In this document: positions 1 to 64,000 of the stretch, one piece after another
How the letters are laid out: each line of letters begins with the position of its first letter
How positions within the stretch are numbered: the first letter of the stretch is position 1
Assembly (NCBI GenBank): GCA_964637955.1
Contig: CAZWXQ010000004.1
Span: 11,368-75,367 of the forward strand
Length of the DNA: 64,000 bases
DNA from: an uncultured Gammaproteobacteria bacterium
GTDB lineage: Bacteria; Patescibacteriota; Microgenomatia; Levybacterales; UBA12049
Reading direction: 5' to 3'
Made by a program: the position numbers and the translations under genes
The notes under the pieces: model-generated
The model's input: only the letters and a program-made list of their open reading frames with translations
The model's database searches: none
Told to the model about the DNA's origin: nothing

Positions 1-220
1 CGCTCCTCTATTCTTAGCATTACTGTCTACAGAAAAAGTAAATGCTTTATCAAGTAAGTTTCTATCGTGAGTTTTAGCGAGTTTAATATACAATCCTCTG
101 TGCTTATAATCATCCAACTCTTCAGCCAAATGCATTCCATATGCCTGAAACTCTCGCGAAATATGCTTATCTACCTTAGGGTCATATTTTTCTAAAATGG
201 AACCAATTTTTTTCACTAAA
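1..220 (-). CDS. Hypothetical protein, partial (runs off the window edge). Likely GTG start at 220.
   Basis: Open frame on the minus strand from a GTG at 218-220 to the window edge. Translation VKKIGSILEKYDPKVDKHISREFQAYGMHLAEELDDYKHRGLYIKLAKTHDRNLL. No family recognised. Confidence 0.3.
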
Positions 221-232
221 TTATTATATCAA

Positions 233-1057
233 TTAAACTCCTGGAGTTGGAGCTTGAGGTGCAAGCGGAGTGCTGGAAGCAGGAGCTGCATCAACTTTAT
301 CTGGCTGTGAAAGATTAGGTTCGGCTTGATAAGTATTTGCATCTTGAGGAGCTTGCGCCTTCAGAACCAATTCTTCAGCATGATCGAGGGCGTACTGTAT
401 TTTGCGCTGAGCTAAATCCACCCATTCACCATCACTCTTTAGTTTACCCCGTGGATCACTGCCACCAATTTGCACACCTTCGCTATTGGGTCCAGACTGA
501 ATAACTGAAAATAAATCAACATCGCGATTATCTACATTACTAACCCTTAATGCAAGCCGACCCCCCAGCTTCCCTAAAATCAATTCATAACCTTCTGGTA
601 GGCTCGGGTCTGTAATTCTAACCCCATCAAATAATCCAGTAAAACCAGGCTTAGGGTCACCATCTGGCACCATTCTACCAGAGGGATCTTTTTTGTAGCT
701 TTGAAAACGGGTGTCATGAGTCGATACTTTAATTGTGCCGTCTTCTGGAGTAGTAAATTCTCCAATGCGATTCTGATGCTCTCTTACTACATGAGAAGCA
801 ACTCTTCCGCTTATCTCTGCTGGGCTTAAATAACCATCTTGAAGCTCTCTACCAGTTCTGTCTATACTAGAAATAATATATCCCGCTCCTCGTCCAAATG
901 GCTGCGTAACAGGAAATTTCTTGGGATCCAATGCTTGCACTAGCTTTCCTCCCAAATCGTAAACAGCATCAAGTTGAGCTGAAACCTCCCTTTCTCTAAG
1001 AACAACACCTTGCTCTGTACGAGCAACAATTTGCTTAACCTCTTCTAGTCTCGCCAA
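233..1057 (-). CDS. Hypothetical protein of 274 aa. Noticeably more GC-rich than its neighbours.
   Basis: Long ORF. Gly/Asp/Pro-rich sequence with no motif I can assign. Estimated about 45% GC by eye against about 35% for flanking genes. Confidence 0.5.
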   Translation of the reverse strand: MARLEEVKQIVARTEQGVVLREREVSAQLDAVYDLGGKLVQALDPKKFPVTQPFGRGAGYIISSIDRTGRELQDGYLSPAEISGRVASHVVREHQNRIGEFTTPEDGTIKVSTHDTRFQSYKKDPSGRMVPDGDPKPGFTGLFDGVRITDPSLPEGYELILGKLGGRLALRVSNVDNRDVDLFSVIQSGPNSEGVQIGGSDPRGKLKSDGEWVDLAQRKIQYALDHAEELVLKAQAPQDANTYQAEPNLSQPDKVDAAPASSTPLAPQAPTPGV

Positions 1058-1229
1058 ATTCCCTTGGCCGGTTTGAACTTCTGGCCCTTGACTTCTGGCC
1101 CTTGAATTTGAGCATCAAGCGCATCGGGATTTAAAGCTCCTGTTTCTGCTGCAGAAGGTTGTGAAAGATCTCCAAATTGAGTGCTCATTAATTCAAGTTT
1201 ACTAACAATTGCAATTGAGTGTCAATAAT

Positions 1230-1844
1230 TTACTTGGTATTATATTGGTTTTGGGCGGACTCAATACCCTTTTCTAGGCCTACACAAAGAGCTTTGGAGC
1301 CTTTTTTTATCATAGTTCTTGCCTTAGAAGCTTCTCCGCCTCTAAAACCGTTTAGAACATATTCGGGAACATCTAAATGTTGCTTATCCATGCCTTCTTT
1401 GTTTTTGGAGAGCCCTATTCCAAGTCTGAATCTCCAAAACTTTTCTGTCCCCAAGGATCCCATTATAGATTCAATTCCGTGATGACCTGCTGCTCCCCCT
1501 CCCTGTCTTATTTTTATAGATCCAAGTGGAAGATCTAATTCATCATAAACCACCCATATGTCTTCGGGTTTAACTTTATAATATTTTGCGATAAAGGAAA
1601 CTGCCATCCCAGAGTTATTCATATAAGTTTGTGGACGCGCTAAGATAATCTTCTCTTCAGTTTTATCTTTACCTACAAAATCCATAACATAAATTTCACT
1701 TTTTAATTTTTCGCTTTTATCCCAATTAGATTTATTTACGGGCTCTAAATCTTTTAGGAGATGTTCGAGGACCATGAAGCCAACATTATGACGGGTAGAT
1801 TCATATTTAACACCGGGGTTTCCCAAACCAACGATTAGTTTCAT
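1230..1844 (-). CDS. pth: Peptidyl-tRNA hydrolase
   Basis: N-terminus MKLIVGLGNPGVKYESTRHNVGFMV is the classic Pth signature. C-terminal extension relative to E. coli Pth. Confidence 0.9.
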   Translation of the reverse strand: MKLIVGLGNPGVKYESTRHNVGFMVLEHLLKDLEPVNKSNWDKSEKLKSEIYVMDFVGKDKTEEKIILARPQTYMNNSGMAVSFIAKYYKVKPEDIWVVYDELDLPLGSIKIRQGGGAAGHHGIESIMGSLGTEKFWRFRLGIGLSKNKEGMDKQHLDVPEYVLNGFRGGEASKARTMIKKGSKALCVGLEKGIESAQNQYNTK

Positions 1845-1924
1845 ATTAAGTTAGGGTGATTATACCACGAATAATTATTAATTTTCAGCTTCAATATTTT
1901 TAGATTCATTTCAAATTGAAAATT

Positions 1925-2371
1925 TTACTTGTAGGAATCTTTAACTTGAAAAAGTGGATAAAGAAATAAAAATCCGAGAATAAATGAAGGGGAAAGTGTA
2001 ATAAGAGCTGAGATTACCCATAAAATCTGACTCCAAAACAAAAGATTCCAACCTCTTTTATTCTTTTTTCTCAAGTGTCTAAAAGCAAAAAGCATAAGAA
2101 GTCCTTCAAGAACCCCAATAACATTCACAATCATTAACTTCTGGAAAACTCCTGTCCCCTGAGTACTAAATAAATTTAAAAAGGGAGTGCCAACAATATC
2201 CATTACTGATGCGAATGTGATGAGTGCACCAAAAACCAAAGCGATGATTGGAAGAATTCTTACAATAAAATACCGGAGTTCAGTTCCGATATTTGGGAGT
2301 TTAGCATAAAAAGTCTCGAATAAATTAATTACCATGAATTTAATTTTATAAAAGCCGAGGGATAAATTCAA
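1925..2371 (-). CDS. Small integral membrane protein (about 4 TM helices), hypothetical
   Basis: Hydrophobic segments spaced through the 148-aa ORF. Confidence 0.5.
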   Translation of the reverse strand: MNLSLGFYKIKFMVINLFETFYAKLPNIGTELRYFIVRILPIIALVFGALITFASVMDIVGTPFLNLFSTQGTGVFQKLMIVNVIGVLEGLLMLFAFRHLRKKNKRGWNLLFWSQILWVISALITLSPSFILGFLFLYPLFQVKDSYK

Positions 2372-2419
2372 CGTGTCTCTCAGAATCTTCAGCGAAATAG
2401 AATAAACCTAATTCAAAGG

Positions 2420-3613
2420 TCAGCTTTCTGCTAATTTTATTATTTCCGCATCAGTTAGCGGCCTTCGGACATCATTTGCAAATCCTTTTACTCTAGATGT
2501 AAATGTTACAGAATCACCAATTTCTAATCCTAATTCTTCTGCCTTTTTCATAATTCCGTTGTGCCCCGACTCTGCTCCAATACTTATTTTTGATCCTGAA
2601 ATTCCAAATGTTTCGGGAGTAAAAATTTCATATGTTTCGGGATTTGCTAAAACTCCGGCAGCATGAATTCCTGATTCATGTGCAAAAGCATTTCTTCCTA
2701 CAATTGATTTATTTGGTGCAATAGCCATACCTGTTATTTCTTCAACAAACTTACTAGCATCAAAAATTATTCTAGGGTTGACGCTAATTATAGGTATTTT
2801 CCCCTGATCCTCAAAATTTTTGGGAAAACCAATTAGATTTGCTACTACTTCTTCCAAAGATGCATTTCCGGCTCTTTCGCCAATTCCATTAATAGTTACT
2901 TCAACTTGCCTTGCTCCGCTTCGTATTCCTTCAAGAGTATTTATTACAGCTAAACCCCGGTCATCGTGACAATGAGTCGAAATACTTACTATTCCCTTTC
3001 CCATCCTTTGATCAACACCTGATTTAATAAAACTAATAAGTCTAGCGTATTCCCTAGGTGATGCAAAGCCTACTGTATCTGGAATATTTATCGTAGTTGC
3101 ACCAGCCTCTACAGCTTCAAGAACAACTCGAATTAAAAACTGTGGATCTGATCTAGTGGCGTCTTCTGCTGAAAATTCTACGTCCTGAGTATAATTTTTT
3201 GCTCTTGTCACGGCTTCTATAGCTCTTTGAATCACCTGCTCTGGAGTCATTCTTAATTTGTCTCTCATGTGAATTTCGCTTGTAGCAATAAAAGTGTGAA
3301 TCCTTGCTCCACCTCTATCTTTTGCAGGCTCTACCGCATCCCAAGCTCTATCGATATCCCCTGCATTTGCTCGAGCTAAAGCCGCAATTACTGGCCCTTC
3401 TAATTCTGATGCAATTTCATGAACTGATTCAAATCTTTCTTGATTTGATGCAGGGAATCCAGCCTCAATTACGTCAACACCAGTTCTCTCAAGTATTTTT
3501 GCAAGTTCAAATCTTTGCTCTGGATCGACATTCACCCCAGGAGATTGGAATCCATCCCTTAAAGTGGTATCAAGTATTTTTATTCTGGTTTGATTATCTT
3601 CAATTCTTTCCAT
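2420..3613 (-). CDS. HMGL-like (DRE-TIM) synthase of the 2-isopropylmalate / homocitrate / citramalate synthase family. Short form without the LeuA C-terminal regulatory domain.
   Basis: [15 protein letters not shown] and [10 protein letters not shown] (HxH metal-binding motif) are typical of the LeuA/NifV/CimA catalytic domain. Start set at the internal Met (MERIEDN) because the annotated upstream extension is encoded by a terminator hairpin. Confidence 0.75.
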
Positions 3614-3634
3614 AAAAAAACCGCCTTTCGGCGG
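3614..3634 (-). terminator. Putative intrinsic terminator: GC stem CCGCC-GAAA-GGCGG followed by a T7 run on the minus strand
   Basis: Plus-strand sequence aaaaaaaccgcctttcggcgg at 3614-3634. It lies between the PHP-domain gene and the synthase gene. Confidence 0.5.
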
Positions 3635-3757
3635 GTACTTAAACAACAAAGCACATCCGCCTCAGGCGAATCTAAGAAGAAGTGTTGAATTACTTATATT
3701 ATGTGATAATTTTCTAGTCATAACTAACAAAATACAATACCGGAATTAATTTGTCAA

Positions 3758-5068
3758 TTAAAGTAAGCTTTCCTGCTCTACTTTTTCATCCCCTGAACTC
3801 TGCTTTGCAGAATCAATTTTTACTACACCAAATTCTCCATCATATCCTGGAGAAATGGAAATATTTCCATTTCTTACCTTGAGAATTGCATCTGCGATAT
3901 TTTTTCCTGCGACTTTTTCTATTTTATCAATCGGAGTTTTTAAAAGAATTTCAAACTCTGGAGCAATATTTTCAATCATATTTTCAAACATCGCAATTAC
4001 TTTCACGCTGGCTGGAGCCACATGCATCGTCTCAGCAATTATTTCATTTAGTGGAACCAGCTTTGCAAAAGGAGGATGATTCTTTGCAGGATCAGCGATC
4101 CATTTCACTCCACTCTTACCTGTATTCTCCGCTACTTTTTCAGGACTTTTCGCTAAGTCTTCAACCCGCTCCATTACCCCAATCGTTAAACCACGACCAC
4201 AAACAGGACAAGTAGTTCCCTTTAATTTGGTGTCTTCTGGGGAATAAACAATCTTACAATTCCTGTGTCCTGTGTAATGATATTTACCTTCTTCGGGATA
4301 AAATTCAATGGTATAAGCAATTCTATTTTCCCCACCTTTTCGCATAATTGCACGTTTTATATTTTCAAAGCTCAAATCCTCAAGCTCAAAAACTGTACTC
4401 TCTCTTCCCATTTTGATGGGACTATGTGAATCTGAAAATGAAAGAATCGAGCGTTTTTCAAGCTCTGGAATTCTCCAGTTCATAGCTGGATCTGAAGACA
4501 AACCCGTTTCAATTCCATAAATATACTTACTCATATCTCCAAAGCATTCATCTATGGAATCGAATCCTGACATAGAGCCATAAAGAGAAAACCAGGGTGT
4601 CCAAACGTGACAAGGAATAAGAAAACTTCGATCATCAATTTCCATTAACATTTCTAAAAGATCTGGAGGTTTTATGCCGACAATAGGTCTTCCATCTGAC
4701 CTCAGATTCGCTCCCCTTTTCTGCAAAGCAGAATTGAATTTTTCCGCAGTTTCAATATTGGGAACAAATAAAAGACAGTGAATTCTGTGGGCTTTTCCAG
4801 CCTGAGAATAAATACTACTTACTTCAACTGAAAGAATAAATTTCGGATCCAACTCATCAGTAGAATTTTTAAGTGAATAGACTCCATCTCCTGACTCCTG
4901 CAGATTACTTTTAATTTCACGAATCCACATTGGATGTGTCCAATCCCCTGTCGTTAAAAGCCTCATTCCTTTTTGGCGGGCGAACTTCTTCATCACAGAA
5001 AGAGTCATATTCTGAGAAACAGCGCGTGAGTATTTACTATGTAAATGCAGGTCTGCTATGACTTCCAC
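3758..5068 (-). CDS. PHP-domain metal-dependent nuclease, endonuclease Q-like (uncharacterised TIGR00375-type family)
   Basis: N-terminal IADLHLHSKYS (PHP His motif). C-terminal C-x20-CPVCG zinc-finger-like element. About 430 aa, matching the EndoQ architecture. Confidence 0.55.
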   Translation of the reverse strand: MEVIADLHLHSKYSRAVSQNMTLSVMKKFARQKGMRLLTTGDWTHPMWIREIKSNLQESGDGVYSLKNSTDELDPKFILSVEVSSIYSQAGKAHRIHCLLFVPNIETAEKFNSALQKRGANLRSDGRPIVGIKPPDLLEMLMEIDDRSFLIPCHVWTPWFSLYGSMSGFDSIDECFGDMSKYIYGIETGLSSDPAMNWRIPELEKRSILSFSDSHSPIKMGRESTVFELEDLSFENIKRAIMRKGGENRIAYTIEFYPEEGKYHYTGHRNCKIVYSPEDTKLKGTTCPVCGRGLTIGVMERVEDLAKSPEKVAENTGKSGVKWIADPAKNHPPFAKLVPLNEIIAETMHVAPASVKVIAMFENMIENIAPEFEILLKTPIDKIEKVAGKNIADAILKVRNGNISISPGYDGEFGVVKIDSAKQSSGDEKVEQESLL

Positions 5069-5072
5069 GAAG

Positions 5073-5528
5073 TCATTCTACCACAGGTTCTTGTTTTTTT
5101 GAGATATCTAAAACATCAAAAGGAGCTGTCATCTGACCTTCATATTCCTCATGAAGATCTGCTGCTCTATCTCGCAATTGTATTGGGGTAAATCCTGTTA
5201 ATTGTTTTACTTCATCTTCAATTCCTTGAAGATAATTTCTATACCTTTCAATTTTTCCATCAGCTAATTCAGTTACACTATTAGCACGTCTTACTCTTTC
5301 CCTACCCTCTTCATCAATGTAATCAATATGATCTGCTGCTTTCCAACTCTCTAGCAAGCTCCCAACTCTTCCGTTCTCAATACCTTTTAACTTATCTGAA
5401 AAATCAACTGCTGAAATTCCTAACCATGGTCCTATTCTTTGCTCGCCAACACTTATTCCCATAAACCATTCCATTGGTGGTTGAACTACTTCTGCTTCTC
5501 TCTGAGGACTTGTATCCGGACTTGTCAT
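5073..5528 (-). CDS. Hypothetical protein, in an operon with the PHP nuclease
   Basis: 151-aa ORF ending 5 nt upstream of the PHP gene start. Confidence 0.45.
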   Translation of the reverse strand: MTSPDTSPQREAEVVQPPMEWFMGISVGEQRIGPWLGISAVDFSDKLKGIENGRVGSLLESWKAADHIDYIDEEGRERVRRANSVTELADGKIERYRNYLQGIEDEVKQLTGFTPIQLRDRAADLHEEYEGQMTAPFDVLDISKKQEPVVE

Positions 5529-5568
5529 AGCGATGAATTATATAAATTATCTGAAGCTAAAGCAATAA

Positions 5569-5904
5569 TTATGTTGAAGTAGATCTTTTACCCTCCCTGA
5601 TGCCATCTTTTATTTGTGTGAGTCTCATTCTTCTTGCAATGCTCATTCCAGCCTCAAATCTAGCTAATCTCTGCGCTTCTTTTTGCCTAGCACTTTCTAT
5701 TCTCAGCCTTTCTCTAGTTCTTAAAAGTGCATCATTTTCCTGCTGAGTTGGAATTGATGTAGCATTTACCAAGCTTGGCTTCTGAAATCTTGCTTTTAAA
5801 TTTCCTATCCAACCACTTTTGCTCGATTCAATCTTTGGGATCTGTAGTGTTGGCTTATTATCAACTGTTACTTGAGGAACACCTTCAAACGTTGCGTCGG
5901 TCAT
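5569..5904 (-). CDS. Hypothetical protein
   Basis: 111-aa ORF. Basic, with a predicted coiled region. Confidence 0.4.
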   Translation of the reverse strand: MTDATFEGVPQVTVDNKPTLQIPKIESSKSGWIGNLKARFQKPSLVNATSIPTQQENDALLRTRERLRIESARQKEAQRLARFEAGMSIARRMRLTQIKDGIREGKRSTST

Positions 5905-5940
5905 AATATAACCGTATCAGAAAAAACTTTTTAAAACAAT

Positions 5941-6402
5941 TTAAATAATCTTTTCTAGAGTAATGTCAACATCTTTAAATCCATTTTTTCTATAAAATTC
6001 CAAAGCCATATTATTTTTCAAATAAGTTGTAACATAAACCTTTTTTATGCCTTTCTCATTTACCAAATTTACGAGCTCTGAAATAAGCATTCCTCCAATT
6101 CCTTGATGACGAGATTTGGGACTAACTCCCATATTTTCCAGATATACTGATTTCCCTTTTCTATATTCAACTTCTCTTTCCTCTGCAACTAGATATCCAA
6201 CAGGATTTTCATCTTCTTCTGCTATTAACACATATGAATTTTCAATTCCCAATAAATCAGAAAAATATTTATTCCCTTTTTCAGATAGAGGCCAATCTAA
6301 ATCTAATCCCGAATCATACTTCTGAGTCTCAATAAATAATTCATTGTTTAATTTTTGGAGACTTAAAATATCTTCTTTTCCTGCAGGTCGAATCTTTATC
6401 AT
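5941..6402 (-). CDS. GNAT family N-acetyltransferase
   Basis: RHQGIGGMLISEL matches the Q/RxxGxG/A acetyl-CoA-binding motif. About 150 aa. Confidence 0.8.
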   Translation of the reverse strand: MIKIRPAGKEDILSLQKLNNELFIETQKYDSGLDLDWPLSEKGNKYFSDLLGIENSYVLIAEEDENPVGYLVAEEREVEYRKGKSVYLENMGVSPKSRHQGIGGMLISELVNLVNEKGIKKVYVTTYLKNNMALEFYRKNGFKDVDITLEKII

Positions 6403-6485
6403 TTGAGGATTATTCTAACACAATATTTAAGGTTTAGGTCTTACCCAAAGTTAACAAAAAAAATAAGGCTTAAAAACAAAGGTGT

Positions 6486-7127
6486 TTAAGAAGGTTTATT
6501 CACATGCGCAACTCTAAATGCAACTGTATCATAACGCTCCCAACCACGCGAAGGCATCGTCCAGCTACTTATCACTTTTGGCTCGAGATTTCCCCGTCTG
6601 ACTCCAAGAACATACGGATGAACCTTTTGAAATTCTCTATTCAGTACATCTACTGGCTCCATAAGAAAATTAACAGAGCTTCCTCCTCTCATCTCATTGC
6701 CATGTTGAATAGCATATTGGAGCGCTGTTTCTCCTGGTACTAGAGCATGCCTTCTTTCTCGTAATGCCTGCAATAACTCATCAAACACCGCAAGTCTACC
6801 CTTAGGATTTGGGACTAAATCTTTTACATTTATTAGGCCTATCCGCAAATCAAGAGGATCTTGCAAAGTGGTAAAATTAGGATCTTCTATCAAGTCTTTT
6901 GCCGCAAAATGAACATAAATTCCTTTCATCATACATTCCTCTAGGAGATCTTCTTTAGATTTACCCCCTATTCTTACAGGAACCACTGCCTTAACTCCTT
7001 CGAGCGATAAATCAAGATTGGGAACATCTGAAGCGATAATCAAATCTTTTCCAGGGAGAACACCACCAGATCCATCCATTTTAAGAGTTTCGTAATAATT
7101 CATGGCTGGAATTATATCCCATAGCAT
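6486..7127 (-). CDS. Hypothetical protein
   Basis: 213-aa ORF with no recognised motif. Confidence 0.5.
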   Translation of the reverse strand: MLWDIIPAMNYYETLKMDGSGGVLPGKDLIIASDVPNLDLSLEGVKAVVPVRIGGKSKEDLLEECMMKGIYVHFAAKDLIEDPNFTTLQDPLDLRIGLINVKDLVPNPKGRLAVFDELLQALRERRHALVPGETALQYAIQHGNEMRGGSSVNFLMEPVDVLNREFQKVHPYVLGVRRGNLEPKVISSWTMPSRGWERYDTVAFRVAHVNKPS

Positions 7128-7141
7128 TTATATTGTCAAAT

Positions 7142-7186
7142 AATTTCTTCTTATACTGAATCTCAAAGAGGCGTTTTATTTCTTTA
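7142..7186 (-). pseudogene. Relic copy of the DNA ligase C-terminal coding segment (FKEIKRLFEIQYKKK). Its stop codon has decayed from TAA to TTA.
   Basis: The minus-strand translation matches the ligase C-terminus EIKRLFELQYVKKK. It lies just downstream of the stop of the 7199-8035 gene. Confidence 0.5.
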
Positions 7187-7198
7187 AAACATTTGTAT

Positions 7199-8035
7199 CT
7201 ATGGCTGACCTTTATCCATCTCCCTATAATGTGCATAAATACTTGGAATTAATGCTGGAATCTGCTCGCCTGTCTCCTTAAGCCTTCCCCCTTTAAAAAC
7301 ACTTGGTACATTATCAGGCGTTCGAAAAAAAGACCAGCTTAAAGTCTGCTCTGATCGATAAAAAGTTTCATGTTTTACAATAGCATCTCTTTCCAAATTA
7401 GATACATACTTTAAATCATCTTCTGTAAGTGCATCTTCCAATGTTTTCAAATCTGGTAAAAAAGTAGTTATGCGAAGATTTGGATAAAAACCCATAAGGA
7501 TTCTTCTTGCATGATCAGTTAAAGTTGTTAAATATACGTGTTTTTCTTTATGTGGAGGCAGTTTATCAAATAAGTCTCTTAGTTGTTTTCTAGATATCGA
7601 CCAGTCATCAACCACTGCAACTGGCCTTTTTGGAACACTAACGCTAAGGTCAGAAATTCCTGAAGGAAGAACTCCTGATGAGCGGATTGCAAATTTAGAA
7701 GAAGGCGGCTTAATACCTAATGCCAATAATCTTTGGTAAATCCAGCTTGAACTCTTGTCGTGGCCATACATTAAGAGCGAGTAATCTCTTTCAGCCCAAT
7801 CAGTATTAACTTTTTCTGCCATTTGCTCTAAAGACTTATTAAATGTGGCTTCATCGATATACGTTGTGGCATCAACAACCCTATTTAAAAATCCATCTGG
7901 AGCTCCCCTGTCGCGATGAAAAGCTTCAAAAGCAGCAGCGGTCTCATCTGAAATCGGCAATTTTTTCTCTTGGATTCTTTGGACAAATTCCGATTTAGAT
8001 ACCTGTCCATCTTCATAACTAACCGCATCGATCAT
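7199..8035 (-). CDS. Hypothetical protein of 278 aa, bracketed by relic ligase 3' ends and possibly acquired by insertion
   Basis: Long ORF with no recognised motif. Flanked by duplicated ligase-tail segments at 7142-7186 and 8058-8102. Confidence 0.55.
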   Translation of the reverse strand: MIDAVSYEDGQVSKSEFVQRIQEKKLPISDETAAAFEAFHRDRGAPDGFLNRVVDATTYIDEATFNKSLEQMAEKVNTDWAERDYSLLMYGHDKSSSWIYQRLLALGIKPPSSKFAIRSSGVLPSGISDLSVSVPKRPVAVVDDWSISRKQLRDLFDKLPPHKEKHVYLTTLTDHARRILMGFYPNLRITTFLPDLKTLEDALTEDDLKYVSNLERDAIVKHETFYRSEQTLSWSFFRTPDNVPSVFKGGRLKETGEQIPALIPSIYAHYREMDKGQP

Positions 8036-8057
8036 AAAATAATTTCCTTACTTACGT

Positions 8058-8102
8058 CTATTTCTTTTTATATTGGATTTCGAAGAGACGTTTTATTTCC
8101 TT
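8058..8102 (-). pseudogene. Second relic copy of the DNA ligase C-terminal coding segment (ATDVKEIKRLFEIQYKKK-stop)
   Basis: The C-terminus of the 61-aa ORF 8058-8243 reproduces the ligase C-terminus at the amino-acid level but with divergent codons. Confidence 0.5.
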
Positions 8103-8160
8103 GACGTCAGTAGCACCCGCCTGCAACGCTTTGCATAGCAATGCGGGCAGGTCTTCTGGC

Positions 8161-9888
8161 TTACTTTTTCTTAACATATTGTAATTCAAACAATCTCTTA
8201 ATCTCATCAACTGTTGTGGATTGTTCAGCTCTCTTATCTGCATCTCGGAAAGAGACTAATCTAGGAAATCTGAGTGCAAAACCGTTTTCTGTTTCTGATT
8301 TACCTGCAGTATGAAGAGGTGAACGAGTAATTTCATCTGCTAAGACTTCTATAACAATCTTGGGCTCAATCCAGACGCTTGGCTCAATCATGGAATTAAC
8401 CCTGGCTGGTTTGTGATTTACTTTAATCTTATCTGCCCTCGCGTGGATTTCCCTCCATTCATCATCAGTTAGACCTGTACCAATGCGAGAAATCGAAACA
8501 AACTCATCACGATCTCTGTCATAAACTCCCACAAGAAGTGCTCCTGCACCAAACTCCGTCCTCTTCCCTTTTCCTACGATGTAGCCTAAGAGAACGCAAT
8601 CAATGGTATCAGAAAGTTCTCCATCAGAATGCTTTTTAAGTTTTACCCAATTAAAATTTCTTCCACCCGCTTCGTATGGGCTTTGGAGTTTTTTGATAAC
8701 CAAACCTTCAAGGCCTTTACTTATCGCGTCATCGAGAAGTCCCTGCAAAATCTTCGGATCTGTCACTGTCTGATTTTTTGTCCTGATCAAAATATCATCT
8801 TCGGGAAGAACTTTATCTAGAATTTTCATGCGCTCTGTAAGTGGTTTATCAAGAAGCTGTTCTCCATCTTTATAGAGAATGTCAAAAACAAAAGCCTTTA
8901 GAGGAAGAGCTTTTTGCGCCTCTTCAATTCCATGTTTTCTTCGTCTTTTTGTAGTCTCCTGGAATGGCAAAAATTCTTCAGACTCTGGATTATAAGCTAG
9001 GGCTTCTGAATCTAGAATTATAGTTTTGGCTTTAATTTGCTTAAGAGTTCCTTCGATTAATTCCGGAAACATATGTGTCATTTCCTCTAGATTTCTACTA
9101 AACATTCTCACCTTATCTCCATCTTTATGAATCTGAACTCTAAATCCATCATATTTATACTGGACATCTACCTCTACCATTTTCTCAATCACTTTTTCAG
9201 GATTTGGAAGACGCTCACAAAGCTCAGATCTGATAGGATTTCCAAGTCTTACTTCGAGTTTGTCTACGGCAGGTAAACCTTTTACCCATAAAGTTTTTGC
9301 AATTAATCCTAGATCAGAAGTTCTGTTATATGCGCCTTCAAGATTTTTTCTATTGGATTTATCACCAAGCTTTGCCGTAGCTAGAGCATCCAGAATCGTC
9401 GGATCTCCAATCCCAAGTCTCGTATTTCCAAGTGGAATTCTGACAAGATGCTTTGCAGAAACACCGTCGACTTTAGAGAGCAAACCAGAAAGTAATGTTT
9501 GTCTTTTTTCAACTGTTCCCTCTCCACTGGTATTGGCGATTTGAGTAAGTATTTCAAAAACTTCAGATACTGTTATATTTGAGGATTTAGAATTACTAAG
9601 TTCTTGTGCTGCTTTTCCCATATCGCCCAATTTATTAAAAAGTGCCAATACTTTTTCTTTATCACTTCCATATGCAATAGCAATAGAACCAGCAACATTC
9701 TTCTCTGCCATTCCAATTTCAATAGGAGCAAAGAAAGGAGCAATGCGACCTTGAATCAAATAAACAATCTCTTCTATTTCATCATTTGGAGTTTTTTTAA
9801 AAAGCTCTGACAATATTTCAATAAGAGACAAACGCGACGATGTCGCTTCTAACTTTTCTAGATACTGCGAGAATTCACTAAATTTCAT
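8161..9888 (-). CDS. lig: ATP-dependent DNA ligase (Lig1/LigB-like)
   Basis: KYDGFRVQIH contains the KxDGxR adenylation motif I. 575 aa. Strong RBS GAGGAG upstream. Confidence 0.9.
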   Translation of the reverse strand: MKFSEFSQYLEKLEATSSRLSLIEILSELFKKTPNDEIEEIVYLIQGRIAPFFAPIEIGMAEKNVAGSIAIAYGSDKEKVLALFNKLGDMGKAAQELSNSKSSNITVSEVFEILTQIANTSGEGTVEKRQTLLSGLLSKVDGVSAKHLVRIPLGNTRLGIGDPTILDALATAKLGDKSNRKNLEGAYNRTSDLGLIAKTLWVKGLPAVDKLEVRLGNPIRSELCERLPNPEKVIEKMVEVDVQYKYDGFRVQIHKDGDKVRMFSRNLEEMTHMFPELIEGTLKQIKAKTIILDSEALAYNPESEEFLPFQETTKRRRKHGIEEAQKALPLKAFVFDILYKDGEQLLDKPLTERMKILDKVLPEDDILIRTKNQTVTDPKILQGLLDDAISKGLEGLVIKKLQSPYEAGGRNFNWVKLKKHSDGELSDTIDCVLLGYIVGKGKRTEFGAGALLVGVYDRDRDEFVSISRIGTGLTDDEWREIHARADKIKVNHKPARVNSMIEPSVWIEPKIVIEVLADEITRSPLHTAGKSETENGFALRFPRLVSFRDADKRAEQSTTVDEIKRLFELQYVKKK

Positions 9889-9898
9889 ATTTATCTCC

Positions 9899-10267
9899 TC
9901 ATTCCCCTCTCCTTTCGGGAGAGGGCAGGGTGAGGGCGTTATTAATCATTTCTAAAACAGCTTCTAAATCTTCAATAACTTCATTGTTCCAAAATCTTAA
10001 AATCTTGAAACCTTCTTTTTCCAACCATGCTACTCTTATCGCATCTCTTTTTATCCCAATCTCTGAATTATGCTGCCCTCCATCGAGTTCTATAATTAAT
10101 CTTTTTTCTAAAGAAACAAAATCAACTATATATCTACCAATAGGATGTTGTCTTCTGAATTTTACACCATTTAACCTTCTATTTCTCAATTGCTGCCAAA
10201 ACATATTCTCTACATCCGTTTGATTAATTCTCAAATATCTAGCAGCTAAAATTTTTCGCGCTTTCAT
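9899..10267 (-). CDS. DUF559 endonuclease domain protein (Vsr-like PD-(D/E)xK fold)
   Basis: YIVDFVSLEKRLIIELDGGQH is typical of DUF559. Start placed at MKARK. The N- and C-terminal extensions of the raw ORF are encoded by the flanking inverted repeats. Confidence 0.8.
   Translation of the reverse strand: MKARKILAARYLRINQTDVENMFWQQLRNRRLNGVKFRRQHPIGRYIVDFVSLEKRLIIELDGGQHNSEIGIKRDAIRVAWLEKEGFKILRFWNNEVIEDLEAVLEMINNALTLPSPERRGE
9904..9938. repeat. Left inverted repeat flanking the DUF559 gene. Contains an internal hairpin cctctcc/gggagagg.
   Basis: cccctctcctttcgggagagggcagggtgagggcg. Its reverse complement matches 10271-10300 at about 26 of 32 positions. Confidence 0.6.
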
Positions 10268-10270
10268 ATT

Positions 10271-10300
10271 ACCCTCACCAACCTCTCCCAAGGGAGAGGA
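10271..10300. repeat. Right inverted repeat flanking the DUF559 gene
   Basis: accctcaccaacctctcccaagggagagga. Internal hairpin cctctccc/gggagagg. Also supplies the RBS for the DUF559 gene. Confidence 0.6.
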
Positions 10301-10319
10301 ATAAACGGAAAAAATTATT

Positions 10320-11366
10320 TTATGCCATCACATATTTCGCGCCTTTTGTGCTTCCTGATTTTTTCACTATTCCCTCTTTAATTAGACCCTTTAACTCATT
10401 AAGAATCGTGTCTTCTGAGACCATCGGAAATAATGACGCAAAACTCTTGTTTTGAAGATAACCTATTTTCTGAATATATTCAATTATCTTTATTTGGCGC
10501 TCAGTAAGCATGATGGGTTTGCCTCCAAGTTTTTCTTTCAGATGCGCATCAATCGAAATATTCTCAACTTTTTCTTTTATCTTAGTAAGCTCAATTGAGA
10601 GTCCTTTTGTGAAATATTCCAGCCAAACAGTCTGGTCTCCATTAAATCTTTGGACTGACTTTAAAGCGTCATAATAATCCAGAGAATCACTATCAAAATA
10701 TTCTTCAAGTGAAAAGAATTTGCGGATATCATAACCTTCCAGAAATAAAATCAAAGTAGATAAGGCGCGTGAAACTCTTCCGTTTCCATCAACAAATGGA
10801 TGAATGCGGACCAGTTCATAATGCACAATTCCTGCTTTTAGAACCGGATGAACATCATTATCTTCTAAGTTTACAAACTCCAGAAGTTCTTCAACTTCAA
10901 ATGGCACTGCAATTGATGGCGGAGGCTTAAAGCTTACCTCCCCTGTCAGACTGTTTTTAACTACCACTTGAGTCTCTCGATATTTTCCAATTTTTTCATC
11001 GGGTAATATTTTTTCAACTGTTAAGCTGTGGAGTTTTAAAATTAATTCTTCGTTAATTTCAAGTCCTTCATTTCCTGAAAGCTCTCCAATATAATCCATC
11101 ACTTTTCTATAATTTAATACCTCTTGAATATCTCGATCTCTTGCTAACACTTCATGTCCTTCCAGCACTCTTTCAGCTTGGGAAAAATTTAATTCATTTC
11201 CTTCTATGTGAGTTCCGTAGTGAACTGCTCGAATCAAAGCTTCTTTTCTAAATTCTTTTTCATAATATGGAAGAAGTGGAGCATGATCTATGACTTCACG
11301 AGCAGCTTCAATAATCCCTATACTTTTGAGGATTTTATTAGTGATATGAAAAACTGGACTATACAT
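10320..11366 (-). CDS. fic: Fic family protein (AMPylation/Fido domain)
   Basis: HPFVDGNGRVSRAL is the canonical Fic motif HPFx(D/E)GNGR. Confidence 0.9.
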   Translation of the reverse strand: MYSPVFHITNKILKSIGIIEAAREVIDHAPLLPYYEKEFRKEALIRAVHYGTHIEGNELNFSQAERVLEGHEVLARDRDIQEVLNYRKVMDYIGELSGNEGLEINEELILKLHSLTVEKILPDEKIGKYRETQVVVKNSLTGEVSFKPPPSIAVPFEVEELLEFVNLEDNDVHPVLKAGIVHYELVRIHPFVDGNGRVSRALSTLILFLEGYDIRKFFSLEEYFDSDSLDYYDALKSVQRFNGDQTVWLEYFTKGLSIELTKIKEKVENISIDAHLKEKLGGKPIMLTERQIKIIEYIQKIGYLQNKSFASLFPMVSEDTILNELKGLIKEGIVKKSGSTKGAKYVMA

Positions 11367-11372
11367 GAATAA

Positions 11373-11669
11373 TTATGCTACTTTAATTTTATAAGTATGT
11401 CTCGTTGCGTGAGTTGATCCAAAAGCTTTTTCAATTCTACCATTACCATTGGTCTCCGGCGCACTACCTGCATTTGCAGCTGCATCTGCCTCTAATCTAT
11501 CTCTTATTCTTTCTGTTGCATCTCTTACTACGGGAATACTACCTGCTAATCCTAAACCAAGCTCTTTCTGAGCTCTCAGGATACCGGCAACTTCCCTTCT
11601 TGCAGCTACATCTTCTATCTCTTGCCTTCTTAATATTTCCAATCTTCCAATAGGTCTTTCTTGTTCCAT
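11373..11669 (-). CDS. Small hypothetical protein, immediately upstream of and probably co-transcribed with fic. Possible Fic partner or antitoxin.
   Basis: 98-aa Arg/Ala-rich ORF ending 7 nt before the fic start. AGA-biased codons fit the genome. Confidence 0.4.
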   Translation of the reverse strand: MEQERPIGRLEILRRQEIEDVAARREVAGILRAQKELGLGLAGSIPVVRDATERIRDRLEADAAANAGSAPETNGNGRIEKAFGSTHATRHTYKIKVA

Positions 11670-11743
11670 AATTATCTGTTCGATATTACCTCATAATTCC
11701 CGATGAATGTCAATTGAAAATCCCCTTATGATATAATCGTTTC

Positions 11744-12031
11744 ATGGCTAAAAAAGAAAAATCAGTTGAAGAAAAACAAGAAGATAAGAAGTTTCATCTT
11801 GAGGTTATCAAACAAACTATTGCCCTTTCTACTGCAGGGTTTGCTTTGGCTGCAGCACTAGCTTGGAATTCACTTATTCAGGAATTTATAAATACTTATT
11901 TTAAGCGCTATATCCCAGGAGATGGAAAAATACTTTCAATGCTTATTTATGCGCTCCTTGTAACAATTCTTGCAGTTTCAGTAACTCTTTACCTATCAAA
12001 GCTTGCAAATAGAATAGAAAAATCTAAATAA
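11744..12031 (+). CDS. Small membrane protein, hypothetical
   Basis: 95-aa ORF with two hydrophobic helices. Lys-rich N-terminus. Confidence 0.5.
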   Translation: MAKKEKSVEEKQEDKKFHLEVIKQTIALSTAGFALAAALAWNSLIQEFINTYFKRYIPGDGKILSMLIYALLVTILAVSVTLYLSKLANRIEKSK

Positions 12032-12884
12032 ATTCCTTCATTACTTTTGGAATTTCTTCTATCAGATCGCTCGCATTAAAATATATTCCCACAGCTTCTT
12101 CTAAGCTTTCTCCTGCCTTTTTATTTATAAAAGAAGCACAAGCTGCAGAAATAAAAGCATCATTCTTTGCATAAAAAGCAGCAGTAAGTCCTGCTAAAAC
12201 ATCACCGGTTCCGCCTTTTGTAAGTCCTGCATTCCCACCCGTAATAATCATTGATTGATCAGAATTTGCCACAACATCAATTGGTCCTTTAAGGAGTATC
12301 GTAATTCCATATTTCTTAGCCATTTCAGAAACCTTATTTTGAATTTCTGAATTTAGCTCATTTGGATTTGATTGGAAATTGGAAATTGGAAATTGGAAAT
12401 TAAAGAGTTTGGAAAACTCTTTCACATTTGGAGTAATTATTGAAGTTCTTGGCAGAATTTCGGGACTAATTACCTGAAGACTTCCCCCATCTACTACCCA
12501 TTTTTTATCTGGATATCGTGATAACAAGTCTTCAGTTAATGATTTCGTGTCATCATCTCCTTTTTCCTCTCCATCAGGACGAGGAAGTCCTGGACCTATC
12601 AAAACAGAATCCGCATCTCCAATATAATCCTCTACTCTTCCCCTAGGAACTATAATCCCATTTATAAATTTCTCTTTAAGATTTTTTAAGATCTCATTGT
12701 TCATAGGAGTTGAAGAAAAATAAACCATATCGACAATCTTTGAAGTTATTTCAAAAGCCCAAAAAGCCGGAGAGTGAAATAAATCAGATCCGCCAATTAT
12801 CAGAACCTTTCCATTTTCACCTTTTCGAGAATCCGAAGCGGGAACATAAAGCTGTTTTAATAAATTCGCATCAAATTCTTCCAT
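12024..12884 (-). CDS. nnr: ADP-dependent NAD(P)H-hydrate dehydratase (YjeF C-terminal carbohydrate-kinase-like domain)
   Basis: GGNAGLTKGGTGDVLAGL matches the YjeF_C signature (GGxGDvLxG). Confidence 0.8.
   Translation of the reverse strand: MEEFDANLLKQLYVPASDSRKGENGKVLIIGGSDLFHSPAFWAFEITSKIVDMVYFSSTPMNNEILKNLKEKFINGIIVPRGRVEDYIGDADSVLIGPGLPRPDGEEKGDDDTKSLTEDLLSRYPDKKWVVDGGSLQVISPEILPRTSIITPNVKEFSKLFNFQFPISNFQSNPNELNSEIQNKVSEMAKKYGITILLKGPIDVVANSDQSMIITGGNAGLTKGGTGDVLAGLTAAFYAKNDAFISAACASFINKKAGESLEEAVGIYFNASDLIEEIPKVMKEFI
12364..12401. repeat. Heptanucleotide microsatellite (TGGAAAT x4) inside the nnr coding sequence
   Basis: tggaaattggaaattggaaattggaaatt. Encodes SNFQFPISNFQSNP in frame in the minus-strand gene. 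Confidence 0.8.
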
Positions 12885-12920
12885 ATTTTGTCATGCTGAA
12901 TTTATTTCAGCATCTCTAAA

Positions 12921-13628
12921 TCATAAAGTCTTCAAAAACCATTCAATTATTTTATCCTGAAGCTGTTTTTTTACTACTGGATTACCACTAATATGATGGC
13001 TAGAATCTTTTAATATAAATTCTTCTTTTAAAGAGGCACTATTTGCTACCTCTAAATATTTTTCAGCCATGCCCGGAACTATTACCTCATCATTTTCAGC
13101 TTTAATCATCAAGAGTTTTCCTTTAAATTCTTTTATTCTCTCGTAGGATAAGCTACCTTCAAAACCTTCAGTTTTAAGGATTTCGCTTATAAAAGTCCCT
13201 TGCTTAAGACTCATCGATGAAGGTGGAAAAGAAGCTGGAACACTTAAAATCATTGATTTGAAATTATAATCTAATGAAATCAAAGCTGCTAAAAATCCTC
13301 CATAACTTGATCCACAAATCCCAAGCCTATTCCTGTCTATATTATTTTGTGATAAAAACAACTTAAGTGATTCTCTTGCATCGTCTTCCCCTTCTCCAAT
13401 TGTAAGTTCTCCAAATTTTCCGTCGCTAATTCCACATCCTCTAAAATTAAATGCAAAAGCTAGAATCCCATTTTCTGAAAGTAGTTTAGCTAATTCAAAA
13501 TATGTTTCACCTTTTGATCCACTTCCATGGAAGAAAATAACAGAAGGAAATGGGCCATCTCCTTCCGGAGTAAATAAACTTCCTCTAAGAACGTCCTCCC
13601 CAACTTTAAATTCAACTTTTTTTTCCAT
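12921..13628 (-). CDS. Alpha/beta hydrolase (dienelactone hydrolase-like)
   Basis: ICGSSYGG nucleophile elbow (GxSxG). HGSGS near the N-terminus. 235 aa. Confidence 0.75.
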   Translation of the reverse strand: MEKKVEFKVGEDVLRGSLFTPEGDGPFPSVIFFHGSGSKGETYFELAKLLSENGILAFAFNFRGCGISDGKFGELTIGEGEDDARESLKLFLSQNNIDRNRLGICGSSYGGFLAALISLDYNFKSMILSVPASFPPSSMSLKQGTFISEILKTEGFEGSLSYERIKEFKGKLLMIKAENDEVIVPGMAEKYLEVANSASLKEEFILKDSSHHISGNPVVKKQLQDKIIEWFLKTL

Positions 13629-13651
13629 ATTGAATAGTCAATTATAAATCA

Positions 13652-14707
13652 TCATTGGTCAATTGTTAGTTCTATTATCTCCATTTTACCTTTTATTCTC
13701 GCAGGAATAAATTCTTCATGTGTAGTTGTAATAATTGTCTGCTGATCATCGCGAATTTCTAGAATAAGATTTATATGTCCTTCGTCTAACTCAGAAAAAA
13801 CATCATCAAGTAAAAGAAGAGGTTCTATTTCCATTTTTTCTTTTATATATTTGAGCTCTAATAATTTAAGCTGCAAAACTCCAAGTCTTTGTTGACCTCG
13901 AGAACCGTATGACTTTAGATCAAGAAGCTGCCCTACTCCATAATCAAAAAGGATCTTAAAATCATCTCTGTGAGGTCCGACCAGAGTAACACCAGTGGCA
14001 CTTTCTGCATCTCTGTACTGCTCAAGTCTTTCGAGCGAAATTATACTTTTATCGTACTCAATTTTAAAATCCAGAATATCTTTTTTAGATTCATTTAGGT
14101 AACTCACAAACTCTTCTCTTTTTCGGGTTAAAACCGATCCGTTTCGAATTACCAAACTGTCCCAATATTCAAATTCAGCCTCTTTTCTAGGTAATCCGTC
14201 TTTAACAAGATCTAGAAGCGCATTTCTCTGCTTTATCGCCTTGCTATAACCCAGAAGCGCAATTCTATAATCTCGATCTGTCTGCTCGAGAACATTATCC
14301 AAAAAATCTCGTCTAATTCCTGGACTACCAATCACTATTTCAAGGTCTTTTGGAGAAAATAATACACTTGGCAAATTTCCTACGAAGTCTGCTCGCCTTT
14401 TCGCTACTCCATTCACGAAATACCTTTTATACTGGGTTCTAACACCAGCTACCTCACCTACCGTAACAACTACTTCTAAATCAATGTCATCAATTTTTCC
14501 CTTAATTCTACCCATCTCGTTCCCAAGCTTTACCATCTGTGCATCTTTATCAGCCCTAAAACTTTTTCCAGTAGACAAAAGAAAAATGGATTCAATGAGG
14601 TTGGATTTTCCAGCGGTATTTGGCCCAATTATGATTAATGATTTATCAAATTTAAAAGTAGAGCTTTTATAACTTCGAAAATTTTGAAGAGATACACCTT
14701 TTAACAT
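13652..14707 (-). CDS. recF: DNA replication and repair protein RecF
   Basis: IIIGPNTAGKSNLIESI Walker A and LLLDDVFSELD Walker B/D-loop. 351 aa. Confidence 0.9.
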   Translation of the reverse strand: MLKGVSLQNFRSYKSSTFKFDKSLIIIGPNTAGKSNLIESIFLLSTGKSFRADKDAQMVKLGNEMGRIKGKIDDIDLEVVVTVGEVAGVRTQYKRYFVNGVAKRRADFVGNLPSVLFSPKDLEIVIGSPGIRRDFLDNVLEQTDRDYRIALLGYSKAIKQRNALLDLVKDGLPRKEAEFEYWDSLVIRNGSVLTRKREEFVSYLNESKKDILDFKIEYDKSIISLERLEQYRDAESATGVTLVGPHRDDFKILFDYGVGQLLDLKSYGSRGQQRLGVLQLKLLELKYIKEKMEIEPLLLLDDVFSELDEGHINLILEIRDDQQTIITTTHEEFIPARIKGKMEIIELTIDQ

Positions 14708-14797
14708 TGTTCATAAACTATTTACAATTGACAATTTTCGCAAGAGCAAACAGAGATCAAATTGTAATTGGTAAATGATAAATAGTAAATATCGGGG

Positions 14798-15538
14798 TTA
14801 TCCAATCGTAGTTCCTAAAAATTCTTCTCCCTTTAGGAATTTATGAAGATTTTCAAAGTCGCCGCCCTTCATAACTGTTACTCTTATGCCAAGCTCTTGA
14901 GCTTTCTTTGAAGCTATTGGATCAAATGGTGCGTTCATACCTGGAACCCATTCGTCCCCAACCATAGCTCTAAGCTCTTCCCAAGATATTTTATCAAGCG
15001 GCACAGCATCTTCAAATTTCTTTGGATCTTTATCGTAAACTCTTTCAATATTTGATAAGTTAACTAGCTCCTTAACTCCATAATCTTCACAAATCATCGT
15101 AGCACAAAAATCCGTTGACCATCCCGGTTTCCATCCTGAACAAATAACTAATGGTTCTTCAACTTTTTTAATTACTTCATAATGCTCTATGATCACTGGA
15201 TGAGCAATATCTCTGAAAATAGTTCTGACTAAATGTGCGTTAAGTCGAGTTGCATGAATTCCAAGCCAATCCAAATCTTCATCAGCTAACGTACCTATGA
15301 CTGCTTTTCCTCCATCAATATATTGGCGGGCTGTTGCTCCTCCTCCAGTTATTAGGAAAAATTGACGATTTGGGTTTTCGGAAAGTCTGTCTCTTATAAA
15401 TAAGTTTAATTTTGAAAGAAAGTCTGTATCAATTCCACTATTTGGAACGATTAATGAGCCTCCGAGGGAAATTACAACCTTTTCTGTATAAGTTGAACCC
15501 ATAATATTTTGCCAAAAAAAACTAGCCGGTTTCTTCAA
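14798..15538 (-). CDS. Amino-acid kinase family protein, UMP kinase-like (archaeal-type PyrH-like)
   Basis: VISLGGSLIVP and FLITGGGATARQYI resemble the aspartokinase/UMP-kinase fold motifs. Confidence 0.5.
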   Translation of the reverse strand: MKKPASFFWQNIMGSTYTEKVVISLGGSLIVPNSGIDTDFLSKLNLFIRDRLSENPNRQFFLITGGGATARQYIDGGKAVIGTLADEDLDWLGIHATRLNAHLVRTIFRDIAHPVIIEHYEVIKKVEEPLVICSGWKPGWSTDFCATMICEDYGVKELVNLSNIERVYDKDPKKFEDAVPLDKISWEELRAMVGDEWVPGMNAPFDPIASKKAQELGIRVTVMKGGDFENLHKFLKGEEFLGTTIG

Positions 15539-15661
15539 GTATTGCTGACCAAAACTTGGATCGTGCTAGAAGTTAATTCTATTCCTTTCCCCTAAAAACG
15601 TCAATAAGAAAGATTAATAGCTTGAAAATGTAAAAAACTTTGCTAAAATCTTTAATGATTT

Positions 15662-15958
15662 ATGGGCTCAAGAAACAATTCTCAACGCGGAAAGTCATAT
15701 TCCGGAAGACAAAGAGAGATAAGAAAAGATATGAGACAAAAAGGAACAAATCGTGAAATAAGTCTCGACAGACCGGCTTCCTTTCCTGATATTCCAGAAC
15801 AAACTATTGACCTTCATCCAGAAACGCACACTGTTTTTTCAACTGAAGGACAAATTCTATCAATTATTCCGGAATTAACTGAAGGACCTCAAGCTAATGA
15901 TCCTACGACACGAGAAGTACTACCTATTTCACAATTACGACCTCAGGAGAGAAGGTAA
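15662..15958 (+). CDS. Hypothetical basic protein
   Basis: 98-aa ORF, Arg/Lys-rich N-terminus. Weak coding evidence. Confidence 0.3.
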   Translation: MGSRNNSQRGKSYSGRQREIRKDMRQKGTNREISLDRPASFPDIPEQTIDLHPETHTVFSTEGQILSIIPELTEGPQANDPTTREVLPISQLRPQERR

Positions 15959-16054
15959 CTTCCAATCTAAATTTAAGGATTAGAAAATTATTCTTTGTTC
16001 AGATTCAGAACTGGGTTGACACACCTCCCTGCCCGCTAAACCTATCTCGCTTTG

Positions 16055-16071
16055 TTTTTTTTTGGGGGGGG
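16055..16071. repeat. Homopolymeric T9-G8 tract in the intergenic region, flanked by imperfect inverted repeats (ccctgcccgc and ggcaggcgggg)
   Basis: tttttttttgggggggg. A G8 run is highly atypical in this AT-rich sequence. Confidence 0.7.
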
Positions 16072-16075
16072 TTGA

Positions 16076-16918
16076 CTAGATTTGGCAGGCGGGGCAAAAG
16101 AAAGTGCCACGACCAGCTAGAAATATCTTCTTAATTTCATTACCACAAACCGGACAAGGCTTTCCCTTTTTGCCATAAACTAGAGCATGCATCTGATACT
16201 CCCCTTCCTGACCGAGAGCGTTTACAAAATTAAGCTCACTTGCACCACCATACTTCAGACTTTTTTCCATAACACTTAAAACTGATTTATAAAGTAGCTT
16301 TATTTCCGCAGAAGTCAGAGTATTCGCCCGGCGTCTAGGATCAATTTTAGCCAAGAAAAGCGCGTCATTTGCATAAATATTTCCAATACCCCCAATTCTA
16401 GTTTGGTCCATAATAAGTGGCTTTATAACAATTTTTGAATTACTAATAATCTTTTCAAACTTTTCCTCCGTCAAATCCTTAAAAGGCTCAGGCCCCATGT
16501 TTTTGAAAAATGGCATTTCACCGACTTCATCAGTTGGAACAATCCGAATCCATGCAAATTTCCGAAGATCGTTAAAATATAAAATAGCATCTCGATCTAA
16601 ATGAAAAATAATTCTAGTAGCATTGTTTGGAAGTGTTTTTACTTTATGAGGACTAACTGTAATTTTCGTTGTTTCAGGACCTCTGTAAATCATTTGCCCC
16701 GTGAGTTTTATGTGAATAGCGAGAGACTTTTTATTATCAAGATCAATAACCAATCCCTTACCAAAACGCCTGATCTCAATAACTCTTGCTCCAATAATCT
16801 GCTCGGGATCCCCTTCCAAAATTCCTTTAGACAATTCTTCAACCCGAACAAATTTATGCCCTTTAAGATATTTTTGGAGTCCTAATTTAATTGTTTCTAC
16901 TTCTGGAAGCTCAGGCAT
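16076..16918 (-). CDS. mutM: Formamidopyrimidine-DNA glycosylase (Fpg/MutM)
   Basis: N-terminal MPELPEVETIK (catalytic Pro2/Glu3). C-terminal zinc finger CPVCG...CPAC. Confidence 0.9.
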   Translation of the reverse strand: MPELPEVETIKLGLQKYLKGHKFVRVEELSKGILEGDPEQIIGARVIEIRRFGKGLVIDLDNKKSLAIHIKLTGQMIYRGPETTKITVSPHKVKTLPNNATRIIFHLDRDAILYFNDLRKFAWIRIVPTDEVGEMPFFKNMGPEPFKDLTEEKFEKIISNSKIVIKPLIMDQTRIGGIGNIYANDALFLAKIDPRRRANTLTSAEIKLLYKSVLSVMEKSLKYGGASELNFVNALGQEGEYQMHALVYGKKGKPCPVCGNEIKKIFLAGRGTFFCPACQI

Positions 16919-16940
16919 ATGATGTGGAGATTATATCAAA

Positions 16941-17228
16941 TTAACTTCTGTCAAATTCAAAATCCGGCTTCATTTCATCAATTCTTTCTCTTTCTGATTT
17001 CTGCACAGCGTCAAGGCTTTCCTTTGGTGCAAGATCCCTAAATCCAGTCGCCATAAGAGTTGCTTCAACCAGTGTTCCAACTCTAGTAAAATCATCAGAT
17101 TTATAAGCGACTTCTTCCAATATGTAATCTGCAACTTCAAATACTAGGCCATTTACATCCTCATCTGGAGTTTCGTTTGGAATAACTATCCCTAGCCAAC
17201 CTAACCTTTGTTGATTTTCTGCACTCAT
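16941..17228 (-). CDS. Hypothetical protein
   Basis: 95-aa acidic ORF overlapping the NUDIX gene by 4 nt (operon). Confidence 0.45.
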   Translation of the reverse strand: MSAENQQRLGWLGIVIPNETPDEDVNGLVFEVADYILEEVAYKSDDFTRVGTLVEATLMATGFRDLAPKESLDAVQKSERERIDEMKPDFEFDRS

Positions 17229-17629
17229 AAATACCCCAAATCCTTAAATAATTTTATCGAGGGCCTAGCAAGCTTAGCATCTCTCAATTCGGATCTCTCA
17301 ATCCATTTAATTTCAGGGAATTCATCAGATATTTTTTCTTCTCCTACTACTTCTACTCTAAACATATTAAAAATATAGTGAGTCATTTCTCCTTTTTTAT
17401 CTGGCTCATCATCTTCATAAATTCCAATGTTTTTAATTTCCAAGACTTCCAATCCCACCTCCTCCATTACCTCTCTTTTAACAGCATCAACTGGCGACTC
17501 TCCCTCTTCAATACCTCCACCAGGAAGTCTCCAAGTATCAGGATAGGGACCAACTCCGTAGGCTTTATTCCCCATCAAAATTTTTCCGTCTTTTTCTATA
17601 ACTGCCACCGAACAATTCCTAGTTTTCAT
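17225..17629 (-). CDS. NUDIX hydrolase
   Basis: GGGIEEGESPVDAVKREVMEEVGL matches the Nudix box GX5EX7REUXEEXGU. Confidence 0.85.
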   Translation of the reverse strand: MKTRNCSVAVIEKDGKILMGNKAYGVGPYPDTWRLPGGGIEEGESPVDAVKREVMEEVGLEVLEIKNIGIYEDDEPDKKGEMTHYIFNMFRVEVVGEEKISDEFPEIKWIERSELRDAKLARPSIKLFKDLGYL

Positions 17630-17641
17630 ATTTATCCATTT

Positions 17642-17730
17642 CTGTCATTCCGAATTGCGTCTCTTCTGAGAAGCAAGTACCCTTGAGGTATTTCGGAATC
17701 TAGATCCTGAAATGGATTCAGGATGACACC
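17642..17730. repeat. Palindromic REP-like repeat: long form plus an inverted short form. One of three loci of this family in the window.
   Basis: tgtcattccgaa...(about 40 nt)...ttcggaatc, followed by an inverted short copy gatcctgaaatggattcaggatgaca. Related copies at 25528-25590 and 50838-50866. Confidence 0.6.
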
Positions 17731-17738
17731 CTAAACAT

Positions 17739-18905
17739 TCAGCGAACTTTTGACTCTACAAACTTTTTAATTTCTTTTTCAAATCTTTCGCGGCTAAACT
17801 TCTGTGCATATTTAGCGATTTCCTCAGAATCAAATTTAGTTTTTTCAAACTTTTTAATTGCTGCATTCAAATTTTCTACATTAAATTCATCGAAAAATAT
17901 ACCTGTTTTACCTTCAATTACAGTCTCTTTTGGTCCTCCGGAATTGTGAGCAATTACTGGCGTTCCTGCCATCATAGCCTCCACTGGAACTATTCCGAAA
18001 TCCTCATCTTTTGAGGCAAATATAAATCCTTTTGCGCCAGCCATAAGCCTATTTTTCTCTTCATCACTTACTTCTCCTAAAAATTCTATATTTTGTTTTT
18101 GGGATTTGGAATTTATGATTTTATTTTTTATTTCCTCTTCAAATCCAGCAAATCCTTTTCCAAAAACTTTTAAAGGCAATCCATTTTTTATAAATGCATC
18201 GATGATAAGATCAGTGTGTTTTGCGCGAGCAATACGTCCTCCTGCTAGATAGTAGGTTTTAGGTTGTAGGGCGTAGTTTTTATCACCACCTACTCCCAAC
18301 CCCCTACTCCCCATATCAACTGGCGGATAAATCACCACTGCATTTTTGCGATAAAACTTTTCAATTCTTCTTTTCGTTTCCTGCGAATTTGCGATGAAAA
18401 AATCTACATTCTGAGAAGACTTAAAATCTATCATTCTTAAGAAATGAATCGTCCACATACCAATAAACTTTGAAACGGCATTTTTTTGCCAATCCCGAGC
18501 GGTTTCATATCCATAAAGATATCGAGGAGGCGTATGCATATAACAAATATGAACAGCTTTTTGCATTTTTCCTTTTTTCTCAGACTTAGTTTGAATAGTG
18601 TTTGGACTATATGCGCCTGTGGCAGAAACTATTACGACATCATATGTAGATAAATCTAAAGATTTAAATAATTCTGGAGCTACGATTCTTATTGGACTAA
18701 TAAGCTTAGAATTAAATGGAATTACATCTGCCCATGAAGTTTTTATTTTCCAGCTTTTAAACCGCTCGCGATGAGGACCTAGATATTTTGGAAGATAAAC
18801 TGAGGTGTATACCGGAGCATCAGGAAACACCTCGTGTAGAGCCTCTAGAACTCTCTCAGCGCCCCCGTATTCTTTAATGTAGTCGTGTACTATTGCTACC
18901 TTCAT
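17739..18905 (-). CDS. Glycosyltransferase family 4 (GT-B, retaining)
   Basis: C-terminal EDFGIVPVEAMMAGTPVIA matches the GT4 nucleotide-sugar-binding motif. 388 aa. Confidence 0.85.
   Translation of the reverse strand: MKVAIVHDYIKEYGGAERVLEALHEVFPDAPVYTSVYLPKYLGPHRERFKSWKIKTSWADVIPFNSKLISPIRIVAPELFKSLDLSTYDVVIVSATGAYSPNTIQTKSEKKGKMQKAVHICYMHTPPRYLYGYETARDWQKNAVSKFIGMWTIHFLRMIDFKSSQNVDFFIANSQETKRRIEKFYRKNAVVIYPPVDMGSRGLGVGGDKNYALQPKTYYLAGGRIARAKHTDLIIDAFIKNGLPLKVFGKGFAGFEEEIKNKIINSKSQKQNIEFLGEVSDEEKNRLMAGAKGFIFASKDEDFGIVPVEAMMAGTPVIAHNSGGPKETVIEGKTGIFFDEFNVENLNAAIKKFEKTKFDSEEIAKYAQKFSRERFEKEIKKFVESKVR
18105..18125. repeat. GGGATTT-type heptamer repeat inside the glycosyltransferase coding sequence
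   Basis: gtttttgggatttggaattt. Encodes NSKSQKQN in the minus-strand gene. Confidence 0.5.
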
Positions 18906-19011
18906 AAACTTAATTTTAAATTTGAAATTTTAAATTTGAAATAAAACATAAATGTTTTAATATTTAAATTTTTAAAAATTGATTGAAAATTGTAAATTGT
19001 AAATTGAAAAT

Positions 19012-19944
19012 TCATAGAAGTCCTAGCTGATCCTCGGAGGGCTCATTCTTTTTTGGCTTTTCTTCTTTTGGTTTTTGATCCAACTTAAACCTAGTGATCA
19101 AACTGTTAAATGATAATGTTTCGAATTCTTTCAATAGCACTTCGCGATCCATTTTTGAAAGCAAGCATTCATCAAATTTAAGATGAATTGGGGCGTTTAT
19201 TTCAATTGTCGCAAGCTTCTTAGCCAATGCCGACTGCTCAGCATCGTTTGCTAATTTCTCGGCAATATTTGGACTTATCTCCCCAATATGCTCATATATT
19301 CCTTCAATATTTTTATATTTATTTAATAAATTTGCAGCCCCCTTTGGTCCAATTCCATTTACTCCTGGATAATTGTCAGAAGAATCCCCCACTAAAGCTT
19401 TGTAATCAATAAACTGAGATGGAGTTAATCCATATTTTTCAACAACTTTTTCTTCATCAAACAAAATCATCTTTGTTACGCCTGTTATTGGCGCAAGAAT
19501 CATTACTTTTTTATTCACAAGTTGAAGCAAATCTCGATCTCCAGTAAGTATTATCACTTCATCCTCGGGACTTTTTTCAATTGCTTGTTTTGAAATAGTC
19601 CCTATAAGATCATCTGCTTCGTATCTATCAAGTTCAAAAACGCAAACATTTATTTTTGCCAATATTTTCCTGATAATTTCAAATTGATTTGACAATTCGA
19701 CTTCCATTTTTGGACGTGTCGCTTGATAACCAACATATAGCTGTTTTCTAAAGGTGGGAGCAGGACGGTCAAAACAAACTACAAGATGCGCCGGTGCAAG
19801 ATCTGAAATTATTTTTAAAGTCATGCTGAAGAATCCATAAACAGCATTGGTAAGCTGCCCATCTTCAGTTTTATGAAGGGGTGGAAGGGCGTGATAAGCG
19901 CGGTGAACTATCGCATTTCCATCTATTAAGACTAATCTACTCAT
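19012..19944 (-). CDS. 5'-3' exonuclease (Pol I-like FEN domain, standalone)
   Basis: MSRLVLIDGNAIVHRAYHALPPL N-terminus. H3TH region GIGPKGAANLL. 310 aa. Confidence 0.9.
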   Translation of the reverse strand: MSRLVLIDGNAIVHRAYHALPPLHKTEDGQLTNAVYGFFSMTLKIISDLAPAHLVVCFDRPAPTFRKQLYVGYQATRPKMEVELSNQFEIIRKILAKINVCVFELDRYEADDLIGTISKQAIEKSPEDEVIILTGDRDLLQLVNKKVMILAPITGVTKMILFDEEKVVEKYGLTPSQFIDYKALVGDSSDNYPGVNGIGPKGAANLLNKYKNIEGIYEHIGEISPNIAEKLANDAEQSALAKKLATIEINAPIHLKFDECLLSKMDREVLLKEFETLSFNSLITRFKLDQKPKEEKPKKNEPSEDQLGLL

Positions 19945-20021
19945 ATTACTTGTCTACAAGTTTGTCAAAAAAAAACAAACAGGATAATGGGATTATATCA
20001 ACTTTAGGAATTAAATGAGGA

Positions 20022-20669
20022 TTACTTTTGGAATTTTCTGTAAAGAAGAGCTGTTGCTAAGAATGTTAAAGGAATTGTAACCGCAAGCCCAATTCCAAAG
20101 AATAATGCTCCAATAAAGTTAATAATTAAGAATAAGATTGAGAGGAAGAACAGATTTACTACTCCATTCCTCGTTAACTCCCAGCTCTTTTTAATTGAAT
20201 CCATTACTCCAGCATCTTTGTCTACGATGTAATATGTGAAGAACATAAGTCTAATTCCAAGATAGATTCCTGGAATTACAAAGAGTATTAATCCCCCCAT
20301 CACAATTACGCCAACAATAATTCCAGCTGCGATATTTCGCAAAATCTTCATTGCGATATTTGGATATGTGTAAAGATCTTGAATTGCTGCCTTATGCCCG
20401 TCTACTATTTTAAGAACTAAATTATATGCTCCAAGCTGAATAACTAAAAATACTATGAGGAAAACGAGAGATAAGATTGTAGCGAGAAAAGATTCTTTGA
20501 ATAAATAGTTTACGCCGTATTGAGCAATATAATAAACCAAATAAACACCCATCAAAGCCAAGATAATATTTAAATTCTTTTTAAATAGCTCCCAAGCTTC
20601 TTTTATAAGATCAATTTTCCCGAAATTATTCATTAAGGCAATTGTCATACTTTTGTACCCAATTGTCAA
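20022..20669 (-). CDS. Integral membrane protein, hypothetical (several TM helices)
   Basis: 215-aa hydrophobic ORF. Confidence 0.5.
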   Translation of the reverse strand: MTIGYKSMTIALMNNFGKIDLIKEAWELFKKNLNIILALMGVYLVYYIAQYGVNYLFKESFLATILSLVFLIVFLVIQLGAYNLVLKIVDGHKAAIQDLYTYPNIAMKILRNIAAGIIVGVIVMGGLILFVIPGIYLGIRLMFFTYYIVDKDAGVMDSIKKSWELTRNGVVNLFFLSILFLIINFIGALFFGIGLAVTIPLTFLATALLYRKFQK

Positions 20670-20746
20670 GCGATAATCCTCGATTATCGCGCAGTACTCG
20701 AACGAAGTGAGCGGTGCAAGAAGCAGTTAGCTTCAGTATCTGAAAT

Positions 20747-22645
20747 CTAGCTGATCCCTTGTAGTGGAATAATCGCAGGTTTGTGACCAGGAAGAATCTT
20801 CTTCGGCCCAATTAGTTTTTCAAATTCTTCTGATTCCATTGTTTCAACTTTTAATAACTCTGTTGCCAGAATATCTAACTTTTTTCTAAGCTTTTTAAGA
20901 GTCTTTAGTGCTGTTTCGTAGCCTTCATCAATAATTCTTTTTACTTCTACGTCAATTTTTGCTCTCATCTCAGGAGACAATTCATCTGAATCATATGGTG
21001 TCTCTTTTTGGAGATCAAGAGTAATAGGTCCAAGATTACTCATTCCGAATCTTGTCACCATGGCACGCGCTACTTGTGTCGCCTTCTCCATGTCATTAGA
21101 GGCTCCGGTAGTAATATCATCGAAAACCAATTTTTCAGCAGCTTGACCACCGAGCATCATCGCAATTTCCTCAATTAAATGAGACTTAGTTTCATGAACT
21201 CGGTCAATTGGCTCAGTCATAGTGTGCCCAAGACTCATTCCACGACTAACAATTGAAATTCTATGAATCGGATCAATATGAGGCATTTCCCAACCTACCA
21301 ATGCATGCCCTGCTTCATGATACGCTGTCATTCTTCTGTCTTGCTCTGTCTGAAGTCTTTTTTTCTCAGGCCCAAGTTTTACCTTAGTTGCTGCTTCTTC
21401 AATATCTGACATATCTACTTTCTTTTTATTATTTCTTGCAGCGCGAATTGCAGCCTCATTAAGCATGTTTTCAAGATCAGCTCCTGAAAAACCAACTGTT
21501 CTTTTTGCTACCCTATCCCAATCAACCTTAGCCTCAAATGGCTTATTTTTAGCATGAATCATAAGTATGTTTTTTCTTCCCGCTACATCTGGTAATTCAA
21601 GAGCAACTCGACGATCAAATCTTCCAGGTCGAACTAAAGCAGGATCTAAAACGTCAGGTCTATTTGTGGCTGCCATAACTACAAGCTGCTCATTTGGAGA
21701 AAAACCATCCATCTCAACAAGAATCTGATTTAAGGTTTGCTCACGCTCATCATGTCCACCCATATATCCCCCACCTCGTTGCCTACCGATAGCATCAATT
21801 TCATCTATAAATATAATTGCAGGTTGAGATTTTTTAGCTGTATTAAACAAATCACGAACACGGGATGCTCCAACTCCTACCAACATTTCCATAAATTCAC
21901 TTCCAGCCATAGAGAAGAAAGGCACATTTGCTTCACCTGCTGTTGCGCGTGCAAGAAGAGTTTTTCCAGTTCCTGCAGGGCCAATCATGAGTACGCCCTT
22001 CGGGGTTCTAGCTCCAATCGATCGGTATTTTGCAGGATTTTTAAGAAAATCTACTATTTCAGTTAATTCTTGCTTTGCCTCATCTACTCCTGCGACATCA
22101 TCAAAACCAATCTTAGGCATATCTTTGCTGTAAAGCTTAGCTTGAGATTTTCCAAAAGAAAAAACATTATCCTGCGCTCCTCTTGCCTGACGGAAAATAA
22201 AATAGAAAAATGCGACCATAAGAACTATCGGAAGAATAGAAATAAGAATATTCATCGTGTTATTCAATGTGGTTTTATCATTTACTGTTACTACGATTGC
22301 TCCAAGAGGCACTCCGGCATCTTTAAACATGGTGTAAACATCAGATCCTGGCTCTTTAAAAGCTTGAAGTGTCTTATCGCCATTTTTAGGAGTAAGAACT
22401 AATTTATTATCAAATACTTCAATTGCTTTTATTTTACCGGCCTTAGAATCTGAAATTGCCTGGGAAAGAGGAATAGTTTTAGATTCATTTAAACCAGCTC
22501 CCGGCTGACTCAGTCCCATGAAAATAAAAGCCAAAAACAAGAAAACTACACCGTAAATGAGTATGTTTTTCCAGTTTTTATACTGATTTAGCTTTGAGGA
22601 AAGGTCTTTTTTATTTGACTTCTGTGGATTTTTCATTTGATGCAA
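20747..22645 (-). CDS. ftsH: ATP-dependent zinc metalloprotease FtsH
   Basis: [13 protein letters not shown] Walker [11 protein letters not shown], zinc site HEAGHAL. N-terminal TM anchor. 632 aa. Confidence 0.95.
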
Positions 22646-22743
22646 AATTATAACACACGCAGGCTGAAATTTCCAAGTATTTTAAAAACTCGAGACTACT
22701 AATGCTTGCCTCTATAGACTTGCATTGATAAAATGTACTGCTT

Positions 22744-23604
22744 ATGGAAAAAAGTCACCTAAGACCAAGAGAGATCACGCGCAATCTTATACTAACTGCT
22801 GTATTAATTGCAGGCGGCTCAACTGCTATTGACTGCAGTCCAACTACAGACACTACTCCACACCCCACTGAAATCCTAGAAGCAAATCCCGAACTTAATC
22901 AATTTGAAATTACAATCATGAATGAAGTCAAAAGAAGAGGAATAGAAGCTAGCGCTGATGAACAAGCAATATTTCAAAATTCAAATTTATCTTACAATTT
23001 TAATCCAAATACACTTGATTTAAGCAGATCAGGCAATGCGGCTCTGGAAAAAGCAAGAATAGATTCACTTGTAAGATTTGGAAGTACAGGGGAAATTATG
23101 TCCGTGTCTAAAAATAAAAAATATAGAACTTCCCAGGATATATTGGGCTACTATATTGATCAGAAAATTATTGATTATGATATAAAATTAGATGAAACTG
23201 GCATTCCTCTTACGTTTACTTCTGGATATGATGACCAAGGACTATTTCATGGAACGATTTCGGTTGACGCAAATTTTGCAAATAATCAATCAAATTCGCT
23301 TAATATGGCTGATCAAATGGTCCATTTAGCTTCACTCGTAGATAGCATAATTGAAAATGCTACTAAGATTCCTGAAGATTTGAGTCCACAAGAAAAAAAT
23401 AAATTACTCGCACAGCTTGAATCCCCAGAGCAAAGAGCAAAAGCATATGCCCAGCAAGCTGAAGCATATATTCAAGAGGTTGGTTTAATTGGTAAATCCT
23501 ATGCACTTCCCGCATCAGGCGTAGGGCAAAGGACGGCTAAATACATTGACTTAGGAATGAATCCGACGAGTCCAGAGTGGATAGATTATATTGAAAATGG
23601 CTAA
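22744..23604 (+). CDS. Secreted protein or lipoprotein, hypothetical
   Basis: N-terminal hydrophobic segment ending LIAGGSTAIDCS (lipobox-like). Confidence 0.5.
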   Translation: MEKSHLRPREITRNLILTAVLIAGGSTAIDCSPTTDTTPHPTEILEANPELNQFEITIMNEVKRRGIEASADEQAIFQNSNLSYNFNPNTLDLSRSGNAALEKARIDSLVRFGSTGEIMSVSKNKKYRTSQDILGYYIDQKIIDYDIKLDETGIPLTFTSGYDDQGLFHGTISVDANFANNQSNSLNMADQMVHLASLVDSIIENATKIPEDLSPQEKNKLLAQLESPEQRAKAYAQQAEAYIQEVGLIGKSYALPASGVGQRTAKYIDLGMNPTSPEWIDYIENG

Positions 23605-23617
23605 ACCGAAAGCTAGA

Positions 23618-24601
23618 TTAAGCTTTTAATCCCATTTTTTCTTTAACTTCATTAAGCGTATTTGAGGCTACTTCCCTACAAATTTGCGTGTGTTTAGTTA
23701 ACATATCTTCCAAATCAAAGCTTGCTTCTATTTCTCTTCTTCTTTCTTGAATCGGTTTTAACATTTCATAAATTGCGTCTGCAACCGCCGGTTTCATCTC
23801 TGAATATCTAATATTTCCGCTGGCATAATCCTGATCAAATTTATTATACAATTCATCACTTAAGAAGAGCTTTGCAAGCTTAAAGAAGTTTGCAGCATTT
23901 TCTGATTTTTCGGATCCTGAAATATTTCCATCATCAGTTGGAACTTTTGAAATTTTCTTACTAATCGCGTCCAAATCATCAGTCAAAAGAATCGATGATC
24001 CCTCAACTGTCTTACTCATTTTCCCTGCTCCGGTAAGACTTGGCACATATTCGCCTTTAGTTGCAAACCTTTGCGGCTCAGGAAAAAGTTCGCCATATGT
24101 CTGATTAAATTTGCGTGCAATCTCGCGCGTCACTTCAAGATGCGGCTCTTGATCAATTCCAGTCGGAACCAAATCAGCTTTATAAAGCATAATATCTGCA
24201 GCCATGAGAACAGGATAATAAAGAAGACCCATATTCACATATTTCGGATACTGCGCTTTCTTATCTTTGTAGGTCGGAAGATCCTCAAGCCTAGATACTG
24301 GATAAATCGTACCTAACAAGTATGCAAGCTCCGTATGCTCTGGTACACGACTTTGGATTTCAATAAGACATTTCTCTGGATCAAGACCAGCTGCAAGGAA
24401 ATCTAGAATTACATCTTTTATGTTTTGCTGTAAATTTTCAGGCTCATATGGAGTAGTAATTGCGTGAAGATCAACCACACTAAAAACACAGTCGTATTCA
24501 TCTTGGAGTTCTAGCATACCTTTTATTGCACCTAAATAATTTCCAAGATGAAGCCGACCTGTCGCTCTAATTCCACTATAAACTTTCTTTTTATTTTCCA
24601 T
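23618..24601 (-). CDS. trpS: Tryptophan--tRNA ligase
   Basis: YSGIRATGRLHLGNYLGAI (HIGH-region variant) and GAGKMSKT (KMSKS). 327 aa. Confidence 0.9.
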   Translation of the reverse strand: MENKKKVYSGIRATGRLHLGNYLGAIKGMLELQDEYDCVFSVVDLHAITTPYEPENLQQNIKDVILDFLAAGLDPEKCLIEIQSRVPEHTELAYLLGTIYPVSRLEDLPTYKDKKAQYPKYVNMGLLYYPVLMAADIMLYKADLVPTGIDQEPHLEVTREIARKFNQTYGELFPEPQRFATKGEYVPSLTGAGKMSKTVEGSSILLTDDLDAISKKISKVPTDDGNISGSEKSENAANFFKLAKLFLSDELYNKFDQDYASGNIRYSEMKPAVADAIYEMLKPIQERRREIEASFDLEDMLTKHTQICREVASNTLNEVKEKMGLKA

Positions 24602-24652
24602 ATATTTTAAGTATAGTTAGATTTTTAAATCTATTCTACCGTGATTATAGCA

Positions 24653-25264
24653 TTATACTTCGCGCCGCATAATTGGCTTTAAAGACTGAACTACTCCACC
24701 ATGAAGCTCAGCATTAAACATTTGCCCTAACTCTGGCCCAAATAGCGATTCTACGATTGCAATACTTCCAGTCCCATACCCCTGAAATGGAACATGTACC
24801 AATTTATAGTGTAGTCCATCCAAACTAAATACTCTTGAATCAGGCACTTTTCCCTGCATCAGATCTACTTCTAAAAGAAATTCAGATATATCTATCGGAT
24901 AAAAAGCTATAGCTGCTTGAAATAAAACTTCTCCAAACAATTTATCTTCTACGTCCTCAAACAGCCCATCATCATTTATAAATCTTTTAAAAATAACGCC
25001 TGGTTTTAAATAAATAGATTCACTTTTCTGGTAATCCTTATTCTCACTAGTTAAACTAGCATTTAACAAATTACGTCTTTCATCTTCAAGCTCAATTAGC
25101 TTATCCATTTGACGTTTTGTATATCCACTTTTTCCTACCATTTCCTCACCAATTTCCGCTAATGGAATCAAAACTGGCTCTCCATGAAACTTATATAATT
25201 CCATTCCTTCCGGAACTTCTGGCAATACTTGTCTTTTATCAAATCTTGGTTTTCCTCTTTCCAT
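24653..25264 (-). CDS. Hypothetical protein
   Basis: 203-aa ORF with no motif recognised. Confidence 0.5.
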   Translation of the reverse strand: MERGKPRFDKRQVLPEVPEGMELYKFHGEPVLIPLAEIGEEMVGKSGYTKRQMDKLIELEDERRNLLNASLTSENKDYQKSESIYLKPGVIFKRFINDDGLFEDVEDKLFGEVLFQAAIAFYPIDISEFLLEVDLMQGKVPDSRVFSLDGLHYKLVHVPFQGYGTGSIAIVESLFGPELGQMFNAELHGGVVQSLKPIMRREV

Positions 25265-25439
25265 AATTATTCACCACCTTTTTAGAAAAACTTAAAGAAT
25301 GCAAAGCATGAGTTTTAGTTTTTCTTATACTTAAATCGAAGATTTAAGTGCTAATCTCTTATCGATCCCTCTTTAGAGAGATTTAGAGCTAGATACGTTT
25401 AGATCAAAGTTCTAAGCATCAACTCTTTTATCCATTAAA

Positions 25440-25466
25440 AAACCTCCATCTCTGGAGGTTTATGTT
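25440..25466 (-). terminator. Hairpin (cctcca/tggagg) followed by a T-run on the minus strand. Putative terminator for the TrpR-like gene.
   Basis: Plus-strand sequence aaaaaacctccatctctggaggttt. Confidence 0.4.
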
Positions 25467-25527
25467 AAAGCAAAAATCTAAATTTTCGCGCTAAAAAAAG
25501 CCTCCCAAATGAAGGTCTTGCCAACTT

Positions 25528-25590
25528 AATCCTAAGCTGTCATCCTGAACTCGCGCCGCTTCGGAGAAGCCAGTACTCTTGAGGTGATTC
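25528..25590. repeat. REP-like palindromic repeat, variant copy whose stem carries compensatory changes
   Basis: tgtcatcctgaactcgcgccgcttcggagaagccagtactcttgaggtgattcaggatc. Stem atcctgaa/ttcaggat against attccgaa/ttcggaat in the 17642 copy. Confidence 0.6.
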
Positions 25591-25611
25591 AGGATCTTAA
25601 CAAACATAATC

Positions 25612-25911
25612 TTATACATTTTGAAATTTTCCATTCTGAAGTTCTTTTGATCCCCTACCCACTGTCGCAACTCCAACTCCAAGCTTTCCTGCAATTTCAT
25701 GCTGAGAAATTCCTTTTTTTAAGAGCTTGATAATTTCTAGTCTGTGGGGAAGTTCGATTAATTCTTTTGGAGTTAAAATCCCTTCCAAAAATACTTTCAT
25801 TTCAGATTTACTTTCAATTTTTAAAAGAAAATCTATAAATTCCTCAAGCTGCTTATTCTCCTTTTCTCTATTTAATCTCATCATACTAGTATACTGATAG
25901 TATAAACACAT
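25612..25911 (-). CDS. TrpR/YerC-YecD family helix-turn-helix regulator
   Basis: ELIELPHRLEIIKLLKKGISQHEIAGKLGVGVATVGRGSKEL resembles the TrpR-like HTH of the YerC family. About 95 aa. Confidence 0.65.
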   Translation of the reverse strand: MCLYYQYTSMMRLNREKENKQLEEFIDFLLKIESKSEMKVFLEGILTPKELIELPHRLEIIKLLKKGISQHEIAGKLGVGVATVGRGSKELQNGKFQNV

Positions 25912-25958
25912 GTCAATAACTAGAATAAAGTGGATAAACTAAAATTTATGAAAAAAAG

Positions 25959-26507
25959 CTAAGCAGTAATTCCTAATGCGGCTGCTATAACTTGTATCTG
26001 TAGTGGATCGTTAATTACTCTACCGTATGCCCTATTTACAGGAGTATCATTTCCTAAAAATACCCGCCCATGAAAACTTCCTTCAAATTCTTCGCCAGTA
26101 TAATAATCTACGCTAGGCGTTATATAGCCTAGCTCTACTCTTACCCCGTTTGCGCTTCCACTTAGTGTATAAATTCTGCTTCGCTTATCAGTCGCATCAA
26201 AATTTTCAGAATTCGGATTTTTCCAAATTGATATTGAAGCCAACTTTAACCCATTTGCGCTAGCTGTAGCTTTTCTCTCATCATCTTCATCTCGGATGCT
26301 AATATCTATTGCTCCATTCTCACTAACACCGGGCGTTGATAAATCAACACCTTCAAAAAATCTATTTACCTTAGCAACCATGGCTTCCTGAATATCTGGT
26401 AGCTTTCTTTCAGCAATTCTAGCTGCACGCTGCTCCCATAAAATTCTAGCCTGTTCTGCTCTAGATCTTTGAACTGTAACCGTAACTGGTTGCTTTTCAG
26501 CTGTCAT
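25959..26507 (-). CDS. Hypothetical protein
   Basis: 182-aa ORF. Confidence 0.5.
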   Translation of the reverse strand: MTAEKQPVTVTVQRSRAEQARILWEQRAARIAERKLPDIQEAMVAKVNRFFEGVDLSTPGVSENGAIDISIRDEDDERKATASANGLKLASISIWKNPNSENFDATDKRSRIYTLSGSANGVRVELGYITPSVDYYTGEEFEGSFHGRVFLGNDTPVNRAYGRVINDPLQIQVIAAALGITA

Positions 26508-26593
26508 AGCGTCTCATTATACATCTTGAAGCTAAATTGTCAAATCATAGAGAAATTTGTCTTGACTTTTAAGATCGTTTTTCGTAGTCTTAA

Positions 26594-27409
26594 ATGATGC
26601 CAGATCCTGTCCCACCACCACCCGGAGTTTGGACCGTAAACGGCCCAGCTGAAGCATTACCTCAAGCGGGTCAAGCTATTGCAACTCCAAGTGCTGCCCC
26701 AACTTACACTCCTCAAACAATTCAACCCCCTGAAGTAGTTGCCGGATTGGCTTCCGCAGCAGAAATAAAAGCTCCATCAATAATTGGCATAAATACGCCT
26801 GAACAACCTGCAGCTGGAGCTCCACTTGCACCAAGCGGAATACCAGCTCCTATCACAGGCGGAGCTGAAAGTGGCCTTCCTCCCGGCATGCAATTACCAA
26901 ATTACCCCATCAGACTTGGTGGCGATAATGGACTCCCTCCTCAAGCAGCACCTGCAGCTGAACTAGGTGGCCAAGCTGTTCAAAACATACAAGTTCCTGA
27001 GTTACATTTGAGCGCTCTCCCAGGTGGGATGGCCGTAGATCAAAACGCTTCAGCTAATCTACCAACAACTCCTGGATTTTTATCTACAGCTTCTGCAGAA
27101 CCAATCGCTAGCACAGCAGTTGCGCCTTTTCCTCTGAATCCAGAAGGCCAAGCCGCTGTAACAGTAACACCTGAAGTTCCGACAGCTCCAAATCTTACTT
27201 CCCTAGAACACCATTTAATCGAGAACTGGAAAAATTTGAGCGCCATAGAAATAGTTCAAAATTTTAATGAATTATTAACCAATCTAAGGGTAGGAGGAAA
27301 AGCTTTGGATCCAGCTACTGAAGAAGCTATAACTCGTGCATGTACCGGCGCTTTACTAGCAAAAACTGGATTTCAGCCAGAATCAAACCTTGAGAAAAAA
27401 TGGGATTAA
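26594..27409 (+). CDS. Pro/Ala/Gly-rich low-complexity protein, hypothetical
   Basis: 271-aa ORF. Its GC-richer codons reflect the Pro/Ala content. Confidence 0.45.
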   Translation: MMPDPVPPPPGVWTVNGPAEALPQAGQAIATPSAAPTYTPQTIQPPEVVAGLASAAEIKAPSIIGINTPEQPAAGAPLAPSGIPAPITGGAESGLPPGMQLPNYPIRLGGDNGLPPQAAPAAELGGQAVQNIQVPELHLSALPGGMAVDQNASANLPTTPGFLSTASAEPIASTAVAPFPLNPEGQAAVTVTPEVPTAPNLTSLEHHLIENWKNLSAIEIVQNFNELLTNLRVGGKALDPATEEAITRACTGALLAKTGFQPESNLEKKWD

Positions 27410-27476
27410 TCCTCTATTCGCCTCTGCTTTAACTTAAGATATTAAAATTAACTAATTAACTTAGGCTTTTTTGAAA

Positions 27477-28178
27477 TTAAGAATCTGAAGATAAAACTGC
27501 TATGGGCACTACTCCTAATCCACCTACATTACCCCAATTATCCCTATTTTCACTTGGATCAGAATGCGAAATACTAAAACCATATGCAGGATAAAATGCA
27601 CTAAGATCTATCAAATCGTTCCCAAAGAATGAAGATGACCTCACGCTCAAATAATCATTTGGATTTCCAAATCCTCTTATCTGTGGTCCAAATAAATTAG
27701 CCCCTGTCTGATTAAAGTGTAATAAAGTAATTTCGCATAACTCCGCAATATTCCCAACGACCAAATCATCTACTCCCTCCCCCAACTTTTCTATAAATTC
27801 ATCCTTCAATACAGCAACAGTATCTAATTGTTTCATAAAACTTTTTCCACTTGTACCAGAAGCTATAACTTGGCTTGGATTTATAGCAATCAAACCTTTT
27901 CTTGATCTAATATCCAAAACTTCTGGATGGTGAAGAACCCAAGAAGAACTATTAATCATATGCGGAGTTTCAAAAATTTCTCCAAGACTTCTACCGAGCA
28001 AATTATAAATCGCACTAAATCCAACCTCATTAAGTGCTTTTTTTAATTCTAAAGAGACATCATCTTTGGCGCTTTCCTCTTCAAATACGTCTCCTTGCTC
28101 ATTAATAAGTCTTTGGAGTGCATCTGCTTTTTCAACTTCACCACGCGACCGAACCAGAGCTTCAATTCTTGATAACAT
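27477..28178 (-). CDS. Hypothetical protein
   Basis: 233-aa ORF, divergent from the 28284 gene. Confidence 0.5.
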   Translation of the reverse strand: MLSRIEALVRSRGEVEKADALQRLINEQGDVFEEESAKDDVSLELKKALNEVGFSAIYNLLGRSLGEIFETPHMINSSSWVLHHPEVLDIRSRKGLIAINPSQVIASGTSGKSFMKQLDTVAVLKDEFIEKLGEGVDDLVVGNIAELCEITLLHFNQTGANLFGPQIRGFGNPNDYLSVRSSSFFGNDLIDLSAFYPAYGFSISHSDPSENRDNWGNVGGLGVVPIAVLSSDS

Positions 28179-28283
28179 AACGGGAAATATATCACTAAGA
28201 GCTTATAAATTCAACGAATCCAGGCTTTTCAAGAATTCACAATTATTGATTTTTGCTCTCAATTTTGTTACTATAGGGCACTT

Positions 28284-29558
28284 ATGATGCGCTTTGAGGG
28301 ACAATATCCGCTAGAGCAAAGACAAATCGTTGATTCTAGAGGCCTTATTCAAGAACCTTTTCCAGATATTCCTCAAGCTCGTTTTGAGGCTATATTTGCG
28401 TCAATAGGTAATTCAGAATCTAAGTGCGCGACGCTTTTAAATCTTCCTCATACCCAACCCACAACAGCATCCGAACTTCATCAAGCATTTAAAGATTCAA
28501 CGAATGAGGCTTGGGATTTGCATCCATCAACAACTCAAAGCTATTGTGAAGAAACTTTTATACCGATTGGTTTTGTTGCTCGTTCAGAAATTCTTTATTA
28601 TGGTCGAACCAAATATAATAAAGGCTATAAAGTAACAGAGTCTGGATTAAGATTTGGTCAACCAATTGCCGCTTTCCTCTTACAGCAGTCAACAGAGCTT
28701 CCCTACGCACTTGAAACTTTATTCAGTATGACATCGAGAGGAAATGGCGGAGAAACCAGAGGTGTAATAAATAGAATAAGAGTTTTAGAAGCATTATATG
28801 AACAAAGAGAGTCTGAGTTTCCTATGACCAATCTTCAGATATCAGAAAAGTTGGATACTCAAAAATCTTATGTAGCAGGTCATTTGAAGTCCTTAAGAGA
28901 TCTTGGACTTATAAACTTTTCATCAATCAGCACAGAAAATAAAAGGATAATACCCTATTCGGTGGTTGGCAAAATACCAATAGCAGAAATTCCTACACTT
29001 AAGGCCGAGCATACTTTAACAAGAAATGTGGCAGAAATCATGAACACACTTGGCACAGCAGATATTCATACTGTAATGGAGGAATATGCAAGACGATTTC
29101 CAAATAATAAAATAGATGGATTTAGAGCTGCTAAAGTACTAAGCTTTCTAGCAAGGCATGGCTATATTGCTTCTGATTTTAAAATCGGAGAGATTCATTC
29201 AAACTCAAAAATTACTGAAGAAGGAATAAAAATTGTTGAAAATATTATTCATCCAATAAAAAGAGCGCTTGAAGGAGATGAAGATTTATTAGATGAATGG
29301 AGAGGTATTCCCTGGAGAGAATATGCAGAATCTGCTGTGAATAAACACAAACTTGCTTCCTCTCAAGCAAACGCAGGAACAATTCAGGAATGGGCATCGG
29401 AAGCGCTAGAAATTATCCTAAATAATCCAGGAATTCGCACAACAGACATAGGCTCAAGAATTAAAACTAATACCTCAGTAGTTTTAAAGTTACTTTTTGA
29501 TGAAGGCTTAATAAGAAAAGAAAAGGACAGAAAAGCTGTCAGATATTATGCTACTTAA
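28284..29558 (+). CDS. Multi-winged-helix DNA-binding protein, hypothetical
   Basis: At least two MarR/ArsR-like wHTH segments (RVLEALYEQRESEFPMTNLQISEKLDTQKSYVAGHLKSLRDLGLI and NPGIRTTDIGSRIKTNTSVVLKLLFDEGLIRK). Confidence 0.5.
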   Translation: MMRFEGQYPLEQRQIVDSRGLIQEPFPDIPQARFEAIFASIGNSESKCATLLNLPHTQPTTASELHQAFKDSTNEAWDLHPSTTQSYCEETFIPIGFVARSEILYYGRTKYNKGYKVTESGLRFGQPIAAFLLQQSTELPYALETLFSMTSRGNGGETRGVINRIRVLEALYEQRESEFPMTNLQISEKLDTQKSYVAGHLKSLRDLGLINFSSISTENKRIIPYSVVGKIPIAEIPTLKAEHTLTRNVAEIMNTLGTADIHTVMEEYARRFPNNKIDGFRAAKVLSFLARHGYIASDFKIGEIHSNSKITEEGIKIVENIIHPIKRALEGDEDLLDEWRGIPWREYAESAVNKHKLASSQANAGTIQEWASEALEIILNNPGIRTTDIGSRIKTNTSVVLKLLFDEGLIRKEKDRKAVRYYAT

Positions 29559-30744
29559 TCCAGGCTTTTTTGAGGTCTTGAAAGTTCCCGTCAATAATTG
29601 ACTGTCTTATTTTGTTTGTCAGATTTACAGTGAAATAAACATTGTGGTATGAGGCAAGAGTATAAGCAAGTAATTCATGTGCTCGGAATATATGATTTAG
29701 ATATGCGCGAGGATGAGTTTTGCAAACATAGCAATGGCAGTTGGGATCAATTGGATTCATGTCAGAAGCAAATTTGGATTTGGTGACATCGAACCTAAAT
29801 CTATTCTTCACATTTCCCTCTTTTGGACTTATAAAAACGTGTCCCATGCGACCAAGACGAGTCTGAATTACACAATCAAAAGAATCCACTCCCCGCTCTA
29901 CACCTTCAAATATATCATCAATTTCACCAATCCCAAGAAGATGCCTTGGCTTGTCTTCGTCCAACTCTTCTACTGTCCATTCTATAACCTCATAAAGATT
30001 TTTCTTGGAAGCATGTGCGCCTCCCATAGCGATAGCATCGAAATTCTCATTAACAAACTTTGCACTCTTTTTTCGAAGGTTTCCAAACTGCCCACCGTGT
30101 GTAACCCCATACATCAACTGATTCGTGCTTTTCTGAGCTTTTAGTGACCTCACAAGCCATCTTTCTGTAAGCTCCAAACTCTTTTTAGTTTCTGCTTCAG
30201 AATAAGTTGGTGATTCCAGATCATCAAAGCCAACTATCAAATCTGCGCCAATCTTTTCCTGAATTTCAATCGAGGTTTCAGGTGAAAGCATATGAGCTGA
30301 GCCGTCGATGTGAGACTGAAACTCTACTCCCTCTTCCGAAATCTTATTCAATCTGGGTTTCGCATCCTCTTCAATTAGGTTTTGGGATTTTTGATTTGGG
30401 ATTTCCTTTAGGAACTTAACTCCTGGTTTTTCCAGACCTACACCAAGTGAGAAAACCTGAAACCCGCCTGAGTCTGTAAAAGTCGGCCCATTCCAATCCA
30501 TCATCTTAGCAAGTCCTCCCATTTTTTCTACCAAATCTTCCCCAGGCTGAAGCATAAGATGATATGTGTTTCCGAGAACTACTTGAGGCCCGATCTCCCT
30601 GATTTGTGCCCCAGTCATGGATTTGAGAGTGCCTTTTGTACCAACCGGGAAAAATGCCGGCGTCAAAACATCTCCATGCGGAGTTTTTATAATTCCTGCT
30701 CTCGCCTTGCCTAGCTTTTTAACAAGTTCAAATTTCGGCTTCAT
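29551..30744 (-). CDS. tgt: Queuine tRNA-ribosyltransferase
   Basis: ARAGIIKTPHGDVLTPAFFPVGTKGTLKSM. Zinc site CHCYVCKTH. 397 aa. Confidence 0.9.
   Translation of the reverse strand: MKPKFELVKKLGKARAGIIKTPHGDVLTPAFFPVGTKGTLKSMTGAQIREIGPQVVLGNTYHLMLQPGEDLVEKMGGLAKMMDWNGPTFTDSGGFQVFSLGVGLEKPGVKFLKEIPNQKSQNLIEEDAKPRLNKISEEGVEFQSHIDGSAHMLSPETSIEIQEKIGADLIVGFDDLESPTYSEAETKKSLELTERWLVRSLKAQKSTNQLMYGVTHGGQFGNLRKKSAKFVNENFDAIAMGGAHASKKNLYEVIEWTVEELDEDKPRHLLGIGEIDDIFEGVERGVDSFDCVIQTRLGRMGHVFISPKEGNVKNRFRFDVTKSKFASDMNPIDPNCHCYVCKTHPRAYLNHIFRAHELLAYTLASYHNVYFTVNLTNKIRQSIIDGNFQDLKKAWIK
30380..30406. repeat. GGGATTT heptamer repeat inside the tgt coding sequence
   Basis: ttttgggatttttgatttgggatttcc. Encodes IPNQKSQN in the minus-strand gene. 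Confidence 0.6.
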
Positions 30745-30794
30745 AGCCTATAATTATATCCTTTTATTGGATTTTATGCTAGAATACCCATCTT

Positions 30795-31694
30795 ATGGCA
30801 GGCACAAAAGAAGCTAATCAGCCAAGTATTGAGCAAAAATTTATCGGAAGAGTTTTAGTCGGAAACCCAGACGTCTTGAGCAAGTATCCTGATAGAAATG
30901 TTCATATATTACTCTCAAATGCAGATGGAGTAACCCATTCTTCTCTGGGAAATCTAGGTGATACCTTTGGAATATCACGTCAAGCTATTTCTCAAATTTA
31001 TACAAGAGGGATGAGAACCATATGGGAAACTGCACCTGATGCAGTAAAACAGGATTTTCCAGAATTAGCTAGATATGAGCCAACTAGATCGAAAAAATCA
31101 TGGAACAGAAAAAGAAGAAGGAATCTTCCCTCAGTTCAAGGCGAAGCTGAATTACCACCTCTACCACCTATATTCAGGGTTCATTTACACGAACCTGAAA
31201 CAGATGACATAAAAGAGGAACTAGTTTTAAAAGATGAGGTTGAATACCTAAGTAGAACAAATTCTGTTAAAAGAGTTAGACAGTATCTAGGAGGAGAGAC
31301 ACACTGCGCAAGTACGCTTTCAGGCGTGATTCTACCTATTGATAGCAGCAATAAATCTCATGTTGTTATCATGGCCGATGGTGATGTCTTTGTACTAGGA
31401 CATACAGATATAAATAAAGGCGACTATAATAATTTTGCTAATATAACTGAAAACTGGGGCGCAATTTATCTTCCTGCAGGAATTCCCCAACGTGAAAGCT
31501 TATTAGGATTAGCAGCCTCAAACGGAGCAAGTATGATCGCCAACAATAGACTTGAAAGAGATAAAAAGACAATTCAAGATTCAATTCAGAAAGCTTTTAG
31601 GTTTGAGGCTGAACAGAGTATTACCTCTGCTCAAATGATTAAAACTGAGTTAGCTAATCTTGTCGCATCAGAGGTCAATAGAAGACGAACTTAA
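30795..31694 (+). CDS. Hypothetical protein
   Basis: 299-aa ORF. Confidence 0.5.
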   Translation: MAGTKEANQPSIEQKFIGRVLVGNPDVLSKYPDRNVHILLSNADGVTHSSLGNLGDTFGISRQAISQIYTRGMRTIWETAPDAVKQDFPELARYEPTRSKKSWNRKRRRNLPSVQGEAELPPLPPIFRVHLHEPETDDIKEELVLKDEVEYLSRTNSVKRVRQYLGGETHCASTLSGVILPIDSSNKSHVVIMADGDVFVLGHTDINKGDYNNFANITENWGAIYLPAGIPQRESLLGLAASNGASMIANNRLERDKKTIQDSIQKAFRFEAEQSITSAQMIKTELANLVASEVNRRRT

Positions 31695-33043
31695 TTCTGA
31701 AGTTTTCTGACTTCTTCTTTAAACTTATTTCCGCGGTCTTTGTAGTTTTTAAACATTCCGAAAGAAGCGCATGCAGGAGAAAGCAAAACCACATCGCCTG
31801 GTAGAGCTAATTTACTTACCGCTAGAACTATTTTCTCCATACTATCTGCACCTTCAAGAATAAGAGTTTCCGGTCTTACGTTTTTAATTTGCTCTTTAAT
31901 TCTCGCCCATTCCTCCCCAATTCCTATAATCGCTTTTATTTTTTCTGACTCTCCTATCACTTGACCAAGTTCTGAAAAATCACTGTTCTTTGATGATCCA
32001 CCAAGTATCAAAATTTCTGGATTTTTAAAAGATTTTATGGCGGCAATTGCTGTTTCAGGGGTCGTAGAAAATGAGTCATTATAATATTCAATATTATTAA
32101 CTGTGGCTACCAATTCAAGCCGATGCTCTAGACCTGAAAACGTCTTTAAGACCTCTGTAATCTGCCCAACTCTAACCCCCGCGAGATATGCCGCCATAGT
32201 CGCTGCACAAGCATTTTCATGATTATGATCACCCTTTAAAAGTAATTCTCGGGTATCAATTATTGGCAAATCATTTCCTTTAGCTCTTAAAATTATTTGA
32301 TTCCCTAGCGCAAAGCATCCCTCATCCACTTCTCGCTCCCTTGAGAAATAATATACTTTCCCATCTGTTTTTATATCGCTTTCGTTACTTGCTGGGTAAT
32401 CGCGATTTATAACCGCGAAGTCATCAGGAAACTGATTATTTAAAATATTTCTCTTCGCCTCTACATATTCTTGCGTATCCTTGTGGTAATCAAGATGCTC
32501 ACTTGTAATCATAAGCATTACTGCGATGTGGGGACTTACTGTCAAATCTTGAAGCTGAAATGATGACATTTCAAGAACTACCCAAGACTGCGGAGTAAGT
32601 TTTTCAAGGAATTCAAAGGGTGCAACTCCTATGTTTCCACCTAAATAAGCATCAAAATCTGCAGCTTTAAGCATGTTATAAATTAGAGTCGAGGTCGTCC
32701 CCTTCCCTTTGGTACCTGTCACACCAATAATGTTTTTGGTGGGAGTTAAATCAAAGAAAAGTTTTGTTTGTGAAGTTATCTTTGACTCATCTTTAATCTT
32801 AAATCTTAAATCATTAATCTTAACCCCAGGAGAACGAACTATTAGATCAAAATGATCAAGTCCTTCAAGATAATCTTCACCATTCTTTTGATCTCGGATT
32901 TCTACCTCTGCTCCATGCTTTTTTAGAAACTGTGCGCTAGATTTACCTTCGATTCCTTCTCCGATAACAGCAATTTTCATGTCCTGAAAATCATGCAATG
33001 TTCGATTGGGTTTATCTTTAAAATCTTCAAAAGAATTAATCAT
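31691..33043 (-). CDS. murD: UDP-N-acetylmuramoylalanine--D-glutamate ligase
   Basis: N-terminal KIAVIGEGIEGKSSAQFLKKHG (MurD Rossmann). IGVTGTKGKGTTSTLIYNML (Mur ligase P-loop). Confidence 0.8.
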   Translation of the reverse strand: MINSFEDFKDKPNRTLHDFQDMKIAVIGEGIEGKSSAQFLKKHGAEVEIRDQKNGEDYLEGLDHFDLIVRSPGVKINDLRFKIKDESKITSQTKLFFDLTPTKNIIGVTGTKGKGTTSTLIYNMLKAADFDAYLGGNIGVAPFEFLEKLTPQSWVVLEMSSFQLQDLTVSPHIAVMLMITSEHLDYHKDTQEYVEAKRNILNNQFPDDFAVINRDYPASNESDIKTDGKVYYFSREREVDEGCFALGNQIILRAKGNDLPIIDTRELLLKGDHNHENACAATMAAYLAGVRVGQITEVLKTFSGLEHRLELVATVNNIEYYNDSFSTTPETAIAAIKSFKNPEILILGGSSKNSDFSELGQVIGESEKIKAIIGIGEEWARIKEQIKNVRPETLILEGADSMEKIVLAVSKLALPGDVVLLSPACASFGMFKNYKDRGNKFKEEVRKLQN

Positions 33044-33069
33044 GAGGCTAATTATACTAAATTCAAAGA

Positions 33070-34266
33070 TTAAATTCTCCTATTGGAAATAAGTCTCCAG
33101 CCTGAATTTGATTCTCCTAAACCTTTATCCTCTGTATCCGATGACAAATCTTGATCCTCTATCGGAGCAAATTGTCCCCACTTATATCCTCTATCCCCAA
33201 GTCTCTGAAGAGAATCTCTCCAGGCATAAGTTCTCACTGAAAAATTTAATGGAGCTCCAAATGTTTTATATACAATATTCTTAGCTGCATCTAAGCTTCC
33301 TTCTGGATTCACTAAAGCATCTGCCATTCTTATTCCATGTGCCTTAGGATAAATGACTACTATTTGAGGCCTCTCTTCCCCATCTTTCGGTGAATATTCC
33401 TGCGTTAACTGCTCTACTCCACGAGCAAGATACATTCTCCTAGCCTGCTCAAAATCCAAAACTAGCTTTTCAAATTTAGAAATCTGGTCCTTATTAAATA
33501 TTCCCCTTCCTAATTTTCGCTGAGCAAAAATCGAACCATCCCAAATTATTCCTGCTTCTAAAGCAAGCAAATAAGGCGCTAAGTTCATATTCTGATTCAT
33601 TCCTATTCCTCCACCCAAAAAACCTGCTGCAACCAAACTTGACCTAAATATATCTCGTACGGCCATGTATGAAGGCTTATTCGCAATATCAGCTACGGCC
33701 ACTGGCTTATTCTGTCTCTGAACAAAGTCTGCAAGATTCTTTGCAAACATCATTCGATCTTTATTATCTACAAACATAAGGTGTTCCGCATGCTTCCTCA
33801 ATGGAGACTTCTTAAGATTTCTTTCTAACTCAGGATAAAAATATTCTGCTACCACTAATTTTGTTCTATCTGACCCTATAAATTTCCCAATATAGGGATC
33901 TGGAGAATTATCTGAATGTTCGAAATCTACTGAAAGAACATCAACCCCATTCATTCTTACTCCCGTTACGCTTTCTTTAATAAACTGATCCAGGCTAGCT
34001 CTCTCAATAGAGCCTTGATACCCTGAATGTTGATCTATACTAAGATCTTTTACAGCTGAAGCTAAAATTTCATCATGAGTTAGATATCGAGGTTTTGCGG
34101 GATCATTTTCTATTACTTGAACATTCTCCGGTACAAAAGGCGTAGCTTCTAAGCCATCCATAGGATTATTTATTTGCAATGATTCTGGTGATAAATCGGC
34201 AGCCATATGATTGTGGCTGTGACGGGGTTGGAAAAACGTCAAACGTCTCTTCATCGCATCAAACAC
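33070..34266 (-). CDS. Hypothetical protein
   Basis: 398-aa ORF. Confidence 0.5.
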   Translation of the reverse strand: MFDAMKRRLTFFQPRHSHNHMAADLSPESLQINNPMDGLEATPFVPENVQVIENDPAKPRYLTHDEILASAVKDLSIDQHSGYQGSIERASLDQFIKESVTGVRMNGVDVLSVDFEHSDNSPDPYIGKFIGSDRTKLVVAEYFYPELERNLKKSPLRKHAEHLMFVDNKDRMMFAKNLADFVQRQNKPVAVADIANKPSYMAVRDIFRSSLVAAGFLGGGIGMNQNMNLAPYLLALEAGIIWDGSIFAQRKLGRGIFNKDQISKFEKLVLDFEQARRMYLARGVEQLTQEYSPKDGEERPQIVVIYPKAHGIRMADALVNPEGSLDAAKNIVYKTFGAPLNFSVRTYAWRDSLQRLGDRGYKWGQFAPIEDQDLSSDTEDKGLGESNSGWRLISNRRI

Positions 34267-34285
34267 GACTTCGCCTGAGCCATTG

Positions 34286-34359
34286 TACCAGGGGTGGGAG
34301 TCGAACCCACGACCTTAGGTTTATGAATCCTATGCTCTAACCAACTGAGCTACCCTGGC
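34286..34359 (-). tRNA. tRNA with anticodon CAT (Met or lysidine-Ile2). CCA is not encoded.
   Basis: Hand-folded cloverleaf: GCCAGGG / TA / GCTC-AGTTGGTTA-GAGC / TAGGA-TTCATAA-ACCTA / AGGTC / GTGGG-TTCGACT-CCCAC / CCCTGGT-A. G1-U72 wobble. Confidence 0.8.
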
Positions 34360-35056
34360 GTGCTAGTCCTTCGATTAATCCTATTATTTTATAATAAATA
34401 CGTGCCGGTTTACTAACTTTAACAGACAAAGTTCCATAATGTTCATTGAAATTATCGTAAATTTTCTTACTTTTTACCTTTTTAAAACTAGTTTTCGTGA
34501 ATTGATCTAATGGAATTCCTGTCATCTCAGACCAATAATATTTAACTAACTGTTCTCTTTTACGATGGGTTTCATTAATTCCAACATAACACCTCATTTG
34601 AGAAATTGGAATTCCAAAGCACGTTTGCAACCAAATCAGGAAGAATTTTATCATTTTAGGATCAGAGTTGCAAAGTTCTATTTTGCGAGTTTTCTTGCTT
34701 CCTTCTCCCCAATACAAAGCTAAACCCGCAATTAATAACTCTCTCTCGGTCATTCCTGAAAGATATTTTAAACCATCTATTCTTGACTCTTGAATTAATT
34801 TTAATCGTCGATTTTTTTGCTCCAATGCGTTTCTTAAACGACCTAATTCTGCACCTTTAATTTTTGATTTTCTCAATTCTTCTAATTGCTCTACGGAAAG
34901 CACAATATCTCTAACCCAAATACTTACTGTGCTTTTTGAAATCTGAAGTTCAGAAGCAATTTTTTTAACGCTTAATCCATTTTTTCTTAATTTTCTAGCC
35001 TCTAATTTAAGTAATGATTTCGCCATCGAACCTACAATATATAATAGTATTAACAC
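34337..35056 (-). CDS. HTH plus LAGLIDADG-like (single-motif) homing-endonuclease-family protein. Its 3' end overlaps the tRNA 5' end by about 22 nt.
   Basis: N-terminal HTH (KLRKNGLSVKKIASELQISKSTVSIWVRDI). LLIAGLALYWGEGSKK resembles the LAGLIDADG motif with its catalytic acidic residue. Confidence 0.45.
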   Translation of the reverse strand: MLILLYIVGSMAKSLLKLEARKLRKNGLSVKKIASELQISKSTVSIWVRDIVLSVEQLEELRKSKIKGAELGRLRNALEQKNRRLKLIQESRIDGLKYLSGMTERELLIAGLALYWGEGSKKTRKIELCNSDPKMIKFFLIWLQTCFGIPISQMRCYVGINETHRKREQLVKYYWSEMTGIPLDQFTKTSFKKVKSKKIYDNFNEHYGTLSVKVSKPARIYYKIIGLIEGLARQGSSVG

Positions 35057-35079
35057 TATATCTTAGGTTTTAATTATTG

Positions 35080-35108
35080 TCAATTAACAGTTGGGGTGCT
35101 ATAATACC
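35080..35108 (+). promoter_or_regulatory. Sigma70-like promoter: TTGTCA (-35), 17-nt spacer, TATAAT (-10)
   Basis: ttgtcaattaacagttggggtgctataat. It would drive the candidate ncRNA. Confidence 0.5.
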
Positions 35109-35114
35109 TGAACG

Positions 35115-35440
35115 CGCGGGGTAGTGTACAGTGCACGTGAGGCTTAATTTAATGGGCCGTTTTGATAGTAATACCAAAAATGAACTCAGCTATTTCGGTG
35201 AACTCCTAAATTTTATTAAGGACAATACCGAGGGAAGACTCGCTTAGGCGAGAACCCGTAGAGACTACACGCTGGGCTCCTAAGCAATCAAGGATTTATA
35301 CAAAGCTTGCCAAAGGATGAAGATATAGTCCGACACTCTGAGTAATCGGAGATAACAGATAGCATAATCTCACAGGCTAGGCGCAACTCCTAGCCCCGCA
35401 ACAAATTTAATGGAGGCATCAAGCCTCCATTTTCTTTAAT
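35115..35440 (+). ncRNA. Candidate structured non-coding RNA of about 320 nt (class unknown), or a long regulated leader
   Basis: A 450-bp gene-free region carries a consensus promoter, several stable hairpins (ctcgc-ttag-gcgag, ggctagg-cgcaact-cctagcc) and an intrinsic terminator. It may contain a 31-codon small ORF (MGRFDSNTKNELSYFGELLNFIKDNTEGRLA). Confidence 0.35.
35412..35440 (+). terminator. Intrinsic terminator: ggaggc-atcaa-gcctcc followed by a T-run
   Basis: ggaggcatcaagcctccattttcttt on the plus strand. Confidence 0.6.
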
Positions 35441-35506
35441 TTCAATCTTCAACTTTAATCTTATAGTTAGGTATAAAATACCCTTTATTTCCCCATTCTT
35501 AATCAC

Positions 35507-36763
35507 TTGATTTTAGCTAAATTTTATCCTATAATAATCGCCGTGAATATGGAAAATAGATTTAGCACACCAATTCAATCAAGTAACGACAGAGGATCTT
35601 TTTATAAAGACGGCCTTGGTATAGGAAAACTTGAGGACAGTCTTGCCAATTATCAAAGAGAGCATGATTTGCGAATTGAAGGCTTAAGAGGCAGTCTTAA
35701 TCAAACAGAGGTAAACATTTTAGAAGCAACTCTAGAACAAGCAAAACAGGCTGGAATTATTACCCTACCCCCTGAATTACAAGACAAAGGTTGGTTTGAA
35801 TTATTAAAAGAAGGTCAAGGAAATGAATTCTATTACCGCTATGGATACTTAAGGCAAATTCCTGAAACCATAGCAGAACTTCGCTCAAAACAAGAACCAT
35901 TATTTTTTATGCCTCATGACTATAAAGATGTTACATTTGAAAATTTTGAGATGCGATGTGATGGACACGAAAAAGCATGGACACTCTTAACTCATTTTGG
36001 CCCAACTCCACCAAAAGGATTATATCTTTGGGGTAATTATGGAACAGGAAAAACTCACCTAATCGCTGCATTTGCACGTGGCCTCCAGGCAGAAATAACT
36101 GCAGGCACATTTGGTAGAATTGCTGATTTCGCTGGCTCTTCAATAGCACAGTACGAAGCTGCATGGAAAGAACAAATGGAACCAGCAAAGCAGGCAGAAC
36201 GAGCAGCATATGATAAATGGAGAGCAGATTCTGCTAATACATCAAAAGGCTATAAAGAATGGCAAACCAAAGAAGGTCAAGTCAAAGCTTTACAAATAGA
36301 ACTAGATCGAATTGTTCCTAGAAATCTCAGAAGAGCAAAAGATGCTTATCCTTTCCAACCCTCTGACATAGCATTTGCAACATTTGATCATCTTATGGAA
36401 CGCTCAGGGGACGAAGAATTTATGAATAAATTTCTTAGCAGAAGAATAGTTATCATAGACGATGTTCATCCAAAAGATGACAGAGCAAGGCTAGATTTTA
36501 TTCAAAGGATAGTAGAAAAACGCTACAATGAATATAGATCAGGCGCTACATTCTTCACAAGCAATCTTTCTCCTGAAAAAGTTCTGGTAGGATCAAACTA
36601 TCCCAAAGAAATAGGTGAAAGAGGCCACAGTAGACTTCGCGAAATGACAATGCCCATAGAATTTGATTCTACAGATTACAGATTAAAAATAGCAGAGCAG
36701 GCAGACGCAGACTTATTAAGACTAGTGGAACAACTTAGGCAAGATCAACCCAGAACAGAATAA
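35507..36763 (+). CDS. DnaC/IstB-like AAA+ ATPase (helicase-loader family) with an N-terminal extension and an insertion of about 110 aa between Walker A and B
   Basis: LYLWGNYGTGKTHLIAAFA (Walker A), RIVIIDDVH (Walker B), FFTSN (sensor I). Alternative start at MENRFS (35549). Confidence 0.65.
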   Translation: MILAKFYPIIIAVNMENRFSTPIQSSNDRGSFYKDGLGIGKLEDSLANYQREHDLRIEGLRGSLNQTEVNILEATLEQAKQAGIITLPPELQDKGWFELLKEGQGNEFYYRYGYLRQIPETIAELRSKQEPLFFMPHDYKDVTFENFEMRCDGHEKAWTLLTHFGPTPPKGLYLWGNYGTGKTHLIAAFARGLQAEITAGTFGRIADFAGSSIAQYEAAWKEQMEPAKQAERAAYDKWRADSANTSKGYKEWQTKEGQVKALQIELDRIVPRNLRRAKDAYPFQPSDIAFATFDHLMERSGDEEFMNKFLSRRIVIIDDVHPKDDRARLDFIQRIVEKRYNEYRSGATFFTSNLSPEKVLVGSNYPKEIGERGHSRLREMTMPIEFDSTDYRLKIAEQADADLLRLVEQLRQDQPRTE

Positions 36764-36764
36764 C

Positions 36765-37550
36765 TTAAATTACTTCTGAGCCCACTTCTATCCCAAGCGT
36801 ATCAGCAGCACTCTTTCCTTGAACGATTATTTCCAAAAATCTTTTATCCCCTAGGCCAGAACTTCCAATAGTAACTGCCGCTTCCCCCACTGGTACATCG
36901 CGAAGCTGTGTGTAACATTTAATTTCTCCGAACTTAGTATTAAGTATTTTCCCAGGCTCAAATCCTACATCTTCTTTAAGCAAAGTTGTTTTACAATTTC
37001 CAAAATTATCTACCCACCAGACAGCATTTGGCGCGTCTTCAACTTCATCTATTGAATACTTCTCATGAGGAACTTCGAGCCCATCCTCAATCCACTTAGC
37101 AAGACGCGGCATATAATCAAAACTTCGGAATTGTGACTTTGCAATGGTATCTCGAAGATGTGGGTCTAGATGTCCTTCTTTTATCATATGGTCAACAACA
37201 GTTGGCACGTCTGTTAGACAAATTTCTGGTGTCAAGCTGAATTTCTTTACAAGAGACAAGCATAAACCGTCGATTGTAGTAACTACCAGAGTTTTTCTAT
37301 AATAGAAGTATCCAAAAGGAGTTCCGTTTGGCCATTTTTTCTTATGTCTAGGCGCTGAATTTACTAAAAGCACGCCATTTTGACCATCTGAAGCGTCTAA
37401 AACATCAATTATGTTTCCACTAGCCTCAAGCTCTGAATAATTATTTATGGCAACTAAGCTAGGGTTTAACCCGAAGAGTGTGGAAATGCGTGTGGCCTGA
37501 CGCCCCATCGTATTTCCATCGTGGCAATCGTTAATAATAGTAACGAACAC
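36765..37550 (-). CDS. Possible SAM hydroxide adenosyltransferase (DUF62, fluorinase/chlorinase-like) family protein
   Basis: N-terminal TIINDCHDGNTMG follows the DUF62 pattern (tDFG..D.yvG) loosely. 261 aa. Weak assignment. Confidence 0.35.
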   Translation of the reverse strand: MFVTIINDCHDGNTMGRQATRISTLFGLNPSLVAINNYSELEASGNIIDVLDASDGQNGVLLVNSAPRHKKKWPNGTPFGYFYYRKTLVVTTIDGLCLSLVKKFSLTPEICLTDVPTVVDHMIKEGHLDPHLRDTIAKSQFRSFDYMPRLAKWIEDGLEVPHEKYSIDEVEDAPNAVWWVDNFGNCKTTLLKEDVGFEPGKILNTKFGEIKCYTQLRDVPVGEAAVTIGSSGLGDKRFLEIIVQGKSAADTLGIEVGSEVI

Positions 37551-37592
37551 AAGAATAAATTATAGCTTGAAATATATTTCAATGCAATAATT

Positions 37593-37973
37593 CTATTTTC
37601 CTATAAACAAATTCACCCACTGCTGCCAGTTAGGTGTAACTACCACTACTTTTTCCTCTTTTTTCTTTATTAATTCCTCTGGGACTATTACTCCACTCTC
37701 CCCAGGCTTCACCATAAAAAGCTTATTTCGTGCTTCTTCCTCAATAAAATTTCCACTTTGGACATAAGCAAGCTGAGCCTTTAATTCCTGATTTTTTTGT
37801 TTTTCGAGGCTTAGATCTTCCTTTGCCTTTACAACCAAATCCTGCTTATTCCAAAGATCATAAATTGATCTAACAAGCCCGTTAATTATTACGATACTTA
37901 AAATAATAGTAATAAAATAAGCAACTTTTTTGACTGTTGACGTTGAGCTTAATTTTGTGATATTATAGGCCAT
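37593..37973 (-). CDS. Septum formation initiator (FtsB/DivIC-like) protein
   Basis: N-terminal TM anchor, then a coiled coil (LEKQKNQELKAQLAYVQ), then a C-terminal domain. 126 aa. Confidence 0.6.
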   Translation of the reverse strand: MAYNITKLSSTSTVKKVAYFITIILSIVIINGLVRSIYDLWNKQDLVVKAKEDLSLEKQKNQELKAQLAYVQSGNFIEEEARNKLFMVKPGESGVIVPEELIKKKEEKVVVVTPNWQQWVNLFIGK

Positions 37974-37974
37974 T

Positions 37975-38835
37975 ATGAATCCGATTACATTGGCGAAGGC
38001 CAGTTCAGAGTTTAAGAATTTTCTTAAAGAAAAGGGTCATTCGACCTCAACTATTGTAGCATACGGCAAAGATATTGAGCAGCTCGTAGACTTTTTAAAC
38101 AAGGCTGGAAAACAAAATGTAGATGAAGTAACTCAACAAGACATTGAGGGATTTCTCGCGAAAATGAACGAGGAAGGATACACTCCTAAGTCAATTTCAA
38201 GAAAAATCAACTCAACAAGAACTTTCTACAGATTCCTTAAAAGTAACGGCTATGTTAAAGAAGATCCTTCCCTTCTCGTTGCACACCCAAAGTATCAACT
38301 CGCTCCACCTAGAATCCTTACTCCTACCGAATACAGAGCGCTAAGAGATGCAGCAAGAAATGATGCAAGAATGAGTGCAATCATCGAACTTCTACTTCAG
38401 ACAGGTATAAGGATCGGAGAACTTACCGCTCTAAGACTCTCAGACATCCATAAAGACTCACTTCATGTTCCAGCTATGGAAAAGCACGAAGAAAGAAGTG
38501 TACCCCTTAATAAAAGAGCTCAGGAAGCTTTAAATAAGTATCTAGAAGTGCGCCCTAAGGTAGAAGAAGATCATTTATTTATCACAAAAAGCGGAAAACC
38601 ATTCTTAATCAGAAACATCAGAACTAGTATCGAGAGATATTTTAGACTCGCTGAAATAAAAGATGCTAAAGTAAATGATCTTAGACATACATTTGTAGCC
38701 CACCACCTAAAACACGGAGCTTCAATAGTAACTCTCTCTAAAATCCTAGGACACAAGAGAATCTCAACAACTGAAAGATATCTCGAATACGTTCCAGATA
38801 GAGCTTCAGAATCCCAAGTCCTCTCAGAACTATAA
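37975..38835 (+). CDS. xerD: Tyrosine site-specific recombinase, XerC/XerD-like
   Basis: N-terminal SAM-like core-binding domain. The C-terminal domain carries R...HxxR...Y (DLRHTFVAHHLKHG...TTERYLEY). Confidence 0.85.
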   Translation: MNPITLAKASSEFKNFLKEKGHSTSTIVAYGKDIEQLVDFLNKAGKQNVDEVTQQDIEGFLAKMNEEGYTPKSISRKINSTRTFYRFLKSNGYVKEDPSLLVAHPKYQLAPPRILTPTEYRALRDAARNDARMSAIIELLLQTGIRIGELTALRLSDIHKDSLHVPAMEKHEERSVPLNKRAQEALNKYLEVRPKVEEDHLFITKSGKPFLIRNIRTSIERYFRLAEIKDAKVNDLRHTFVAHHLKHGASIVTLSKILGHKRISTTERYLEYVPDRASESQVLSEL

Positions 38836-38844
38836 ACTTTATTC

Positions 38845-39438
38845 ATGCCTACAGAATCTCCAAAGCATCCAATTGTAATCATTCCTGAGGCTACTTCTAA
38901 ACCTTCAGGCAATCTAAGTATGTTCACTCCTATGGGCGAGGGGCTTTATGGCTTTGAAGCTACAGAGCATGATCCGATTGTCGAAGCTCCAATAACAAGC
39001 GCTGAAGGCGGAACATTATATTTTGGTAACGAAATAAAGAAGGAAGAACTTCTGGCATTAACAAACATAATGGGAATCAGAACTAATCCTAATACTCAAA
39101 AATACATTATTTATGAAATGCAGTCAGATAATTCAATTTCAGATCGTTATCTTCTACAATGGAGATTCGTATCTGATTTTGCGAGTAAATATTTATTCAG
39201 AGATGATGCACCAGATGCGATTCCTGTCCAACCCTTCTCTATTCCAGAAGCAATGTGGAAATTTATAGAAGGTGAAAAAATAAAGTATGGCACGATGTTT
39301 GGAAATCCAGCAATAGCAGGAAAGCTTGGAGGAAATGGCTATTCATTGCAAGAAGAATTAGCTTTCGGAGTAACAGTTGAAAACCCTTATTACGGAGTTT
39401 ATAGAATTTGGAGCAGACCTTGGCTTGTTGGAAAATAG
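38845..39438 (+). CDS. Hypothetical protein
   Basis: 197-aa ORF. Confidence 0.5.
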   Translation: MPTESPKHPIVIIPEATSKPSGNLSMFTPMGEGLYGFEATEHDPIVEAPITSAEGGTLYFGNEIKKEELLALTNIMGIRTNPNTQKYIIYEMQSDNSISDRYLLQWRFVSDFASKYLFRDDAPDAIPVQPFSIPEAMWKFIEGEKIKYGTMFGNPAIAGKLGGNGYSLQEELAFGVTVENPYYGVYRIWSRPWLVGK

Positions 39439-39439
39439 T

Positions 39440-39511
39440 GGGCTAGCTTGGATTTGAACCAAGGACATCTACTTTATAAGAGCCCCGATTTAATCGGGGC
39501 CGCTGAGCTAC
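39440..39511 (-). pseudogene. Degenerate tRNA-like chimera. It has a T-arm plus acceptor 3' half and an anticodon-like hairpin, but no 5' acceptor strand and no D-stem 3' half.
   Basis: Minus strand GTAGCTCAGCGG-CCCCGATTAAATCGGGG-CTCTTATAAAGTAGATGTC-CTTGGTTCAAATCCAAG-CTAGCCCA. It shares two blocks with the neighbouring tRNA (GTAGCTCAGCGG and CTCTTATAAAGTAGATGTC). Confidence 0.4.
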
Positions 39512-39586
39512 TGGTGGGTTAGGATGGAGTCGGACCATCGACATCTACTTTATAAGAGTAGCGCTCTACCGCTGAGCTACTAACCC
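39512..39586 (-). tRNA. tRNA with anticodon TAT (Ile-UAU). CCA is encoded.
   Basis: GGGTTAG-TA-GCTC-AGCGGTA-GAGC-G-CTACT-CTTATAA-AGTAG-ATGTC-GATGG-TCCGACT-CCATC-CTAACCC-A-CCA. Acceptor, anticodon and T stems are fully paired. The T-loop is unusual (UCCGACU). Confidence 0.7.
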
Positions 39587-39831
39587 AAATTCTTACTAAT
39601 TAACCATTCTATATATTTTTTACTTTTATAACTTTTAAGCTTTCTTTCTCTTTTTAAAACTTCTGATTTTGTTTCAAATTTCTCTGTGTAAACTAGCTTA
39701 TCTGTTTTTAAAATCCTAGTAGTTCTAGTCTTACCAATTAGATGCTGATTTAATCTTTGATCTAAATCACCAGTTGATCCAATATAATATCTCCCGGTCT
39801 CTTCATTCTTCAGAATGTATAACCAAAACAT
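39580..39831 (-). CDS. GIY-YIG nuclease family protein (small, YhbQ/UPF0213-like)
   Basis: MFWLYILKNEETGRYYIGSTGDLDQRLNQH is the GIY-YIG catalytic motif. Overlaps the tRNA 5' end by 7 nt. Confidence 0.75.
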   Translation of the reverse strand: MFWLYILKNEETGRYYIGSTGDLDQRLNQHLIGKTRTTRILKTDKLVYTEKFETKSEVLKRERKLKSYKSKKYIEWLISKNLG

Positions 39832-39917
39832 CTAGCTGAGTGAATGTAATTATAACATTTATTATTTCATGCTTAAAGTTTGACAATTAACCTCGTTTTA
39901 TGGTTTAATCACGCCTT

Positions 39918-40412
39918 ATGATCGAATTTGAGGAAGCTTTTGGCACTGACAAACCAAAAATAATTACTCCACGCATGACAGAGCCATTTACATTTAAGGA
40001 TGGCTATACTGTTGATGAAACGCGAGAGAAATTACTTACTGAACTCAAGACTAGATTAATTAAAGTAAGTCCAGATATCACCACTGGGCAAATGGCATGC
40101 TCGATTCAAGATACCCTGGAATTATCTGACGAAGAATTTAGAATAATAATTCCTGAAGGATCAAGCGATGATCATATTACTGATTCTTTTGTAAGAATAT
40201 GGTACATGGCTTCTGTTTATCCTGAAAAAACATTTGCGCAAGAAATGAGAGTTAAACATAATCACCAATCTTACGAGACAACTGAACCAGCTTCACATTT
40301 GGAGTTAATATTAACAGAAGGAATGAATCCTGTATTAATGGAGCACTATAAAATCTTCAGAGGAGATCATTTTTCTAAAGCTGAGCCCGCTCCCCTATTA
40401 CCTGCAAGATAA
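39918..40412 (+). CDS. Hypothetical protein
   Basis: 164-aa ORF. An extended -35 (TTGACAATTAAC) lies upstream. Confidence 0.5.
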   Translation: MIEFEEAFGTDKPKIITPRMTEPFTFKDGYTVDETREKLLTELKTRLIKVSPDITTGQMACSIQDTLELSDEEFRIIIPEGSSDDHITDSFVRIWYMASVYPEKTFAQEMRVKHNHQSYETTEPASHLELILTEGMNPVLMEHYKIFRGDHFSKAEPAPLLPAR

Positions 40413-40468
40413 ATTTATATCTTATAGTTGAATAAAATGAGATATTTTGATATACTCCAACGCTGTAT

Positions 40469-42433
40469 ATGATTGAAAAAGGTCTTCAACCTATATTTGA
40501 CGCCAATGAAGGCAATGGTTCTTTTGGCAAACCTGGAGGCATATCTGACGACGATAGTTATGGTGCTTATGAAAGAGACAAATCCATACCTATTCCTGTT
40601 GTTGTCGATGAAAGACCAGCGCTTGATAGAATTATTGCAGAACTTGATCAGGAAAGAAGAGGTCGATTTCGTCCGACCTATCCAGTATCTCCAATAGAAG
40701 AACCTAAGATTTTTCCCCCAGACACTAAAGAACCAAAGTACTTAGAAGGGTTTAATTCAGGTATAACAGGAGCAAGATTAAAAGTTGCAGGTGTTGATAT
40801 TGCAAGAACAACGATATTTAATCCCCTATCGAGAAACGAGTATGCAGGTGGGACAGAACTTACCCAGGAAGGTATAGAAAAAATTAAACAGTTTTTAAAA
40901 GACAAGGGCTACAGTAATGATGCGCTTGAATATTTAAGTGAGACAGGGGTTTTTGGAAGTATTTTTGCAAACTTAGTACTTAGAACAGAGTCTAATCAAA
41001 TAATAGAAGCAATAAACAATACTGACTTTAAATCTTCAAAAAGAAATTCCTCCGGTTACTATGACTCTATTGAGCCATATTTAGGCTTCTCATATCAAAA
41101 TGAAGCTATAGATGCAAGCATACCGTCTAGTGATAGCAAAAATGACGATCAAAGAAGATTATCAAGAAAAGGTGCGACCAGACTTTTCAGAATAGGCACA
41201 CCTAGAGTTTTAGAAAACTATAAAGTAGCTGATACGCCTATTGTTATTATCGGAGGAGGACCAGCAGGACTTCTTACTGCAAATGCTTTAGTAGATTTAG
41301 GATTCGCTTCTCATAATATTACAGTTCTAGATAAATCGGGTGATTTTGGTGGAATTTGGAAGCAGAAAAATGTTGCGGGAGGATCCAAGAATAATCCTTT
41401 TGACATTAATTTTAGTGGAATCAGGATTGATGCCGCACCAGGTCCCGGATCTTCAATAAGCATCTTTCTTAGGGATATCGCAAAACGTATGGAAAGAAAT
41501 AATGAAGAGGTAGGAGTAGTAAAAGGAAAGGTTACCAGAATAACACCTGGTGATTTAAATCATACAGTGCATTACATAGATGAATCCGGCACTGAAACAA
41601 CTCTAGAAGCTCCGATTGTAATTAACGCTATCGGAAATGGAAAGCCATTACCTCCAAATAGAGAAGGCTATATGACAACTCCAATTAAAGATGGTCAAGC
41701 AGGAATCAGATGGCAGCAAATAATTACTCCTGAAAAAGCTGAAGAATTTAGCGGCAAAACAGTAGTTTTTGTAGGACTTGGAAATAGTACTGCAGAAATG
41801 ATGCAGCAAATTGAAGATTATAATAAATTAGGATACGGCATAAACTACCGCGTTTTAACACACTACCCCTATGAAGCCATTCAAAATCCAGACTCTTTAG
41901 TTAGAATGCCTGATGGAAGAGAATTTAAAGTATTCAGAGACATAAAAACTCCAAATCTAACTAAATTTGAAGGAGATTTACCTGAAATGAGAACTGTTTA
42001 TGATGCTGCTGTAAGAAAAGGAAGAATAATTTCTGATGTAGTCAATTGGGATGTTAAAGACAAATCAATAGTAGCTAGAACTAAAGACGGCACAGAAATA
42101 ACTATTCCGTTTGCACAGCTTTATACTTTAATTGGCTACAGACAAGATCCTGAAGCTCTTAGAGCCATGGGGATGACAGTGGTTGATGAATATACAGGCG
42201 AGATTGCTTATGATTATGACGGTGAGATTCAAAGAAAGCCAGGAGAAGTTGGAAGGAAAAGAGTGCATCCTGGCTACTTCGGTATCGGAGCAGTTCTTAA
42301 ATCACCTTCAAATCCAAATGCAGAAGTAATACCTGGAATTCAACATAGACTTTATGATTTACTTTTTGGAGTAATTATGAGATCAGCTGAATCTGCTGCA
42401 AGAAAAGAAAAACCTCAGAAAAAAAGACGCTAA
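40469..42433 (+). CDS. FAD/NAD(P)-binding oxidoreductase (flavin-monooxygenase-like, two Rossmann motifs) with an uncharacterised N-terminal extension of about 230 aa
   Basis: IVIIGGGPAGLLTANAL (GxGxxG) and VVFVGLGNSTAEMMQQI (second dinucleotide-binding motif). Confidence 0.55.
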   Translation: MIEKGLQPIFDANEGNGSFGKPGGISDDDSYGAYERDKSIPIPVVVDERPALDRIIAELDQERRGRFRPTYPVSPIEEPKIFPPDTKEPKYLEGFNSGITGARLKVAGVDIARTTIFNPLSRNEYAGGTELTQEGIEKIKQFLKDKGYSNDALEYLSETGVFGSIFANLVLRTESNQIIEAINNTDFKSSKRNSSGYYDSIEPYLGFSYQNEAIDASIPSSDSKNDDQRRLSRKGATRLFRIGTPRVLENYKVADTPIVIIGGGPAGLLTANALVDLGFASHNITVLDKSGDFGGIWKQKNVAGGSKNNPFDINFSGIRIDAAPGPGSSISIFLRDIAKRMERNNEEVGVVKGKVTRITPGDLNHTVHYIDESGTETTLEAPIVINAIGNGKPLPPNREGYMTTPIKDGQAGIRWQQIITPEKAEEFSGKTVVFVGLGNSTAEMMQQIEDYNKLGYGINYRVLTHYPYEAIQNPDSLVRMPDGREFKVFRDIKTPNLTKFEGDLPEMRTVYDAAVRKGRIISDVVNWDVKDKSIVARTKDGTEITIPFAQLYTLIGYRQDPEALRAMGMTVVDEYTGEIAYDYDGEIQRKPGEVGRKRVHPGYFGIGAVLKSPSNPNAEVIPGIQHRLYDLLFGVIMRSAESAARKEKPQKKRR

Positions 42434-44787
42434 AGTTGAGCTCTCTCCCCTATTACCTGCTCAATAACGTTTACGTCTTTTCCATACTTAAGACGAGACA
42501 ATTCTTTAATAAGTTCTGAAACTCTTGGATTCATCGCTGCTTTTTCTGCTGTCATGTCTTTAGTCGTATCAAGAGAAAAAGGCGGAACCGGTTCGCCATT
42601 TACGACTGAGCGCATATAGCAATTGAAGCGATCAATGTTTATAAGATCTGACTCATTAAACGTCGGCTGGAACTCGTGCTGAAGATAATTTGCATCTGTA
42701 ACTCCAACACGAAATGAGGCTAGCGTACCCACATTTCCGAAAATAGCATTCTTAACCTCTTCTTCCATCTGCCCTATAAACTGATTGGCAACAATTAGAT
42801 CAAGACGATATTTTCTAGCCTCTGAAAGAATCTGGGCGAAGTCTGGAGTTGCGAAGTTTTGGAACTCGTCAACATAAAGATAAAAATCTTTTCTTTGATC
42901 CATAGCCATATTCTGTCTACTCATCGCAGCAATTAGAATTTTTGGAACTAGAATAAGACCTAAGAAACTTGAATTTTCTTCTCCAATTTTTCCTTTTGAA
43001 AGATTTATAAGTAAAATTTTCTGATTATCCATAACGTCTCTCATATTAAAAGCTGATTGAGATTGGCCTATGATATTTCTCATGGTTTTGTTAGTAACAA
43101 ATCTTCCAAATTTGGATACGATATAATCCAAAGTTTCAGACTTATGAAAATCTGATGTCTGTGCAATCTGATCTGTCCAATAACGTCTAACGATCGGATC
43201 CTGAACGAGAGGAAGCAAACTTTGAACAAACTTTGAATCAGTAAGAACTCTAACAACCTCAATAAATGTACTTCCAGGCTGATACATAACTGTAAGCATC
43301 GCGTTTCTGATCGCATGCTCAAAACGAGGTCCGATAATGCCAGTTTTATTCGGATCATAAAGCTTATACATAAGCCCAACTATACTGGAAACCACATAAT
43401 GCTTTTCTTCCTCAGTATCTGCCTCGAGCATGTTCACTCCCATTGGCCTAGATGTGTCTGAAGGATCAAACAGAATTACATCCTCTGCTCTTTCCGGTGG
43501 AATTTGTTGCAAAATATCTTCGATTAAATCTCCGTGAGGATCAATTACGCCAACACCCTTTCCATTTTTTATATCCTGATTTATCATTTGCTTAAGAAAC
43601 TCTGTTTTTCCAGTTCCTGTTTTTCCGATGATATACATATGCCTTCTTCTGTCATCGTCCCCAATAAATACTTCTTTGGAAAGTCCTCTATATGAACTCT
43701 TGCCCAGAAACAATCCCTCGGTAGCTATATTTGCAGCCGCAGGAGCACGCTTAGAGTTAACCCAGAAAATGTTTGGGGTTGTGATTGCTTTATTTGGGAA
43801 GTGAAAAAGAGTAGCCAGTTCTTCAGAATTTAAAACTCCGGTGTGTGATTTCTTAGGCATAAATCTGTAAACAAACTCATCCATAAATGCCTTTTTATTT
43901 CTAAGTTTATTTTGAGTAAACTCATTCAAGCCTTCGAACTGAGCAAAATTATGCTCTATATTATTTAAATGTGCCTCTGCAGACTCATGTGTAGTTGAAG
44001 AGACCACAATTCTAATTACAGCATCAAATCCAGGTTTTCCGATTTTACTTTCAATTCCTTCCAGCTCTTTTGGATCAACGGAATATTTTGCGGTTTCAGG
44101 ATTTGATTCATCTTTTTTCGTGTGAGAGATATGTGCTCTCCCTGCTTTTTTCCAATCTGAACCCGCTCCTGTAATTGCAATCTGAATTGCTGCTCCCTCC
44201 CCCTCTGTCATCTTTGCAAGAGTTGAAGTAATAGAGCTCATTGGGTCTGTTGCTAAATCTTTATAAACTTTAAGAGGTTTAAAATTTTCCTCCTTAAGCC
44301 TTAATGAAGCAAAAGCGACATGTGAATTCTGTGCAAAAATATTGTAATCATTTCCAACCACAAATCCCTCTTTAAGAGATTTTTTTTCGCTAACTTCTGT
44401 AATTTCAGCATCAGGATAAGCTCCGTTTATTTGTTTTTCTACGAAATCTTTATATTTATTTGGAGTGGAAACATAGTATCTGATATCTCCTGGCATTCCC
44501 ACAATTTCAAAAGTCATCGTAGGCTCTGCATGCATAAAAGAGAATCTGCCACCACCATGAACTGCAACAAAACTTGAGAATAATTGCTCTGCTGCATCAA
44601 TTTTTATTTCATTATCACGAGGCAAAGCTATTTGAAGAAGAGTAGAATCAAGCGCAGCTTCTTTGCTTACTTTAAATTTATAGTTTTGCATAAAAAAATA
44701 AACAGCAACACTACCCACTACTGCCAGAAGAGCAGAAAAAGTTGCCAAGAAAATTAAGAAAACTATAATAGCTAATATATCTCCCAT
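42430..44787 (-). CDS. Membrane-anchored P-loop ATPase of the FtsK/HerA/VirD4-VirB4 (type IV secretion or DNA-translocation) superfamily
   Basis: N-terminal TM helix. Walker A IIGKTGTGKTEF followed by VIDPHGDL. Walker B LYVDEFQNF. RKYRLDLIVANQ. 785 aa. Confidence 0.6.
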   Translation of the reverse strand: MGDILAIIVFLIFLATFSALLAVVGSVAVYFFMQNYKFKVSKEAALDSTLLQIALPRDNEIKIDAAEQLFSSFVAVHGGGRFSFMHAEPTMTFEIVGMPGDIRYYVSTPNKYKDFVEKQINGAYPDAEITEVSEKKSLKEGFVVGNDYNIFAQNSHVAFASLRLKEENFKPLKVYKDLATDPMSSITSTLAKMTEGEGAAIQIAITGAGSDWKKAGRAHISHTKKDESNPETAKYSVDPKELEGIESKIGKPGFDAVIRIVVSSTTHESAEAHLNNIEHNFAQFEGLNEFTQNKLRNKKAFMDEFVYRFMPKKSHTGVLNSEELATLFHFPNKAITTPNIFWVNSKRAPAAANIATEGLFLGKSSYRGLSKEVFIGDDDRRRHMYIIGKTGTGKTEFLKQMINQDIKNGKGVGVIDPHGDLIEDILQQIPPERAEDVILFDPSDTSRPMGVNMLEADTEEEKHYVVSSIVGLMYKLYDPNKTGIIGPRFEHAIRNAMLTVMYQPGSTFIEVVRVLTDSKFVQSLLPLVQDPIVRRYWTDQIAQTSDFHKSETLDYIVSKFGRFVTNKTMRNIIGQSQSAFNMRDVMDNQKILLINLSKGKIGEENSSFLGLILVPKILIAAMSRQNMAMDQRKDFYLYVDEFQNFATPDFAQILSEARKYRLDLIVANQFIGQMEEEVKNAIFGNVGTLASFRVGVTDANYLQHEFQPTFNESDLINIDRFNCYMRSVVNGEPVPPFSLDTTKDMTAEKAAMNPRVSELIKELSRLKYGKDVNVIEQVIGERAQL

Positions 44788-44790
44788 AAA

Positions 44791-45294
44791 TTATGCCTCC
44801 GAAGGTTTTGATTGTCCGATTAAGTTTCTACCGAGATTTTTTATAACTTCTAAAGCTCTCCACTTATCTGCGCTTGTCACTGGTTTTTCTTTATATTGAA
44901 GCTGAGCTGACTGCAAATCCGCAGGCAAATTCCCATAAACTGGTCCTGTTGGAACAGTTTCGGTTACACCAGCATTTTTTGCATCGTGATCAAGGTCTGG
45001 AAAATCTTTTTTTACTTTAATCATGTCTTTAACTTCCCCGCCCACATTTGGATCTGAAAATTCACCTGACTGCTCTATGATAGGCTGACTTTCAAAATTT
45101 TGATTTTCAGCTGGACCCGAATCAATCACTGGCCCAACTTCTGGCCTTGCAGATGACACGCCTGCGTTAACAGAATTAAAATCTTGCTGATCCTCCGCAG
45201 GAACTTGATTTTGCGCCGGCTGTGCAGGCACTGCAGGTGCAGTATTATTCACTGGATTTTGTTGATTTTGATTTGGATTAATTGGATCTATCAT
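44791..45294 (-). CDS. Pro/Gln/Asn-rich low-complexity protein, in an operon with the ATPase
   Basis: 167-aa ORF ending 4 nt upstream of the ATPase start. Confidence 0.45.
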   Translation of the reverse strand: MIDPINPNQNQQNPVNNTAPAVPAQPAQNQVPAEDQQDFNSVNAGVSSARPEVGPVIDSGPAENQNFESQPIIEQSGEFSDPNVGGEVKDMIKVKKDFPDLDHDAKNAGVTETVPTGPVYGNLPADLQSAQLQYKEKPVTSADKWRALEVIKNLGRNLIGQSKPSEA

Positions 45295-45434
45295 ATACTC
45301 CTTAGACTTAGAAATAGTTTAGTATACCTTGAACTTCATTTTGCATGATTTTTATACAAAATGAAGTGAAAAGGTATATACAACTATCTTACCATAGATA
45401 AATAAATTTATACTTAAAATAAGACTACAAAAAC

Positions 45435-46751
45435 TTAACAACCGAACTTAAAACCACAGCCACATTCTTTAGTCCTATTTTCTTGGGCAACTTCCATCTC
45501 ACTTGCAAACCTTCCTTTACATCCCGGGCAATGATAATGCTTATCTATCGTGGTCTGCTGACAATCTTCACACTTCTTATTAATCTCATCGAATTCCTTT
45601 ACGCTGAATCTTGCATCTTCTACTAAATTCGATAGCATAGGCTTCATCAACTTAACTCCACTTGAGGTTCCACATCCCACTTCTTTTTTCTCTACTTCCC
45701 TTTTTCCAAGTATCTCAATTTCTTCCTCTGACAGATTCGCTGGAAAAACAAAAACTAATTGATTTGGATTTCTTTCATATTCTGCTACCAAATCATCAGC
45801 CAAATTGAACATTCCATTAAAATTAATTCCAAATTTATATTCATCATTTTCCGACAAACCATCAATTGCTCCATCTATTAGCTGGTCTGCGGATGGAATA
45901 ATTACGCTATGAAAAAAATTCGTATCAGTATGTTTATGGTCCTTATGTAAAAATTTATGTACATCTTCAGCCGTTTCAAAAATCCCTGAAATATCAAAAG
46001 GACTTGCAAGAAAATCGTGATCTTCAAACCCTTTTAATCCAAATAATTCATTATATTCATCAATAGTTAATCCTGAACTAAACCTATTAACCGCAATTTT
46101 TCCATCCTTCCACATAAAAACATCATAAAAATTATATTGATAAATTGATCCCTTCTCGCCTTGCGGAGAAATGGATAAAACGCTTTTTCCATCCCTGAGC
46201 ATTTCTTCAATTTTCTGAAATCCTTCAATTTCAGCTGACTCACGTGGAAAATCAATTGGATTTCCATGAATTCTTCTATAATCCCTGCCTCTTTTAAAGG
46301 AATTAATTGCAGGTTCATTCATATCTTGACCCCAAAGCTCCCCATCTTTCATGTCGTAATAAAAAGTATTCGTCAAAACATTTAATCTCTCTGCAAGGAT
46401 GGTCTGAAGCTGTTTCTTGGTGTATGCATCCAGTCGCTCTTTTTCTTGAGCTCTAATTTCCGGTGGAAGTAATTCCAAAGCTTGATAGGCTTTAAAATCA
46501 AAAGTATGGTCATAGGCAACAATTTCCTGTTTTTCTCTATCCGGAATAGGCGCTAAATCTGCACGAATTTCAATTGGAGGCGGCATGACGCCAGCGTCAT
46601 ATGAAGAAGCTGCTGCTGGATATACCATAAATGACGAAGCTAAGACTGCACCTGCTGCAGTTCTCCCAAGCTTATATTTTAAAGAGTTTTCTCTCTCTTC
46701 TCTTAAGCGCCTGTCTCTATCTAAATTTCCAATTCCCTGCCCGCGTTCCAT
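45435..46751 (-). CDS. Hypothetical protein with an N-terminal signal/anchor and a C-terminal Cys-rich cluster
   Basis: C-terminus CGTSSG...CEDCQ...HYHCPGCKG...ECGCGFKFGC. Starts 2 nt after the pduO-like stop. Confidence 0.5.
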   Translation of the reverse strand: MERGQGIGNLDRDRRLREERENSLKYKLGRTAAGAVLASSFMVYPAAASSYDAGVMPPPIEIRADLAPIPDREKQEIVAYDHTFDFKAYQALELLPPEIRAQEKERLDAYTKKQLQTILAERLNVLTNTFYYDMKDGELWGQDMNEPAINSFKRGRDYRRIHGNPIDFPRESAEIEGFQKIEEMLRDGKSVLSISPQGEKGSIYQYNFYDVFMWKDGKIAVNRFSSGLTIDEYNELFGLKGFEDHDFLASPFDISGIFETAEDVHKFLHKDHKHTDTNFFHSVIIPSADQLIDGAIDGLSENDEYKFGINFNGMFNLADDLVAEYERNPNQLVFVFPANLSEEEIEILGKREVEKKEVGCGTSSGVKLMKPMLSNLVEDARFSVKEFDEINKKCEDCQQTTIDKHYHCPGCKGRFASEMEVAQENRTKECGCGFKFGC

Positions 46752-46753
46752 GA

Positions 46754-47332
46754 TTATTTTTTCTTCCAGATCTTTTCTTTTTGTTTTTCTTTGAAATTAA
46801 CGAATCTAGCCATCGTAAAAAGAAGATCTGACAAGCGGTTAAGATAGACAATTATTGTATTGTCGATTTCCTCTGTCCTTGCCAAATCTACGATCCTTCT
46901 CTCAGCCCGTCTAGCAATCGTACGCGCAACGTGAAGACTTGCTCCCCCTCTTCCACCGCCTGGCAAAATAAACTGCGTTAAAGGAGGCATTTCAGAAGTT
47001 AATTCATCGATTAATTTCTCTATTTGCTCTGGCCTTGAAGCAATCTGTGGAGCTGGAAGAGTTGAACTAACAGCAAGAGAAGAACCAATCTCCAGTAAAT
47101 CATTTTGGATTTCAATTAATTCTTGAATGACCAATTCCCAATGACCAATTCCTTTTTTTGTTTTTTGGGATTTGGGATTTGGGATTTGTGTAATTGCGAA
47201 ACCAATTGACGAGTTAAGTTCATCAATCGTTCCATAAGTCTCCACTTTTTTATCAGACTTAAGAACTCTTTTGCCATCAAAAAGAGATGTTTTTCCACTG
47301 TCTCCTGTTCTTGTATAAATTGGTTTAGACAT
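46754..47332 (-). CDS. pduO: ATP:cob(I)alamin adenosyltransferase, PduO type
   Basis: N-terminal IYTRTGDSGKTSLFDG is the PduO/MMAB signature. 192 aa, including a repeat-encoded insertion. Confidence 0.85.
   Translation of the reverse strand: MSKPIYTRTGDSGKTSLFDGKRVLKSDKKVETYGTIDELNSSIGFAITQIPNPKSQKTKKGIGHWELVIQELIEIQNDLLEIGSSLAVSSTLPAPQIASRPEQIEKLIDELTSEMPPLTQFILPGGGRGGASLHVARTIARRAERRIVDLARTEEIDNTIIVYLNRLSDLLFTMARFVNFKEKQKEKIWKKK
47129..47186. repeat. Direct 10-mer repeat (gaccaattcc x2) plus GGGATTT x3 heptamer repeat inside the pduO-like coding sequence
   Basis: gaccaattcccaatgaccaattcc ... gggatttgggatttgggattt. Encodes QIPNPKSQKTKKGIGHWELVIQ in the minus-strand gene. Confidence 0.8.
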
Positions 47333-47852
47333 AAAAAAATCGTTTAGAAAATCTTAAAGCGAGCTCATAACTTCCGAAAAATAAACCCACAAATATCAAA
47401 TCTCCCATTATTGTATTCCTAAAAAATGGTATAGCCATGAAATATGCCTGAACCATACCATCTATTGTTTTGGGGTATAAAGATGTTGCATACCAGAAAT
47501 TAAAATTTGTAAGTAGAAAAAAGATTATTGATGAAATAATGGAAGCACCTAAAATACTTGCCGTATTTTTATGATTTCTTAGCCATAGCCCAATAATTCC
47601 TGATATTAAAAAACTAGCATATACGAGAGGCGTACTGGGACTAAATCCTAAAAAAATATCTGAAGCAATCATAGCCAAAATAGGAATAATTAAAGCATAT
47701 TTTTTATTAAAATAAACTCCTCCAAACAAGGCCATAGCGGCTATAGGTGCAATATTTGCTGGATGAGGAATCAATCTTAAAAATGCACCAAACAATATAG
47801 CAATAAATGGAAGAATAAAATATTCAATTTTTAGTAATTTTGAATTTTCCAT
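47325..47852 (-). CDS. Polytopic membrane protein, possible ECF-type or vitamin-transporter S-component (B12 context)
   Basis: 175 aa with about 5-6 TM helices. Lies between the DUF4430-like gene and pduO. Confidence 0.4.
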   Translation of the reverse strand: MENSKLLKIEYFILPFIAILFGAFLRLIPHPANIAPIAAMALFGGVYFNKKYALIIPILAMIASDIFLGFSPSTPLVYASFLISGIIGLWLRNHKNTASILGASIISSIIFFLLTNFNFWYATSLYPKTIDGMVQAYFMAIPFFRNTIMGDLIFVGLFFGSYELALRFSKRFFYV

Positions 47853-48244
47853 TCTATTAAATCTCCTTCCTGAGTCATGTAATCAGCAGGCCCAACCTGG
47901 GATTCTTTTCCATTAACAATAAATGCCCAAAACTCTCTTTTATTTTCATCTGCCTGCCTACCATTAATCGAGGTAACCAAGCCTGATGTTACCTGCTTGA
48001 TAGTTGTTTTTTCTTTGAGAACTTCTAATGCACTTTTGCCTTCAACTCCCTGATACGAAAAACTATTATTCTGAGCTGAAACTGTAGGCCTTGAGCTTAA
48101 TTTTTTATTCTGCTGATTATAAAAAACAAATAAGACACCCCCGGCTAATATAATTAGAATTAAAATAATTAAAAATAATTTATTTCTTTTTCCCATAAAA
48201 AAAACTCCCCGTTTGTCCTGTAAGGACTCTCGAGAAGTCGACAA
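47831..48244 (-). CDS. DUF4430-like (transcobalamin beta-domain-like) small membrane-anchored protein
   Basis: C-terminal FWAFIVNGKESQVGPADYMTQEGDLIEWK fits the DUF4430 pattern (W.y.VNG....G....l..GD.I.W). Immediately downstream of a cobalamin-riboswitch-like leader. Confidence 0.5.
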   Translation of the reverse strand: MSTSRESLQDKRGVFFMGKRNKLFLIILILIILAGGVLFVFYNQQNKKLSSRPTVSAQNNSFSYQGVEGKSALEVLKEKTTIKQVTSGLVTSINGRQADENKREFWAFIVNGKESQVGPADYMTQEGDLIEWKIQNY

Positions 48245-48380
48245 ATAGATCTTGCTCGAGAATAAAATAAGGTGGTTTTCCGACTTTACGGTAGCGGCAC
48301 TGTGTGGGATTTCCAGCTCATCATTATTGATGAGCAGTCACCCGTCTTGCCCAATCCTTATTGCAAATATTTTAGTATCT
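48245..48380 (-). promoter_or_regulatory. Cobalamin (B12) riboswitch candidate in the leader of the DUF4430 / S-component / pduO operon
   Basis: The minus-strand RNA contains GGGCAAGACGGGUGA...GGAAAUCCCACACAGUGCCGCUACCGUAAAG, matching the conserved AGGGAA..GGUG.AA.UCC....C.G..CCCGC.ACUGUAA core. The genomic context is B12-related. Confidence 0.5.
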
Positions 48381-48435
48381 AAATAGTAGGCATTAGAGAC
48401 TTCCAAACATATCTCTAATATCTACTACTCAAACA

Positions 48436-50835
48436 CTAACATTCACTATGTCCACATGAATAGCATTTTCCACAACCTTCTTCGTATACGAAACTGCTAG
48501 TTCCACATTCTGGGCAAATATCCATCGTGTGTGTTTTTGGCTTTGTGTCCATGGTTATTCCCTCCTGAAGTGGAAGCTGTGTAAGAACTGTAATTTCTTC
48601 TTTTTCTTCTATTTGCTCTGAGACAATTGGCGCATCAGCTGGAGCTGAAGCAACTGGTGTTACTACCCCTGGAGCGAGCTTATCCTCCACTACTCCATTT
48701 ACCTTAAATGCATACTGCTTAGCTAGAACCTTGGCAATAGCATCTGGCAGAGATCTAACTCGGTTTTCTCCAAAACCTACACTTCTTGCTCCTCCTATTC
48801 CGGAGAGCTGACTTATAACTTGCCTTATCCTCTCGCGCGGCGGCAGGTTGCCTGCGAGACGAAGGTTTAGAGACACCATGCGACCAAGTGCATCAGCCAT
48901 AGCAGATAAATCTGATCCTGGCTTTCCAATCGTGATAAAGACTTCAAAAGGTTCTCCATTTTGATCGTGATTTAATGTGATATATGTGTCTCCAACTGGA
49001 GTTTGAGTCTTATATGTAACTCCTTCTACCATCATAGGCCTTGGTGCACGAACAATCTCCTTAGGAAGAACTGCAGCTTTAGCTTCCTCTTTTGGTTTTT
49101 CATCAACATGAGAAAGCACACCTTGTCGCGAACCGTCTCTGAAATAAGTAACACCCTTTAATCCGTTATCATAAGCCATCATGTAAAGATTTTTTACATC
49201 TTCTACACTATGTCCATTTGGCGCGTTCACTGTTTTAGAAATAGAAGAATCGATATATTCCTGCGCAATTGCTTGAACCATAACATGCTCTTCTGGAGTC
49301 AGGTCATTTGATGAAGCAAAATAATCTGGCTTTGCTTCCCCTGGATGTTTTTTCTGCCACTCTTCATAAAGCGGGTGGAACATTCTATGCTCCCCTAGCC
49401 TGTCTCGTCTGATAAATTCAAACTCATAAACTGGCTCAACTCCAGATGAAACTCCAGAAATCAAACTTGTAGTTCCGGTTGGAGCAATAGTAAGAAGTAC
49501 GGCATTTCTGATTCCATTTTTGGCAATCCTTGCTTGCAACCATTTCGGAAGATTCTGAATGTGATATCCCTGAAGATATTTTTCTTTATCAAACTTAGGA
49601 AATGCTCCTTTTTCCTTTGCAATATCACTTGAAGCCTCATAAGCATTATTCCTGAGAGTTTCAAAAATTTTCTTAATGGTTTCCTCAGACTCTGGTGCGC
49701 CGTATCTAAGCTTCATCTTAATAAGTGCATCTGCAAGCCCTAAAATGCCTAAACCAGTTCTTCTAATGTCTTTTGCTACCTGCTCATTTTCTTTGAAGAA
49801 ATAATACGTGTCATCTATTACATTATCCAAAAATCTCATTGCGACTTTTACATCCTTACCAAATGAAACGAAGTCAAATTTTTCGTTTTTTACATAGGCT
49901 GCTAGATTCATGGCACCTAGATTGCAAACTGCCCATGCTCCAAGAGGCTGTTCTCCACATGGATTTGTAGCAATAAGTTTTTCAAAATACCAAGTGTTGC
50001 TTCTTTTATTGGATCTTTCGAGGAAGTGAAGGCCTGGCTCAGCACTTCGCCATGCTGCTGTACAAATAAGATCCCATAATTCTTTTGCTTTTACCGTTTT
50101 ATAAACTTTTGTTTTTCTTCCAGCTTTTTTCCAACCAATTAAATCTCCATCCCAATCTTTATCATAATTTGGATCATCTAGATCTGGGTATTCTAGATTC
50201 CAATCAGCATCTGCTTTTACAGCTTCCATGAAAGCATCAGATACACAAACCGAGAGATTTGCGCCATTAATCTTAGTCAAATCTTCTTTTACGGTAATAA
50301 ATTCCTCAACATCAGGATGCCAATCATGAAGCATAAGCATAGTTGCTCCACGGCGGCTTCCACCCTGCTGTACAACATCATGAGTTGCATAAGAGAACAA
50401 GCCAGCCCATGTAACTGGACCTGAAGAAAATCCATTAACTTTCTTTACCCTTGCACCGCGAGGCCTTAGAGAAGATAAATTCAAACCAACTCCACCTGAG
50501 CGAGACTGAATCTCAACTAATTGCTTTAAGGAATCAATTATTCCTTCACGACTATCTTTTGGAGATGGAATAACAAAACAATTAAAATAAGTTACTTGGA
50601 AATCTGTTCCTGCACCTGAGAGAATTCTACCGCCTGGAACGAACTTGAAGTCGCTCATTACATCATAGAATTTTTTCTCCCAAACTCCACGAGCTGTTTT
50701 TCTTTCCTGCTTAGCAATACCCTTAGCTACTCTTCTCCACATTTCTTCTGGAGTTTTTTCCAATGCATTACCTTCTTTATCTTTTAAAGAATATCTGTCT
50801 AAAAATACTTTTTCTCTTACGCCATCAAGTTTCAT
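48436..50835 (-). CDS. nrdJ: Adenosylcobalamin-dependent (class II) ribonucleotide reductase
   Basis: N-terminal VFLDRYSLKDKEGNALEKTPEEMWRRVAKGIA is typical of NrdJ. NPCGEQPL active-site cysteine region. C-terminal Cys4 zinc ribbon. 799 aa. Confidence 0.8.
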   Translation of the reverse strand: MKLDGVREKVFLDRYSLKDKEGNALEKTPEEMWRRVAKGIAKQERKTARGVWEKKFYDVMSDFKFVPGGRILSGAGTDFQVTYFNCFVIPSPKDSREGIIDSLKQLVEIQSRSGGVGLNLSSLRPRGARVKKVNGFSSGPVTWAGLFSYATHDVVQQGGSRRGATMLMLHDWHPDVEEFITVKEDLTKINGANLSVCVSDAFMEAVKADADWNLEYPDLDDPNYDKDWDGDLIGWKKAGRKTKVYKTVKAKELWDLICTAAWRSAEPGLHFLERSNKRSNTWYFEKLIATNPCGEQPLGAWAVCNLGAMNLAAYVKNEKFDFVSFGKDVKVAMRFLDNVIDDTYYFFKENEQVAKDIRRTGLGILGLADALIKMKLRYGAPESEETIKKIFETLRNNAYEASSDIAKEKGAFPKFDKEKYLQGYHIQNLPKWLQARIAKNGIRNAVLLTIAPTGTTSLISGVSSGVEPVYEFEFIRRDRLGEHRMFHPLYEEWQKKHPGEAKPDYFASSNDLTPEEHVMVQAIAQEYIDSSISKTVNAPNGHSVEDVKNLYMMAYDNGLKGVTYFRDGSRQGVLSHVDEKPKEEAKAAVLPKEIVRAPRPMMVEGVTYKTQTPVGDTYITLNHDQNGEPFEVFITIGKPGSDLSAMADALGRMVSLNLRLAGNLPPRERIRQVISQLSGIGGARSVGFGENRVRSLPDAIAKVLAKQYAFKVNGVVEDKLAPGVVTPVASAPADAPIVSEQIEEKEEITVLTQLPLQEGITMDTKPKTHTMDICPECGTSSFVYEEGCGKCYSCGHSEC

Positions 50836-50837
50836 AA

Positions 50838-50866
50838 TTTTATTTCAATGTCATTCCGAACTTGTT
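50838..50866. repeat. REP-like palindromic repeat, short form
   Basis: tgtcattccgaacttgtttcggaatc: an 8-bp stem attccgaa/ttcggaat with a 5-nt loop. Confidence 0.55.
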
Positions 50867-50873
50867 TCGGAAT

Positions 50874-51272
50874 CTAATTTACCAATTTCCTTTCCGTTTG
50901 ATTTTCTGCTGATACTACTTCAAGCATAGCTGCTCCCAATTCTTTTTTATTATGATTTAAGCTAAATTTATAATCCCCTTCTGACTCGATAGGAAGTCCT
51001 GCAAGCTCTACTATTAAATTATTTTTGCCATTTTCCCCAGTTGTACTATTTAGATTAAAAGAAGCAATCTCTTTCGTTCCTTTTTTAAAACTTAAATCAA
51101 GTTTATATTCTGTAAATGTTTCTCCACTTATAGTTGCTACAAAAAATGCTCTGACAAGTGTCGTTGGAAAAGTGACAACATTTAATTTGTCAAAAATTCC
51201 ATCAATACTTAGCTTCCCTTCTCGGGATACTGATGCATAGTCTGATAATGTTATTAAATTTACTTTTAACAT
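50874..51272 (-). CDS. Hypothetical protein between nrdR and nrdJ
   Basis: 132-aa ORF. Confidence 0.5.
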   Translation of the reverse strand: MLKVNLITLSDYASVSREGKLSIDGIFDKLNVVTFPTTLVRAFFVATISGETFTEYKLDLSFKKGTKEIASFNLNSTTGENGKNNLIVELAGLPIESEGDYKFSLNHNKKELGAAMLEVVSAENQTERKLVN

Positions 51273-51275
51273 ATT

Positions 51276-51725
51276 TTAATTAGTTAGTTTTTTTACTTCT
51301 TTCTCAAAATCTTCTATGTCTACAAACCTTTTGAAGACGCTAGAAAACCTTATGTATGCTATTTTATCAAGCTTCTTAAGTCTGATAGAAACTAATTGCC
51401 CGATTTTCTTACTGTCTACTTCTACAGACTCCCCACCTCGAAGTTCTCTTTCTATTTCAGTAACGATTTTTTCAACATCGTCTACTGTAACTGTAGTTTT
51501 CTCACAAGATCTAAGTATTCCATTTTTTAATTTGTCGCGGTCAAATTGTTCGCGTCTTCCGTCTTTCTTAATAACAACAAGATTAATGTTTTCTACTCTC
51601 TCATAAGTAGTAAATCTTTTCTCACACTTAACGCAATTACGTCTTCTTCTGATTGTTTCTAAATCTTCAGAATCCCTAGTCTCTACAACCTCTGTTTCTC
51701 TTGATCCGCAATATGGACATTTCAT
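51276..51725 (-). CDS. nrdR: Transcriptional repressor NrdR
   Basis: MKCPYCGSRETEVVETRDSEDLETIRRRRNCVKCEKRFTTYE (zinc ribbon plus ATP-cone). 149 aa. Confidence 0.9.
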   Translation of the reverse strand: MKCPYCGSRETEVVETRDSEDLETIRRRRNCVKCEKRFTTYERVENINLVVIKKDGRREQFDRDKLKNGILRSCEKTTVTVDDVEKIVTEIERELRGGESVEVDSKKIGQLVSIRLKKLDKIAYIRFSSVFKRFVDIEDFEKEVKKLTN

Positions 51726-51810
51726 ATTTGTTTATTTCCTGGGCAAAAAGTCAATGTTCCGGCACTCTCCTAAACCTGCTTTGTTAAAATTGAAATCTAT
51801 ATGATTCAAT

Positions 51811-51826
51811 TCTAGGAGCACTAAAT
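51811..51826. promoter_or_regulatory. Candidate NrdR box (palindrome gCACTAaatcTAGTGc) upstream of the nrdR-nrdJ operon
   Basis: Resembles the NrdR operator consensus acaCwAtATwGtgt. A weaker second candidate sits at 51937-51950 (cacaaaaatagtg). Confidence 0.35.
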
Positions 51827-52027
51827 CTAGTGCCAAGATTGATCTTATGACGCTACTAGCGGGGTGTCAACTACTAATAACTGGATCAAAAATAGTCAAG
51901 TTAAAAATTAGCCTCACTTTTTAAATCATTTAAAAAATCACAAAAATAGTGCAAAAAAATGGGTAAAATTTATAACAAGATCTCTTAAGTTAAGAGTAAT
52001 AAATTACATCAATTTAGATATTTTTAA

Positions 52028-52591
52028 CTAAATCTGTGGATTAAATGAATTTACTTTATTTTGAATGATTTGCACTTTTTGAAGACCATCTTTTAGTTTA
52101 TTCAAATCTTCGCCACTTGATGATTTGAGCAAACTATCAATTTCCTCTTTTTGCTTATCCGAAGAAGTTTTAATTTTTGAATTTATCTCATAAACATTTT
52201 CATCCGTTTCTTTCGCTTCCTTCATTTTTTCAAAAGATTTATCAAGATAAGTTTGGCTTTTTGAAAGAGTTTCAAAAGCCACTTCCTTATCTCCCCTTTT
52301 GTAAAGGATAAGAAATGCAGCAAGTCTTTTATCCGCTTGAAGTAAATAGAAATTAGATTTTTTAAGAGGGCTTGAAGGCATAACTTCTGTAAACTTATCT
52401 CTTATTAATTTAACAGTGTATAAAGCTGATCCAGGAAGAATACCGGGATATGGAAGCTCATAATTTACAGGTGTGGGCCCAGTGCTAGGAGTAGCACTTA
52501 CTGTTGGCATAGGAATTGTTATATTTTGAGCTAGAGCGTGTGAATTAAAAATCAGCGTGAAAAGAAAAAATATTATTAAGATTTTTTTCAT
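52028..52591 (-). CDS. Secreted hypothetical protein
   Basis: N-terminal signal peptide MKKILIIFFLFTLIFNSHALA. 187 aa. Confidence 0.5.
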   Translation of the reverse strand: MKKILIIFFLFTLIFNSHALAQNITIPMPTVSATPSTGPTPVNYELPYPGILPGSALYTVKLIRDKFTEVMPSSPLKKSNFYLLQADKRLAAFLILYKRGDKEVAFETLSKSQTYLDKSFEKMKEAKETDENVYEINSKIKTSSDKQKEEIDSLLKSSSGEDLNKLKDGLQKVQIIQNKVNSFNPQI

Positions 52592-52643
52592 AGATCATCT
52601 GCCTCCAGGCAAAACCCTACTCTACCACCAGGTATTTTAAATA

Positions 52644-53231
52644 TCAAGAGCTTGAGACGTTAAGTTTTTCGAGGACTAAATTAAGACTATCAGTGGGATT
52701 ATGAGAATAAGTATTGATGACTAAATCGTAATATTTGGTATCCCAATAAACCCAATCAGGATCTCCATTTACATATATTCTTCTCCACTTCTCGATATCA
52801 TTATTTTCTCTTTCGATGATTTCTGCCTTTGCTTCTTCAACACTTGATTCTTCTCGATTTATAAATCTATCTATTCGAATATCTATATGATCATTCCCCT
52901 CTTCATCCTGACAGATAACCAAAATTTTAAACACACCCTCAACACCTTGAGCGTTAAAACCAGCCAATTTTGTTTCAAGAACAATGTGCTTTTCTTCATG
53001 TATGATTTTTTTTAGTTCCTCATCAAAAATCTTATCCTCATCGTCTGGTCTTTTATTTGTATCTTTTGAATCTAAGCCAAGCTTTGAACGGACTCTTTCC
53101 CAAAAAATATCTCCACCTTCGATATGTTTCCAATCAAGTGTTTTAGATAAGTTTTTAGCGAGAGTTGTGGATCCTGCGGCAATGCGACCTGAGACTGTGA
53201 TTATTCTTGTACCATCTAAATCTTTTGGCAT
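52644..53231 (-). CDS. cmk: Cytidylate kinase, archaeal-type (P-loop NMP kinase)
   Basis: P-loop ITVSGRIAAGSTT. The C-terminal DIRIDRFINREESSVEEAKAEIIERENNDIEKWRRIY...YYDLVINT matches the archaeal-type Cmk pattern. Confidence 0.65.
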   Translation of the reverse strand: MPKDLDGTRIITVSGRIAAGSTTLAKNLSKTLDWKHIEGGDIFWERVRSKLGLDSKDTNKRPDDEDKIFDEELKKIIHEEKHIVLETKLAGFNAQGVEGVFKILVICQDEEGNDHIDIRIDRFINREESSVEEAKAEIIERENNDIEKWRRIYVNGDPDWVYWDTKYYDLVINTYSHNPTDSLNLVLEKLNVSSS

Positions 53232-53339
53232 TTCCCCAGTATACCACGGCTGTTTTATTGATCAAGGGGCTAAATCACAAAAATTTTTAAAAATAGCTAA
53301 TTAATTGAAATACAATTTAAAAATGATTAATATTATTAT

Positions 53340-55184
53340 ATGGAACCAAGACATGAAGGCTCTCCTCCACCTTATGAGTCTCCTATAAAATATGAGATAA
53401 GAAATCCTGAAGGATTACTAGATGCCTTTAATTCTGAAGGAAAAATCCAAGTTGGACCCGAAGACACGTTTTCCCCAGGTCCTTCATTCTTAAACTATAG
53501 AAACGCTAGAATTCTAGGCTTATCTGAGAGAGAAGCTTTAGGAACGGGAACAATGCATCTTGATAAAAAAACACCCGAAATTGCACAAATTATCCAAGAG
53601 CAAATTAAAAATCACCTATCCCCTGATATAATTTTTGAATTTTTTGAAACAAATGAAGCTAACCCACATAATCCAAATCCATATTATAAAGTTACTCGTA
53701 AAAACCAGGACGGCGAACAGTTACTCGTAACCATGGAAACAGGTGGCGGATTTCATGCATTTTTAGAAGGTACAGAATCCGTAGAAGACTTTGAAAAGCA
53801 AATCCGACTAGCTATGGAAATCTTCAGAATCTACAAAACAGAAACATATAAAGCAAATAACGTAGAACTTCCCGAAGATATAAGTCCAATAATTATTGAT
53901 GGCGATTATAGACCTTTTAACAATTCTTTAAGTGATTTTTTTAAAATAGATCCTAAAAAAAACAATTTAACTTCCGGCAAGGAAATTGATAGCTATATCC
54001 AATATATGAATGATAAAATTCTACCAAACCTTAATCCAGTAGAACTAAAAAACTTACCTACCCCAGAAGAACTTGAAGACATAATGAATGATGCAAATAT
54101 TCCACAAGATCTAAGAGACATGATGAGACTATATGTAGATACACAAAGAAGAATATTATCTGATAAACCAGGTTTAACATCTTCAGAATTAAATAAATTA
54201 GCAGATGAACAAACGCAAAGCTCAAGAAGCAAGAAAACTGAAAAAGTTAAAAAAACTTTTGGAGTAGAAAGAACTCCCGAACTTCAGGGCTTAAGACAGT
54301 CTATAGTGGTAGAAGATAAACCAGATGTTAAATTTGAAGATATAGCCGGACAAGATAAAGCTGTAAGTGAAGCAAGAGATTTAGCAAAAATACTTTCAAG
54401 AAGAGATGAAATAGAAAAAATGTATGGCCCAGATTTAGTTCCTAGAGGAATACTTTTTTATGGACCTCCAGGAACAGGAAAAACCATGATCGCAAAAGCA
54501 CTTGCAAATGAGGCAGAAGCAGGCTTCGTAATGGTAAAAGCACCTGATTTAGCTTCAAAATGGTACGGAGATAGTGAAAAATTTGCAAAAGGAGTTTTTG
54601 ATATAGCTAGAGAAGTAGCAAGCGAACAAGGTCATTGCATACTATATGTTGATGAGGTTGATGCAATTCTACCACCTAGAAACAGAGGCAACGGTCATGA
54701 AGTAACTAATAGAGTTATAAGCACATTTTTACAAGAAATTGATGGCCTTTCTACTGAGGCAGGCCAAATTACTGTTGTTGCATCAACAAATTTACCAGAT
54801 AACGTAGAGCCAGCATTCCTATCCAGAATGAGCTCATGGGTTGAAGTTCCCCTACCTGACGCGAATGGCAGATATAAAATACTTGAAAGCCATTTTAAGA
54901 AAAGAGCAGAAATGGCTGGAAAATCCACACTTCTTGATGATTCAATAGACTTAAAAGAAATTATGGAAAGCACAGAAGGATTATCTGGAAGAGATATCTC
55001 AGATTTAGTTCAGGTTATTTTAAGAAGAAAAGGGATTCAGGCGCTCGATCATGGATTTCAACCAGTTACTAGCGCAGATATATATACTGCGATAAAAGAA
55101 TCAACAAAAACCAGAGGCCTACAAAATGATGCAAGAAAAAGAGTGAATCAAATGGGATTTAGACCGGTAGACAAACAGCAATAA
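53340..55184 (+). CDS. AAA family ATPase (classic AAA clade) with a large uncharacterised N-terminal domain of about 330 aa
   Basis: [20 protein letters not shown] (Walker A), [10 protein letters not shown] (Walker B), second region of homology further downstream. 614 aa. No protease domain. Confidence 0.8.
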
Positions 55185-55208
55185 TAAAAAGGTCAATTTA
55201 ATATGAGG

Positions 55209-56276
55209 TTAAGTTTCCAGAGCTTGGAGTCCTGGGAGCTTTATGCCTGCGAGAAATTCGAGCATGGCTCCACCGCCAACTGAGGCAAAATCAAAATTAT
55301 TTATCAAATTTTTATTTTGAAGAAATCCTATCGTATCCCCTCCTCCAATTACCTTATAAGCTTTTGATTTATTAATAATCTTTGCGATTTCAATAGTGCC
55401 ATGGTCATACCCTTCTTCGATAAATCCCATTGGCCCATTCCAAACCACAGTCGCGCTTTCTTCAATTATTTGAGCAAAATTTTCTATACTATTCTGAGTG
55501 ATATCAAATTTATTAGGAGTCAAATCAGCCACTATTAATATTGCTTTTTGTCCTTTTATTTTTTCGTGAGCTTCATGAGCCAAAACTTTTGTTTGCTCTG
55601 CAATCTCTCCACCTACTAGAACAAAGTCGGCAAATCTATGCATATTTGAAATGAGAGGAAGCTTGGTCTCAATCTTTGCTCCCCCTATTACCATAGTAAG
55701 TGGCCTTTTTGGAGAATTTAATACTTTTGAAAGCACTTTAACCTCTTTCATAAGATGAAATCCACCGTAACCTGGAATAATCTTAGCAACTCCATATGTC
55801 GAGGCATGTGCTCTATGAGAAACTGCAAAAGCTTCGTTTACATAAATCTCTGCTGTAGAAGCCAATTTTTTGGAATATTCATCATTATTTTCTTCCTCAC
55901 CTTTATTAAATCTTATGTTTTCTAAGACAAACAAATTATCACTAAGCCTCCAACCTTCAAAGTCTCCAATCTTGGTGTCTTCAAAGTCTCCATCCGTAAA
56001 CCTATTTGCAAACCACTCAGCTACTATTTTCTGGCTATATTTTTTATCCACGCCATCTGGTCTACCCATATGACCCGCGAGGACAATAATCGCACCCTCA
56101 TGAATTAAAAATTGAATAGTTTCTAGACTTGAAGTAAGCCTTGAGGCGTCTTCGATTTCACCATCAGCAATTGGAACATCAAAATCACAACGCACCAACA
56201 CCTTTTTTCCTTTAACTTTTGCATCACTTATACTTTTAATATTGTATTCCATACTTAATCGGAGAATTCCTGACAA
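55209..56276 (-). CDS. pgk: Phosphoglycerate kinase (short form)
   Basis: KKVLVRCDFDVP (PGK N-terminal signature RxDxNVP), AGHMGRP, GGGAMLEFLAG. 355 aa. Confidence 0.8.
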   Translation of the reverse strand: MSGILRLSMEYNIKSISDAKVKGKKVLVRCDFDVPIADGEIEDASRLTSSLETIQFLIHEGAIIVLAGHMGRPDGVDKKYSQKIVAEWFANRFTDGDFEDTKIGDFEGWRLSDNLFVLENIRFNKGEEENNDEYSKKLASTAEIYVNEAFAVSHRAHASTYGVAKIIPGYGGFHLMKEVKVLSKVLNSPKRPLTMVIGGAKIETKLPLISNMHRFADFVLVGGEIAEQTKVLAHEAHEKIKGQKAILIVADLTPNKFDITQNSIENFAQIIEESATVVWNGPMGFIEEGYDHGTIEIAKIINKSKAYKVIGGGDTIGFLQNKNLINNFDFASVGGGAMLEFLAGIKLPGLQALET

Positions 56277-57283
56277 AACATCTGCCCATAAACTCCCCCA
56301 TCAATTACTCCAACTCCTAATTTTCCAAAGTTTTCAGATAATATATTTGCCTTATGTCCAGGGCTATTCATAAGTCCTTTCATGGCAAGAATCGTAGTTG
56401 GAGCAAGTGCTAGATTTTCACCAGCATAACCAAATTTCACTCCGCCTTCATTCATCCTATCAAATGGAGATTTACCTTCTGGCGTGTAATGTGAGAAATA
56501 GCCACGGGAGAACATGTCTTTACAATGCTTCCTAGCAACTCCCGCAAGTAGTTCATCTGGCTCCAGATTGGAAACTCCGACTTTATTTCTTTCCTTATTT
56601 ACAAGGATTAGCATTTCAGCTTCTGCTTCTTCATCGATTTTGAAATTAGTGGTTGAGAAATTTAGCTTTAAAGACTCCTCACTCTTTGGCTCAACAGTTA
56701 AAAATGTCAGTGCATCATTCACTGCCCCTCCAAAGACATCATTAACTTGCTCATCAAGTCCTTGGATACTCGAGACTAAAGGAGAGCCTAGTTTCGAATC
56801 AAATACTGAATTCTTTAGATATGGAGAAAGAGGAAGAGCAACTACCATAGTAAGAATAAACGCTAAAAGAACAACAGCCGATAAAACTCCAGGAACTATG
56901 CCTGCAAATCTACCAACCTTCTTAGTTATTTCAGATTTCTTAGAATGCTTTGAGAAAAAAGGCAAAATTAAAGTCCTAAATAAAATAGTTAAACAAACTT
57001 CACAAATAAAAGCTGCCAAGAAAAATCCAATCGCGTTACTAAATCCTTTTGGAATATGGAGCACATCTGACAAAAATACCGCAAATATATTGTAAAAGCT
57101 TAATGCAAAGATAAATGATAAAACAAAACTTATGAAATCACTAAGACTTCTCACGAACCCAACTGCATAACCCTCGCATGCATAAATTACGATGATAATG
57201 ACTACCGCAATATCTATGAAATTAAAATTAAATACCGGAATATAGAGAAAATCCAAAAATGCTTGAAAATTTCCAGGCAGCAT
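56255..57283 (-). CDS. CvpA-like membrane domain fused to a CAP/SCP (YkwD-like) extracellular domain
   Basis: N-terminal TM helices (CvpA-like). C-terminal GYFSHYTPEG...GENLA...HKANIL is typical of the CAP domain. Overlaps pgk by 22 nt. Confidence 0.55.
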   Translation of the reverse strand: MLPGNFQAFLDFLYIPVFNFNFIDIAVVIIIVIYACEGYAVGFVRSLSDFISFVLSFIFALSFYNIFAVFLSDVLHIPKGFSNAIGFFLAAFICEVCLTILFRTLILPFFSKHSKKSEITKKVGRFAGIVPGVLSAVVLLAFILTMVVALPLSPYLKNSVFDSKLGSPLVSSIQGLDEQVNDVFGGAVNDALTFLTVEPKSEESLKLNFSTTNFKIDEEAEAEMLILVNKERNKVGVSNLEPDELLAGVARKHCKDMFSRGYFSHYTPEGKSPFDRMNEGGVKFGYAGENLALAPTTILAMKGLMNSPGHKANILSENFGKLGVGVIDGGVYGQMFCQEFSD

Positions 57284-57405
57284 ACAACTATTATATATAA
57301 AACAAATTCTTTTAAAAGTAATAACATTGGATCTATATCAATTCAATAAAGCACAATTCAAGGCAAATTCTTAATAAATCATCTGCATAATGATATAATT
57401 TCGTA

Positions 57406-59586
57406 ATGAAGAAAGTGCTGAAAAAATCTATTCACAAAACAAAGCGGATTAGAAAGAAAAAATACTTTTCTCTTCTAATTTTATTCTTCGCAATTTTTTG
57501 TGGAGCACTGATTTATTTCTTTGTACTGAAAGATTTACCATCACCAACTAGACTAAATAGCCCTACAAATATACCGGAATCGTCTCAAATTTTAGATAGA
57601 AATGGCGCTCTTCTCTATACAATTTACTCAGATAAAAATAGAACTCAAGTGCCTTTAAAAGAAATACCAAAATATGTTCAAGAAGCAACAATTTCAATTG
57701 AAGACAAAGACTTTTATGGACATGGGGCAATTGACATAAGAGGAATCGTGAGAGCAGTTGTTGCAAATGCGACAGGAAAACCAATCCAGGGTGGATCTAC
57801 GCTAACTCAACAGCTTATAAAAAGTAGCCTACTCACCCCAGAAAGAACAGTCCAAAGAAAAATAAAAGAAGTTGTACTAGCATTTGCAACTGAAGTAATT
57901 TATTCAAAGCCTCAAATCTTAGAAATGTATTTGAATCAGATTCCATACGGAGGAACTGCATACGGAATTGAAGCAGCAAGTAAAACTTATTTTGGAAAAA
58001 GCGCCAAAGACTTAACGCTTGGTGAGGCTGCACTTCTTGCAGGACTCCCTCAAAGCCCAACGCTTTACTCACCTTTTGGCTCTCACCCTGAATATGCAAA
58101 AGAGAGACAAGAATTAGTTTTAAAGCAAATGAGAATGCAAGGCTATATCACACAAGAGGAGGAAAATAGAGCAATAAAAGAAGAATTAAAATATAAAAAT
58201 CTTTCAGACAGCATAAAAGCTCCACACTTTTCTCTTTATGTGAAAGATCTAATGGAAAAAAAATATGGGAAAAAATTCACAGAAGACGGTGGCTTTAAAA
58301 TTATAACCACTCTTGATCTCCCAACTCAGGACTTCGCAGAGCTTGCGGTAGCAAGTGAGGTAGCAAAATTAAAAGGAGCCAGGGTTTCAAACGGCGCTGC
58401 TCTTGTTACTGATCCTGGAAGCGGAGATATTCTTGCGATGGTAGGGAGTAAAGATTATTTTGATTCTACAATTGACGGAAATGTAAACATAACCCTAGCT
58501 CTAAGACAACCAGGTTCTTCAATTAAGCCAATAAATTACGCCGTTGGTCTATTAAAAGGCTATTCTGCAGCCACAATTTTTGTTGATAAAGAAATGTGTG
58601 TTCCAAATCCATCGGGCCCAGCGTATTGTCCAAAAAATTACGACGGAAAATTTCATGGTCCAGTTACGATGCGTGACTCCTTAGCGAGCTCTTTAAACAT
58701 CCCTGCTGTAAAAATGCTAAAGCTAAATACACTTGAATCCATGATCGCTACAGCCTCGGCCATGGGAATAAGCACTTTTACGGATCCCGATAGGTATGGG
58801 CTATCTTTAACTCTAGGTGGCGGTGAAGTAAGAATGATTGATATGGCAACTGCATTCGGGGTCTTTGCCAACAAAGGCTATAAAGTCGAATTAAACCCAA
58901 TTCTCGAAGTAAAAGATTCACGAGGAAAAATTCTAGAGCAAGGTAAGAGCAAATCACCAATCTTTGGTAAAAAAGTTCTTCCTGAAGAAGTAACATTTAT
59001 TATTTCTGATATTTTGGCGGACAATCAGGCGAGAGCTATGGCATTTGGCACAAACTCGGTTCTGAATATCCCAGGTCAGTATGTTTCTGTAAAAACCGGG
59101 ACCACAAATGATTATCGAGACAACTGGACAATTGGATATACTCCAAAACGATTGGTGGTCACTTGGGTTGGAAATAACGATAATACTCCGATGGGAGCTG
59201 TTGTTTCAGGGGTAACCGGAGCTTCACCTATTTGGAATGAAATCATGACTCATCTTCTTGAAAATCAAAAAATAACAGCACCAACTCCTCCCAAGAATGC
59301 TATTAGGCTTAGTGTTTGTAAATATTCAGGACTATTTCCAGCCGAAGGATCAACTTGCGAAACTAGAACTGACTATTTCATAAGAGATAAATTTCCAAAA
59401 AGAAGAGACAGTGGAAAATCTAGTGTATTTGTTGATAAAACTACGCAAGACATTCCAAAAGATTCCAAGCAAACAGACAACCTAGAGCCAAAAGAGCAAT
59501 ACATAATTACTGATGATACGGGAGATAGATATTGCGTAGACTGTGCTCATCCAGAATTATCCCCAACACCTCCGCCGGGACAGTAA
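57406..59586 (+). CDS. Class A penicillin-binding protein (bifunctional glycosyltransferase GT51 plus transpeptidase)
   Basis: GT51 motifs IEDKDFYGHGAIDIRG...GGSTLTQQLIK. Transpeptidase motifs PGSSIKP (SxxK) and KTGTT. N-terminal TM anchor. Confidence 0.9.
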   Translation: MKKVLKKSIHKTKRIRKKKYFSLLILFFAIFCGALIYFFVLKDLPSPTRLNSPTNIPESSQILDRNGALLYTIYSDKNRTQVPLKEIPKYVQEATISIEDKDFYGHGAIDIRGIVRAVVANATGKPIQGGSTLTQQLIKSSLLTPERTVQRKIKEVVLAFATEVIYSKPQILEMYLNQIPYGGTAYGIEAASKTYFGKSAKDLTLGEAALLAGLPQSPTLYSPFGSHPEYAKERQELVLKQMRMQGYITQEEENRAIKEELKYKNLSDSIKAPHFSLYVKDLMEKKYGKKFTEDGGFKIITTLDLPTQDFAELAVASEVAKLKGARVSNGAALVTDPGSGDILAMVGSKDYFDSTIDGNVNITLALRQPGSSIKPINYAVGLLKGYSAATIFVDKEMCVPNPSGPAYCPKNYDGKFHGPVTMRDSLASSLNIPAVKMLKLNTLESMIATASAMGISTFTDPDRYGLSLTLGGGEVRMIDMATAFGVFANKGYKVELNPILEVKDSRGKILEQGKSKSPIFGKKVLPEEVTFIISDILADNQARAMAFGTNSVLNIPGQYVSVKTGTTNDYRDNWTIGYTPKRLVVTWVGNNDNTPMGAVVSGVTGASPIWNEIMTHLLENQKITAPTPPKNAIRLSVCKYSGLFPAEGSTCETRTDYFIRDKFPKRRDSGKSSVFVDKTTQDIPKDSKQTDNLEPKEQYIITDDTGDRYCVDCAHPELSPTPPPGQ

Positions 59587-59619
59587 ATAAAGACCCCTCT
59601 TTTAAAACTTTCGGCTATT

Positions 59620-62298
59620 TTGTATAATTGCGCCAGCCACAATATCGTTTTTATTGAGGCTATTTGGTTTTATTCAAGCTGCTCATTAAAAAATATGGTC
59701 ATTTTACAGGATATACTTATAGTAATTGCTAAATTCTTAATTTTTATAGGGGACGTCGTTCTCCTTGTCTTTGGTGTTTTCTGGAAATTAATCAGACCAA
59801 TTTTTTATTCAATAACTACACTTATTCGAAAAGCGATTCCCTCTCGAAAGAAAAAGGTCGCTGAAAAAGAAATATTTAATTCTGAGAGCAAAAACAAACG
59901 CCCAAGTCTTCCACGCCTAAACGTAAGCTTTAATAAACCCAAGTTAAATCTACCATCTTTTAGTATTCCGAAGCCAAATAAAAGTTTTAAAAAACCGACT
60001 TTAAATTTACCTACTTTTTCACTTCCAAAACTTTCAGTAAAAAGACCGGAAATAAAACTTCCTTCTTTTAAAATAAGCTTGCCAAATTTCAGAAAACCAA
60101 CTTTCCAAAAACCTGAAATGCGAAAGATAACTATTCCAAAACCGGAAATTCCAAAATTAAGTGCTCCAAAAATTAAAACTTCAGTTTCAAAGCCAGAAAT
60201 TTCCCTTCCCAAATTTAGCCTACCAAGCTTTCCTCAGCTTCCAAGATTACATTTTCCTTCTATTCATTTTCCACATTTATCTTTACCTCATGTAAGACAT
60301 AAAAAAAGAGGCAGAAAACGACTTCCTTTAAGAGTCCCCTACTCTGCGAAGCTTAAATACTTATTTGTTGGCGGAGCAATTTCTTTTCTTTTTTTGTTTC
60401 TACCACTTTATGTTTACACATTTATAAAAAGTCTCCCAAATCCAAATACGATGACATATCAAGAAACTTCTCAAACAACTAAAATTTATGATCGAAATAA
60501 AATTCTCCTTTATCAAATTTATGCAAATCAAAACAGAACCAACGTTCCTTTATCTAAAATTCCAAATCACTTTAAAGAAGCAACCATTGCAATTGAAGAT
60601 AAAAATTTCTACACGACCCCAGGATTTGATGTTCAAGGTATTGCAAGATCCGCAATTGCTGACATCTCTGGAAAACCATTGCAAGGTGGCTCAACCATCA
60701 CTCAACAACTCATAAAAACTAGACTTCTGACTCCTGAAAGATCATTTGAAAGAAAAATAAAAGAAGTTATATTGGCAGTTTGGGCTGAGCAAATTTACAC
60801 GAAAGACGAAATTTTAGAAATGTACTTCAATCAAGTTCCTTACGGAGGAACTGCTTGGGGAGCACAGGCTGCAGCTCAAACTTATTTTGGAAAAAATATT
60901 GAGGATTTGGATCTAGCTCAAAGTGCATTTCTAGCAGGACTCCCTCAGGCTCCAAGCATTTACTCCCCTTATGCAGGCGATGGCAATAATTGGAAAGGAA
61001 GACAACGTGACGTATTAAACAGAATGGTCGAACTAAAATATATAACAAGAGCCGAAGCACAAAAAGCAGACCAAGAAAAACTAGAATTTAAACCAAATCA
61101 AAACAGCATTAAAGCTCCTCATTTTGTGATGTACGTAAAAGATTTATTAATCCAAAAGTATGGTTTAGCAGTGGTGGAGCGTGGCGGACTAACTGTAATA
61201 ACTAGTCTTGATTTAAAGACTCAAGACATGGCGCAAAAAATCGTAACCGATGAAGTAGACAGCGCAAGCTATTTAGGATTCACTAACTCAGGCGCATTAA
61301 TTACTAATCCTAAAAACGGTGACATTTTAGCAATGGTTGGTGGACACAATTATTTTGATGAAAATGACGGAAACTATAACGTTACTACAGCTCTAAGACA
61401 ACCTGGATCCACTGTAAAGGTTATTACATATACTGCAGCCTTACTTAACGGACAAACAGCAGCAACTCCTATCCAAGATACACCTGTCTCCTATGCATCC
61501 AACGGCGCTCCTCCCTATTCACCCGTAAATTATGACGGTAGATTCCGCGGAACAATTACACTTCGCAATGCTCTTGGAAATTCCATAAATATCCCTGCAG
61601 TAAAAACATTAAATCAGGTTGGAATCCCAAACATGGTAAATCTAGCAAAAGAGATGGGAATTACCACATGGGGAGATCCAAGTCAGTATGGGCTTGCAAT
61701 AACCTTAGGAGCGGCTGAAACCAAAATGACAGACATGGCAACTGTGTATGGAACGATCGCAAATTCTGGAAAGAGAGTAGATCTTGATCCAATCCTAAAG
61801 GTTGTTACTTACCAAGGAGCAGTTCTTGAAGAAAAAACCGAACCTCATGAAAAAAGAGTATTGCCTGATGAAATAGCATTCATAATTTCAAATATTTTAT
61901 CTGACAATAGTGCTCGAGCTATGGAATTTGGATTAAATTCACCTCTAAATATTCCAAAACACACTGTCTCTGTAAAAACTGGAACTACTGATAATAAAAG
62001 AGACAACTGGACAATTGGCTATACTCCAGACATTCTCACTGCAGTTTGGGTAGGAAATAATAATAATGCTCCGATGAATCCGATCTTAGCATCAGGAATT
62101 ACTGGGGCAGCTCCTATCTGGAATAAAATCATGAATAATTTGCTCGCAAACAAAAATCCTAATAATGAAACTAAATCTCCACCCTCAAATATTGTCGCTG
62201 TGCCATGTGGAGGAAAAACTGAATATTTTGTTAGAGGAACTGAAAATAAAGGAAATTGCAGACCCATCAGCATAAATGGCCAAAGACCTAATCCCTAG
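59620..62298 (+). CDS. Second class A PBP paralog with a repetitive basic N-terminal region
   Basis: IEDKNFYTTPGFDVQG...GGSTITQQLIK, PGSTVKV, KTGTT. N-terminal tandem peptide repeats of about 12-13 aa (KPKLNLPSFSIPK...). Probable start at MVILQD (about 59695). Confidence 0.85.
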   Translation: MYNCASHNIVFIEAIWFYSSCSLKNMVILQDILIVIAKFLIFIGDVVLLVFGVFWKLIRPIFYSITTLIRKAIPSRKKKVAEKEIFNSESKNKRPSLPRLNVSFNKPKLNLPSFSIPKPNKSFKKPTLNLPTFSLPKLSVKRPEIKLPSFKISLPNFRKPTFQKPEMRKITIPKPEIPKLSAPKIKTSVSKPEISLPKFSLPSFPQLPRLHFPSIHFPHLSLPHVRHKKRGRKRLPLRVPYSAKLKYLFVGGAISFLFLFLPLYVYTFIKSLPNPNTMTYQETSQTTKIYDRNKILLYQIYANQNRTNVPLSKIPNHFKEATIAIEDKNFYTTPGFDVQGIARSAIADISGKPLQGGSTITQQLIKTRLLTPERSFERKIKEVILAVWAEQIYTKDEILEMYFNQVPYGGTAWGAQAAAQTYFGKNIEDLDLAQSAFLAGLPQAPSIYSPYAGDGNNWKGRQRDVLNRMVELKYITRAEAQKADQEKLEFKPNQNSIKAPHFVMYVKDLLIQKYGLAVVERGGLTVITSLDLKTQDMAQKIVTDEVDSASYLGFTNSGALITNPKNGDILAMVGGHNYFDENDGNYNVTTALRQPGSTVKVITYTAALLNGQTAATPIQDTPVSYASNGAPPYSPVNYDGRFRGTITLRNALGNSINIPAVKTLNQVGIPNMVNLAKEMGITTWGDPSQYGLAITLGAAETKMTDMATVYGTIANSGKRVDLDPILKVVTYQGAVLEEKTEPHEKRVLPDEIAFIISNILSDNSARAMEFGLNSPLNIPKHTVSVKTGTTDNKRDNWTIGYTPDILTAVWVGNNNNAPMNPILASGITGAAPIWNKIMNNLLANKNPNNETKSPPSNIVAVPCGGKTEYFVRGTENKGNCRPISINGQRPNP
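59880..60300 (+). repeat. Degenerate tandem repeats of about 36-39 nt inside the second PBP gene, encoding K/P/L/S-rich (K)P-x-LNLP-S/T-FS-I/L-PK units
   Basis: Visible in the translation: PSLPRLNVSFNKPKLNLPSFSIPKPNKSFKKPTLNLPTFSLPKLSVKRPEIKLPSFKISLPNFRKPTF... Confidence 0.7.
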
Positions 62299-62911
62299 CT
62301 AGCTCTTCAAGTCTTCTAAAATTTCCAATTGGATCATTGTTAAATAAATAGCTTGTGACACAAAACGCATTTACCCCAGCGTTTTTTGCGATAACAAAAG
62401 TTTCGTCATTTATTCCTCCGTCAATTTCAATTTTTCCAAGATATTTATTTCTTAGTTTTTTTATTTTTCCTTCAATATGAGGATTAAAAGTCTGTCCTGA
62501 CTTTCCTGCTTTTACACTCATAAGAAGAATTCTATCTAAATCATCAACTGGAACTTTTATTTCATTAATTGAAGAATCAACATCAATTGCCAAGCCCACT
62601 TCCCCAAGCTCTTCACCTCGGGCAACAAATTCTACCTGATCACTCATTTTCTCAACATGGCCTAGAAAAGTTTTAAATCCAGCATCAGCCAATTTCCCCA
62701 AGTAATCAAATGGCTCCTCCACCATCAAATGAGCCTCAAGATTAAAATATTCGCTGTATTTCTTAAAATTATCAAATTCTAAATATGAAGTATTATTCGT
62801 AAACTTACCATCAATAAAATCTATATGAACATTTGTGGCAAACTCTCGGCAAATCTCAAGCTTTTTTTCTATTTCTTCCCAATTTTTTTCAAGTATTGCC
62901 GGAATTATCAT
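62288..62911 (-). CDS. rpe: Ribulose-phosphate 3-epimerase-like (RPE family TIM barrel)
   Basis: MIIPAILEKNWEEI...NVHIDFIDGKFTNNTS fits I.PSIL...H.DvmDG.Fv.N. C-terminal IDGGIN...AGV. 207 aa. Confidence 0.55.
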   Translation of the reverse strand: MIIPAILEKNWEEIEKKLEICREFATNVHIDFIDGKFTNNTSYLEFDNFKKYSEYFNLEAHLMVEEPFDYLGKLADAGFKTFLGHVEKMSDQVEFVARGEELGEVGLAIDVDSSINEIKVPVDDLDRILLMSVKAGKSGQTFNPHIEGKIKKLRNKYLGKIEIDGGINDETFVIAKNAGVNAFCVTSYLFNNDPIGNFRRLEELARD

Positions 62912-63354
62912 AGTTTCTTTATTAAGCCAATTCTATCATGTCCTGACGGATAAAAATTCTTAAATCTTACAAATACCTCATATCCTTGCTTAAGATAAAA
63001 ATTCTCTGCTTCAAATTCAGCTGTCCAGGTCCATATGAATTCAATTCCTAAAGATTTTATTTTCGCTTCCAATAATCCTAACAACTTCCCCCCGATTCCT
63101 TGCTTCCTATATTCTTTTTCTACCAATAGATCACTTAAATAAAAATAGGCACTATACTTCCCCCCTTGACTATATGCTAATCCGCTGGAAACACCGACAA
63201 AATTTTCATTTTTAGTATCGTCTGTTGCTACAAATCCAAACCTTTCTTCTTTGTCTGTATTACTGCCAAACTCCTGTCCATGCTCTTCAAAAGCAATTTG
63301 TTGGCGCTTATATTCTGCATCCGTCATAGGACGCTCTTCAAATTTTATTGACAT
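62908..63354 (-). CDS. GNAT family N-acetyltransferase
   Basis: RKQGIGGKLLGLLE acetyl-CoA-binding motif. 148 aa. Confidence 0.75.
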   Translation of the reverse strand: MSIKFEERPMTDAEYKRQQIAFEEHGQEFGSNTDKEERFGFVATDDTKNENFVGVSSGLAYSQGGKYSAYFYLSDLLVEKEYRKQGIGGKLLGLLEAKIKSLGIEFIWTWTAEFEAENFYLKQGYEVFVRFKNFYPSGHDRIGLIKKL

Positions 63355-63387
63355 GAAAAGATTATATCAGGAGAATTAAATATATAG

Positions 63388-63981
63388 TTACTTTCCAACA
63401 ATTACTAAAACGTCGTAGGAAGTTGATTCAGGAAGATCAGCTGAAGTATCTCCTACCGTATACTCTTTTGCTAATACTTTTTCGATATCAGAAAGGCTAC
63501 TTTTTTCTGAATTTTTAACTTTTATAGTTACATCTGTATAGTCGGTGGCGTCAGCATTTCCAGTCGAAGAAATAGTGTATCCTGCTGCTTTTAATACCTC
63601 AGCGGCACTTGCTGCAGCCCCACTTACCCCACTTCCGTTTTGCACTACAATGCTTACGCTACTTTTTGCAGCTACCCCAGTTGGAGCTTTAGATGGCGAC
63701 TTAGAAGGTGTGGTAGATTTTTCAGGCGTAGGACTTGTTTCCTCTGTTGGCGCTGGCGTCTCAGTTATTTCTTCCTGCGCAGGTAAACTAATTTCACTAG
63801 TAGTTTCAGAAGGCTTGGTAGATTCTGATGCTACCTCAGTTTTATCATCTGAAGTTATAAAATAAATTGCAGAACCTAAAAGAACAAGAACTAATAAGAA
63901 TAATCCACCGAAAATAAGAAGTCTTTTCGACAACCTTTTTTTATTTGGTCCTTTAGAGCTTGCGTATGAAATCTCTTCCAT
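63388..63981 (-). CDS. LytR_C (LytR cell-envelope-related C-terminal) domain protein with a TM anchor and a Ser/Thr/Pro-rich linker
   Basis: SIVVQNGSGVSGAAASAAEVLKAAGYTI...YTDVTIKV resembles the LytR_C domain. Confidence 0.6.
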   Translation of the reverse strand: MEEISYASSKGPNKKRLSKRLLIFGGLFLLVLVLLGSAIYFITSDDKTEVASESTKPSETTSEISLPAQEEITETPAPTEETSPTPEKSTTPSKSPSKAPTGVAAKSSVSIVVQNGSGVSGAAASAAEVLKAAGYTISSTGNADATDYTDVTIKVKNSEKSSLSDIEKVLAKEYTVGDTSADLPESTSYDVLVIVGK

Positions 63982-64000
63982 AATTAGTTGCCATACTATA

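Follow-up and report, generated by a model that had tools for sequence, protein, structure and literature searches.

What kind of ATPase is encoded at this locus, and does it act together with the structured RNA upstream of it and the SAM-hydrolase-like gene that converges on it? In the window (i.e., the whole stretch of DNA analyzed, 64,000 nucleotides), the first-pass annotation had described a 418-aa ATPase ORF opening at TTG 35507. The ORF is real, with a reading frame that runs uninterrupted on the plus strand up to position 36763, but its true start is ATG 35549. The resulting 404-aa product matches database protein P0001 residue for residue, and an alignment of database relatives has the N termini of its homologs line up at this ATG. 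TTG 35507 was rejected as the start codon; it lies within a promoter-like site, of which it forms the -35 box by consensus match, and the leader left between this site and the ATG is very short.

35507..35535, plus strand: promoter-like site TTGATT-17-TATAAT of the ATPase gene, with 10 of 12 consensus matches; putative promoter role
35549..36763, plus strand: coding sequence of an armed DnaC/IstB-clade AAA+ ATPase, 404 aa from an ATG start, stop codon included

The ATPase gene therefore exists as such, and its upstream region suggests a separate transcription unit with its own promoter-like site. Its GC content (0.38) and GC3 (0.23) are much like those of host genes, and this match renders the composition test uninformative on recent transfer. 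Residue numbers given for the motifs below refer to the 404-aa protein.

36032..36055, plus strand: Walker A (P-loop) GNYGTGKT, G162-T169; alignments A1 and A2 show no variation at G162, G165, K168, or T169
36347..36445, plus strand: strand beta2 and a short helix pair at the position of the initiator-specific motif (ISM) of DnaC/DnaA-type AAA+ proteins
36446..36475, plus strand: Walker B IVIIDD, I300-D305 (including D304 and D305), followed by the HPK signature H307-P308-K309
36557..36565, plus strand: sensor I, T337-S338-N339; N339 is invariant and the motif aligns to TTN of DnaC
36629..36634, plus strand: putative arginine finger, S361-R362 (box VII, SRL); R362 is invariant in 34 of 34 sequences
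36680..36682, plus strand: putative sensor II arginine, R378 (DYR); invariant, opening the single C-terminal lid helix

The Walker A, Walker B, and sensor I motifs recognized at first sight are all present, and their positions are invariant in the family alignments. Across 34 sequences with identities down to 21%, the invariant set comprises G162, G165, K168, T169, D304, D305, E323, R325, N339, R362, and R378. G167 of the P-loop is invariant in alignment A1 and nearly so in A2, and H307 of the HPK signature, next to the invariant Walker B aspartates, is conserved in at least 90% of sequences even in the wider family. R362 is what we take to be the arginine finger, given its alignment with DnaC and the box VII of that protein. 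The AF2 model of the whole ATPase (pLDDT, 87.7) has the lid helix at H377-399. The segment of beta2 and the putative ISM carries the invariant residues A275, F276, F279, and D280, equals its Aquifex DnaC counterpart in length, and is modeled with two short helices, H279-284 and H289-296.

These features identify the protein, as far as motifs and predicted fold can tell, as a non-canonical relative of the DnaC/DnaI/IstB loader clade of AAA+ initiators and loaders. Its core is of the AAA+ alpha-beta-alpha type with the best structural matches inside the DnaA/DnaC/DnaI/IstB clade; Walker A, Walker B, sensor I, the box VII arginine, and the sensor II arginine are all conserved (K168, T169, D304, D305, N339, R362, and R378 in the 34 sequences); and Foldseek returned the same families, i.e., DnaC/DnaI/IstB-type loaders, from PDB and from BFVD. 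PHROG 50, a family of DnaC-like phage loaders, matched with 88 bits in two stretches. The qualification "non-canonical", already made in the first-pass annotation, holds as well, with scores far below the curated NCBIfam cutoffs for DnaC, DnaI, IstB, and ZapE. The loader models PRK08116, DnaI, and DnaC yielded 62, 42, and 16 bits against cutoffs of 189, 228, and 357, respectively (more exactly, 41.7 bits over residues 132-201 only for DnaI, NF006505/PRK08939, and 15.7 bits for the enterobacterial DnaC equivalog, NF005931/PRK07952). IstB (NF038214) scored 23.6 bits against 200, and ZapE (NF040713) scored 37.7 against 140. The AFG1/ZapE profile PF03969 scored 29.3 bits, just over its cutoff of 27, with a match that covers 30 of 361 profile positions (58-87). 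A ZapE/AFG1 identity was rejected, as the P-loop alone matches and the remainder aligns with DnaC-type proteins; the automatic annotation label "AFG1-like ATPase" is wrong. The identity of an IS21 helper was rejected on the IstB score together with the lack of IstA and of inverted repeats; the absence of an IstA partner had been pointed out before, and neither this locus nor any of the related ones contains an IstA-like transposase.

The closest solved structures and profiles, those of DnaI, DnaC, and phage DnaC-like loaders, nonetheless make it reasonable to ask whether this is the replicative-helicase loader of the host, i.e., a divergent and possibly phage-derived DnaC/DnaI analog that loads bacterial DnaB at oriC or restart sites via its N-terminal domain. 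An F-x-x-F segment and the start of the AAA+ domain align with DnaI, and DnaC/DnaI loaders are, according to the abstract of PMC9865707, phage-derived replacements of the ancestral DciA. Against such a loader stand the scores far under the DnaC and DnaI cutoffs and the genes in the vicinity: neither dnaB, primase, nor dciA was found among the ~50 window ORFs scanned, and no dnaB or primase in 22 family loci, so that the cognate helicase or primase sought nearby is missing from both sets. With subcutoff scores and no dnaB or primase at the loci scanned, the protein does not behave as a plain DnaC or DnaI ortholog with dnaB linkage. Our literature search retrieved no paper linking helicase loaders with CPR; the two papers in which DnaC and DPANN both occur name DnaC a single time each, and a preprint surveying DciA does not mention the CPR/DPANN groups.

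The most conspicuous departure from the clade is a long insertion, for which the original estimate of ~110 aa between Walker A and Walker B was right in placement and too high in size; the alignment to Aquifex DnaC (3ECC) indicates about 80 aa.

36083..36346, plus strand: insert of about 80-88 residues (179-266), antiparallel helical arm (split alignment to Aquifex DnaC; AF2)

Query residues 178 to 266 match residues 61 to 70 of 3ECC in the split alignment, and the corresponding alignment to PRK08116 also places the insert. The spacing between the Walker A lysine and the Walker B aspartate is 136 aa in the ATPase versus 56 in 3ECC, the latter counted from the alignment, and it ranges from 109 to 235 aa across 34 relatives, the extra length of the arm being about 80 residues here and about 50-180 in relatives. 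In the AF2 model, the Walker-A helix continues unbroken (H168-226) and returns via H231-253 and H255-266 before beta2 is reached; this antiparallel helical arm is modeled confidently, with pLDDT values of 81-96. The model of the archaeal homolog P0005 shows the same arm (H157-209 and H216-243). Its sequence is poorly conserved within the family, and searches with the arm alone, against Pfam, PDB profiles, and the database of 5.8 billion proteins, returned no match.

35549..35893, plus strand: N-terminal all-helical domain (about residues 1-115), family specific (AF2)

The second departure is an extra N-terminal domain. Its existence had been noticed from the start, but the ~180 aa then assigned to it shrink to a helical stretch of about 115 aa, followed by a linker. 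AF2 predicts helices H12-48, H52-67, H82-88, H93-98, and H100-111, and profile comparisons matched this all-helical domain to no known family: Pfam gave no hit at E<=5, the best E value in the PDB profile search was 0.21, and a profile of the domain found nothing in the 5.8-billion-protein database. The domain also lacks the zinc motif of DnaI, the whole ATPase having one Cys, at position 137, which again speaks against a replicative loader of the DnaI type.

The second part of our question concerns the neighbors. The first-pass annotation had viewed the upstream RNA as a candidate ncRNA and had envisaged that the ATPase could form a new module with this RNA, pointing to the convergent SAM-hydrolase-like gene as well.

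35077-35105, plus strand: promoter of the tRNA-Met gene
35115..35402, plus strand: tRNA-Met(CAU) with a C1/A72 mismatch, the former "candidate ncRNA" (RF00028, ARAGORN)
35115-35144 and 35363-35402, plus strand: tRNA-Met exons, contiguous in relative L174
35145-35362, plus strand: group I intron of 218 nt that splits tRNA-Met
35409-35431, plus strand: terminator of the tRNA-Met gene
36765..37508, minus strand: divergent DUF62/SAM-hydroxide-adenosyltransferase-like gene, 247 aa from an ATG, convergent with the ATPase gene

The upstream RNA is a tRNA-Met interrupted, in the anticodon loop, by a group I intron of the self-splicing type. The intron matches RF00028 of Rfam over its full length with 71.9 bits (gathering score, 50), ARAGORN finds tRNA-Met(CAU) in the joined exons, the 5' splice site follows a U, and the last intron nucleotide is a G. 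The pairing of this RNA with the ATPase is not conserved, since the group I intron is absent from all of the nine other family loci checked. On the opposite side, the ATPase and the SAM-hydrolase-like gene do converge, as stated, with stop codons 1 nt apart; a GTG at 37550 would extend the latter protein to 261 aa. Its assignment relies on the C-terminal half, where SAM_HAT_C scored 37 bits against a cutoff of 25.5 over residues 163-246 only. The N-terminal SAM_HAT domain went undetected even at E<=5, the NCBIfam SAM hydrolase model scored 24.6 bits against a cutoff of 350, and PDB 2cw5 matched only the C-terminal part (E value, 0.45).

Two syntenic relatives, L174 (about 80% nucleotide identity) and L176, have the SAM_HAT-like gene adjoining MurD with no ATPase gene in between. 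Base-level alignment to L174 revealed two tRNA-Met genes in the SAM_HAT-MurD gap, with the intron absent. Because both relatives keep the SAM-hydrolase-like gene without the ATPase gene, the latter is accessory and strain variable, although its absence from the relatives could reflect loss rather than gain. A joint action of the ATPase with the structured RNA ahead of it, with the SAM-hydrolase-like enzyme encoded convergently, or with both is suggested by physical proximity in the window and by nothing else. We consider it extremely improbable, a module being refuted because the relatives keep SAM_HAT without the ATPase (in L174, next to an intronless tRNA) and because the supposed ncRNA is a tRNA-Met that has a promoter and a terminator to itself; moreover, none of the other family loci has a SAM_HAT gene. 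The same synteny bears on a replicative loader, for which absence from this site in two close relatives would be odd if it were essential, unless the gene lies elsewhere in the genome. All-against-all BLAST of the ORFs at 22 loci identified no gene conserved beside the ATPase in the close family. Compared with the relatives, the segment in the window has also gained, next to the tRNA-Met genes, the group I intron and two ORFs, one with an HTH and one of 398 aa that is unknown. A Xer-type recombinase occurs near the ATPase gene in the window and in L091, probably by coincidence.

The ATPase gene is present or absent beside tRNA-Met genes where further sequences were gained as well, and this raises the question of a mobile element. 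The ATPase might be cargo or a remnant of one: ultra-small prokaryotes may harbor an uncharacterized plasmid, virus, or IS21-like/Tn7-like element whose ATPase for replication or target selection is now a lone gene beside a tRNA. IstB is among the top structural matches, the family crosses the boundary between bacteria and archaea at 43-45% identity, and the L175 contig (carrying P0002) is bounded by a 27-nt direct repeat with a circular-permutation-like order and a period of 1445 bp. However, none of the loci has a transposase, integrase, Rep, or capsid gene next to the ATPase, neither inverted nor direct (attachment-site-like) repeats flank the ATPase gene in the window, composition equals that of the host, and the IstB model score is the low one reported above. 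A scan of IMG/VR detected no relative of the armed subfamily, and tblastn against GenBank phages and PLSDB plasmids returned only matches of 18-25% coverage, in the Walker region, to ordinary DnaC/IstB-like genes. We therefore regard a mobile-element origin of this kind as distinctly unlikely. The related suggestion of a phage-derived replication initiator is conceivable but unsupported: the nearest annotated profiles are indeed phage DnaC-like (PHROG 50, BFVD), yet no subfamily member was found in IMG/VR, GenBank phages, or PLSDB, and much of the family is archaeal.

An accessory, patchy, horizontally spread, and stand-alone gene in a variable hotspot would also befit conflict or defense, in which the ATPase would be a single-gene accessory NTPase sensing foreign DNA or proteins. 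Many defense NTPases carry coiled coils, toxin-antitoxin genes lie within a few kilobases in L001 and L009, and weak structural echoes of BrxC were noticed. Nevertheless, the protein consists of just the N-terminal helical domain and the AAA+ core, with no effector domain (nuclease, TIR, or protease); PADLOC reported nothing meaningful, its best hit being BrxC with 12 bits over 20 residues; and the neighbors are mostly housekeeping genes. A defense role is, in our opinion, very unlikely.

The armed family is small and unnamed: it gave 14 hits in 5.8 billion clusters, and a search among 1.84 billion listed 30 representatives at E<1e-30 and, below these, about 40 more distant relatives that also have the arm. 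Such distant armed relatives occur in Bdellovibrionota and PVC bacteria. The sole named member of the wider family is a "hypothetical protein" of a Bdellovibrionota MAG, and a second database search with the wider family gave no informative annotation. Family members are encoded on bacterial contigs (the window and P0010) and on clearly archaeal ones, at least four of them on unmistakably archaeal contigs. The window is bacterial by its MurD, DivIC, PBP1, FtsH, and RecF genes, and L004 by bL31, RF1, SSB, and bS6. Archaeal contigs include L005 (S3Ae, L31e, S19e, and L35Ae), L001 (an EF-Tu/eEF1A-type GTPase with the eEF1A C-terminal domain and a Cpn60/TCP1-family chaperonin), L089 (RNase P p30), and L009, a Nanoarchaeia MAG with an archaeal RNase P RNA. 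The same small family is hence shared by candidate-phyla-type bacteria and DPANN-type archaea; the family tree was built by neighbor joining, without support values. Archaea replicate with MCM and Orc1/Cdc6, not DnaB, and the archaeal carriers are known here from contigs only. A replicative-helicase loader dedicated to DnaB is difficult to reconcile with these carriers and, taken with the evidence above, we deem it unlikely.

The best explanation, which we advance with moderate confidence, is that of a stand-alone accessory, armed ATPase of the DnaC/DnaI/IstB clade that would serve as an ATP-gated, self-assembling adaptor for DNA or a partner. This partner is probably not DnaB specific, because the family is kept in archaea. 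DnaC, DnaI, and IstB are textbook AAA+ matchmakers whose ATP-driven self-assembly delivers a partner to DNA, and the trans-acting arginine and the sensor II arginine are used in this clade for ATP-dependent polymerization. Likewise, the ATPase would bind ATP as DnaC and IstB do and self-assemble into oligomers coupled by the arginine finger, probably with the beta2/ISM face docked on DNA; hydrolysis of ATP would then trigger release. Partner or substrate would be engaged by the N-terminal domain and the variable arm, and this partner may be DNA as such or something that bacteria and archaea share. What is proposed here for oligomerization, DNA binding, and the arm is modeled on DnaC and IstB. 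In a bolder version, which is less probable, armed DnaC-like ATPases may constitute a new functional class of loader-type AAA+ proteins exchanged between ultra-small episymbiotic bacteria (CPR) and archaea (DPANN), the target of which would be independent of the domain of life (DNA, a helicase or motor other than DnaB, or some player in conflicts with viruses or between host and symbiont), with the arm and the N-terminal domain as the engaging device. If true, the DnaC/IstB engine would have taken on a new task here, and the family would not be just another replicative loader.

With a helical arm grown from the P-loop helix and a new N-terminal domain, the subfamily would widen the range of architectures known for the loader-type AAA+ engine, and the retention of an intact ATPase in bacteria and in archaea points to a partner that is probably not DnaB. 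The armed ATPase is also a further clean case of a gene shared by CPR bacteria and DPANN archaea, and the tRNA-Met hotspot, where presence and absence of the intron can be told apart at single-base resolution, can serve as a marker of recent flux in a reduced genome. Practical impact will stay limited as long as neither partner nor phenotype is in hand.

Comparison with known systems delimits what is new in this protein. With AFG1/ZapE (PF03969) it has in common the P-loop segment GLYLWG-x-x-G-x-GKT, whereas a match across the whole ATPase domain is lacking. IstB (PDB 5BQ5, 8Q3W, and 8Q4D) has no arm, and the ATPase occurs without IstA at any locus and without terminal inverted repeats. The HslU I-domain and SMC/Rad50-type ATPases likewise use a long and largely helical element, emerging between Walker A and Walker B, to reach a substrate or partner, in the latter as an antiparallel coiled coil that separates the Walker A and Walker B halves. 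These analogs, however, belong to a different ATPase class or have a different insertion point, with no sequence relationship, and the arm described here is short (~45 residues per strand), with no hinge or zinc-hook motif. The closest likeness is to DnaI and Aquifex DnaC (PDB 2W58, 2QGZ, 4M4W, 3EC2, and 3ECC), PRK08116, and PHROG 50, which have the same AAA+ loader core with a DD-type Walker B. The resemblance extends to RY-N after Walker B, the TSN sensor I, the SR arginine box, the terminal sensor II arginine, the single lid helix, and the F-x-x-F segment before the P-loop. In contrast to these loaders, the family has no dnaB linkage and is present in archaea, and the N-terminal domain is unrelated to theirs, with no zinc site. 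The HPK signature after Walker B and the arm between the Walker-A helix and beta2 (~80 aa here and 50-180 aa in the family) belong, in this comparison, to the ATPase family only. Overall, the ATPase differs from all characterized members of the clade by its ~115-aa N-terminal domain without detectable relatives and by the arm into which its Walker-A helix is prolonged.

The TTG-initiated ORF at 35507-36763 (+; 418 aa) and a second ORF at 36765-37550 (-) form a convergent pair, as the first-pass annotation had described. The TTG start adopted there is corrected here to ATG 35549 (404 aa), since the 404-aa database protein P0001 is 100% identical to the product from this ATG, the aligned Met is the first residue of all homologues in the family alignment, and TTG 35507 lies within a sigma-70-like site (TTGATT-17-TATAAT; 35507-35535). 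The simplest reading makes this TTG the -35 box of a promoter that belongs to the ATPase gene itself. The tRNA upstream has its own promoter and terminator, and the ATPase gene thus opens a new transcription unit. All anticipated Walker A, Walker B, and sensor I motifs were recovered and are invariant in the family, as are two further arginines (residues numbered on the 404-aa form):

G162-T169, Walker A (GNYGTGKT), invariant
D304 and D305, Walker B (IVIIDD), invariant
N339, sensor I (TSN), invariant
R362, putative arginine finger (SRL box), invariant; placed by alignment with DnaC-type proteins
R378, putative sensor II (DYR), where the single C-terminal helix begins, invariant; placed in the same way

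We take R362 and R378 to be the arginine finger and sensor II positions of DnaC-type proteins. An H-P-K triplet directly after Walker B is family specific. Judged by its intact motifs, this is a catalytically complete DnaC/IstB-type AAA+ module. An AlphaFold2 model built from the 14-sequence family alignment was confident (mean pLDDT, 87.7; pTM, 0.77), and its fold matches, which agreed between Foldseek searches against the PDB and against viral models, place the predicted core in the initiator/loader clade of AAA+ ATPases; RFC and Cdc6 reached only 11-12 in the fold comparison. Library searches yielded fragmentary matches throughout. PHROG 50 ("DnaC-like helicase loader") matched with 88 bits in two stretches, and Pfam AFG1_ATPase scored 29.3 bits, covering 30 of 361 profile positions. 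Scores were below the NCBIfam cutoffs for PRK08116 (62 versus 189), DnaI (41.7 versus 228), ZapE (37.7 versus 140), IstB (23.6 versus 200), and DnaC (15.7 versus 357), and membership in DnaC, DnaI, IstB, or ZapE/AFG1 was rejected by the families' own criteria.

The insert reported between Walker A and Walker B is real, but its length is ∼80 aa rather than ∼110 aa. The phmmer alignment with Aquifex DnaC (3ECC) is split, with query residues 147-178 matching chain positions 30-61 and residues 266-375 matching 70-182, and the insert therefore accounts for ∼80 extra residues; the Walker A Lys and the Walker B Asp lie 136 residues apart, versus 56 counted on the 3ECC alignment. Structure prediction of the two additional regions, proposed as a check in the first-pass annotation, yielded an all-helical N-terminal domain and a confident helical arm. 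Specifically, the modeled P-loop helix does not end after ∼15 residues but runs on as a single helix of 59 residues (H168-226); after a turn, the chain returns via H231-253 and H255-266 into strand beta2, with pLDDT values of 81-96 over the whole arm. Modeling of the archaeal homologue P0005 gave the same arm (H157-209, H216-243; pLDDT, 84.8). The predicted structures thus show a rigid-looking helical arm grown from the P-loop helix. The distance between the two Walker motifs varies between 109 and 235 residues in 34 relatives and arm sequence is poorly conserved, so that the insert behaves as a variable-length structural arm. The extra N-terminal domain is also present, as ∼115 residues of helices and linker ahead of the AAA+ core instead of the ∼180 first estimated. 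It comprises H12-48, H52-67, and three short helices, had zero matches in Pfam, a PDB profile search, or a large protein database, and contains no zinc-binding cysteines (the entire protein has one Cys). This helical domain is novel.

The close family numbers 14 proteins in a 5.8-billion-cluster database and 30 representatives at E<1e-30 among 1.84 billion, none of them named. The next HMM ranks hold ∼40 more distant proteins that align in one stretch across the arm, the single named one being a "hypothetical protein" of a Bdellovibrionota MAG; tblastn added armed relatives in Lentisphaerae, Verrucomicrobia, and Victivallales MAGs. Arm-less DnaC-like proteins (210-290 aa) rank below the armed relatives, with two-stretch matches. 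Two distant armed relatives, P0035 and P0036, have an extra ∼200-aa C-terminal extension of repeated TPR/SNAP-like A/E/K-rich units, which hints at recruitment of protein-interaction modules by the family. The closest homologue, P0002 (61% identity), lies on a 1,479-bp contig with the same 27-nt sequence, TATCGCAAGAAAATTTGGTGTGGGCAC, at both ends (4-30 and 1449-1475; period, 1,445 bp) and a circular-permutation-like order (3′ part of a small ORF, ATPase, 5′ start of a similar ORF). Such a layout could arise from a mini-circle or a tandem duplication, from paralogous genes on the two flanks, or from faulty assembly.

Marker genes show that the close family is present in both prokaryotic domains. 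Bacterial markers occur in the window (MurD, DivIC, two class A PBPs, FtsH, RecF, and Fpg) and on the contig of P0010 (bL31, RF1, SSB, and bS6). The P0007 contig carries archaeal S3Ae, L31e, S19e, L35Ae, and Cbf5; the archaeal P0005 contig encodes an EF-Tu/eEF1A-type GTPase with an eEF1A C-terminal domain and a Cpn60/TCP1-family chaperonin; P0012, in archaeal context, adjoins RNase P p30; and the family locus in L009, a Nanoarchaeia MAG, includes an archaeal RNase P RNA. In a rough neighbor-joining tree without support values, archaeal-context members form one group with the window's clade as sister, and the bacterial P0010/P0011/P0014 clade and the bacterial armed relatives lie outside both. 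This topology fits a bacterial origin followed by transfer into DPANN archaea and is only indicative.

The gene lies in the following region of the window:

33070-34266 (-), 398-aa ORF, between MurD and tRNA-Met(-)
34285-34359 (-), tRNA-Met, 5′ end overlapped by the last 23 nt of the HTH ORF
34337-35056 (-), HTH ORF, 239 aa, N-terminal HTH_23 (29.9 bits), between the divergent tRNA-Met genes
35077-35105, tRNA promoter (TTGTCA-17-TATAAT), upstream of tRNA-Met(+)
35115-35402 (+), tRNA-Met(CAU), C1/A72 mismatch (initiator-type acceptor end), split after U33
35145-35362, ORF-less group I intron, 218 nt (RF00028, 71.9 bits)
35409-35431, tRNA terminator (hairpin and T-run), downstream of tRNA-Met(+)

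The "candidate ncRNA" of the first-pass annotation is thus a tRNA-Met(CAU) interrupted by a group I intron. Three consecutive G-C pairs in the anticodon stem are typical of initiator tRNAs; this tRNA lacks them, and its initiator or elongator identity is ambiguous. Two syntenic relatives, L174 and L176, were found via the genes neighboring the ATPase. L174 shares ∼80% nucleotide identity over FtsH, TrpRS, TGT, MurD, the SAM_HAT-like gene, DivIC, Xer, and TrwB, and has MurD, tRNA-Met(-), tRNA-Met(+), and the SAM_HAT-like gene in contiguous order. The window's tRNA exons map to adjacent bases (10813 and 10812) of its intron-less region 10768-10860, which proves the intron boundaries. From the tRNA to the SAM_HAT stop codon there are 27 nt in L174 versus ∼1.36 kb in the window, the extra sequence being the terminator, the promoter, and the ATPase gene; in L176, MurD directly follows SAM_HAT. 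Since both relatives lack it at the syntenic site, the ATPase is an accessory gene within a variable hotspot at the tRNA-Met pair. The 398-aa and HTH ORFs are also absent from L174 and L176, so that the hotspot holds four differences between close relatives (both ORFs, the intron, and the ATPase). Neither direct nor inverted repeats flank the gene in the window, and its GC and GC3 are like the host's. This presence/absence polymorphism could stem from an old gain, allelic replacement, or loss in the relatives; that the ATPase is a mobile-element remnant is quite improbable.

The 398-aa ORF had no match in Pfam, NCBIfam, PHROGs, or PADLOC. The HTH ORF contains by eye a LAGLIDADG-like stretch, LLIAGLALYWGEGSK, which Pfam does not confirm, and may be a free-standing homing-endonuclease-like gene. 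Its abutment on tRNA-Met is paralleled by an 83-aa GIY-YIG ORF at 39580-39831 (-), immediately before tRNA-Ile (anticodon TAT; 39512-39586, -) on the same strand, with its stop overlapping the first 7 nt of the tRNA; L174 keeps just the tRNA region of this stretch. The window also encodes a 785-aa TrwB/VirD4-like coupling-protein or HerA-type ATPase (42430-44787, -; TrwB_AAD_bind, DUF87), kept in L174 (2261-4621) at ∼80% nucleotide identity, which suggests a DNA-translocation or type IV-like apparatus in a small genome.

Gene lists of ten loci, Pfam scans of further loci, and all-against-all BLAST of ORFs from 22 loci revealed no conserved neighbor; flanking genes differ per locus and are mostly housekeeping. 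Other family loci in this set contained no transposase, helicase, primase, or SAM_HAT gene, and no group I intron. The reported lack of an IstA partner was upheld, with no transposase at any of these loci, and the cognate helicase or primase sought nearby did not appear. The sole recurring neighbor is an XerC/D-type recombinase, at 37975-38835 (+), <1.2 kb from the ATPase, and at 2743-3357 (-) of L091, directly downstream of P0014; this recurrence is probably a coincidence, because Xer stays put in relatives without the ATPase. IMG/VR yielded no relatives, and GenBank phages and PLSDB plasmids gave just short matches to ordinary DnaC/IstB-like genes. PADLOC found nothing for the ATPase, and a defence function is very unlikely.

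Two possible partnerships were not sustained. The first-pass annotation's suggestion that the ATPase and the RNA form a new module proved incorrect: the RNA is an intron-split tRNA-Met with its own promoter and terminator, and the pairing is not kept, as other loci lack the intron and L174 has the intron-less tRNA without the ATPase. A module with the SAM-hydrolase-like gene (36765-37508, -) is refuted by L174 and L176, which keep that gene without the ATPase, and by its absence from other family loci; it is thus a stable resident unrelated to the ATPase. Only the C-terminal beta-barrel domain of its product is recognizable; the N-terminal half has diverged beyond the reach of sequence searches in Pfam or the PDB, which makes the enzymatic identity of the product uncertain. 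Close relatives (≥90% identity) bear the label hypothetical.

The behavior of DnaC, DnaI, and IstB offers a basis for a mechanism. Upon ATP binding, subunits would assemble head to tail via the arginine finger, probably on DNA that the beta2/ISM face touches, and hydrolysis would reset this assembly; the N-terminal domain and the arm may hold or position a partner. A DnaB-specific, essential loader is unlikely, because archaea, whose replication relies on MCM and Orc1/Cdc6, keep the family with every motif intact, and the gene is dispensable at this locus in close relatives. We therefore consider a partner-agnostic adaptor or DNA-remodeling role likelier. What is unusual is the architecture of the protein and the occurrence of the family in both bacteria and archaea.

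The proposal of a non-canonical DnaC/IstB-like ATPase was borne out, as a real, so far undescribed subfamily. Sub-cutoff scores and the lack of dnaB linkage, which also sets it apart from DnaC/DnaI loaders, argue against the plain DnaC or DnaI orthologue considered as its alternative. The zinc domain of DnaI and the IstA partner of IstB are likewise missing, and overlap with AFG1 is limited to the P-loop. Structurally, the protein belongs to the DnaA/DnaC/IstB clade and would work alike. Possible architectural analogues of its arm, a long helical projection between the two Walker motifs, are the HslU I-domain and, as regards topology, SMC/Rad50 heads.

Follow-up and report, generated by a model that had tools for sequence, protein, structure and literature searches.

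Organization of the tRNA-Ile(UAU) locus

The window analysed here, i.e. the whole 64-kb stretch of DNA, carries on its minus strand an intact tRNA-Ile(UAU) gene with an encoded CCA end (39586-39512), a GIY-YIG nuclease ORF of 83 aa taken from the ORF list (39831-39580) and a 73-nt tRNA leftover (39511-39439). The leftover encloses a 17-bp palindrome (CCCCGATTAAATCGGGG, 39483..39499, not assigned to a strand). An ORF of 197 aa from the same list (38845..39438, plus strand) lies between the leftover and a gene for an Xer-type tyrosine recombinase of 286 aa (37975-38835, plus strand), and a VirD4/TraG-like ATPase gene of 785 aa, recognised with Pfam and NCBIfam, is found on the other side (42430..44787, minus strand); the recombinase and ATPase genes are considered as context only. 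A -10-like box TTATAAT (39855-39849) and the motif GCTAG (39836-39832) were read from the minus strand ahead of the GIY-YIG ORF, together spanning 39832..39855, with GCTAG immediately adjoining the ATG.

ARAGORN made a single tRNA-Ile call (anticodon TAT, 39512-39586, minus strand), the Rfam tRNA model scored 70.3 bits over 39515-39586, the minimum-energy fold was a clean cloverleaf and the acceptor stem was self-consistent (GGGTTAG/CTAACCC). The leftover directly abuts the CCA of this gene with zero spacer, CCA being immediately followed by G7. The last sense codons and the stop of the GIY-YIG ORF lie in tRNA positions 1-7, the TAG corresponding to positions 5-7. A preliminary description had reported a CCA-bearing tRNA with a TAT anticodon followed without spacer by a tRNA-like sequence wholly lacking the 5' acceptor strand, a GIY-YIG gene overlapping the tRNA 5' end and a tyrosine recombinase gene about 600 bp away (604 nt from the leftover by our coordinates), and all of this was borne out; the tRNA-like sequence is present as described, its extent being corrected to 73 nt with a boundary at 39439 instead of 39440.

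Structure and origin of the tRNA leftover

The leftover reads GTAGCTCAGCGG-CCCCGATTAAATCGGGG-CTCTTATAAAGTAGATGTC-CTTGGTTCAAATCCAAG-CTAGCCCA from 39511 to 39439, i.e. tRNA positions 7-19, the palindrome in place of positions 20-29, then positions 30-73. It has neither CCA nor 5' acceptor strand. When assessed as a functional tRNA, positions 1-6 and 20-29 were absent and only the T arm and the 3' acceptor strand were intact. ARAGORN gave no tRNA call for 39511-39439 and the Rfam tRNA model reached only 16.1 bits, below its gathering score of 29, so that a tRNA finder does not report two normal tRNAs here, a possibility that the preliminary description had proposed to check. The folded leftover was stable (-22.2 kcal/mol, z=-2.5), with the palindrome stem lengthened to 9 bp and the T arm intact.

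The two tRNA copies are in register, 76 nt apart, and identical at positions 7-19 and 30-48. The 19-nt block CTCTTATAAAGTAGATGTC occurs exactly twice in the window versus 0.03 copies expected. Both identity blocks are conserved across the whole bacterial class and invariant in 39 species, and are thus uninformative on the recency of the event. The 3' part of the leftover matches the intact allele of two related loci (L009/L010) at 43 of 44 positions versus 36 of 44 for the neighbouring tRNA, from which it differs at 8 of 25 positions; the T-stem differences are compensatory. Additionally, its acceptor strand CTAGCCC complements a 5' fragment, GGGCTAG, stranded at the same locus of a sister genome (L121). 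From these comparisons, the leftover derives from a tRNA-Ile(UAU) allele different from that of the neighbouring intact tRNA.

The leftover was absent from the other genomes searched, including two sister genomes at the same locus. No further att-like copy of its distal fragment, of the 19-nt core or of the tRNA 3' end was found in the window, nor was the expected native 5' end. Scanning the genome contigs for a tRNA body with a gap of 10-17 nt returned 39 loci, all with gaps of 10-11 nt, so that no other scanned genome has the palindrome-substituted form.

The GIY-YIG ORF and its homologues

The 83-aa protein matched Pfam PF01541 (E=3.8e-16), the domain covering residues 1-73, and its relatives in the PDB were 1YWL (E=2.6e-6) and 1ZG2 (E=2e-5). 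Pfam and NCBIfam searches returned no domain besides GIY-YIG and no recognisable DNA-binding module, and the intron-endonuclease model fell far short of its cut-off (24 versus 56 bits). We retrieved 231 close homologues (60-78 % identity); in an alignment of 52 homologues, Y5, Y16, G18, R26 and H30 were invariant and E62 nearly so, with no invariant Asn following E62. Based on the family definition of PMC1564403, similarity to solved members, a minimal single domain and the lack of a conserved C-terminal Asn place the predicted protein in the Slx1-like/UPF0213 family.

Each of the seven close homologues whose surroundings were examined (62-76 % identity) is directly adjacent to a tRNA gene, namely Ile-UAU (two loci), Lys-UUU (two loci), His, Lys-CUU and Arg-UCU. 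At each of these loci, a stranded 5' copy of the abutted tRNA lies upstream, with the palindrome or a near variant in its D loop; the palindrome sits behind TCAR and TCAR is repeated after it. Similarity among the ORFs is independent of tRNA type, the ORF at the tRNA-Ile of L121 being nearest to that at a tRNA-Lys (L154, 83 %). More distant relatives within the family are positioned immediately behind tRNA 3' ends. At one such locus (L020), the ORF is in turn followed by a leftover of that tRNA, in which a hairpin of similar design takes the place of the anticodon arm. The variable C-terminal tails of family members (..GR, ..GP, ..VAQR) are translated tRNA 5' ends. Read-through peptides (CSSAPIKSGS, VAQPRFNRGQW) correspond to a translated D arm plus palindrome and display the same layout in five further family members. 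In the literature of the one library searched, no description of a cassette combining a GIY-YIG gene, a tRNA and a palindrome was found.

The -10-like box lies 10 nt from the would-be position 1, versus 8-10 nt in ORF-less alleles. TTATAAT and GCTAG might conceivably be the native tRNA promoter and native positions 3-7, the latter being a 5-nt match. A strict sigma-70 scan found no promoter, and a terminator scan found nothing at the leftover.

The 17-nt palindrome

The palindrome forms a 7-bp stem with a 3-nt loop (RNA fold -9.9 kcal/mol). The hairpin noticed previously and described as anticodon-like is this stem and loop, not an anticodon arm. It occurs once in the window, and the exact 17-mer is also found at three related loci (L129, L145 and L159). 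Variants are loop-inverted (L154, L156), stem-compensated (L137) or present as nested copies (L121). Every copy found lies within a stranded tRNA fragment beside a homologous GIY-YIG gene, and across some 0.9 Mb of related DNA its core was encountered only inside such cassette-linked fragments, a distribution that marks the palindrome as the signature motif of the GIY-YIG cassette family. A role as a cis element of the cassette is speculative: it might disable the leftover tRNA, interrupt homology that could otherwise delete the GIY-YIG ORF, or serve as a structured substrate of the nuclease. Pfam detected no transposase domain among the ORFs neighbouring the palindrome. Viral contigs, searched for the GIY-YIG protein family and for the palindrome within its D-loop setting, gave unrelated or distant matches only, with no sign of carriage of the cassette by phages.

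Neighbouring genes and orthologous sites

The recombinase contains Pfam Phage_integrase and SAM-like domains, and its best NCBIfam matches were XerD/XerC, below the equivalog cut-offs. Its full-length orthologues (46-87 % identity) converge on tRNA-Ile(UAU) at no fewer than 24 other loci of Microgenomates, and several of these genes lie only 11-100 nt from the tRNA with no insertion. The recombinase gene is a resident housekeeping Xer-type gene that is outside the element and is not an island integrase.

The ancestral order in this bacterial class is a VirD4-like gene, tRNA-Ile(UAU) and the convergent Xer gene, all within about 250 nt. The VirD4-like gene ends 22-100 nt upstream of the tRNA in relatives versus 2847 nt in the window. 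The orthologous site is polymorphic for the cassette: five sites are empty (L014, L016, L017, L039 and L040), with 22-71 nt from the VirD4-like end to the tRNA and 11-91 nt from the tRNA to the Xer gene, and three are occupied (the window, L121 and L159). Among the latter three, the intact tRNAs are 70-72 % identical and the proteins of the flanking genes 86-92 % identical; tRNAs so diverged beside such similar flanks indicate replacement of the tRNA allele. We also considered whether the intact tRNA combines positions 1-15 from the element with native positions 16-73. This possibility was rejected, as the intact tRNAs of L121 and L156 are self-consistent throughout and differ from the stranded 5' pieces beside them.

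The stop codon of the 197-aa ORF abuts the leftover. Its family shares a conserved C-terminus (VYRIWSRPWLV.K); eight homologues were found, the nearest of which (50 % identity) shows the same pair of recombinase and ORF, and a metagenome scan yielded homologues at 74 other loci, none with a tRNA downstream. This ORF is a lineage-specific cargo of the hot spot. A LAGLIDADG-like motif in the ORF at 34337-35056 found no support in Pfam or PDB searches.

Origin of the arrangement

The leftover is a non-functional, recombination-derived pseudogene scar left by a mobile element. We think it probable that it represents the remains of the original tRNA-Ile(UAU) gene of this lineage after a small selfish GIY-YIG cassette had settled there. 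On the best reading, this cassette combines the 83-aa ORF with a full tRNA-Ile(UAU) of its own, to which the ORF is fused; the intact tRNA is the working copy and moves together with the ORF. The GIY-YIG nuclease would break ORF-free tRNA genes, either by homing, as may be proposed by analogy with T4 SegB, or by the structure-specific cutting expected of an Slx1-like enzyme devoid of a DNA-binding domain. Repair would then copy in the ORF together with a replacement tRNA segment; as a replacement tRNA is supplied, the host would lose nothing and the cassette would be hard to lose. In the usual layout, the ORF would be transcribed from the tRNA promoter and split from the tRNA by RNase P. Cleavage of ORF-less alleles at or close to the point of insertion is inferred from family membership and from the recurring D-loop junctions.

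Several features expected of a homing cassette are found, i.e. an intact nuclease ORF with conserved catalytic residues, the presence/absence polymorphism of the orthologous site, and a foreign replacement accompanied by a native remnant; in L121 and L156, foreign intact tRNAs likewise adjoin native 5' remnants. The 83-aa protein has no sequence-specific DNA-binding module, which leaves target choice unaccounted for and counts against the cassette reading. The window is also atypical for the family: the leftover is downstream of the tRNA and not upstream of the ORF, no clear 5' leftover precedes the ORF, and the palindrome replaces positions 20-29, while at the other family loci it is located after position 15 with the TCAR duplication. 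Similar 3' leftovers occur at three loci without any GIY-YIG gene (L012, L021 and L043), and replacement of the tRNA allele at this hot spot can therefore occur or persist without the ORF.

Other origins of the arrangement were weighed against this cassette. A local tandem duplication of a 76-bp unit (positions 7-76), with subsequent decay, an independent insertion of the palindrome and an unrelated GIY-YIG gene, would explain the exact 76-nt spacing and shared register of the copies, the identity of blocks 7-19 and 30-48 and a junction that falls exactly between CCA and G7. We hold it to be unlikely: the identical blocks are invariant in 39 species anyway, the compensatory differences rebuild a perfect canonical T arm, random decay would not give a T arm and acceptor strand so close to a natural allele (43/44), and the palindrome is linked to the GIY-YIG family at all seven other loci. 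Collapse or mis-joining of two tRNA alleles during assembly could be suspected from a short contig (L002) that ends inside the tRNA. However, the whole 148-nt arrangement and both flanks are base-for-base the same in independent assemblies of two other sequencing runs (L001 and L003), hence not an assembly artefact, and the repeats of 12 and 19 nt are below assembler k-mers; we give this explanation practically no weight. It is also improbable that the leftover is a functional tRNA-like RNA, for example by terminating the tRNA transcript or that of the convergent 197-aa gene, by structuring the 3' end of either, or as a processing decoy. Its stable fold, its undecayed state relative to the natural allele and the recurrence of hairpin plus 3'-fragment arrangements downstream of tRNA genes (L012, L020 and L021) would fit such a role, but neither hairpin is followed by a U tract, the terminator scan was negative, and the leftover cannot be aminoacylated because the 5' acceptor strand and the anticodon stem are missing. 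Conservation as a functional non-canonical tRNA across relatives, which had been envisaged, was not observed in any other genome, the two sister genomes at the locus included.

The preliminary description had viewed the locus as an att-site scar or a recombined tRNA fragment next to a tyrosine recombinase. A mobile-element scar and the relevance of the GIY-YIG gene are retained from this view, and the tyrosine recombinase and the att site are not. Under an integrase origin, the recombinase would have crossed over within CTCTTATAAAGTAGATGTC and replaced the tRNA 3' half, the element being later almost entirely deleted so that attL and attR became adjacent. The recombinase gene does run convergent with the tRNA at a distance of 604 nt, the 19-nt identical block spans the anticodon loop, a classic crossover site of tRNA-targeting integrases, and the 3' halves are heterologous, as for one element-derived and one host-derived half. 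Such an origin nevertheless seems very improbable, since at least 24 genomes have an orthologue of the recombinase next to an uninterrupted tRNA-Ile(UAU) gene (with DivIC adjacent in three) and the other att site, sought through the distal tRNA fragment, had no copy within the 64 kb. Furthermore, the D-arm piece and the palindrome would be left unexplained, and the palindrome also accompanies GIY-YIG genes at tRNAs for His, Lys and Arg where no such recombinase is close. Finally, the two copies abut and bound no island, and they share their 5' and middle blocks but differ in their 3' parts, which is the reverse of an integrase attL/attR pair.

A broader proposal, which we advance only tentatively and find somewhat less convincing than its converse, is that the Slx1-like GIY-YIG gene and the palindrome constitute an unrecognised class of autonomous bacterial mobile elements living inside tRNA genes. 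Such elements would enter at the D-loop TCAR with a 4-nt duplication, be expressed via the tRNA promoter and be released by tRNA processing. A working tRNA would always be regenerated or brought along, making the element harmless and hard to lose, and rapid turnover of tRNA alleles across Patescibacteria would follow. The read-through peptides of more distant family members suggest that this may extend to other lineages.

For the window itself, the outcome is a pseudogene scar next to a housekeeping Xer-type gene. If confirmed, the cassette would be a compact and widespread selfish element of bacteria whose genomes rank among the most reduced known, and stand-alone Slx1-like GIY-YIG proteins would gain a concrete setting, i.e. 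tRNA genes. It would account for 'orthologous' tRNA genes that diverge far more than neighbouring genes, for assembly breaks at cassette-bearing tRNAs and for predicted GIY-YIG proteins whose unusual N- or C-terminal extensions are translated tRNA and palindrome sequence. It would also offer a testable system for target finding by a nuclease lacking a DNA-binding domain and for the part played by the 17-bp palindrome in mobility or persistence.

Comparison with known systems

The cassette resembles REP/RAYT and IS200/IS605 derivatives in having a short conserved palindrome beside a fixed tetranucleotide (TCAA/TCAG). In those hairpin elements, palindromes are dispersed in many genomic copies and an HUH transposase is involved. 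Here, an HUH transposase is lacking and the palindrome stays within cassette contexts, with one copy in 64 kb. In the cassette family it is flanked by a 4-nt duplication, unlike in IS200/IS605 elements, which to our knowledge make none.

Integrative elements that target tRNA genes carry a copy of their own that restores the tRNA, and the displaced native segment survives as a partial direct repeat. They use an integrase, restore the 3' part only and leave the displaced fragment behind at the distal end of an island of kilobase size. As with these elements, the tRNA is restored here and a native segment is kept as a partial copy; unlike them, the recombinase is resident, the canonical leftover is a 5' part located no more than 20-50 nt from the ORF, and a single 250-nt ORF may be all that the 'island' contains.

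Prokaryotic Slx1-like/UPF0213 GIY-YIG proteins have been described as mostly vertically inherited, with a predicted role in repair (Dunin-Horkawicz et al. 2006, PMC1564403). The proteins studied here share their minimal size, GIY-YIG motifs, lack of an auxiliary domain and lack of a conserved C-terminal Asn, whereas their genes behave as mobile, tRNA-embedded and presence/absence-polymorphic.

T4 SegB is a free-standing GIY-YIG homing endonuclease encoded in a tRNA gene cluster, whose spread carries neighbouring tRNA genes along by co-conversion (PMC2330249). The nuclease gene described here is likewise found among tRNA genes; the 83-aa protein falls in the Slx1-like branch (nearest structures 1YWL and 1ZG2), whereas SegB belongs to the I-TevI/Seg branch. 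SegB is larger, possesses a DNA-binding region and is located between phage tRNA genes. We know of no partial tRNA copies or palindrome left by it.

Fungal mitochondrial mORFs, found in atp6 of Allomyces macrogynus and in atp6, atp9, cox2 and nad3 of Glomus, are free-standing endonuclease ORFs, some of them GIY-YIG, inserted in essential genes (PMC3630166). Each brings a foreign substitute for the displaced part of the gene, and the native part stays as an unexpressed duplicate that is closer to the gene of relatives than the inserted copy is (PMC3630166). The cassette shares this combination of an endonuclease ORF, a foreign replacement and a native remnant that is kept. The host gene of an mORF is protein-coding and only its C-terminal part is replaced, whereas here the host is a tRNA gene and the whole tRNA or its 5' part is supplied. 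Unlike mORFs, the cassette ORF encodes nothing beyond a catalytic domain of 83 aa, and the remnant is marked by a conserved 17-bp palindrome. Finally, mORFs are organellar, whereas the cassette resides on a bacterial chromosome.

The intact tRNA-Ile gene, its leftover and the GIY-YIG ORF

Searching this region with a tRNA finder, as the preliminary description had proposed, yielded a single gene: ARAGORN called tRNA-Ile (anticodon TAT) at 39586-39512 (-), with an encoded CCA, a clean cloverleaf fold and an Rfam score of 70.3 bits. This gene is directly abutted (spacer of 0 nt) by a partial copy, hereafter the leftover, at 39511-39439 (-), which reads GTAGCTCAGCGG / CCCCGATTAAATCGGGG / CTCTTATAAAGTAGATGTC / CTTGGTTCAAATCCAAG / CTAGCCCA. 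In tRNA numbering, it consists of positions 7-19, a 17-nt palindrome in the place of positions 20-29, positions 30-48, a canonical T arm, and the 3' acceptor strand with the discriminator, without CCA. ARAGORN made no tRNA call at the leftover, and its score on the Rfam tRNA model (16.1 bits) lies below the gathering score of 29. The 19-nt block of positions 30-48 was found in two copies in the window, versus 0.03 expected. An 83-aa GIY-YIG ORF at 39831-39580 (-) ends in ...AAT TTG GGT TAG, its stop codon being tRNA positions 5-7. The same arrangement was found in two independent assemblies (other sequencing runs), which excludes an assembly artefact; both the tRNA-like stretch abutting an intact tRNA and the GIY-YIG gene overlapping the tRNA 5' end, as previously described, are thus confirmed.

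In the window (39526-39532) and in many Microgenomates (loci L016, L018, L019, L024 and others), the T loop of tRNA-Ile(UAU) is TCCGACT or TCCGAAT, with a C at the site of the expected T55, a residue that is near-universal in tRNA T loops.

A recurring cassette at different tRNA genes

The window GIY-YIG protein has 231 close homologues (60-78 % identity), many of them on short contigs, and the loci of seven of these were examined. One design was shared by all seven, i.e. a tRNA promoter, a stranded 5' copy of the tRNA (position 1 to about 25-31), a few nucleotides, the ORF and an intact tRNA that starts inside the last ORF codons or 2 nt past the ORF stop. The tRNAs concerned were Ile-UAU at the window's own locus in two sister genomes (L121 and L159), His (L129), Lys-UUU (L137 and L156), Lys-CUU (L154) and Arg-UCU (L145). 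ORF similarity was independent of tRNA type, the L121 (Ile) ORF being closest to the Lys-CUU-linked one (83 %). As the intact tRNA of L121 and L156 is unlike the stranded piece along its whole length, it very probably arrived there together with the ORF as a unit, termed here the cassette.

In every stranded copy (7/7 loci), the palindrome breaks the D loop after TCAG or TCAA, and this tetranucleotide is then repeated. The exact 17-mer, present once in the window, occurs in L129, L145 and L159, while L154 and L156 have a loop-inverted form (CCCCGATTTAATCGGGG), L137 has a variant with a compensated stem (CCCCGACTGAGTCGGGG) and L121 has nested copies; its core was not found outside cassette contexts in ~0.9 Mb of related DNA. 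The conserved sequence, the occurrence of the loop in both orientations and the one compensatory stem change argue for a putative functional cis element, which could disable the leftover, split the short homology by which the ORF might be deleted, or serve as substrate of the GIY-YIG enzyme. Read-through gene calls starting with CSSAPIKSGS or VAQPRFNRGQW, i.e. the translated D arm and palindrome, were found in five homologous proteins (P0012, P0025, P0063, P0111 and P0120), and the tails past the conserved WLI motif are variable (..GR, ..GP, ..VAQR), as would be expected for ORFs entering different tRNA 5' ends.

The window contains both the ORF + tRNA unit and a palindrome-marked leftover, in an unusual order: its leftover, a 3' piece comprising positions 7-73, lies downstream of the intact tRNA, and the palindrome substitutes for positions 20-29 without TCAR duplication. 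A clear 5' leftover was looked for ahead of the ORF and not found. Directly ahead of the ATG lie a -10-like box (TTATAAT) and a pentamer (GCTAG), the latter of which we tentatively suggest to be native tRNA positions 3-7; if this five-base match is real, insertion of the unit would have followed native position 7 and duplicated 2 nt (AG).

In distant relatives (28-50 % identity), the ORF immediately follows a tRNA 3' end; at L020, tRNA-Phe and the ORF are followed by a partial tRNA-Phe copy in which a similar hairpin (TCCTCCGAATCGGAGGA) replaces the anticodon arm. At L073 (about 100-480, -), a distant GIY-YIG ORF lies between inverted repeats (TCATTGCGAG...GTGGCAATCTA) that are not tRNA pieces; here, a gene of this kind is packaged differently. 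In L145/L148, several tRNA genes have a repeated palindromic unit (TCGCTTCGYTCGGCACTAGC...GCTCAAAGCGTCGCGC) behind them (2821-2900 and 4795-4905), and L148 has a second GIY-YIG gene (4910-5164), after which come palindrome-like hairpins and then a tRNA. L054 carries three orphan T-arm + acceptor fragments (4196-4212, 5816-5832 and 9403-9419), two of which have an identical 60-nt lead-in (..aagtatatcctttaggatataatcgtttacaccgag..), suggesting a further element, one by which tRNA 3' ends are duplicated.

Origin of the leftover at the tRNA-Ile(UAU) locus

The tRNA body (positions 7-48) is exactly shared by 39 species-level genomes, which, where their record titles are informative, belong to Microgenomates or other Patescibacteria (Roizman-, Levy-, Woese- and Chisholmbacteria). 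In relatives, a VirD4/TraG-like gene (785 aa) terminates 22-100 nt upstream of tRNA-Ile(UAU), and a Xer-type recombinase gene (286 aa) converges on it 11-100 nt downstream, followed by a DivIC gene in the window, L121 and L159. Full-length orthologues of this recombinase (46-87 % identity), whose top NCBIfam matches are XerD/XerC, were found at at least 24 loci. The preliminary description had proposed an att-site scar or recombined tRNA fragment and had pointed to this nearby tyrosine recombinase; since its orthologues adjoin tRNA-Ile(UAU) at 'empty' sites as well, the recombinase is a resident neighbour, and an integrase scar is unlikely.

Both gaps are enlarged in the window: 2847 nt separate the tRNA from the VirD4-like gene (GIY-YIG ORF and two further ORFs, 164 and 654 aa long), and 680 nt separate it from the Xer gene (leftover and a 197-aa ORF). 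In L121 and L159 (flanking proteins 76-92 % identical), the gaps are filled differently; the tRNA is therefore a hot spot for insertions on either side. The 654-aa FAD-oxidoreductase-like gene is flanked by a 38-nt direct repeat (84 % identity; 40375-40412 and 42430-42467), which suggests that this gene was inserted with target duplication; one repeat copy is antisense to the VirD4-like gene at its 3' end, and the other forms the C-terminus of the 164-aa ORF.

The leftover 3' part matches the intact tRNA-Ile(UAU) of the MAG CAYZEE01 (contigs L009/L010) at 43 of 44 nt, versus 36 of 44 for the adjacent tRNA, from which its T-stem differences are compensatory. Moreover, L121 has, just past the downstream end of its VirD4-like gene, a stranded 5' fragment of tRNA-Ile whose 5' acceptor GGGCTAG is perfectly complementary to the acceptor strand CTAGCCC of the leftover, so that the window and L121 appear to hold complementary halves of one ancestral tRNA gene with insertions between them. 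Its sequence thus identifies the leftover as a different allele rather than a local copy that has decayed. A purely local tandem duplication, which would explain neither this match to another natural allele nor the tie to the GIY-YIG ORF family, is quite improbable, and a functional RNA finds no support in conservation, the leftover being absent from the sister genomes. The present intact tRNAs of the window, L121 and L159 are only 70-72 % identical, far under expectation for orthologous tRNAs whose flanking DNA is ~77 % identical, which indicates allele replacement at this locus.

Contigs L009 and L010 end and begin, respectively, inside the same tRNA-Ile(UAU) gene (overlap of ~55 nt), L010 starting exactly at position 7, the breakpoint of the window leftover; such a pattern could reflect a branch in the assembly graph due to cassette polymorphism. 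Three tRNA-Ile(UAU) 3' leftovers without a nearby GIY-YIG gene (L012, 2043-2100, -; L021, 3740-3800, +; L043, 212-265, +) start in the anticodon loop and each lie 27-60 nt past an intact tRNA-Ile gene, with a different hairpin before those of L012 and L021; allele replacement at this site thus does not always leave an ORF.

Other tRNA-associated features of the window

A group I intron (Rfam 71.9 bits at 35135-35352, within 35114-35400, +) interrupts the anticodon loop of an apparent initiator tRNA-fMet gene (anticodon CAT; acceptor CGCGGGG/CCCCGCA with a C1:A72 mismatch), for which ARAGORN made no call. The same signature of intron plus 3' exon also occurs in L015 and L034, and group I introns in Patescibacteria tRNA genes were described in 2026 (PMC13011429). 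A second case in the window of an ORF fused into a tRNA lies at 34337-35056 (-), where an ORF of 229-239 aa, which carries the motif LAGLALYWGEGSK and an HTH at its N-terminus, overlaps the first 23 nt of tRNA-Met (34285-34359, -), so that its tail ..SSVG* is a translation of the D arm. A LAGLIDADG domain in this ORF was not confirmed by searches of Pfam and PDB.

Proposed mechanism and comparison with known systems

We observed presence/absence at an orthologous site, ORF-tRNA fusion, heterologous alleles and a family-specific palindrome. The initial step would be the breakage of tRNA genes by the GIY-YIG nuclease, after which repair would put in the ORF with a replacement tRNA segment. In the usual layout, the tRNA promoter would drive the ORF and RNase P would part it from the tRNA; with a stop codon inside the tRNA, as in the window, this cut would remove the stop. 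All observed junctions (6/7, 15/16, 19/20, 25-31 and 43/44) lie at loops or helix ends, and structure-specific recognition of cloverleaf-forming or palindromic DNA by the enzyme would be a reasonable idea.

The window enzyme (nearest solved structures 1YWL and 1ZG2) lacks a DNA-binding module and belongs to the stand-alone Slx1-like branch (family description in PMC1564403), whose prokaryotic group was regarded as largely vertical repair enzymes in the 2006 superfamily survey (PMC1564403). In the literature searched, no account was found of bacterial tRNA genes that harbour GIY-YIG genes together with palindrome-marked leftovers. The window leftover itself is an ordinary scar; the interest lies in the cassette family behind it, which we rate as a kind of free-standing homing-endonuclease cassette with gene-segment replacement. 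In its putative break-and-replace mode, it resembles T4 SegB, with which tRNA genes are carried along (PMC2330249), and mitochondrial mobile ORFs, which carry in a gene end of foreign origin while the native one stays in place as a remnant (PMC3630166).

Follow-up and report, generated by a model that had tools for sequence, protein, structure and literature searches.

The nearest described counterparts of the locus considered here are the coupling protein (T4CP) homologues of Patescibacteria surveyed by Quinonero-Coronel et al. (2025; PMC12102498). The accessible part of that paper counts 5,713 such homologues, only 148 of them near virB4, leaves their role open while raising possible exaptation, and notes that a working system, too, often has its T4CP gene at a distance from virB4. 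According to the same part, Ca. Southlakia epibionticum can dispense with its T4CP homologue for epibiotic growth but not with its T4SS genes, and PMC10633639 describes the T4SS cluster of this organism as showing no coupling protein, so the family may work independently of a T4SS. The ATPase described below is like these T4CPs in coming from the same organisms, in being chromosomal, in lacking a relaxase and in not adjoining virB4. Three of its characteristics are not described in the accessible part of PMC12102498: the DUF8128 domain, the small disordered partner and the fixed NrdJ/B12-Xer position.

The canonical T4CPs (TrwB of R388, VirD4, DotL/IcmO and Cag-beta) are about 15% identical to the present ATPase. 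They usually have two transmembrane (TM) helices, whereas the ATPase has one; a further N-terminal domain, cytoplasmic and some 300 aa long, also sets it apart from them, as does the lack of an adjoining relaxase or T4SS.

The window, by which I mean the whole 64-kb stretch of DNA analyzed, contains the three open reading frames picked out by an earlier sequence-only reading, all on the minus strand and with the Walker motifs, N-terminal TM helix and tight spacing where that reading had placed them. The ATPase gene (785 aa, 42430..44787) is preceded by the gene of a 167-aa protein (44791..45294) and this by the gene of a 438-aa protein (45435..46751), which starts 2 nt past a gene for a PduO-type cob(I)alamin adenosyltransferase (46754..47332, minus strand), the last of a B12-salvage/class II ribonucleotide reductase cluster extending to 51725. 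With over 7,000 homologues of the ATPase on record, the genes are clearly real. At the junction of the small gene and the ATPase gene (44788..44800, minus strand), a GGAGG (44800-44796) lies within the small gene, 8 nt 5' of the ATPase ATG at 44787, and the small gene's TAA (44793-44791) is separated from that ATG by 3 nt. An AT-rich gap of 140 nt (45295..45434, minus strand) lies between the PduO and 438-aa genes on one side and the small and ATPase genes on the other. An internal promoter in this gap is possible, and I only infer it, because a consensus scan of the locus for promoters and terminators gave nothing over shuffled expectation. The window is devoid of genes for VirB4, VirB6, pilins or relaxases, and neither Pfam searches of its approximately 35 ORFs nor the precomputed annotation gave any T4SS, pilin or VirB6 family, in keeping with the earlier view that this is no canonical conjugation locus.

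By its profile matches, the 785-aa protein is a homologue of the VirD4/TrwB/TraG-type T4CPs with a family-specific N-terminal domain (Pfam DUF8128). Pfam matches above the gathering thresholds are TrwB_AAD_bind (aa 380-676; 37.7 bits, threshold 20.5), TraG-D_C (25.8 bits, threshold 22) and DUF87, the last restricted to the Walker A region. In NCBIfam the highest-scoring families are TraD and VirD4-like ones, and since no T4CP equivalog cut-off of NCBIfam is reached (at best 53 bits against 366), the ATPase is assigned to a divergent T4CP subfamily. A profile search of the PDB returned DotL (1.8e-7), TrwB (1e-6) and next HerA, with FtsK and VirB4 absent from the matches. Many close homologues carry a precomputed T4SS-DNA_transf annotation, and those in Levybacteria are named [quoted passage not shown] or "TraM recognition domain-containing protein". 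The sequence-only reading had put the protein in the VirD4/HerA/FtsK superfamily, anchored in the membrane, and had asked whether it belongs with VirD4, VirB4, FtsK or HerA; the first is borne out, and the profiles answer the second in favor of a T4CP-like protein, not the other three.

VirB4 orthology is ruled out by sequence, though the two-domain layout of the ATPase may resemble that of VirB4. No AAA_10 or CagE_TrbE_VirB match was found in Pfam at E <= 0.01, and comparison with the AAA_10 VirB4-type ATPase of the Bacillus subtilis plasmid NZ_OX419581 gave an hhalign probability of 17%, around Walker A only. Foldseek aligned the model with full-length TrwK/VirB4 over about 860 columns, with low TM-scores (0.30) for the full-length superposition; a VirB4-like fold of the DUF8128 domain and a VirB4-like two-domain layout of the ATPase are only suggested by this. 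HerA was rejected as well (14.5 bits in NCBIfam against a cut-off of 970, and no nuclease partner nearby). I give almost no credence to an anti-phage defense ATPase of the HerA, DptH or MADS type. The ATPase does match mad8 of MADS (5.5e-18), but this match and the others to defense ATPases, a class that includes DndH/DptH and HerA-Sir2, are confined to the common NTPase core; PADLOC found nothing in five neighboring proteins, the partner proteins included; and the fixed locus, core-like conservation and housekeeping neighbors are unlike a defense island.

The architecture can be followed along the protein, all on the minus strand. Residues 1-34 (44686..44787) form a single strongly hydrophobic segment, modeled as one continuous helix (2-46) and present in 52 of 53 diverse family members. 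The K-rich flank that follows it suggests, by the positive-inside rule, an N-out/C-in orientation. The alpha/beta domain at aa ~41-345 (43753..44667) corresponds to DUF8128 (PF26449), which the precomputed Pfam annotation assigns to exactly this 785-aa protein. An exhaustive search with aa 1-350 found 1,778 clusters at E<=1e-3, all of whose members carry the same ATPase C-terminal half and whose intact members measure about 800-870 aa. The remainder is a RecA-like nucleotide-binding domain with an inserted all-alpha domain, as in T4CPs. Walker A (GKTGTGKT, aa 388-395, 43603..43626) has G388, G393 and K394 invariant in 53 sequences; IDPHGDL follows at aa 415-421; and Walker B (YLYVDE, aa 636-641, 42865..42882), within the stretch (Y)LYVDEFQNF of aa 636-645, has D640, E641 and F642 invariant. 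These and other motif residues are unchanged across the 53 sequences, down to 34% identity, and the intact motifs are consistent with predicted catalytic competence. The all-alpha insertion (aa ~456-575, 43063..43422) occupies the position of the TrwB all-alpha domain, with helices at 459-573 modeled between strands 437-440 and 591-595.

The small protein is soluble, largely disordered and rich in Pro, Gln and Asn (49 of its 167 residues), and it ends in an amphipathic W-helix. Its coupling to the ATPase extends well beyond this locus: in 69 of 75 loci a member of the family is encoded immediately 5' of the ATPase gene, at a distance mostly between -8 and +30 nt. When an HMM of the family was run against 4,961 six-frame ORFs, 72 of 74 matches fell at the position upstream of the ATPase, and reciprocal synteny was observed in all three cases. 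In distant lineages (L083, L086), the short ORFs located upstream gave no match to the HMM. No Pfam domain was found, no name among 135 database homologues and no hydrophobic segment in 31 members. A C-terminal W-helix common to the small and the large proteins was considered and ruled out (hhalign probability 0.1%). Judged by this synteny, the 167-aa protein is a genuine conserved genetic partner of the ATPase in Microgenomatia. It is previously undescribed, one modest new detail of the locus. The module had been presented as one of uncharacterized partners and unknown role, which overstates how unexplored it is, since DUF8128 is in Pfam and T4CP homologues are discussed in the accessible part of PMC12102498.

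The 438-aa protein is a different matter. It was described as having a signal or anchor, GRTAAGAVLASSFMVYPAAASS, but this segment falls under every TM threshold, even relaxed, in all family members tested, and no hydrophobic segment was found in any of 14 members. The segment sits in an N-terminal extension found in just the three closest homologues and modeled at pLDDT < 50. The C-terminal Cys cluster, on the other hand, is present as described (CxxC...CPGC...CGCGFKFGC, aa 394-438, 45438..45572, minus strand), the cysteines of the protein being at 360, 394, 397, 408, 411, 430, 432 and 438. C408 and C411 are invariant, the terminal CGFKFGC is kept in most members, and weak NCBIfam matches to YvyF/HypA zinc ribbons make the cluster Zn-ribbon-like. 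The family occurs in 32 of 48 loci with PduO upstream and in none of 10 without it, and the small/ATPase pair persists in either case. In sister lineages its place is taken by non-homologous proteins of 590-760 aa (hhalign probability 2.6% for those of Gottesmanbacteria-like loci), which are not VirB6-like polytopic proteins and have no Pfam domains. Of the two partners and the gene triplet originally proposed, then, the 167-aa protein and its pairing with the ATPase stand, and the 438-aa protein drops out. It is a soluble accessory, confined to part of Levybacteria and translationally coupled to PduO, that lies outside the conserved unit and is no conserved partner of the ATPase.

One might nonetheless, in a sense close to the sequence-only reading, see in the three genes an effector cassette, with the large protein (here the 438-aa one) as substrate or effector, the small protein as adaptor and the ATPase as receptor. 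In most loci a soluble protein of 340-800 aa without a Pfam domain does lie 5' of the small gene; this protein diverges quickly (median identity 32%), and lineages have exchanged one such protein for another; and both large-protein families have conserved motifs at their extreme C-termini (CGFKFGC and WLLLAIIWxLAMIRE...GVIFA), the end where T4SS substrate signals typically reside. I consider a cassette of this kind highly unlikely, given that the 438-aa family is missing from 10 of 10 loci without PduO and from 16 of 48 with it while the pair persists, that its gene is 140 nt from the pair and only 2 nt from PduO, and that neither sequence nor structure offers a clue to effector activity.

The ATPase itself behaves as a core gene, conserved like the neighboring ribonucleotide reductase. 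Over 80 Microgenomatia loci the median identities are 70% for the ATPase, 67.5% for NrdJ and 72% for Xer. Its chromosomal position is fixed in Microgenomatia, and gene order is kept across Levybacteria and related Microgenomatia, with ATPase identities of 63-81%. From these comparisons it is best described as one of the "orphan" T4CP homologues of the Patescibacteria family, carried on the chromosome and inherited vertically. The same facts make it extremely improbable that the locus is the remnant of an integrated conjugative or mobilizable element. T4CPs are common cargo of integrative conjugative elements, and a tyrosine recombinase that matches phage integrase PHROGs, a tRNA-Ile, a GIY-YIG ORF and genes without assigned function all lie within 5 kb. 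Against such an origin, the gene order is shared among lineages, the recombinase is Xer-type and as conserved as core genes, there is no relaxase and no compositional anomaly, and only the 3.6 kb that separate Xer from the ATPase vary.

That recombinase (37975..38835, plus strand) is of the XerC/D type, scoring 187 bits for XerD and 181 for XerC in NCBIfam, both below the equivalog cut-offs. Here it is convergent with the ATPase at about 3.6 kb; a convergent arrangement holds in most Levybacteria, and in 40 of 54 loci Xer lies downstream of the ATPase, often within 130-800 nt. With DivIC/FtsB adjoining Xer and the ATPase as conserved as core enzymes, this arrangement might point to a T4CP-derived DNA translocase that substitutes for FtsK at the septum of Microgenomatia, in chromosome segregation or Xer dimer resolution. 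The ATPase has in common with FtsK/SpoIIIE the ASCE superfamily, the character of a membrane-anchored, here putatively hexameric translocase and the nearby Xer recombinase. It lacks the FtsK motor domain, the gamma KOPS/XerD domain and the polytopic N-terminal domain, and a housekeeping FtsK with a gamma domain, the outcome that the sequence-only reading had named as fatal to its claim, is ruled out by Pfam (no FtsK_SpoIIIE or gamma match at E <= 0.01), NCBIfam, the PDB profile search and the fold ranking, in which the predicted model is far nearer to VirB4, TrwB and HerA than to FtsK. As to a substitute for FtsK, which I regard as decidedly unlikely, the convergent genes are not co-transcribed, Xer adjacency is missing in 9 of 9 contexts sampled outside the 80-locus set, and an ftsK is annotated in at least one member of the CPR, TM7x (PMC10768705).

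More distant relatives link the family to transfer systems. Plasmids of B. subtilis (e.g., NZ_OX419581) encode a 913-aa "DUF87 domain-containing protein" homologous over the N-terminal domain, including the DUF8128 region, and the NTPase (aa 89-738 aligned, 24% identity, E 1e-41). It differs from the present ATPase in being plasmid-borne, in having a longer C-terminal tail and in having no homologue of the small partner alongside. Its gene is directly followed by one of the replication-relaxation family and by a TcpD/TcpE/AAA_10 cluster, and the protein therefore occupies the coupling-protein slot there; on this plasmid it is the protein in the T4CP slot that matches the ATPase at 1e-41, the AAA_10 protein doing so only at Walker A. 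A split homologue in haloarchaea is flanked by a pilin gene and a second T4SS ATPase. Among distant family members, genes with a T4SS_pilin domain lie within 7 kb in two of six contexts, the other four being purely housekeeping. Genetic association with a relaxase or a T4SS is found, then, for the plasmid homologue and in part for the distant members with pilin genes nearby.

Phages provide relatives of another sort. phrog_5156 (Bacillus phage G gp156, Geobacillus phage TP-84 and CP-51/JL-like phages), a family without assigned function, matches aa 224-745 (E 9.7e-86; 20-23% identity by tblastn), the first two thirds of the N-terminal domain being outside the similarity. On viral contigs, single-sequence patterns found no close relatives of the ATPase; a profile found 12 distant ones, and of those contained in a single ORF most measure 400-460 aa. 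A query with the N-terminal domain matched only a truncated fragment among them (L107), and the small-partner HMM matched none.

These relatives bear on whether the pair might act without any T4SS, alone or with another envelope machine such as type IV pili or ComEC, in the uptake or export of DNA or in the export of protein, or in a role like that of the phage homologues. The accessible part of PMC12102498 lends itself to this idea, with few T4CP homologues near virB4 and a T4CP that is non-essential beside an essential T4SS; so do the nearly full-length phrog_5156 match, the homologues in T4SS-less phages of Bacillus and Geobacillus, and the purely housekeeping contexts. I nevertheless hold it to be unlikely. 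Every characterized relative of the ATPase clade works on DNA ends or docks onto the channel of a T4SS, transfer clusters surround the homologues of plasmid and haloarchaeal origin, and distance from virB4 is, by the accessible part of the same paper, common in working systems. A bolder form, which also seems to me unlikely, would make the small/ATPase pair, or whatever takes its position outside Microgenomatia, an autonomous, T4SS-independent core machine of ultra-small bacteria. In one version FtsK would be replaced in chromosome handling by a T4CP whose N-terminal domain is VirB4-like; in another the upstream lineage-specific protein (here the 438-aa Zn-ribbon protein) would be recruited by its conserved C-terminal motif and delivered to the host cell, the disordered small protein acting as adaptor.

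The reading I prefer, with a probability of roughly 0.55, is that the locus encodes an orphan T4CP-type hexameric translocase or receptor with a disordered small partner, probably serving a T4SS encoded elsewhere. By analogy with TrwB, VirD4 and DotL, the ATPase would assemble as a membrane-associated hexamer and hydrolyze NTP to recruit a substrate, protein or DNA, and push it towards a translocation channel, most probably the MPF_FATA-like T4SS encoded elsewhere on Patescibacteria chromosomes. The small protein is made together with the ATPase and would most likely bind it by means of short conserved motifs and the C-terminal amphipathic W-helix, whether as a substrate, a regulator or an adaptor. 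The absence of T4SS genes from the window, the one TM helix and the low NCBIfam scores count against coupling to a T4SS.

Because this kind of ATPase has already been catalogued across CPR/Patescibacteria and the 438-aa neighbor is no conserved partner, the locus is fairly ordinary, a chromosomal copy of a VirD4-like ATPase. Patescibacteria depend on host cells, a T4SS is essential in one cultivated species, and there are about two T4CP homologues per genome. One large T4CP subfamily behaves as a core gene, has what is suggestive of a VirB4-like two-domain layout and is accompanied in Microgenomatia by a small disordered protein. That unnamed protein is a candidate adaptor or substrate, and may offer a handle on what orphan coupling proteins recruit. 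The practical value lies not in a new kind of system but in a lead for interaction and genetics work.

The three open reading frames proposed from the sequence alone are borne out on the minus strand of the window: the ATPase gene (785 aa, 42430-44787), a small gene of 167 aa (44791-45294) and a 438-aa ORF (45435-46751). They follow a gene matching the PduO-type adenosyltransferase family (46754-47332, minus strand), the 438-aa ORF starting 2 nt past the PduO stop. The TAA stop of the small gene lies 3 nt ahead of the ATPase ATG, which has a GGAGG 8 nt on its 5' side; a stretch of 140 nt (45295-45434) parts the small gene from the 438-aa ORF. An identical ATPase is present on public contigs, and the named source of its close homologues is Candidatus Levybacteria / Levyibacteriota (Patescibacteria, class Microgenomatia).

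The window is ordinary chromosome. Its gene content includes FtsH, two class A penicillin-binding proteins, PGK, a MurD-like ligase, TGT, an ATP-dependent DNA ligase, NrdR, NrdJ and DivIC, and its GC content is flat (0.33-0.41). About 35 of the window's ORFs were scanned for T4SS, pilin, VirB6, relaxase and FtsK families, and none was found, in keeping with the earlier remark that other T4SS components are missing nearby. The penicillin-binding proteins stand in tandem (726 and 892 aa, 57406-62298, plus strand), and the DNA ligase, of the archaeal/eukaryotic type, lies at 8161-9888 (minus strand). One tRNA gene (35115-35406, plus strand), missed by ARAGORN, is interrupted by a group I intron (Rfam RF00028, 71.9 bits, 35135-35352). 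Joined in silico at 35144/35363, where the 5' exon ends in U and the intron in G, the exons form a valid tRNA whose anticodon is CAT. If the junction is moved to neighbouring sites, the product reads as Ile(TAT), Leu(TAA) or Ala(AGC), which makes the identity of the tRNA dependent on where splicing truly occurs.

The ATPase belongs to the superfamily of type IV coupling proteins (T4CPs) and to Pfam DUF8128. The features ascribed to it by the sequence-only reading are confirmed by motif positions and hydropathy: a single strongly hydrophobic N-terminal segment (aa 1-34), taken as a transmembrane helix, Walker A GKTGTGKT (aa 388-395) followed by IDPHGDL, and Walker B YLYVDEFQNF (aa 636-645), with catalytic residues invariant within the family. 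Pfam models TrwB_AAD_bind (aa 380-676), DUF87 and TraG-D_C all match above their gathering scores. The top NCBIfam families are TraD and VirD4-like, at scores far below the cut-offs of these NCBIfam models, and the N-terminal part is recorded in the protein database as PF26449 (DUF8128). A profile built from 53 members of the family, with identities as low as 34%, was searched against PDB and found DotL (1.8e-7) and TrwB (1e-6), with HerA next; FtsK and VirB4 gave no match in that search. The housekeeping FtsK, which the earlier reading had named as the outcome that would count against it, is not what was found, and by the membership tests the protein is none of FtsK, VirB4 and HerA.

Prediction of the structure with AlphaFold is confident (pLDDT 88, pTM 0.78): a long helix at the N-terminus is followed by an alpha/beta domain (about aa 48-330), and the RecA-like domain carries an insertion made up entirely of helices (aa 459-573). 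Comparison of the modelled fold scored highest with the C-terminal domain of VirB4 (30.1), followed by the C-terminal domain of DptH (28.4), TrwB (27.3), HerA (25.4), DotL (23.9), Cag-beta (22.1), TcpA (17.6) and FtsK (17.3). The top Foldseek match was full-length TrwK/VirB4, over some 860 aligned columns at a TM-score of just 0.30, while TrwB aligned to the C-terminal half only. Because of these results, the predicted fold assigns the ATPase to the VirB4/VirD4 clade but does not discriminate between VirB4 and VirD4, and the model hints that DUF8128 resembles the N-terminal domain of VirB4. What decides between VirB4 and T4CP is a plasmid of B. subtilis, NZ_OX419581. Its 913-aa protein aligns to aa 89-738 of the ATPase (E 1e-41), N-terminal domain included, and its gene is followed directly by one of the replication-relaxation family and by a TcpD/TcpE/AAA_10 transfer cluster. 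The plasmid also encodes a VirB4-type ATPase (AAA_10), whose match to the DUF8128 family is confined to the region around Walker A (probability 17%). Since the full-length homologue sits by the transfer cluster and the VirB4-type protein barely matches, the family corresponds to the coupling-protein slot.

An exhaustive search with aa 1-350 found 1,778 clusters (50% identity), 775 of them with E of 1e-10 or better. Intact members are mostly 790-870 aa long and have the same C-terminal NTPase. On haloarchaeal plasmids, the DUF8128-like domain and the NTPase are separate adjoining genes, with genes for a pilin and another T4SS ATPase beside them. On the Natrinema thermotolerans plasmid NZ_CP101874 (7911-12165), for example, a 399-aa N-terminal-domain gene overlaps the start of a 1,021-aa NTPase gene, with the pilin and a 1,107-aa T4SS ATPase upstream, a split that resembles the TrsD/TrsE split of VirB4. 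Homologues in Bacillus and Geobacillus phages belong to phrog_5156 (E 9.7e-86), of unknown function. Those of at least 750 aa lie in early or replication regions of lytic and temperate Bacillus-group phages, such as Geobacillus phage TP-84 (6197-8461 of locus L088) and Bacillus phage G (gp156). Viral contigs yielded only 12 relatives, all distant; of those that have a single host ORF, most are 400-460 aa long, and the N-terminal-domain query matched one truncated fragment and nothing else.

Conservation marks the 167-aa protein as a true partner of the ATPase. Proline, asparagine and glutamine make up 29% of its residues. An iterated HMM seeded with this protein recovered a homologue immediately 5' of the ATPase at 69 of 75 loci. 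A search of 4,961 six-frame ORFs gave 74 matches, 72 of them at the position just upstream of the ATPase; the remaining two are the small gene of the window and a fragment next to it. Across loci, the distance to the ATPase start mostly ranges from -8 to +30 nt, and three family members chosen without reference to the ATPase all lay directly 5' of a DUF8128 ATPase. The family shares a KE..P motif, the motifs PE.P.EV..AGV and LPLT, and a C-terminal helix in which one W is nearly invariant; none of the members examined has a hydrophobic segment, a Pfam domain or a name. The small partner is a co-translated, disordered and soluble protein. Outside Microgenomatia the same position is often held by a small protein, acidic or Q/P-rich, that matches no Pfam model and has no detectable homology to the family.

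The 438-aa protein, proposed as a second partner with a signal or anchor, is instead a variable neighbour. Seven of its eight cysteines fall within the last 45 residues, and the C-terminus resembles a zinc ribbon. The protein has just 14 database homologues. Even when the threshold is relaxed, no hydrophobic segment is seen in any member of the family, and the N-terminal 75 residues of the 438-aa protein, modelled at low confidence, are found in the three closest homologues only. Where PduO lies upstream, the family occurs at 32 of 48 loci; where it does not, at none of 10. For the small partner the figures are 45 of 48 and 7 of 10. In sister lineages its position is occupied by unrelated soluble proteins of 590-760 aa. 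These replacements (L070-L080 and L092-L094, 5' of the small partner) have no Pfam match and evolve fast, except for a conserved extreme C-terminus, W[LI]LLAIIWxLAMIRExG ... GVIFAxxS.

The ATPase shows core-gene behaviour. Across 80 Microgenomatia loci its median identity is 70%, as compared to 67.5% for NrdJ, 72% for the XerC/D-type recombinase (Xer) and 53% for PduO. The order widely kept is NrdR, NrdJ, B12 genes (DUF4430, DUF6580, PduO), a variable large gene, the small gene and the ATPase, with Xer (37975-38835, plus strand) convergent downstream in 40 of 54 loci. A mobile element or defence island is contradicted by this conservation and gene order. Xer adjoined the ATPase in none of nine contexts sampled outside the 80 loci, and in the six most distant contexts the B12 cluster was never found and T4SS_pilin-domain genes lay within 7 kb of the homologue in two. 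One such gene (576-1337 of L086, a distant lineage) is 7 kb upstream of that lineage's DUF8128 ATPase, whose own N-terminal transmembrane region (protein P0156) gives a weak match to the T4SS_pilin model (25.2 bits, where the gathering score is 26.6).

The B12-salvage and class II RNR cluster of the window (46754-51725: NrdR, DUF6941, NrdJ, DUF4430, DUF6580, PduO) stays beside the small gene and ATPase across Levybacteria and Gottesmanbacteria-like genomes (L003-L094), even where the B12 genes within it stand in another order. The linkage has no obvious functional reason and is missing from more distant lineages. In the window, Xer and the ATPase are kept apart by some 3.6 kb of variable DNA (38845-42433), missing from most Levybacteria loci, with unknown proteins of 197 and 164 aa, a tRNA-Ile(TAT) gene (39512-39586) overlapped by a GIY-YIG-like ORF of 83 aa (39580-39831), and a 654-aa FAD/NAD(P) oxidoreductase that is extended by 250 aa at its N-terminus. 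The stop of the oxidoreductase overlaps that of the ATPase by 4 nt. Within 37593-38835, a DivIC/FtsB septation gene is divergent from Xer and two genes away from the T4CP homologue in most relatives; the three form a cell-division-flavoured neighbourhood.

By analogy with TrwB, VirD4 and DotL, the ATPase would hexamerise at the membrane and use NTP to recruit and translocate a substrate. The small protein may dock through short linear motifs, and the substrate would then be handed over to a chromosomal T4SS, which in Microgenomatia usually lies near dnaA (PMC12102498). This last link is the weakest step. The same study reports that in Ca. Southlakia epibionticum the T4CP homologue is dispensable and the T4SS essential (PMC12102498), and the authors of a Tn-seq study saw no coupling protein in its T4SS cluster (PMC10633639). 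For these reasons I give the full model, of T4CP, small partner and T4SS, a probability of about 0.55. A role of the ATPase independent of the T4SS is kept as a less likely alternative, and an FtsK-like role as one less likely still.

That many T4CP homologues of Patescibacteria lie away from virB4 has already been published (PMC12102498). New here are the small-partner family, the core-like conservation and fixed locus of the ATPase with its VirB4-like two-domain layout, the homologues over the full length in phages and in plasmids of Gram-positive bacteria and haloarchaea, and the finding that the 438-aa protein is a variable neighbour, not a partner.
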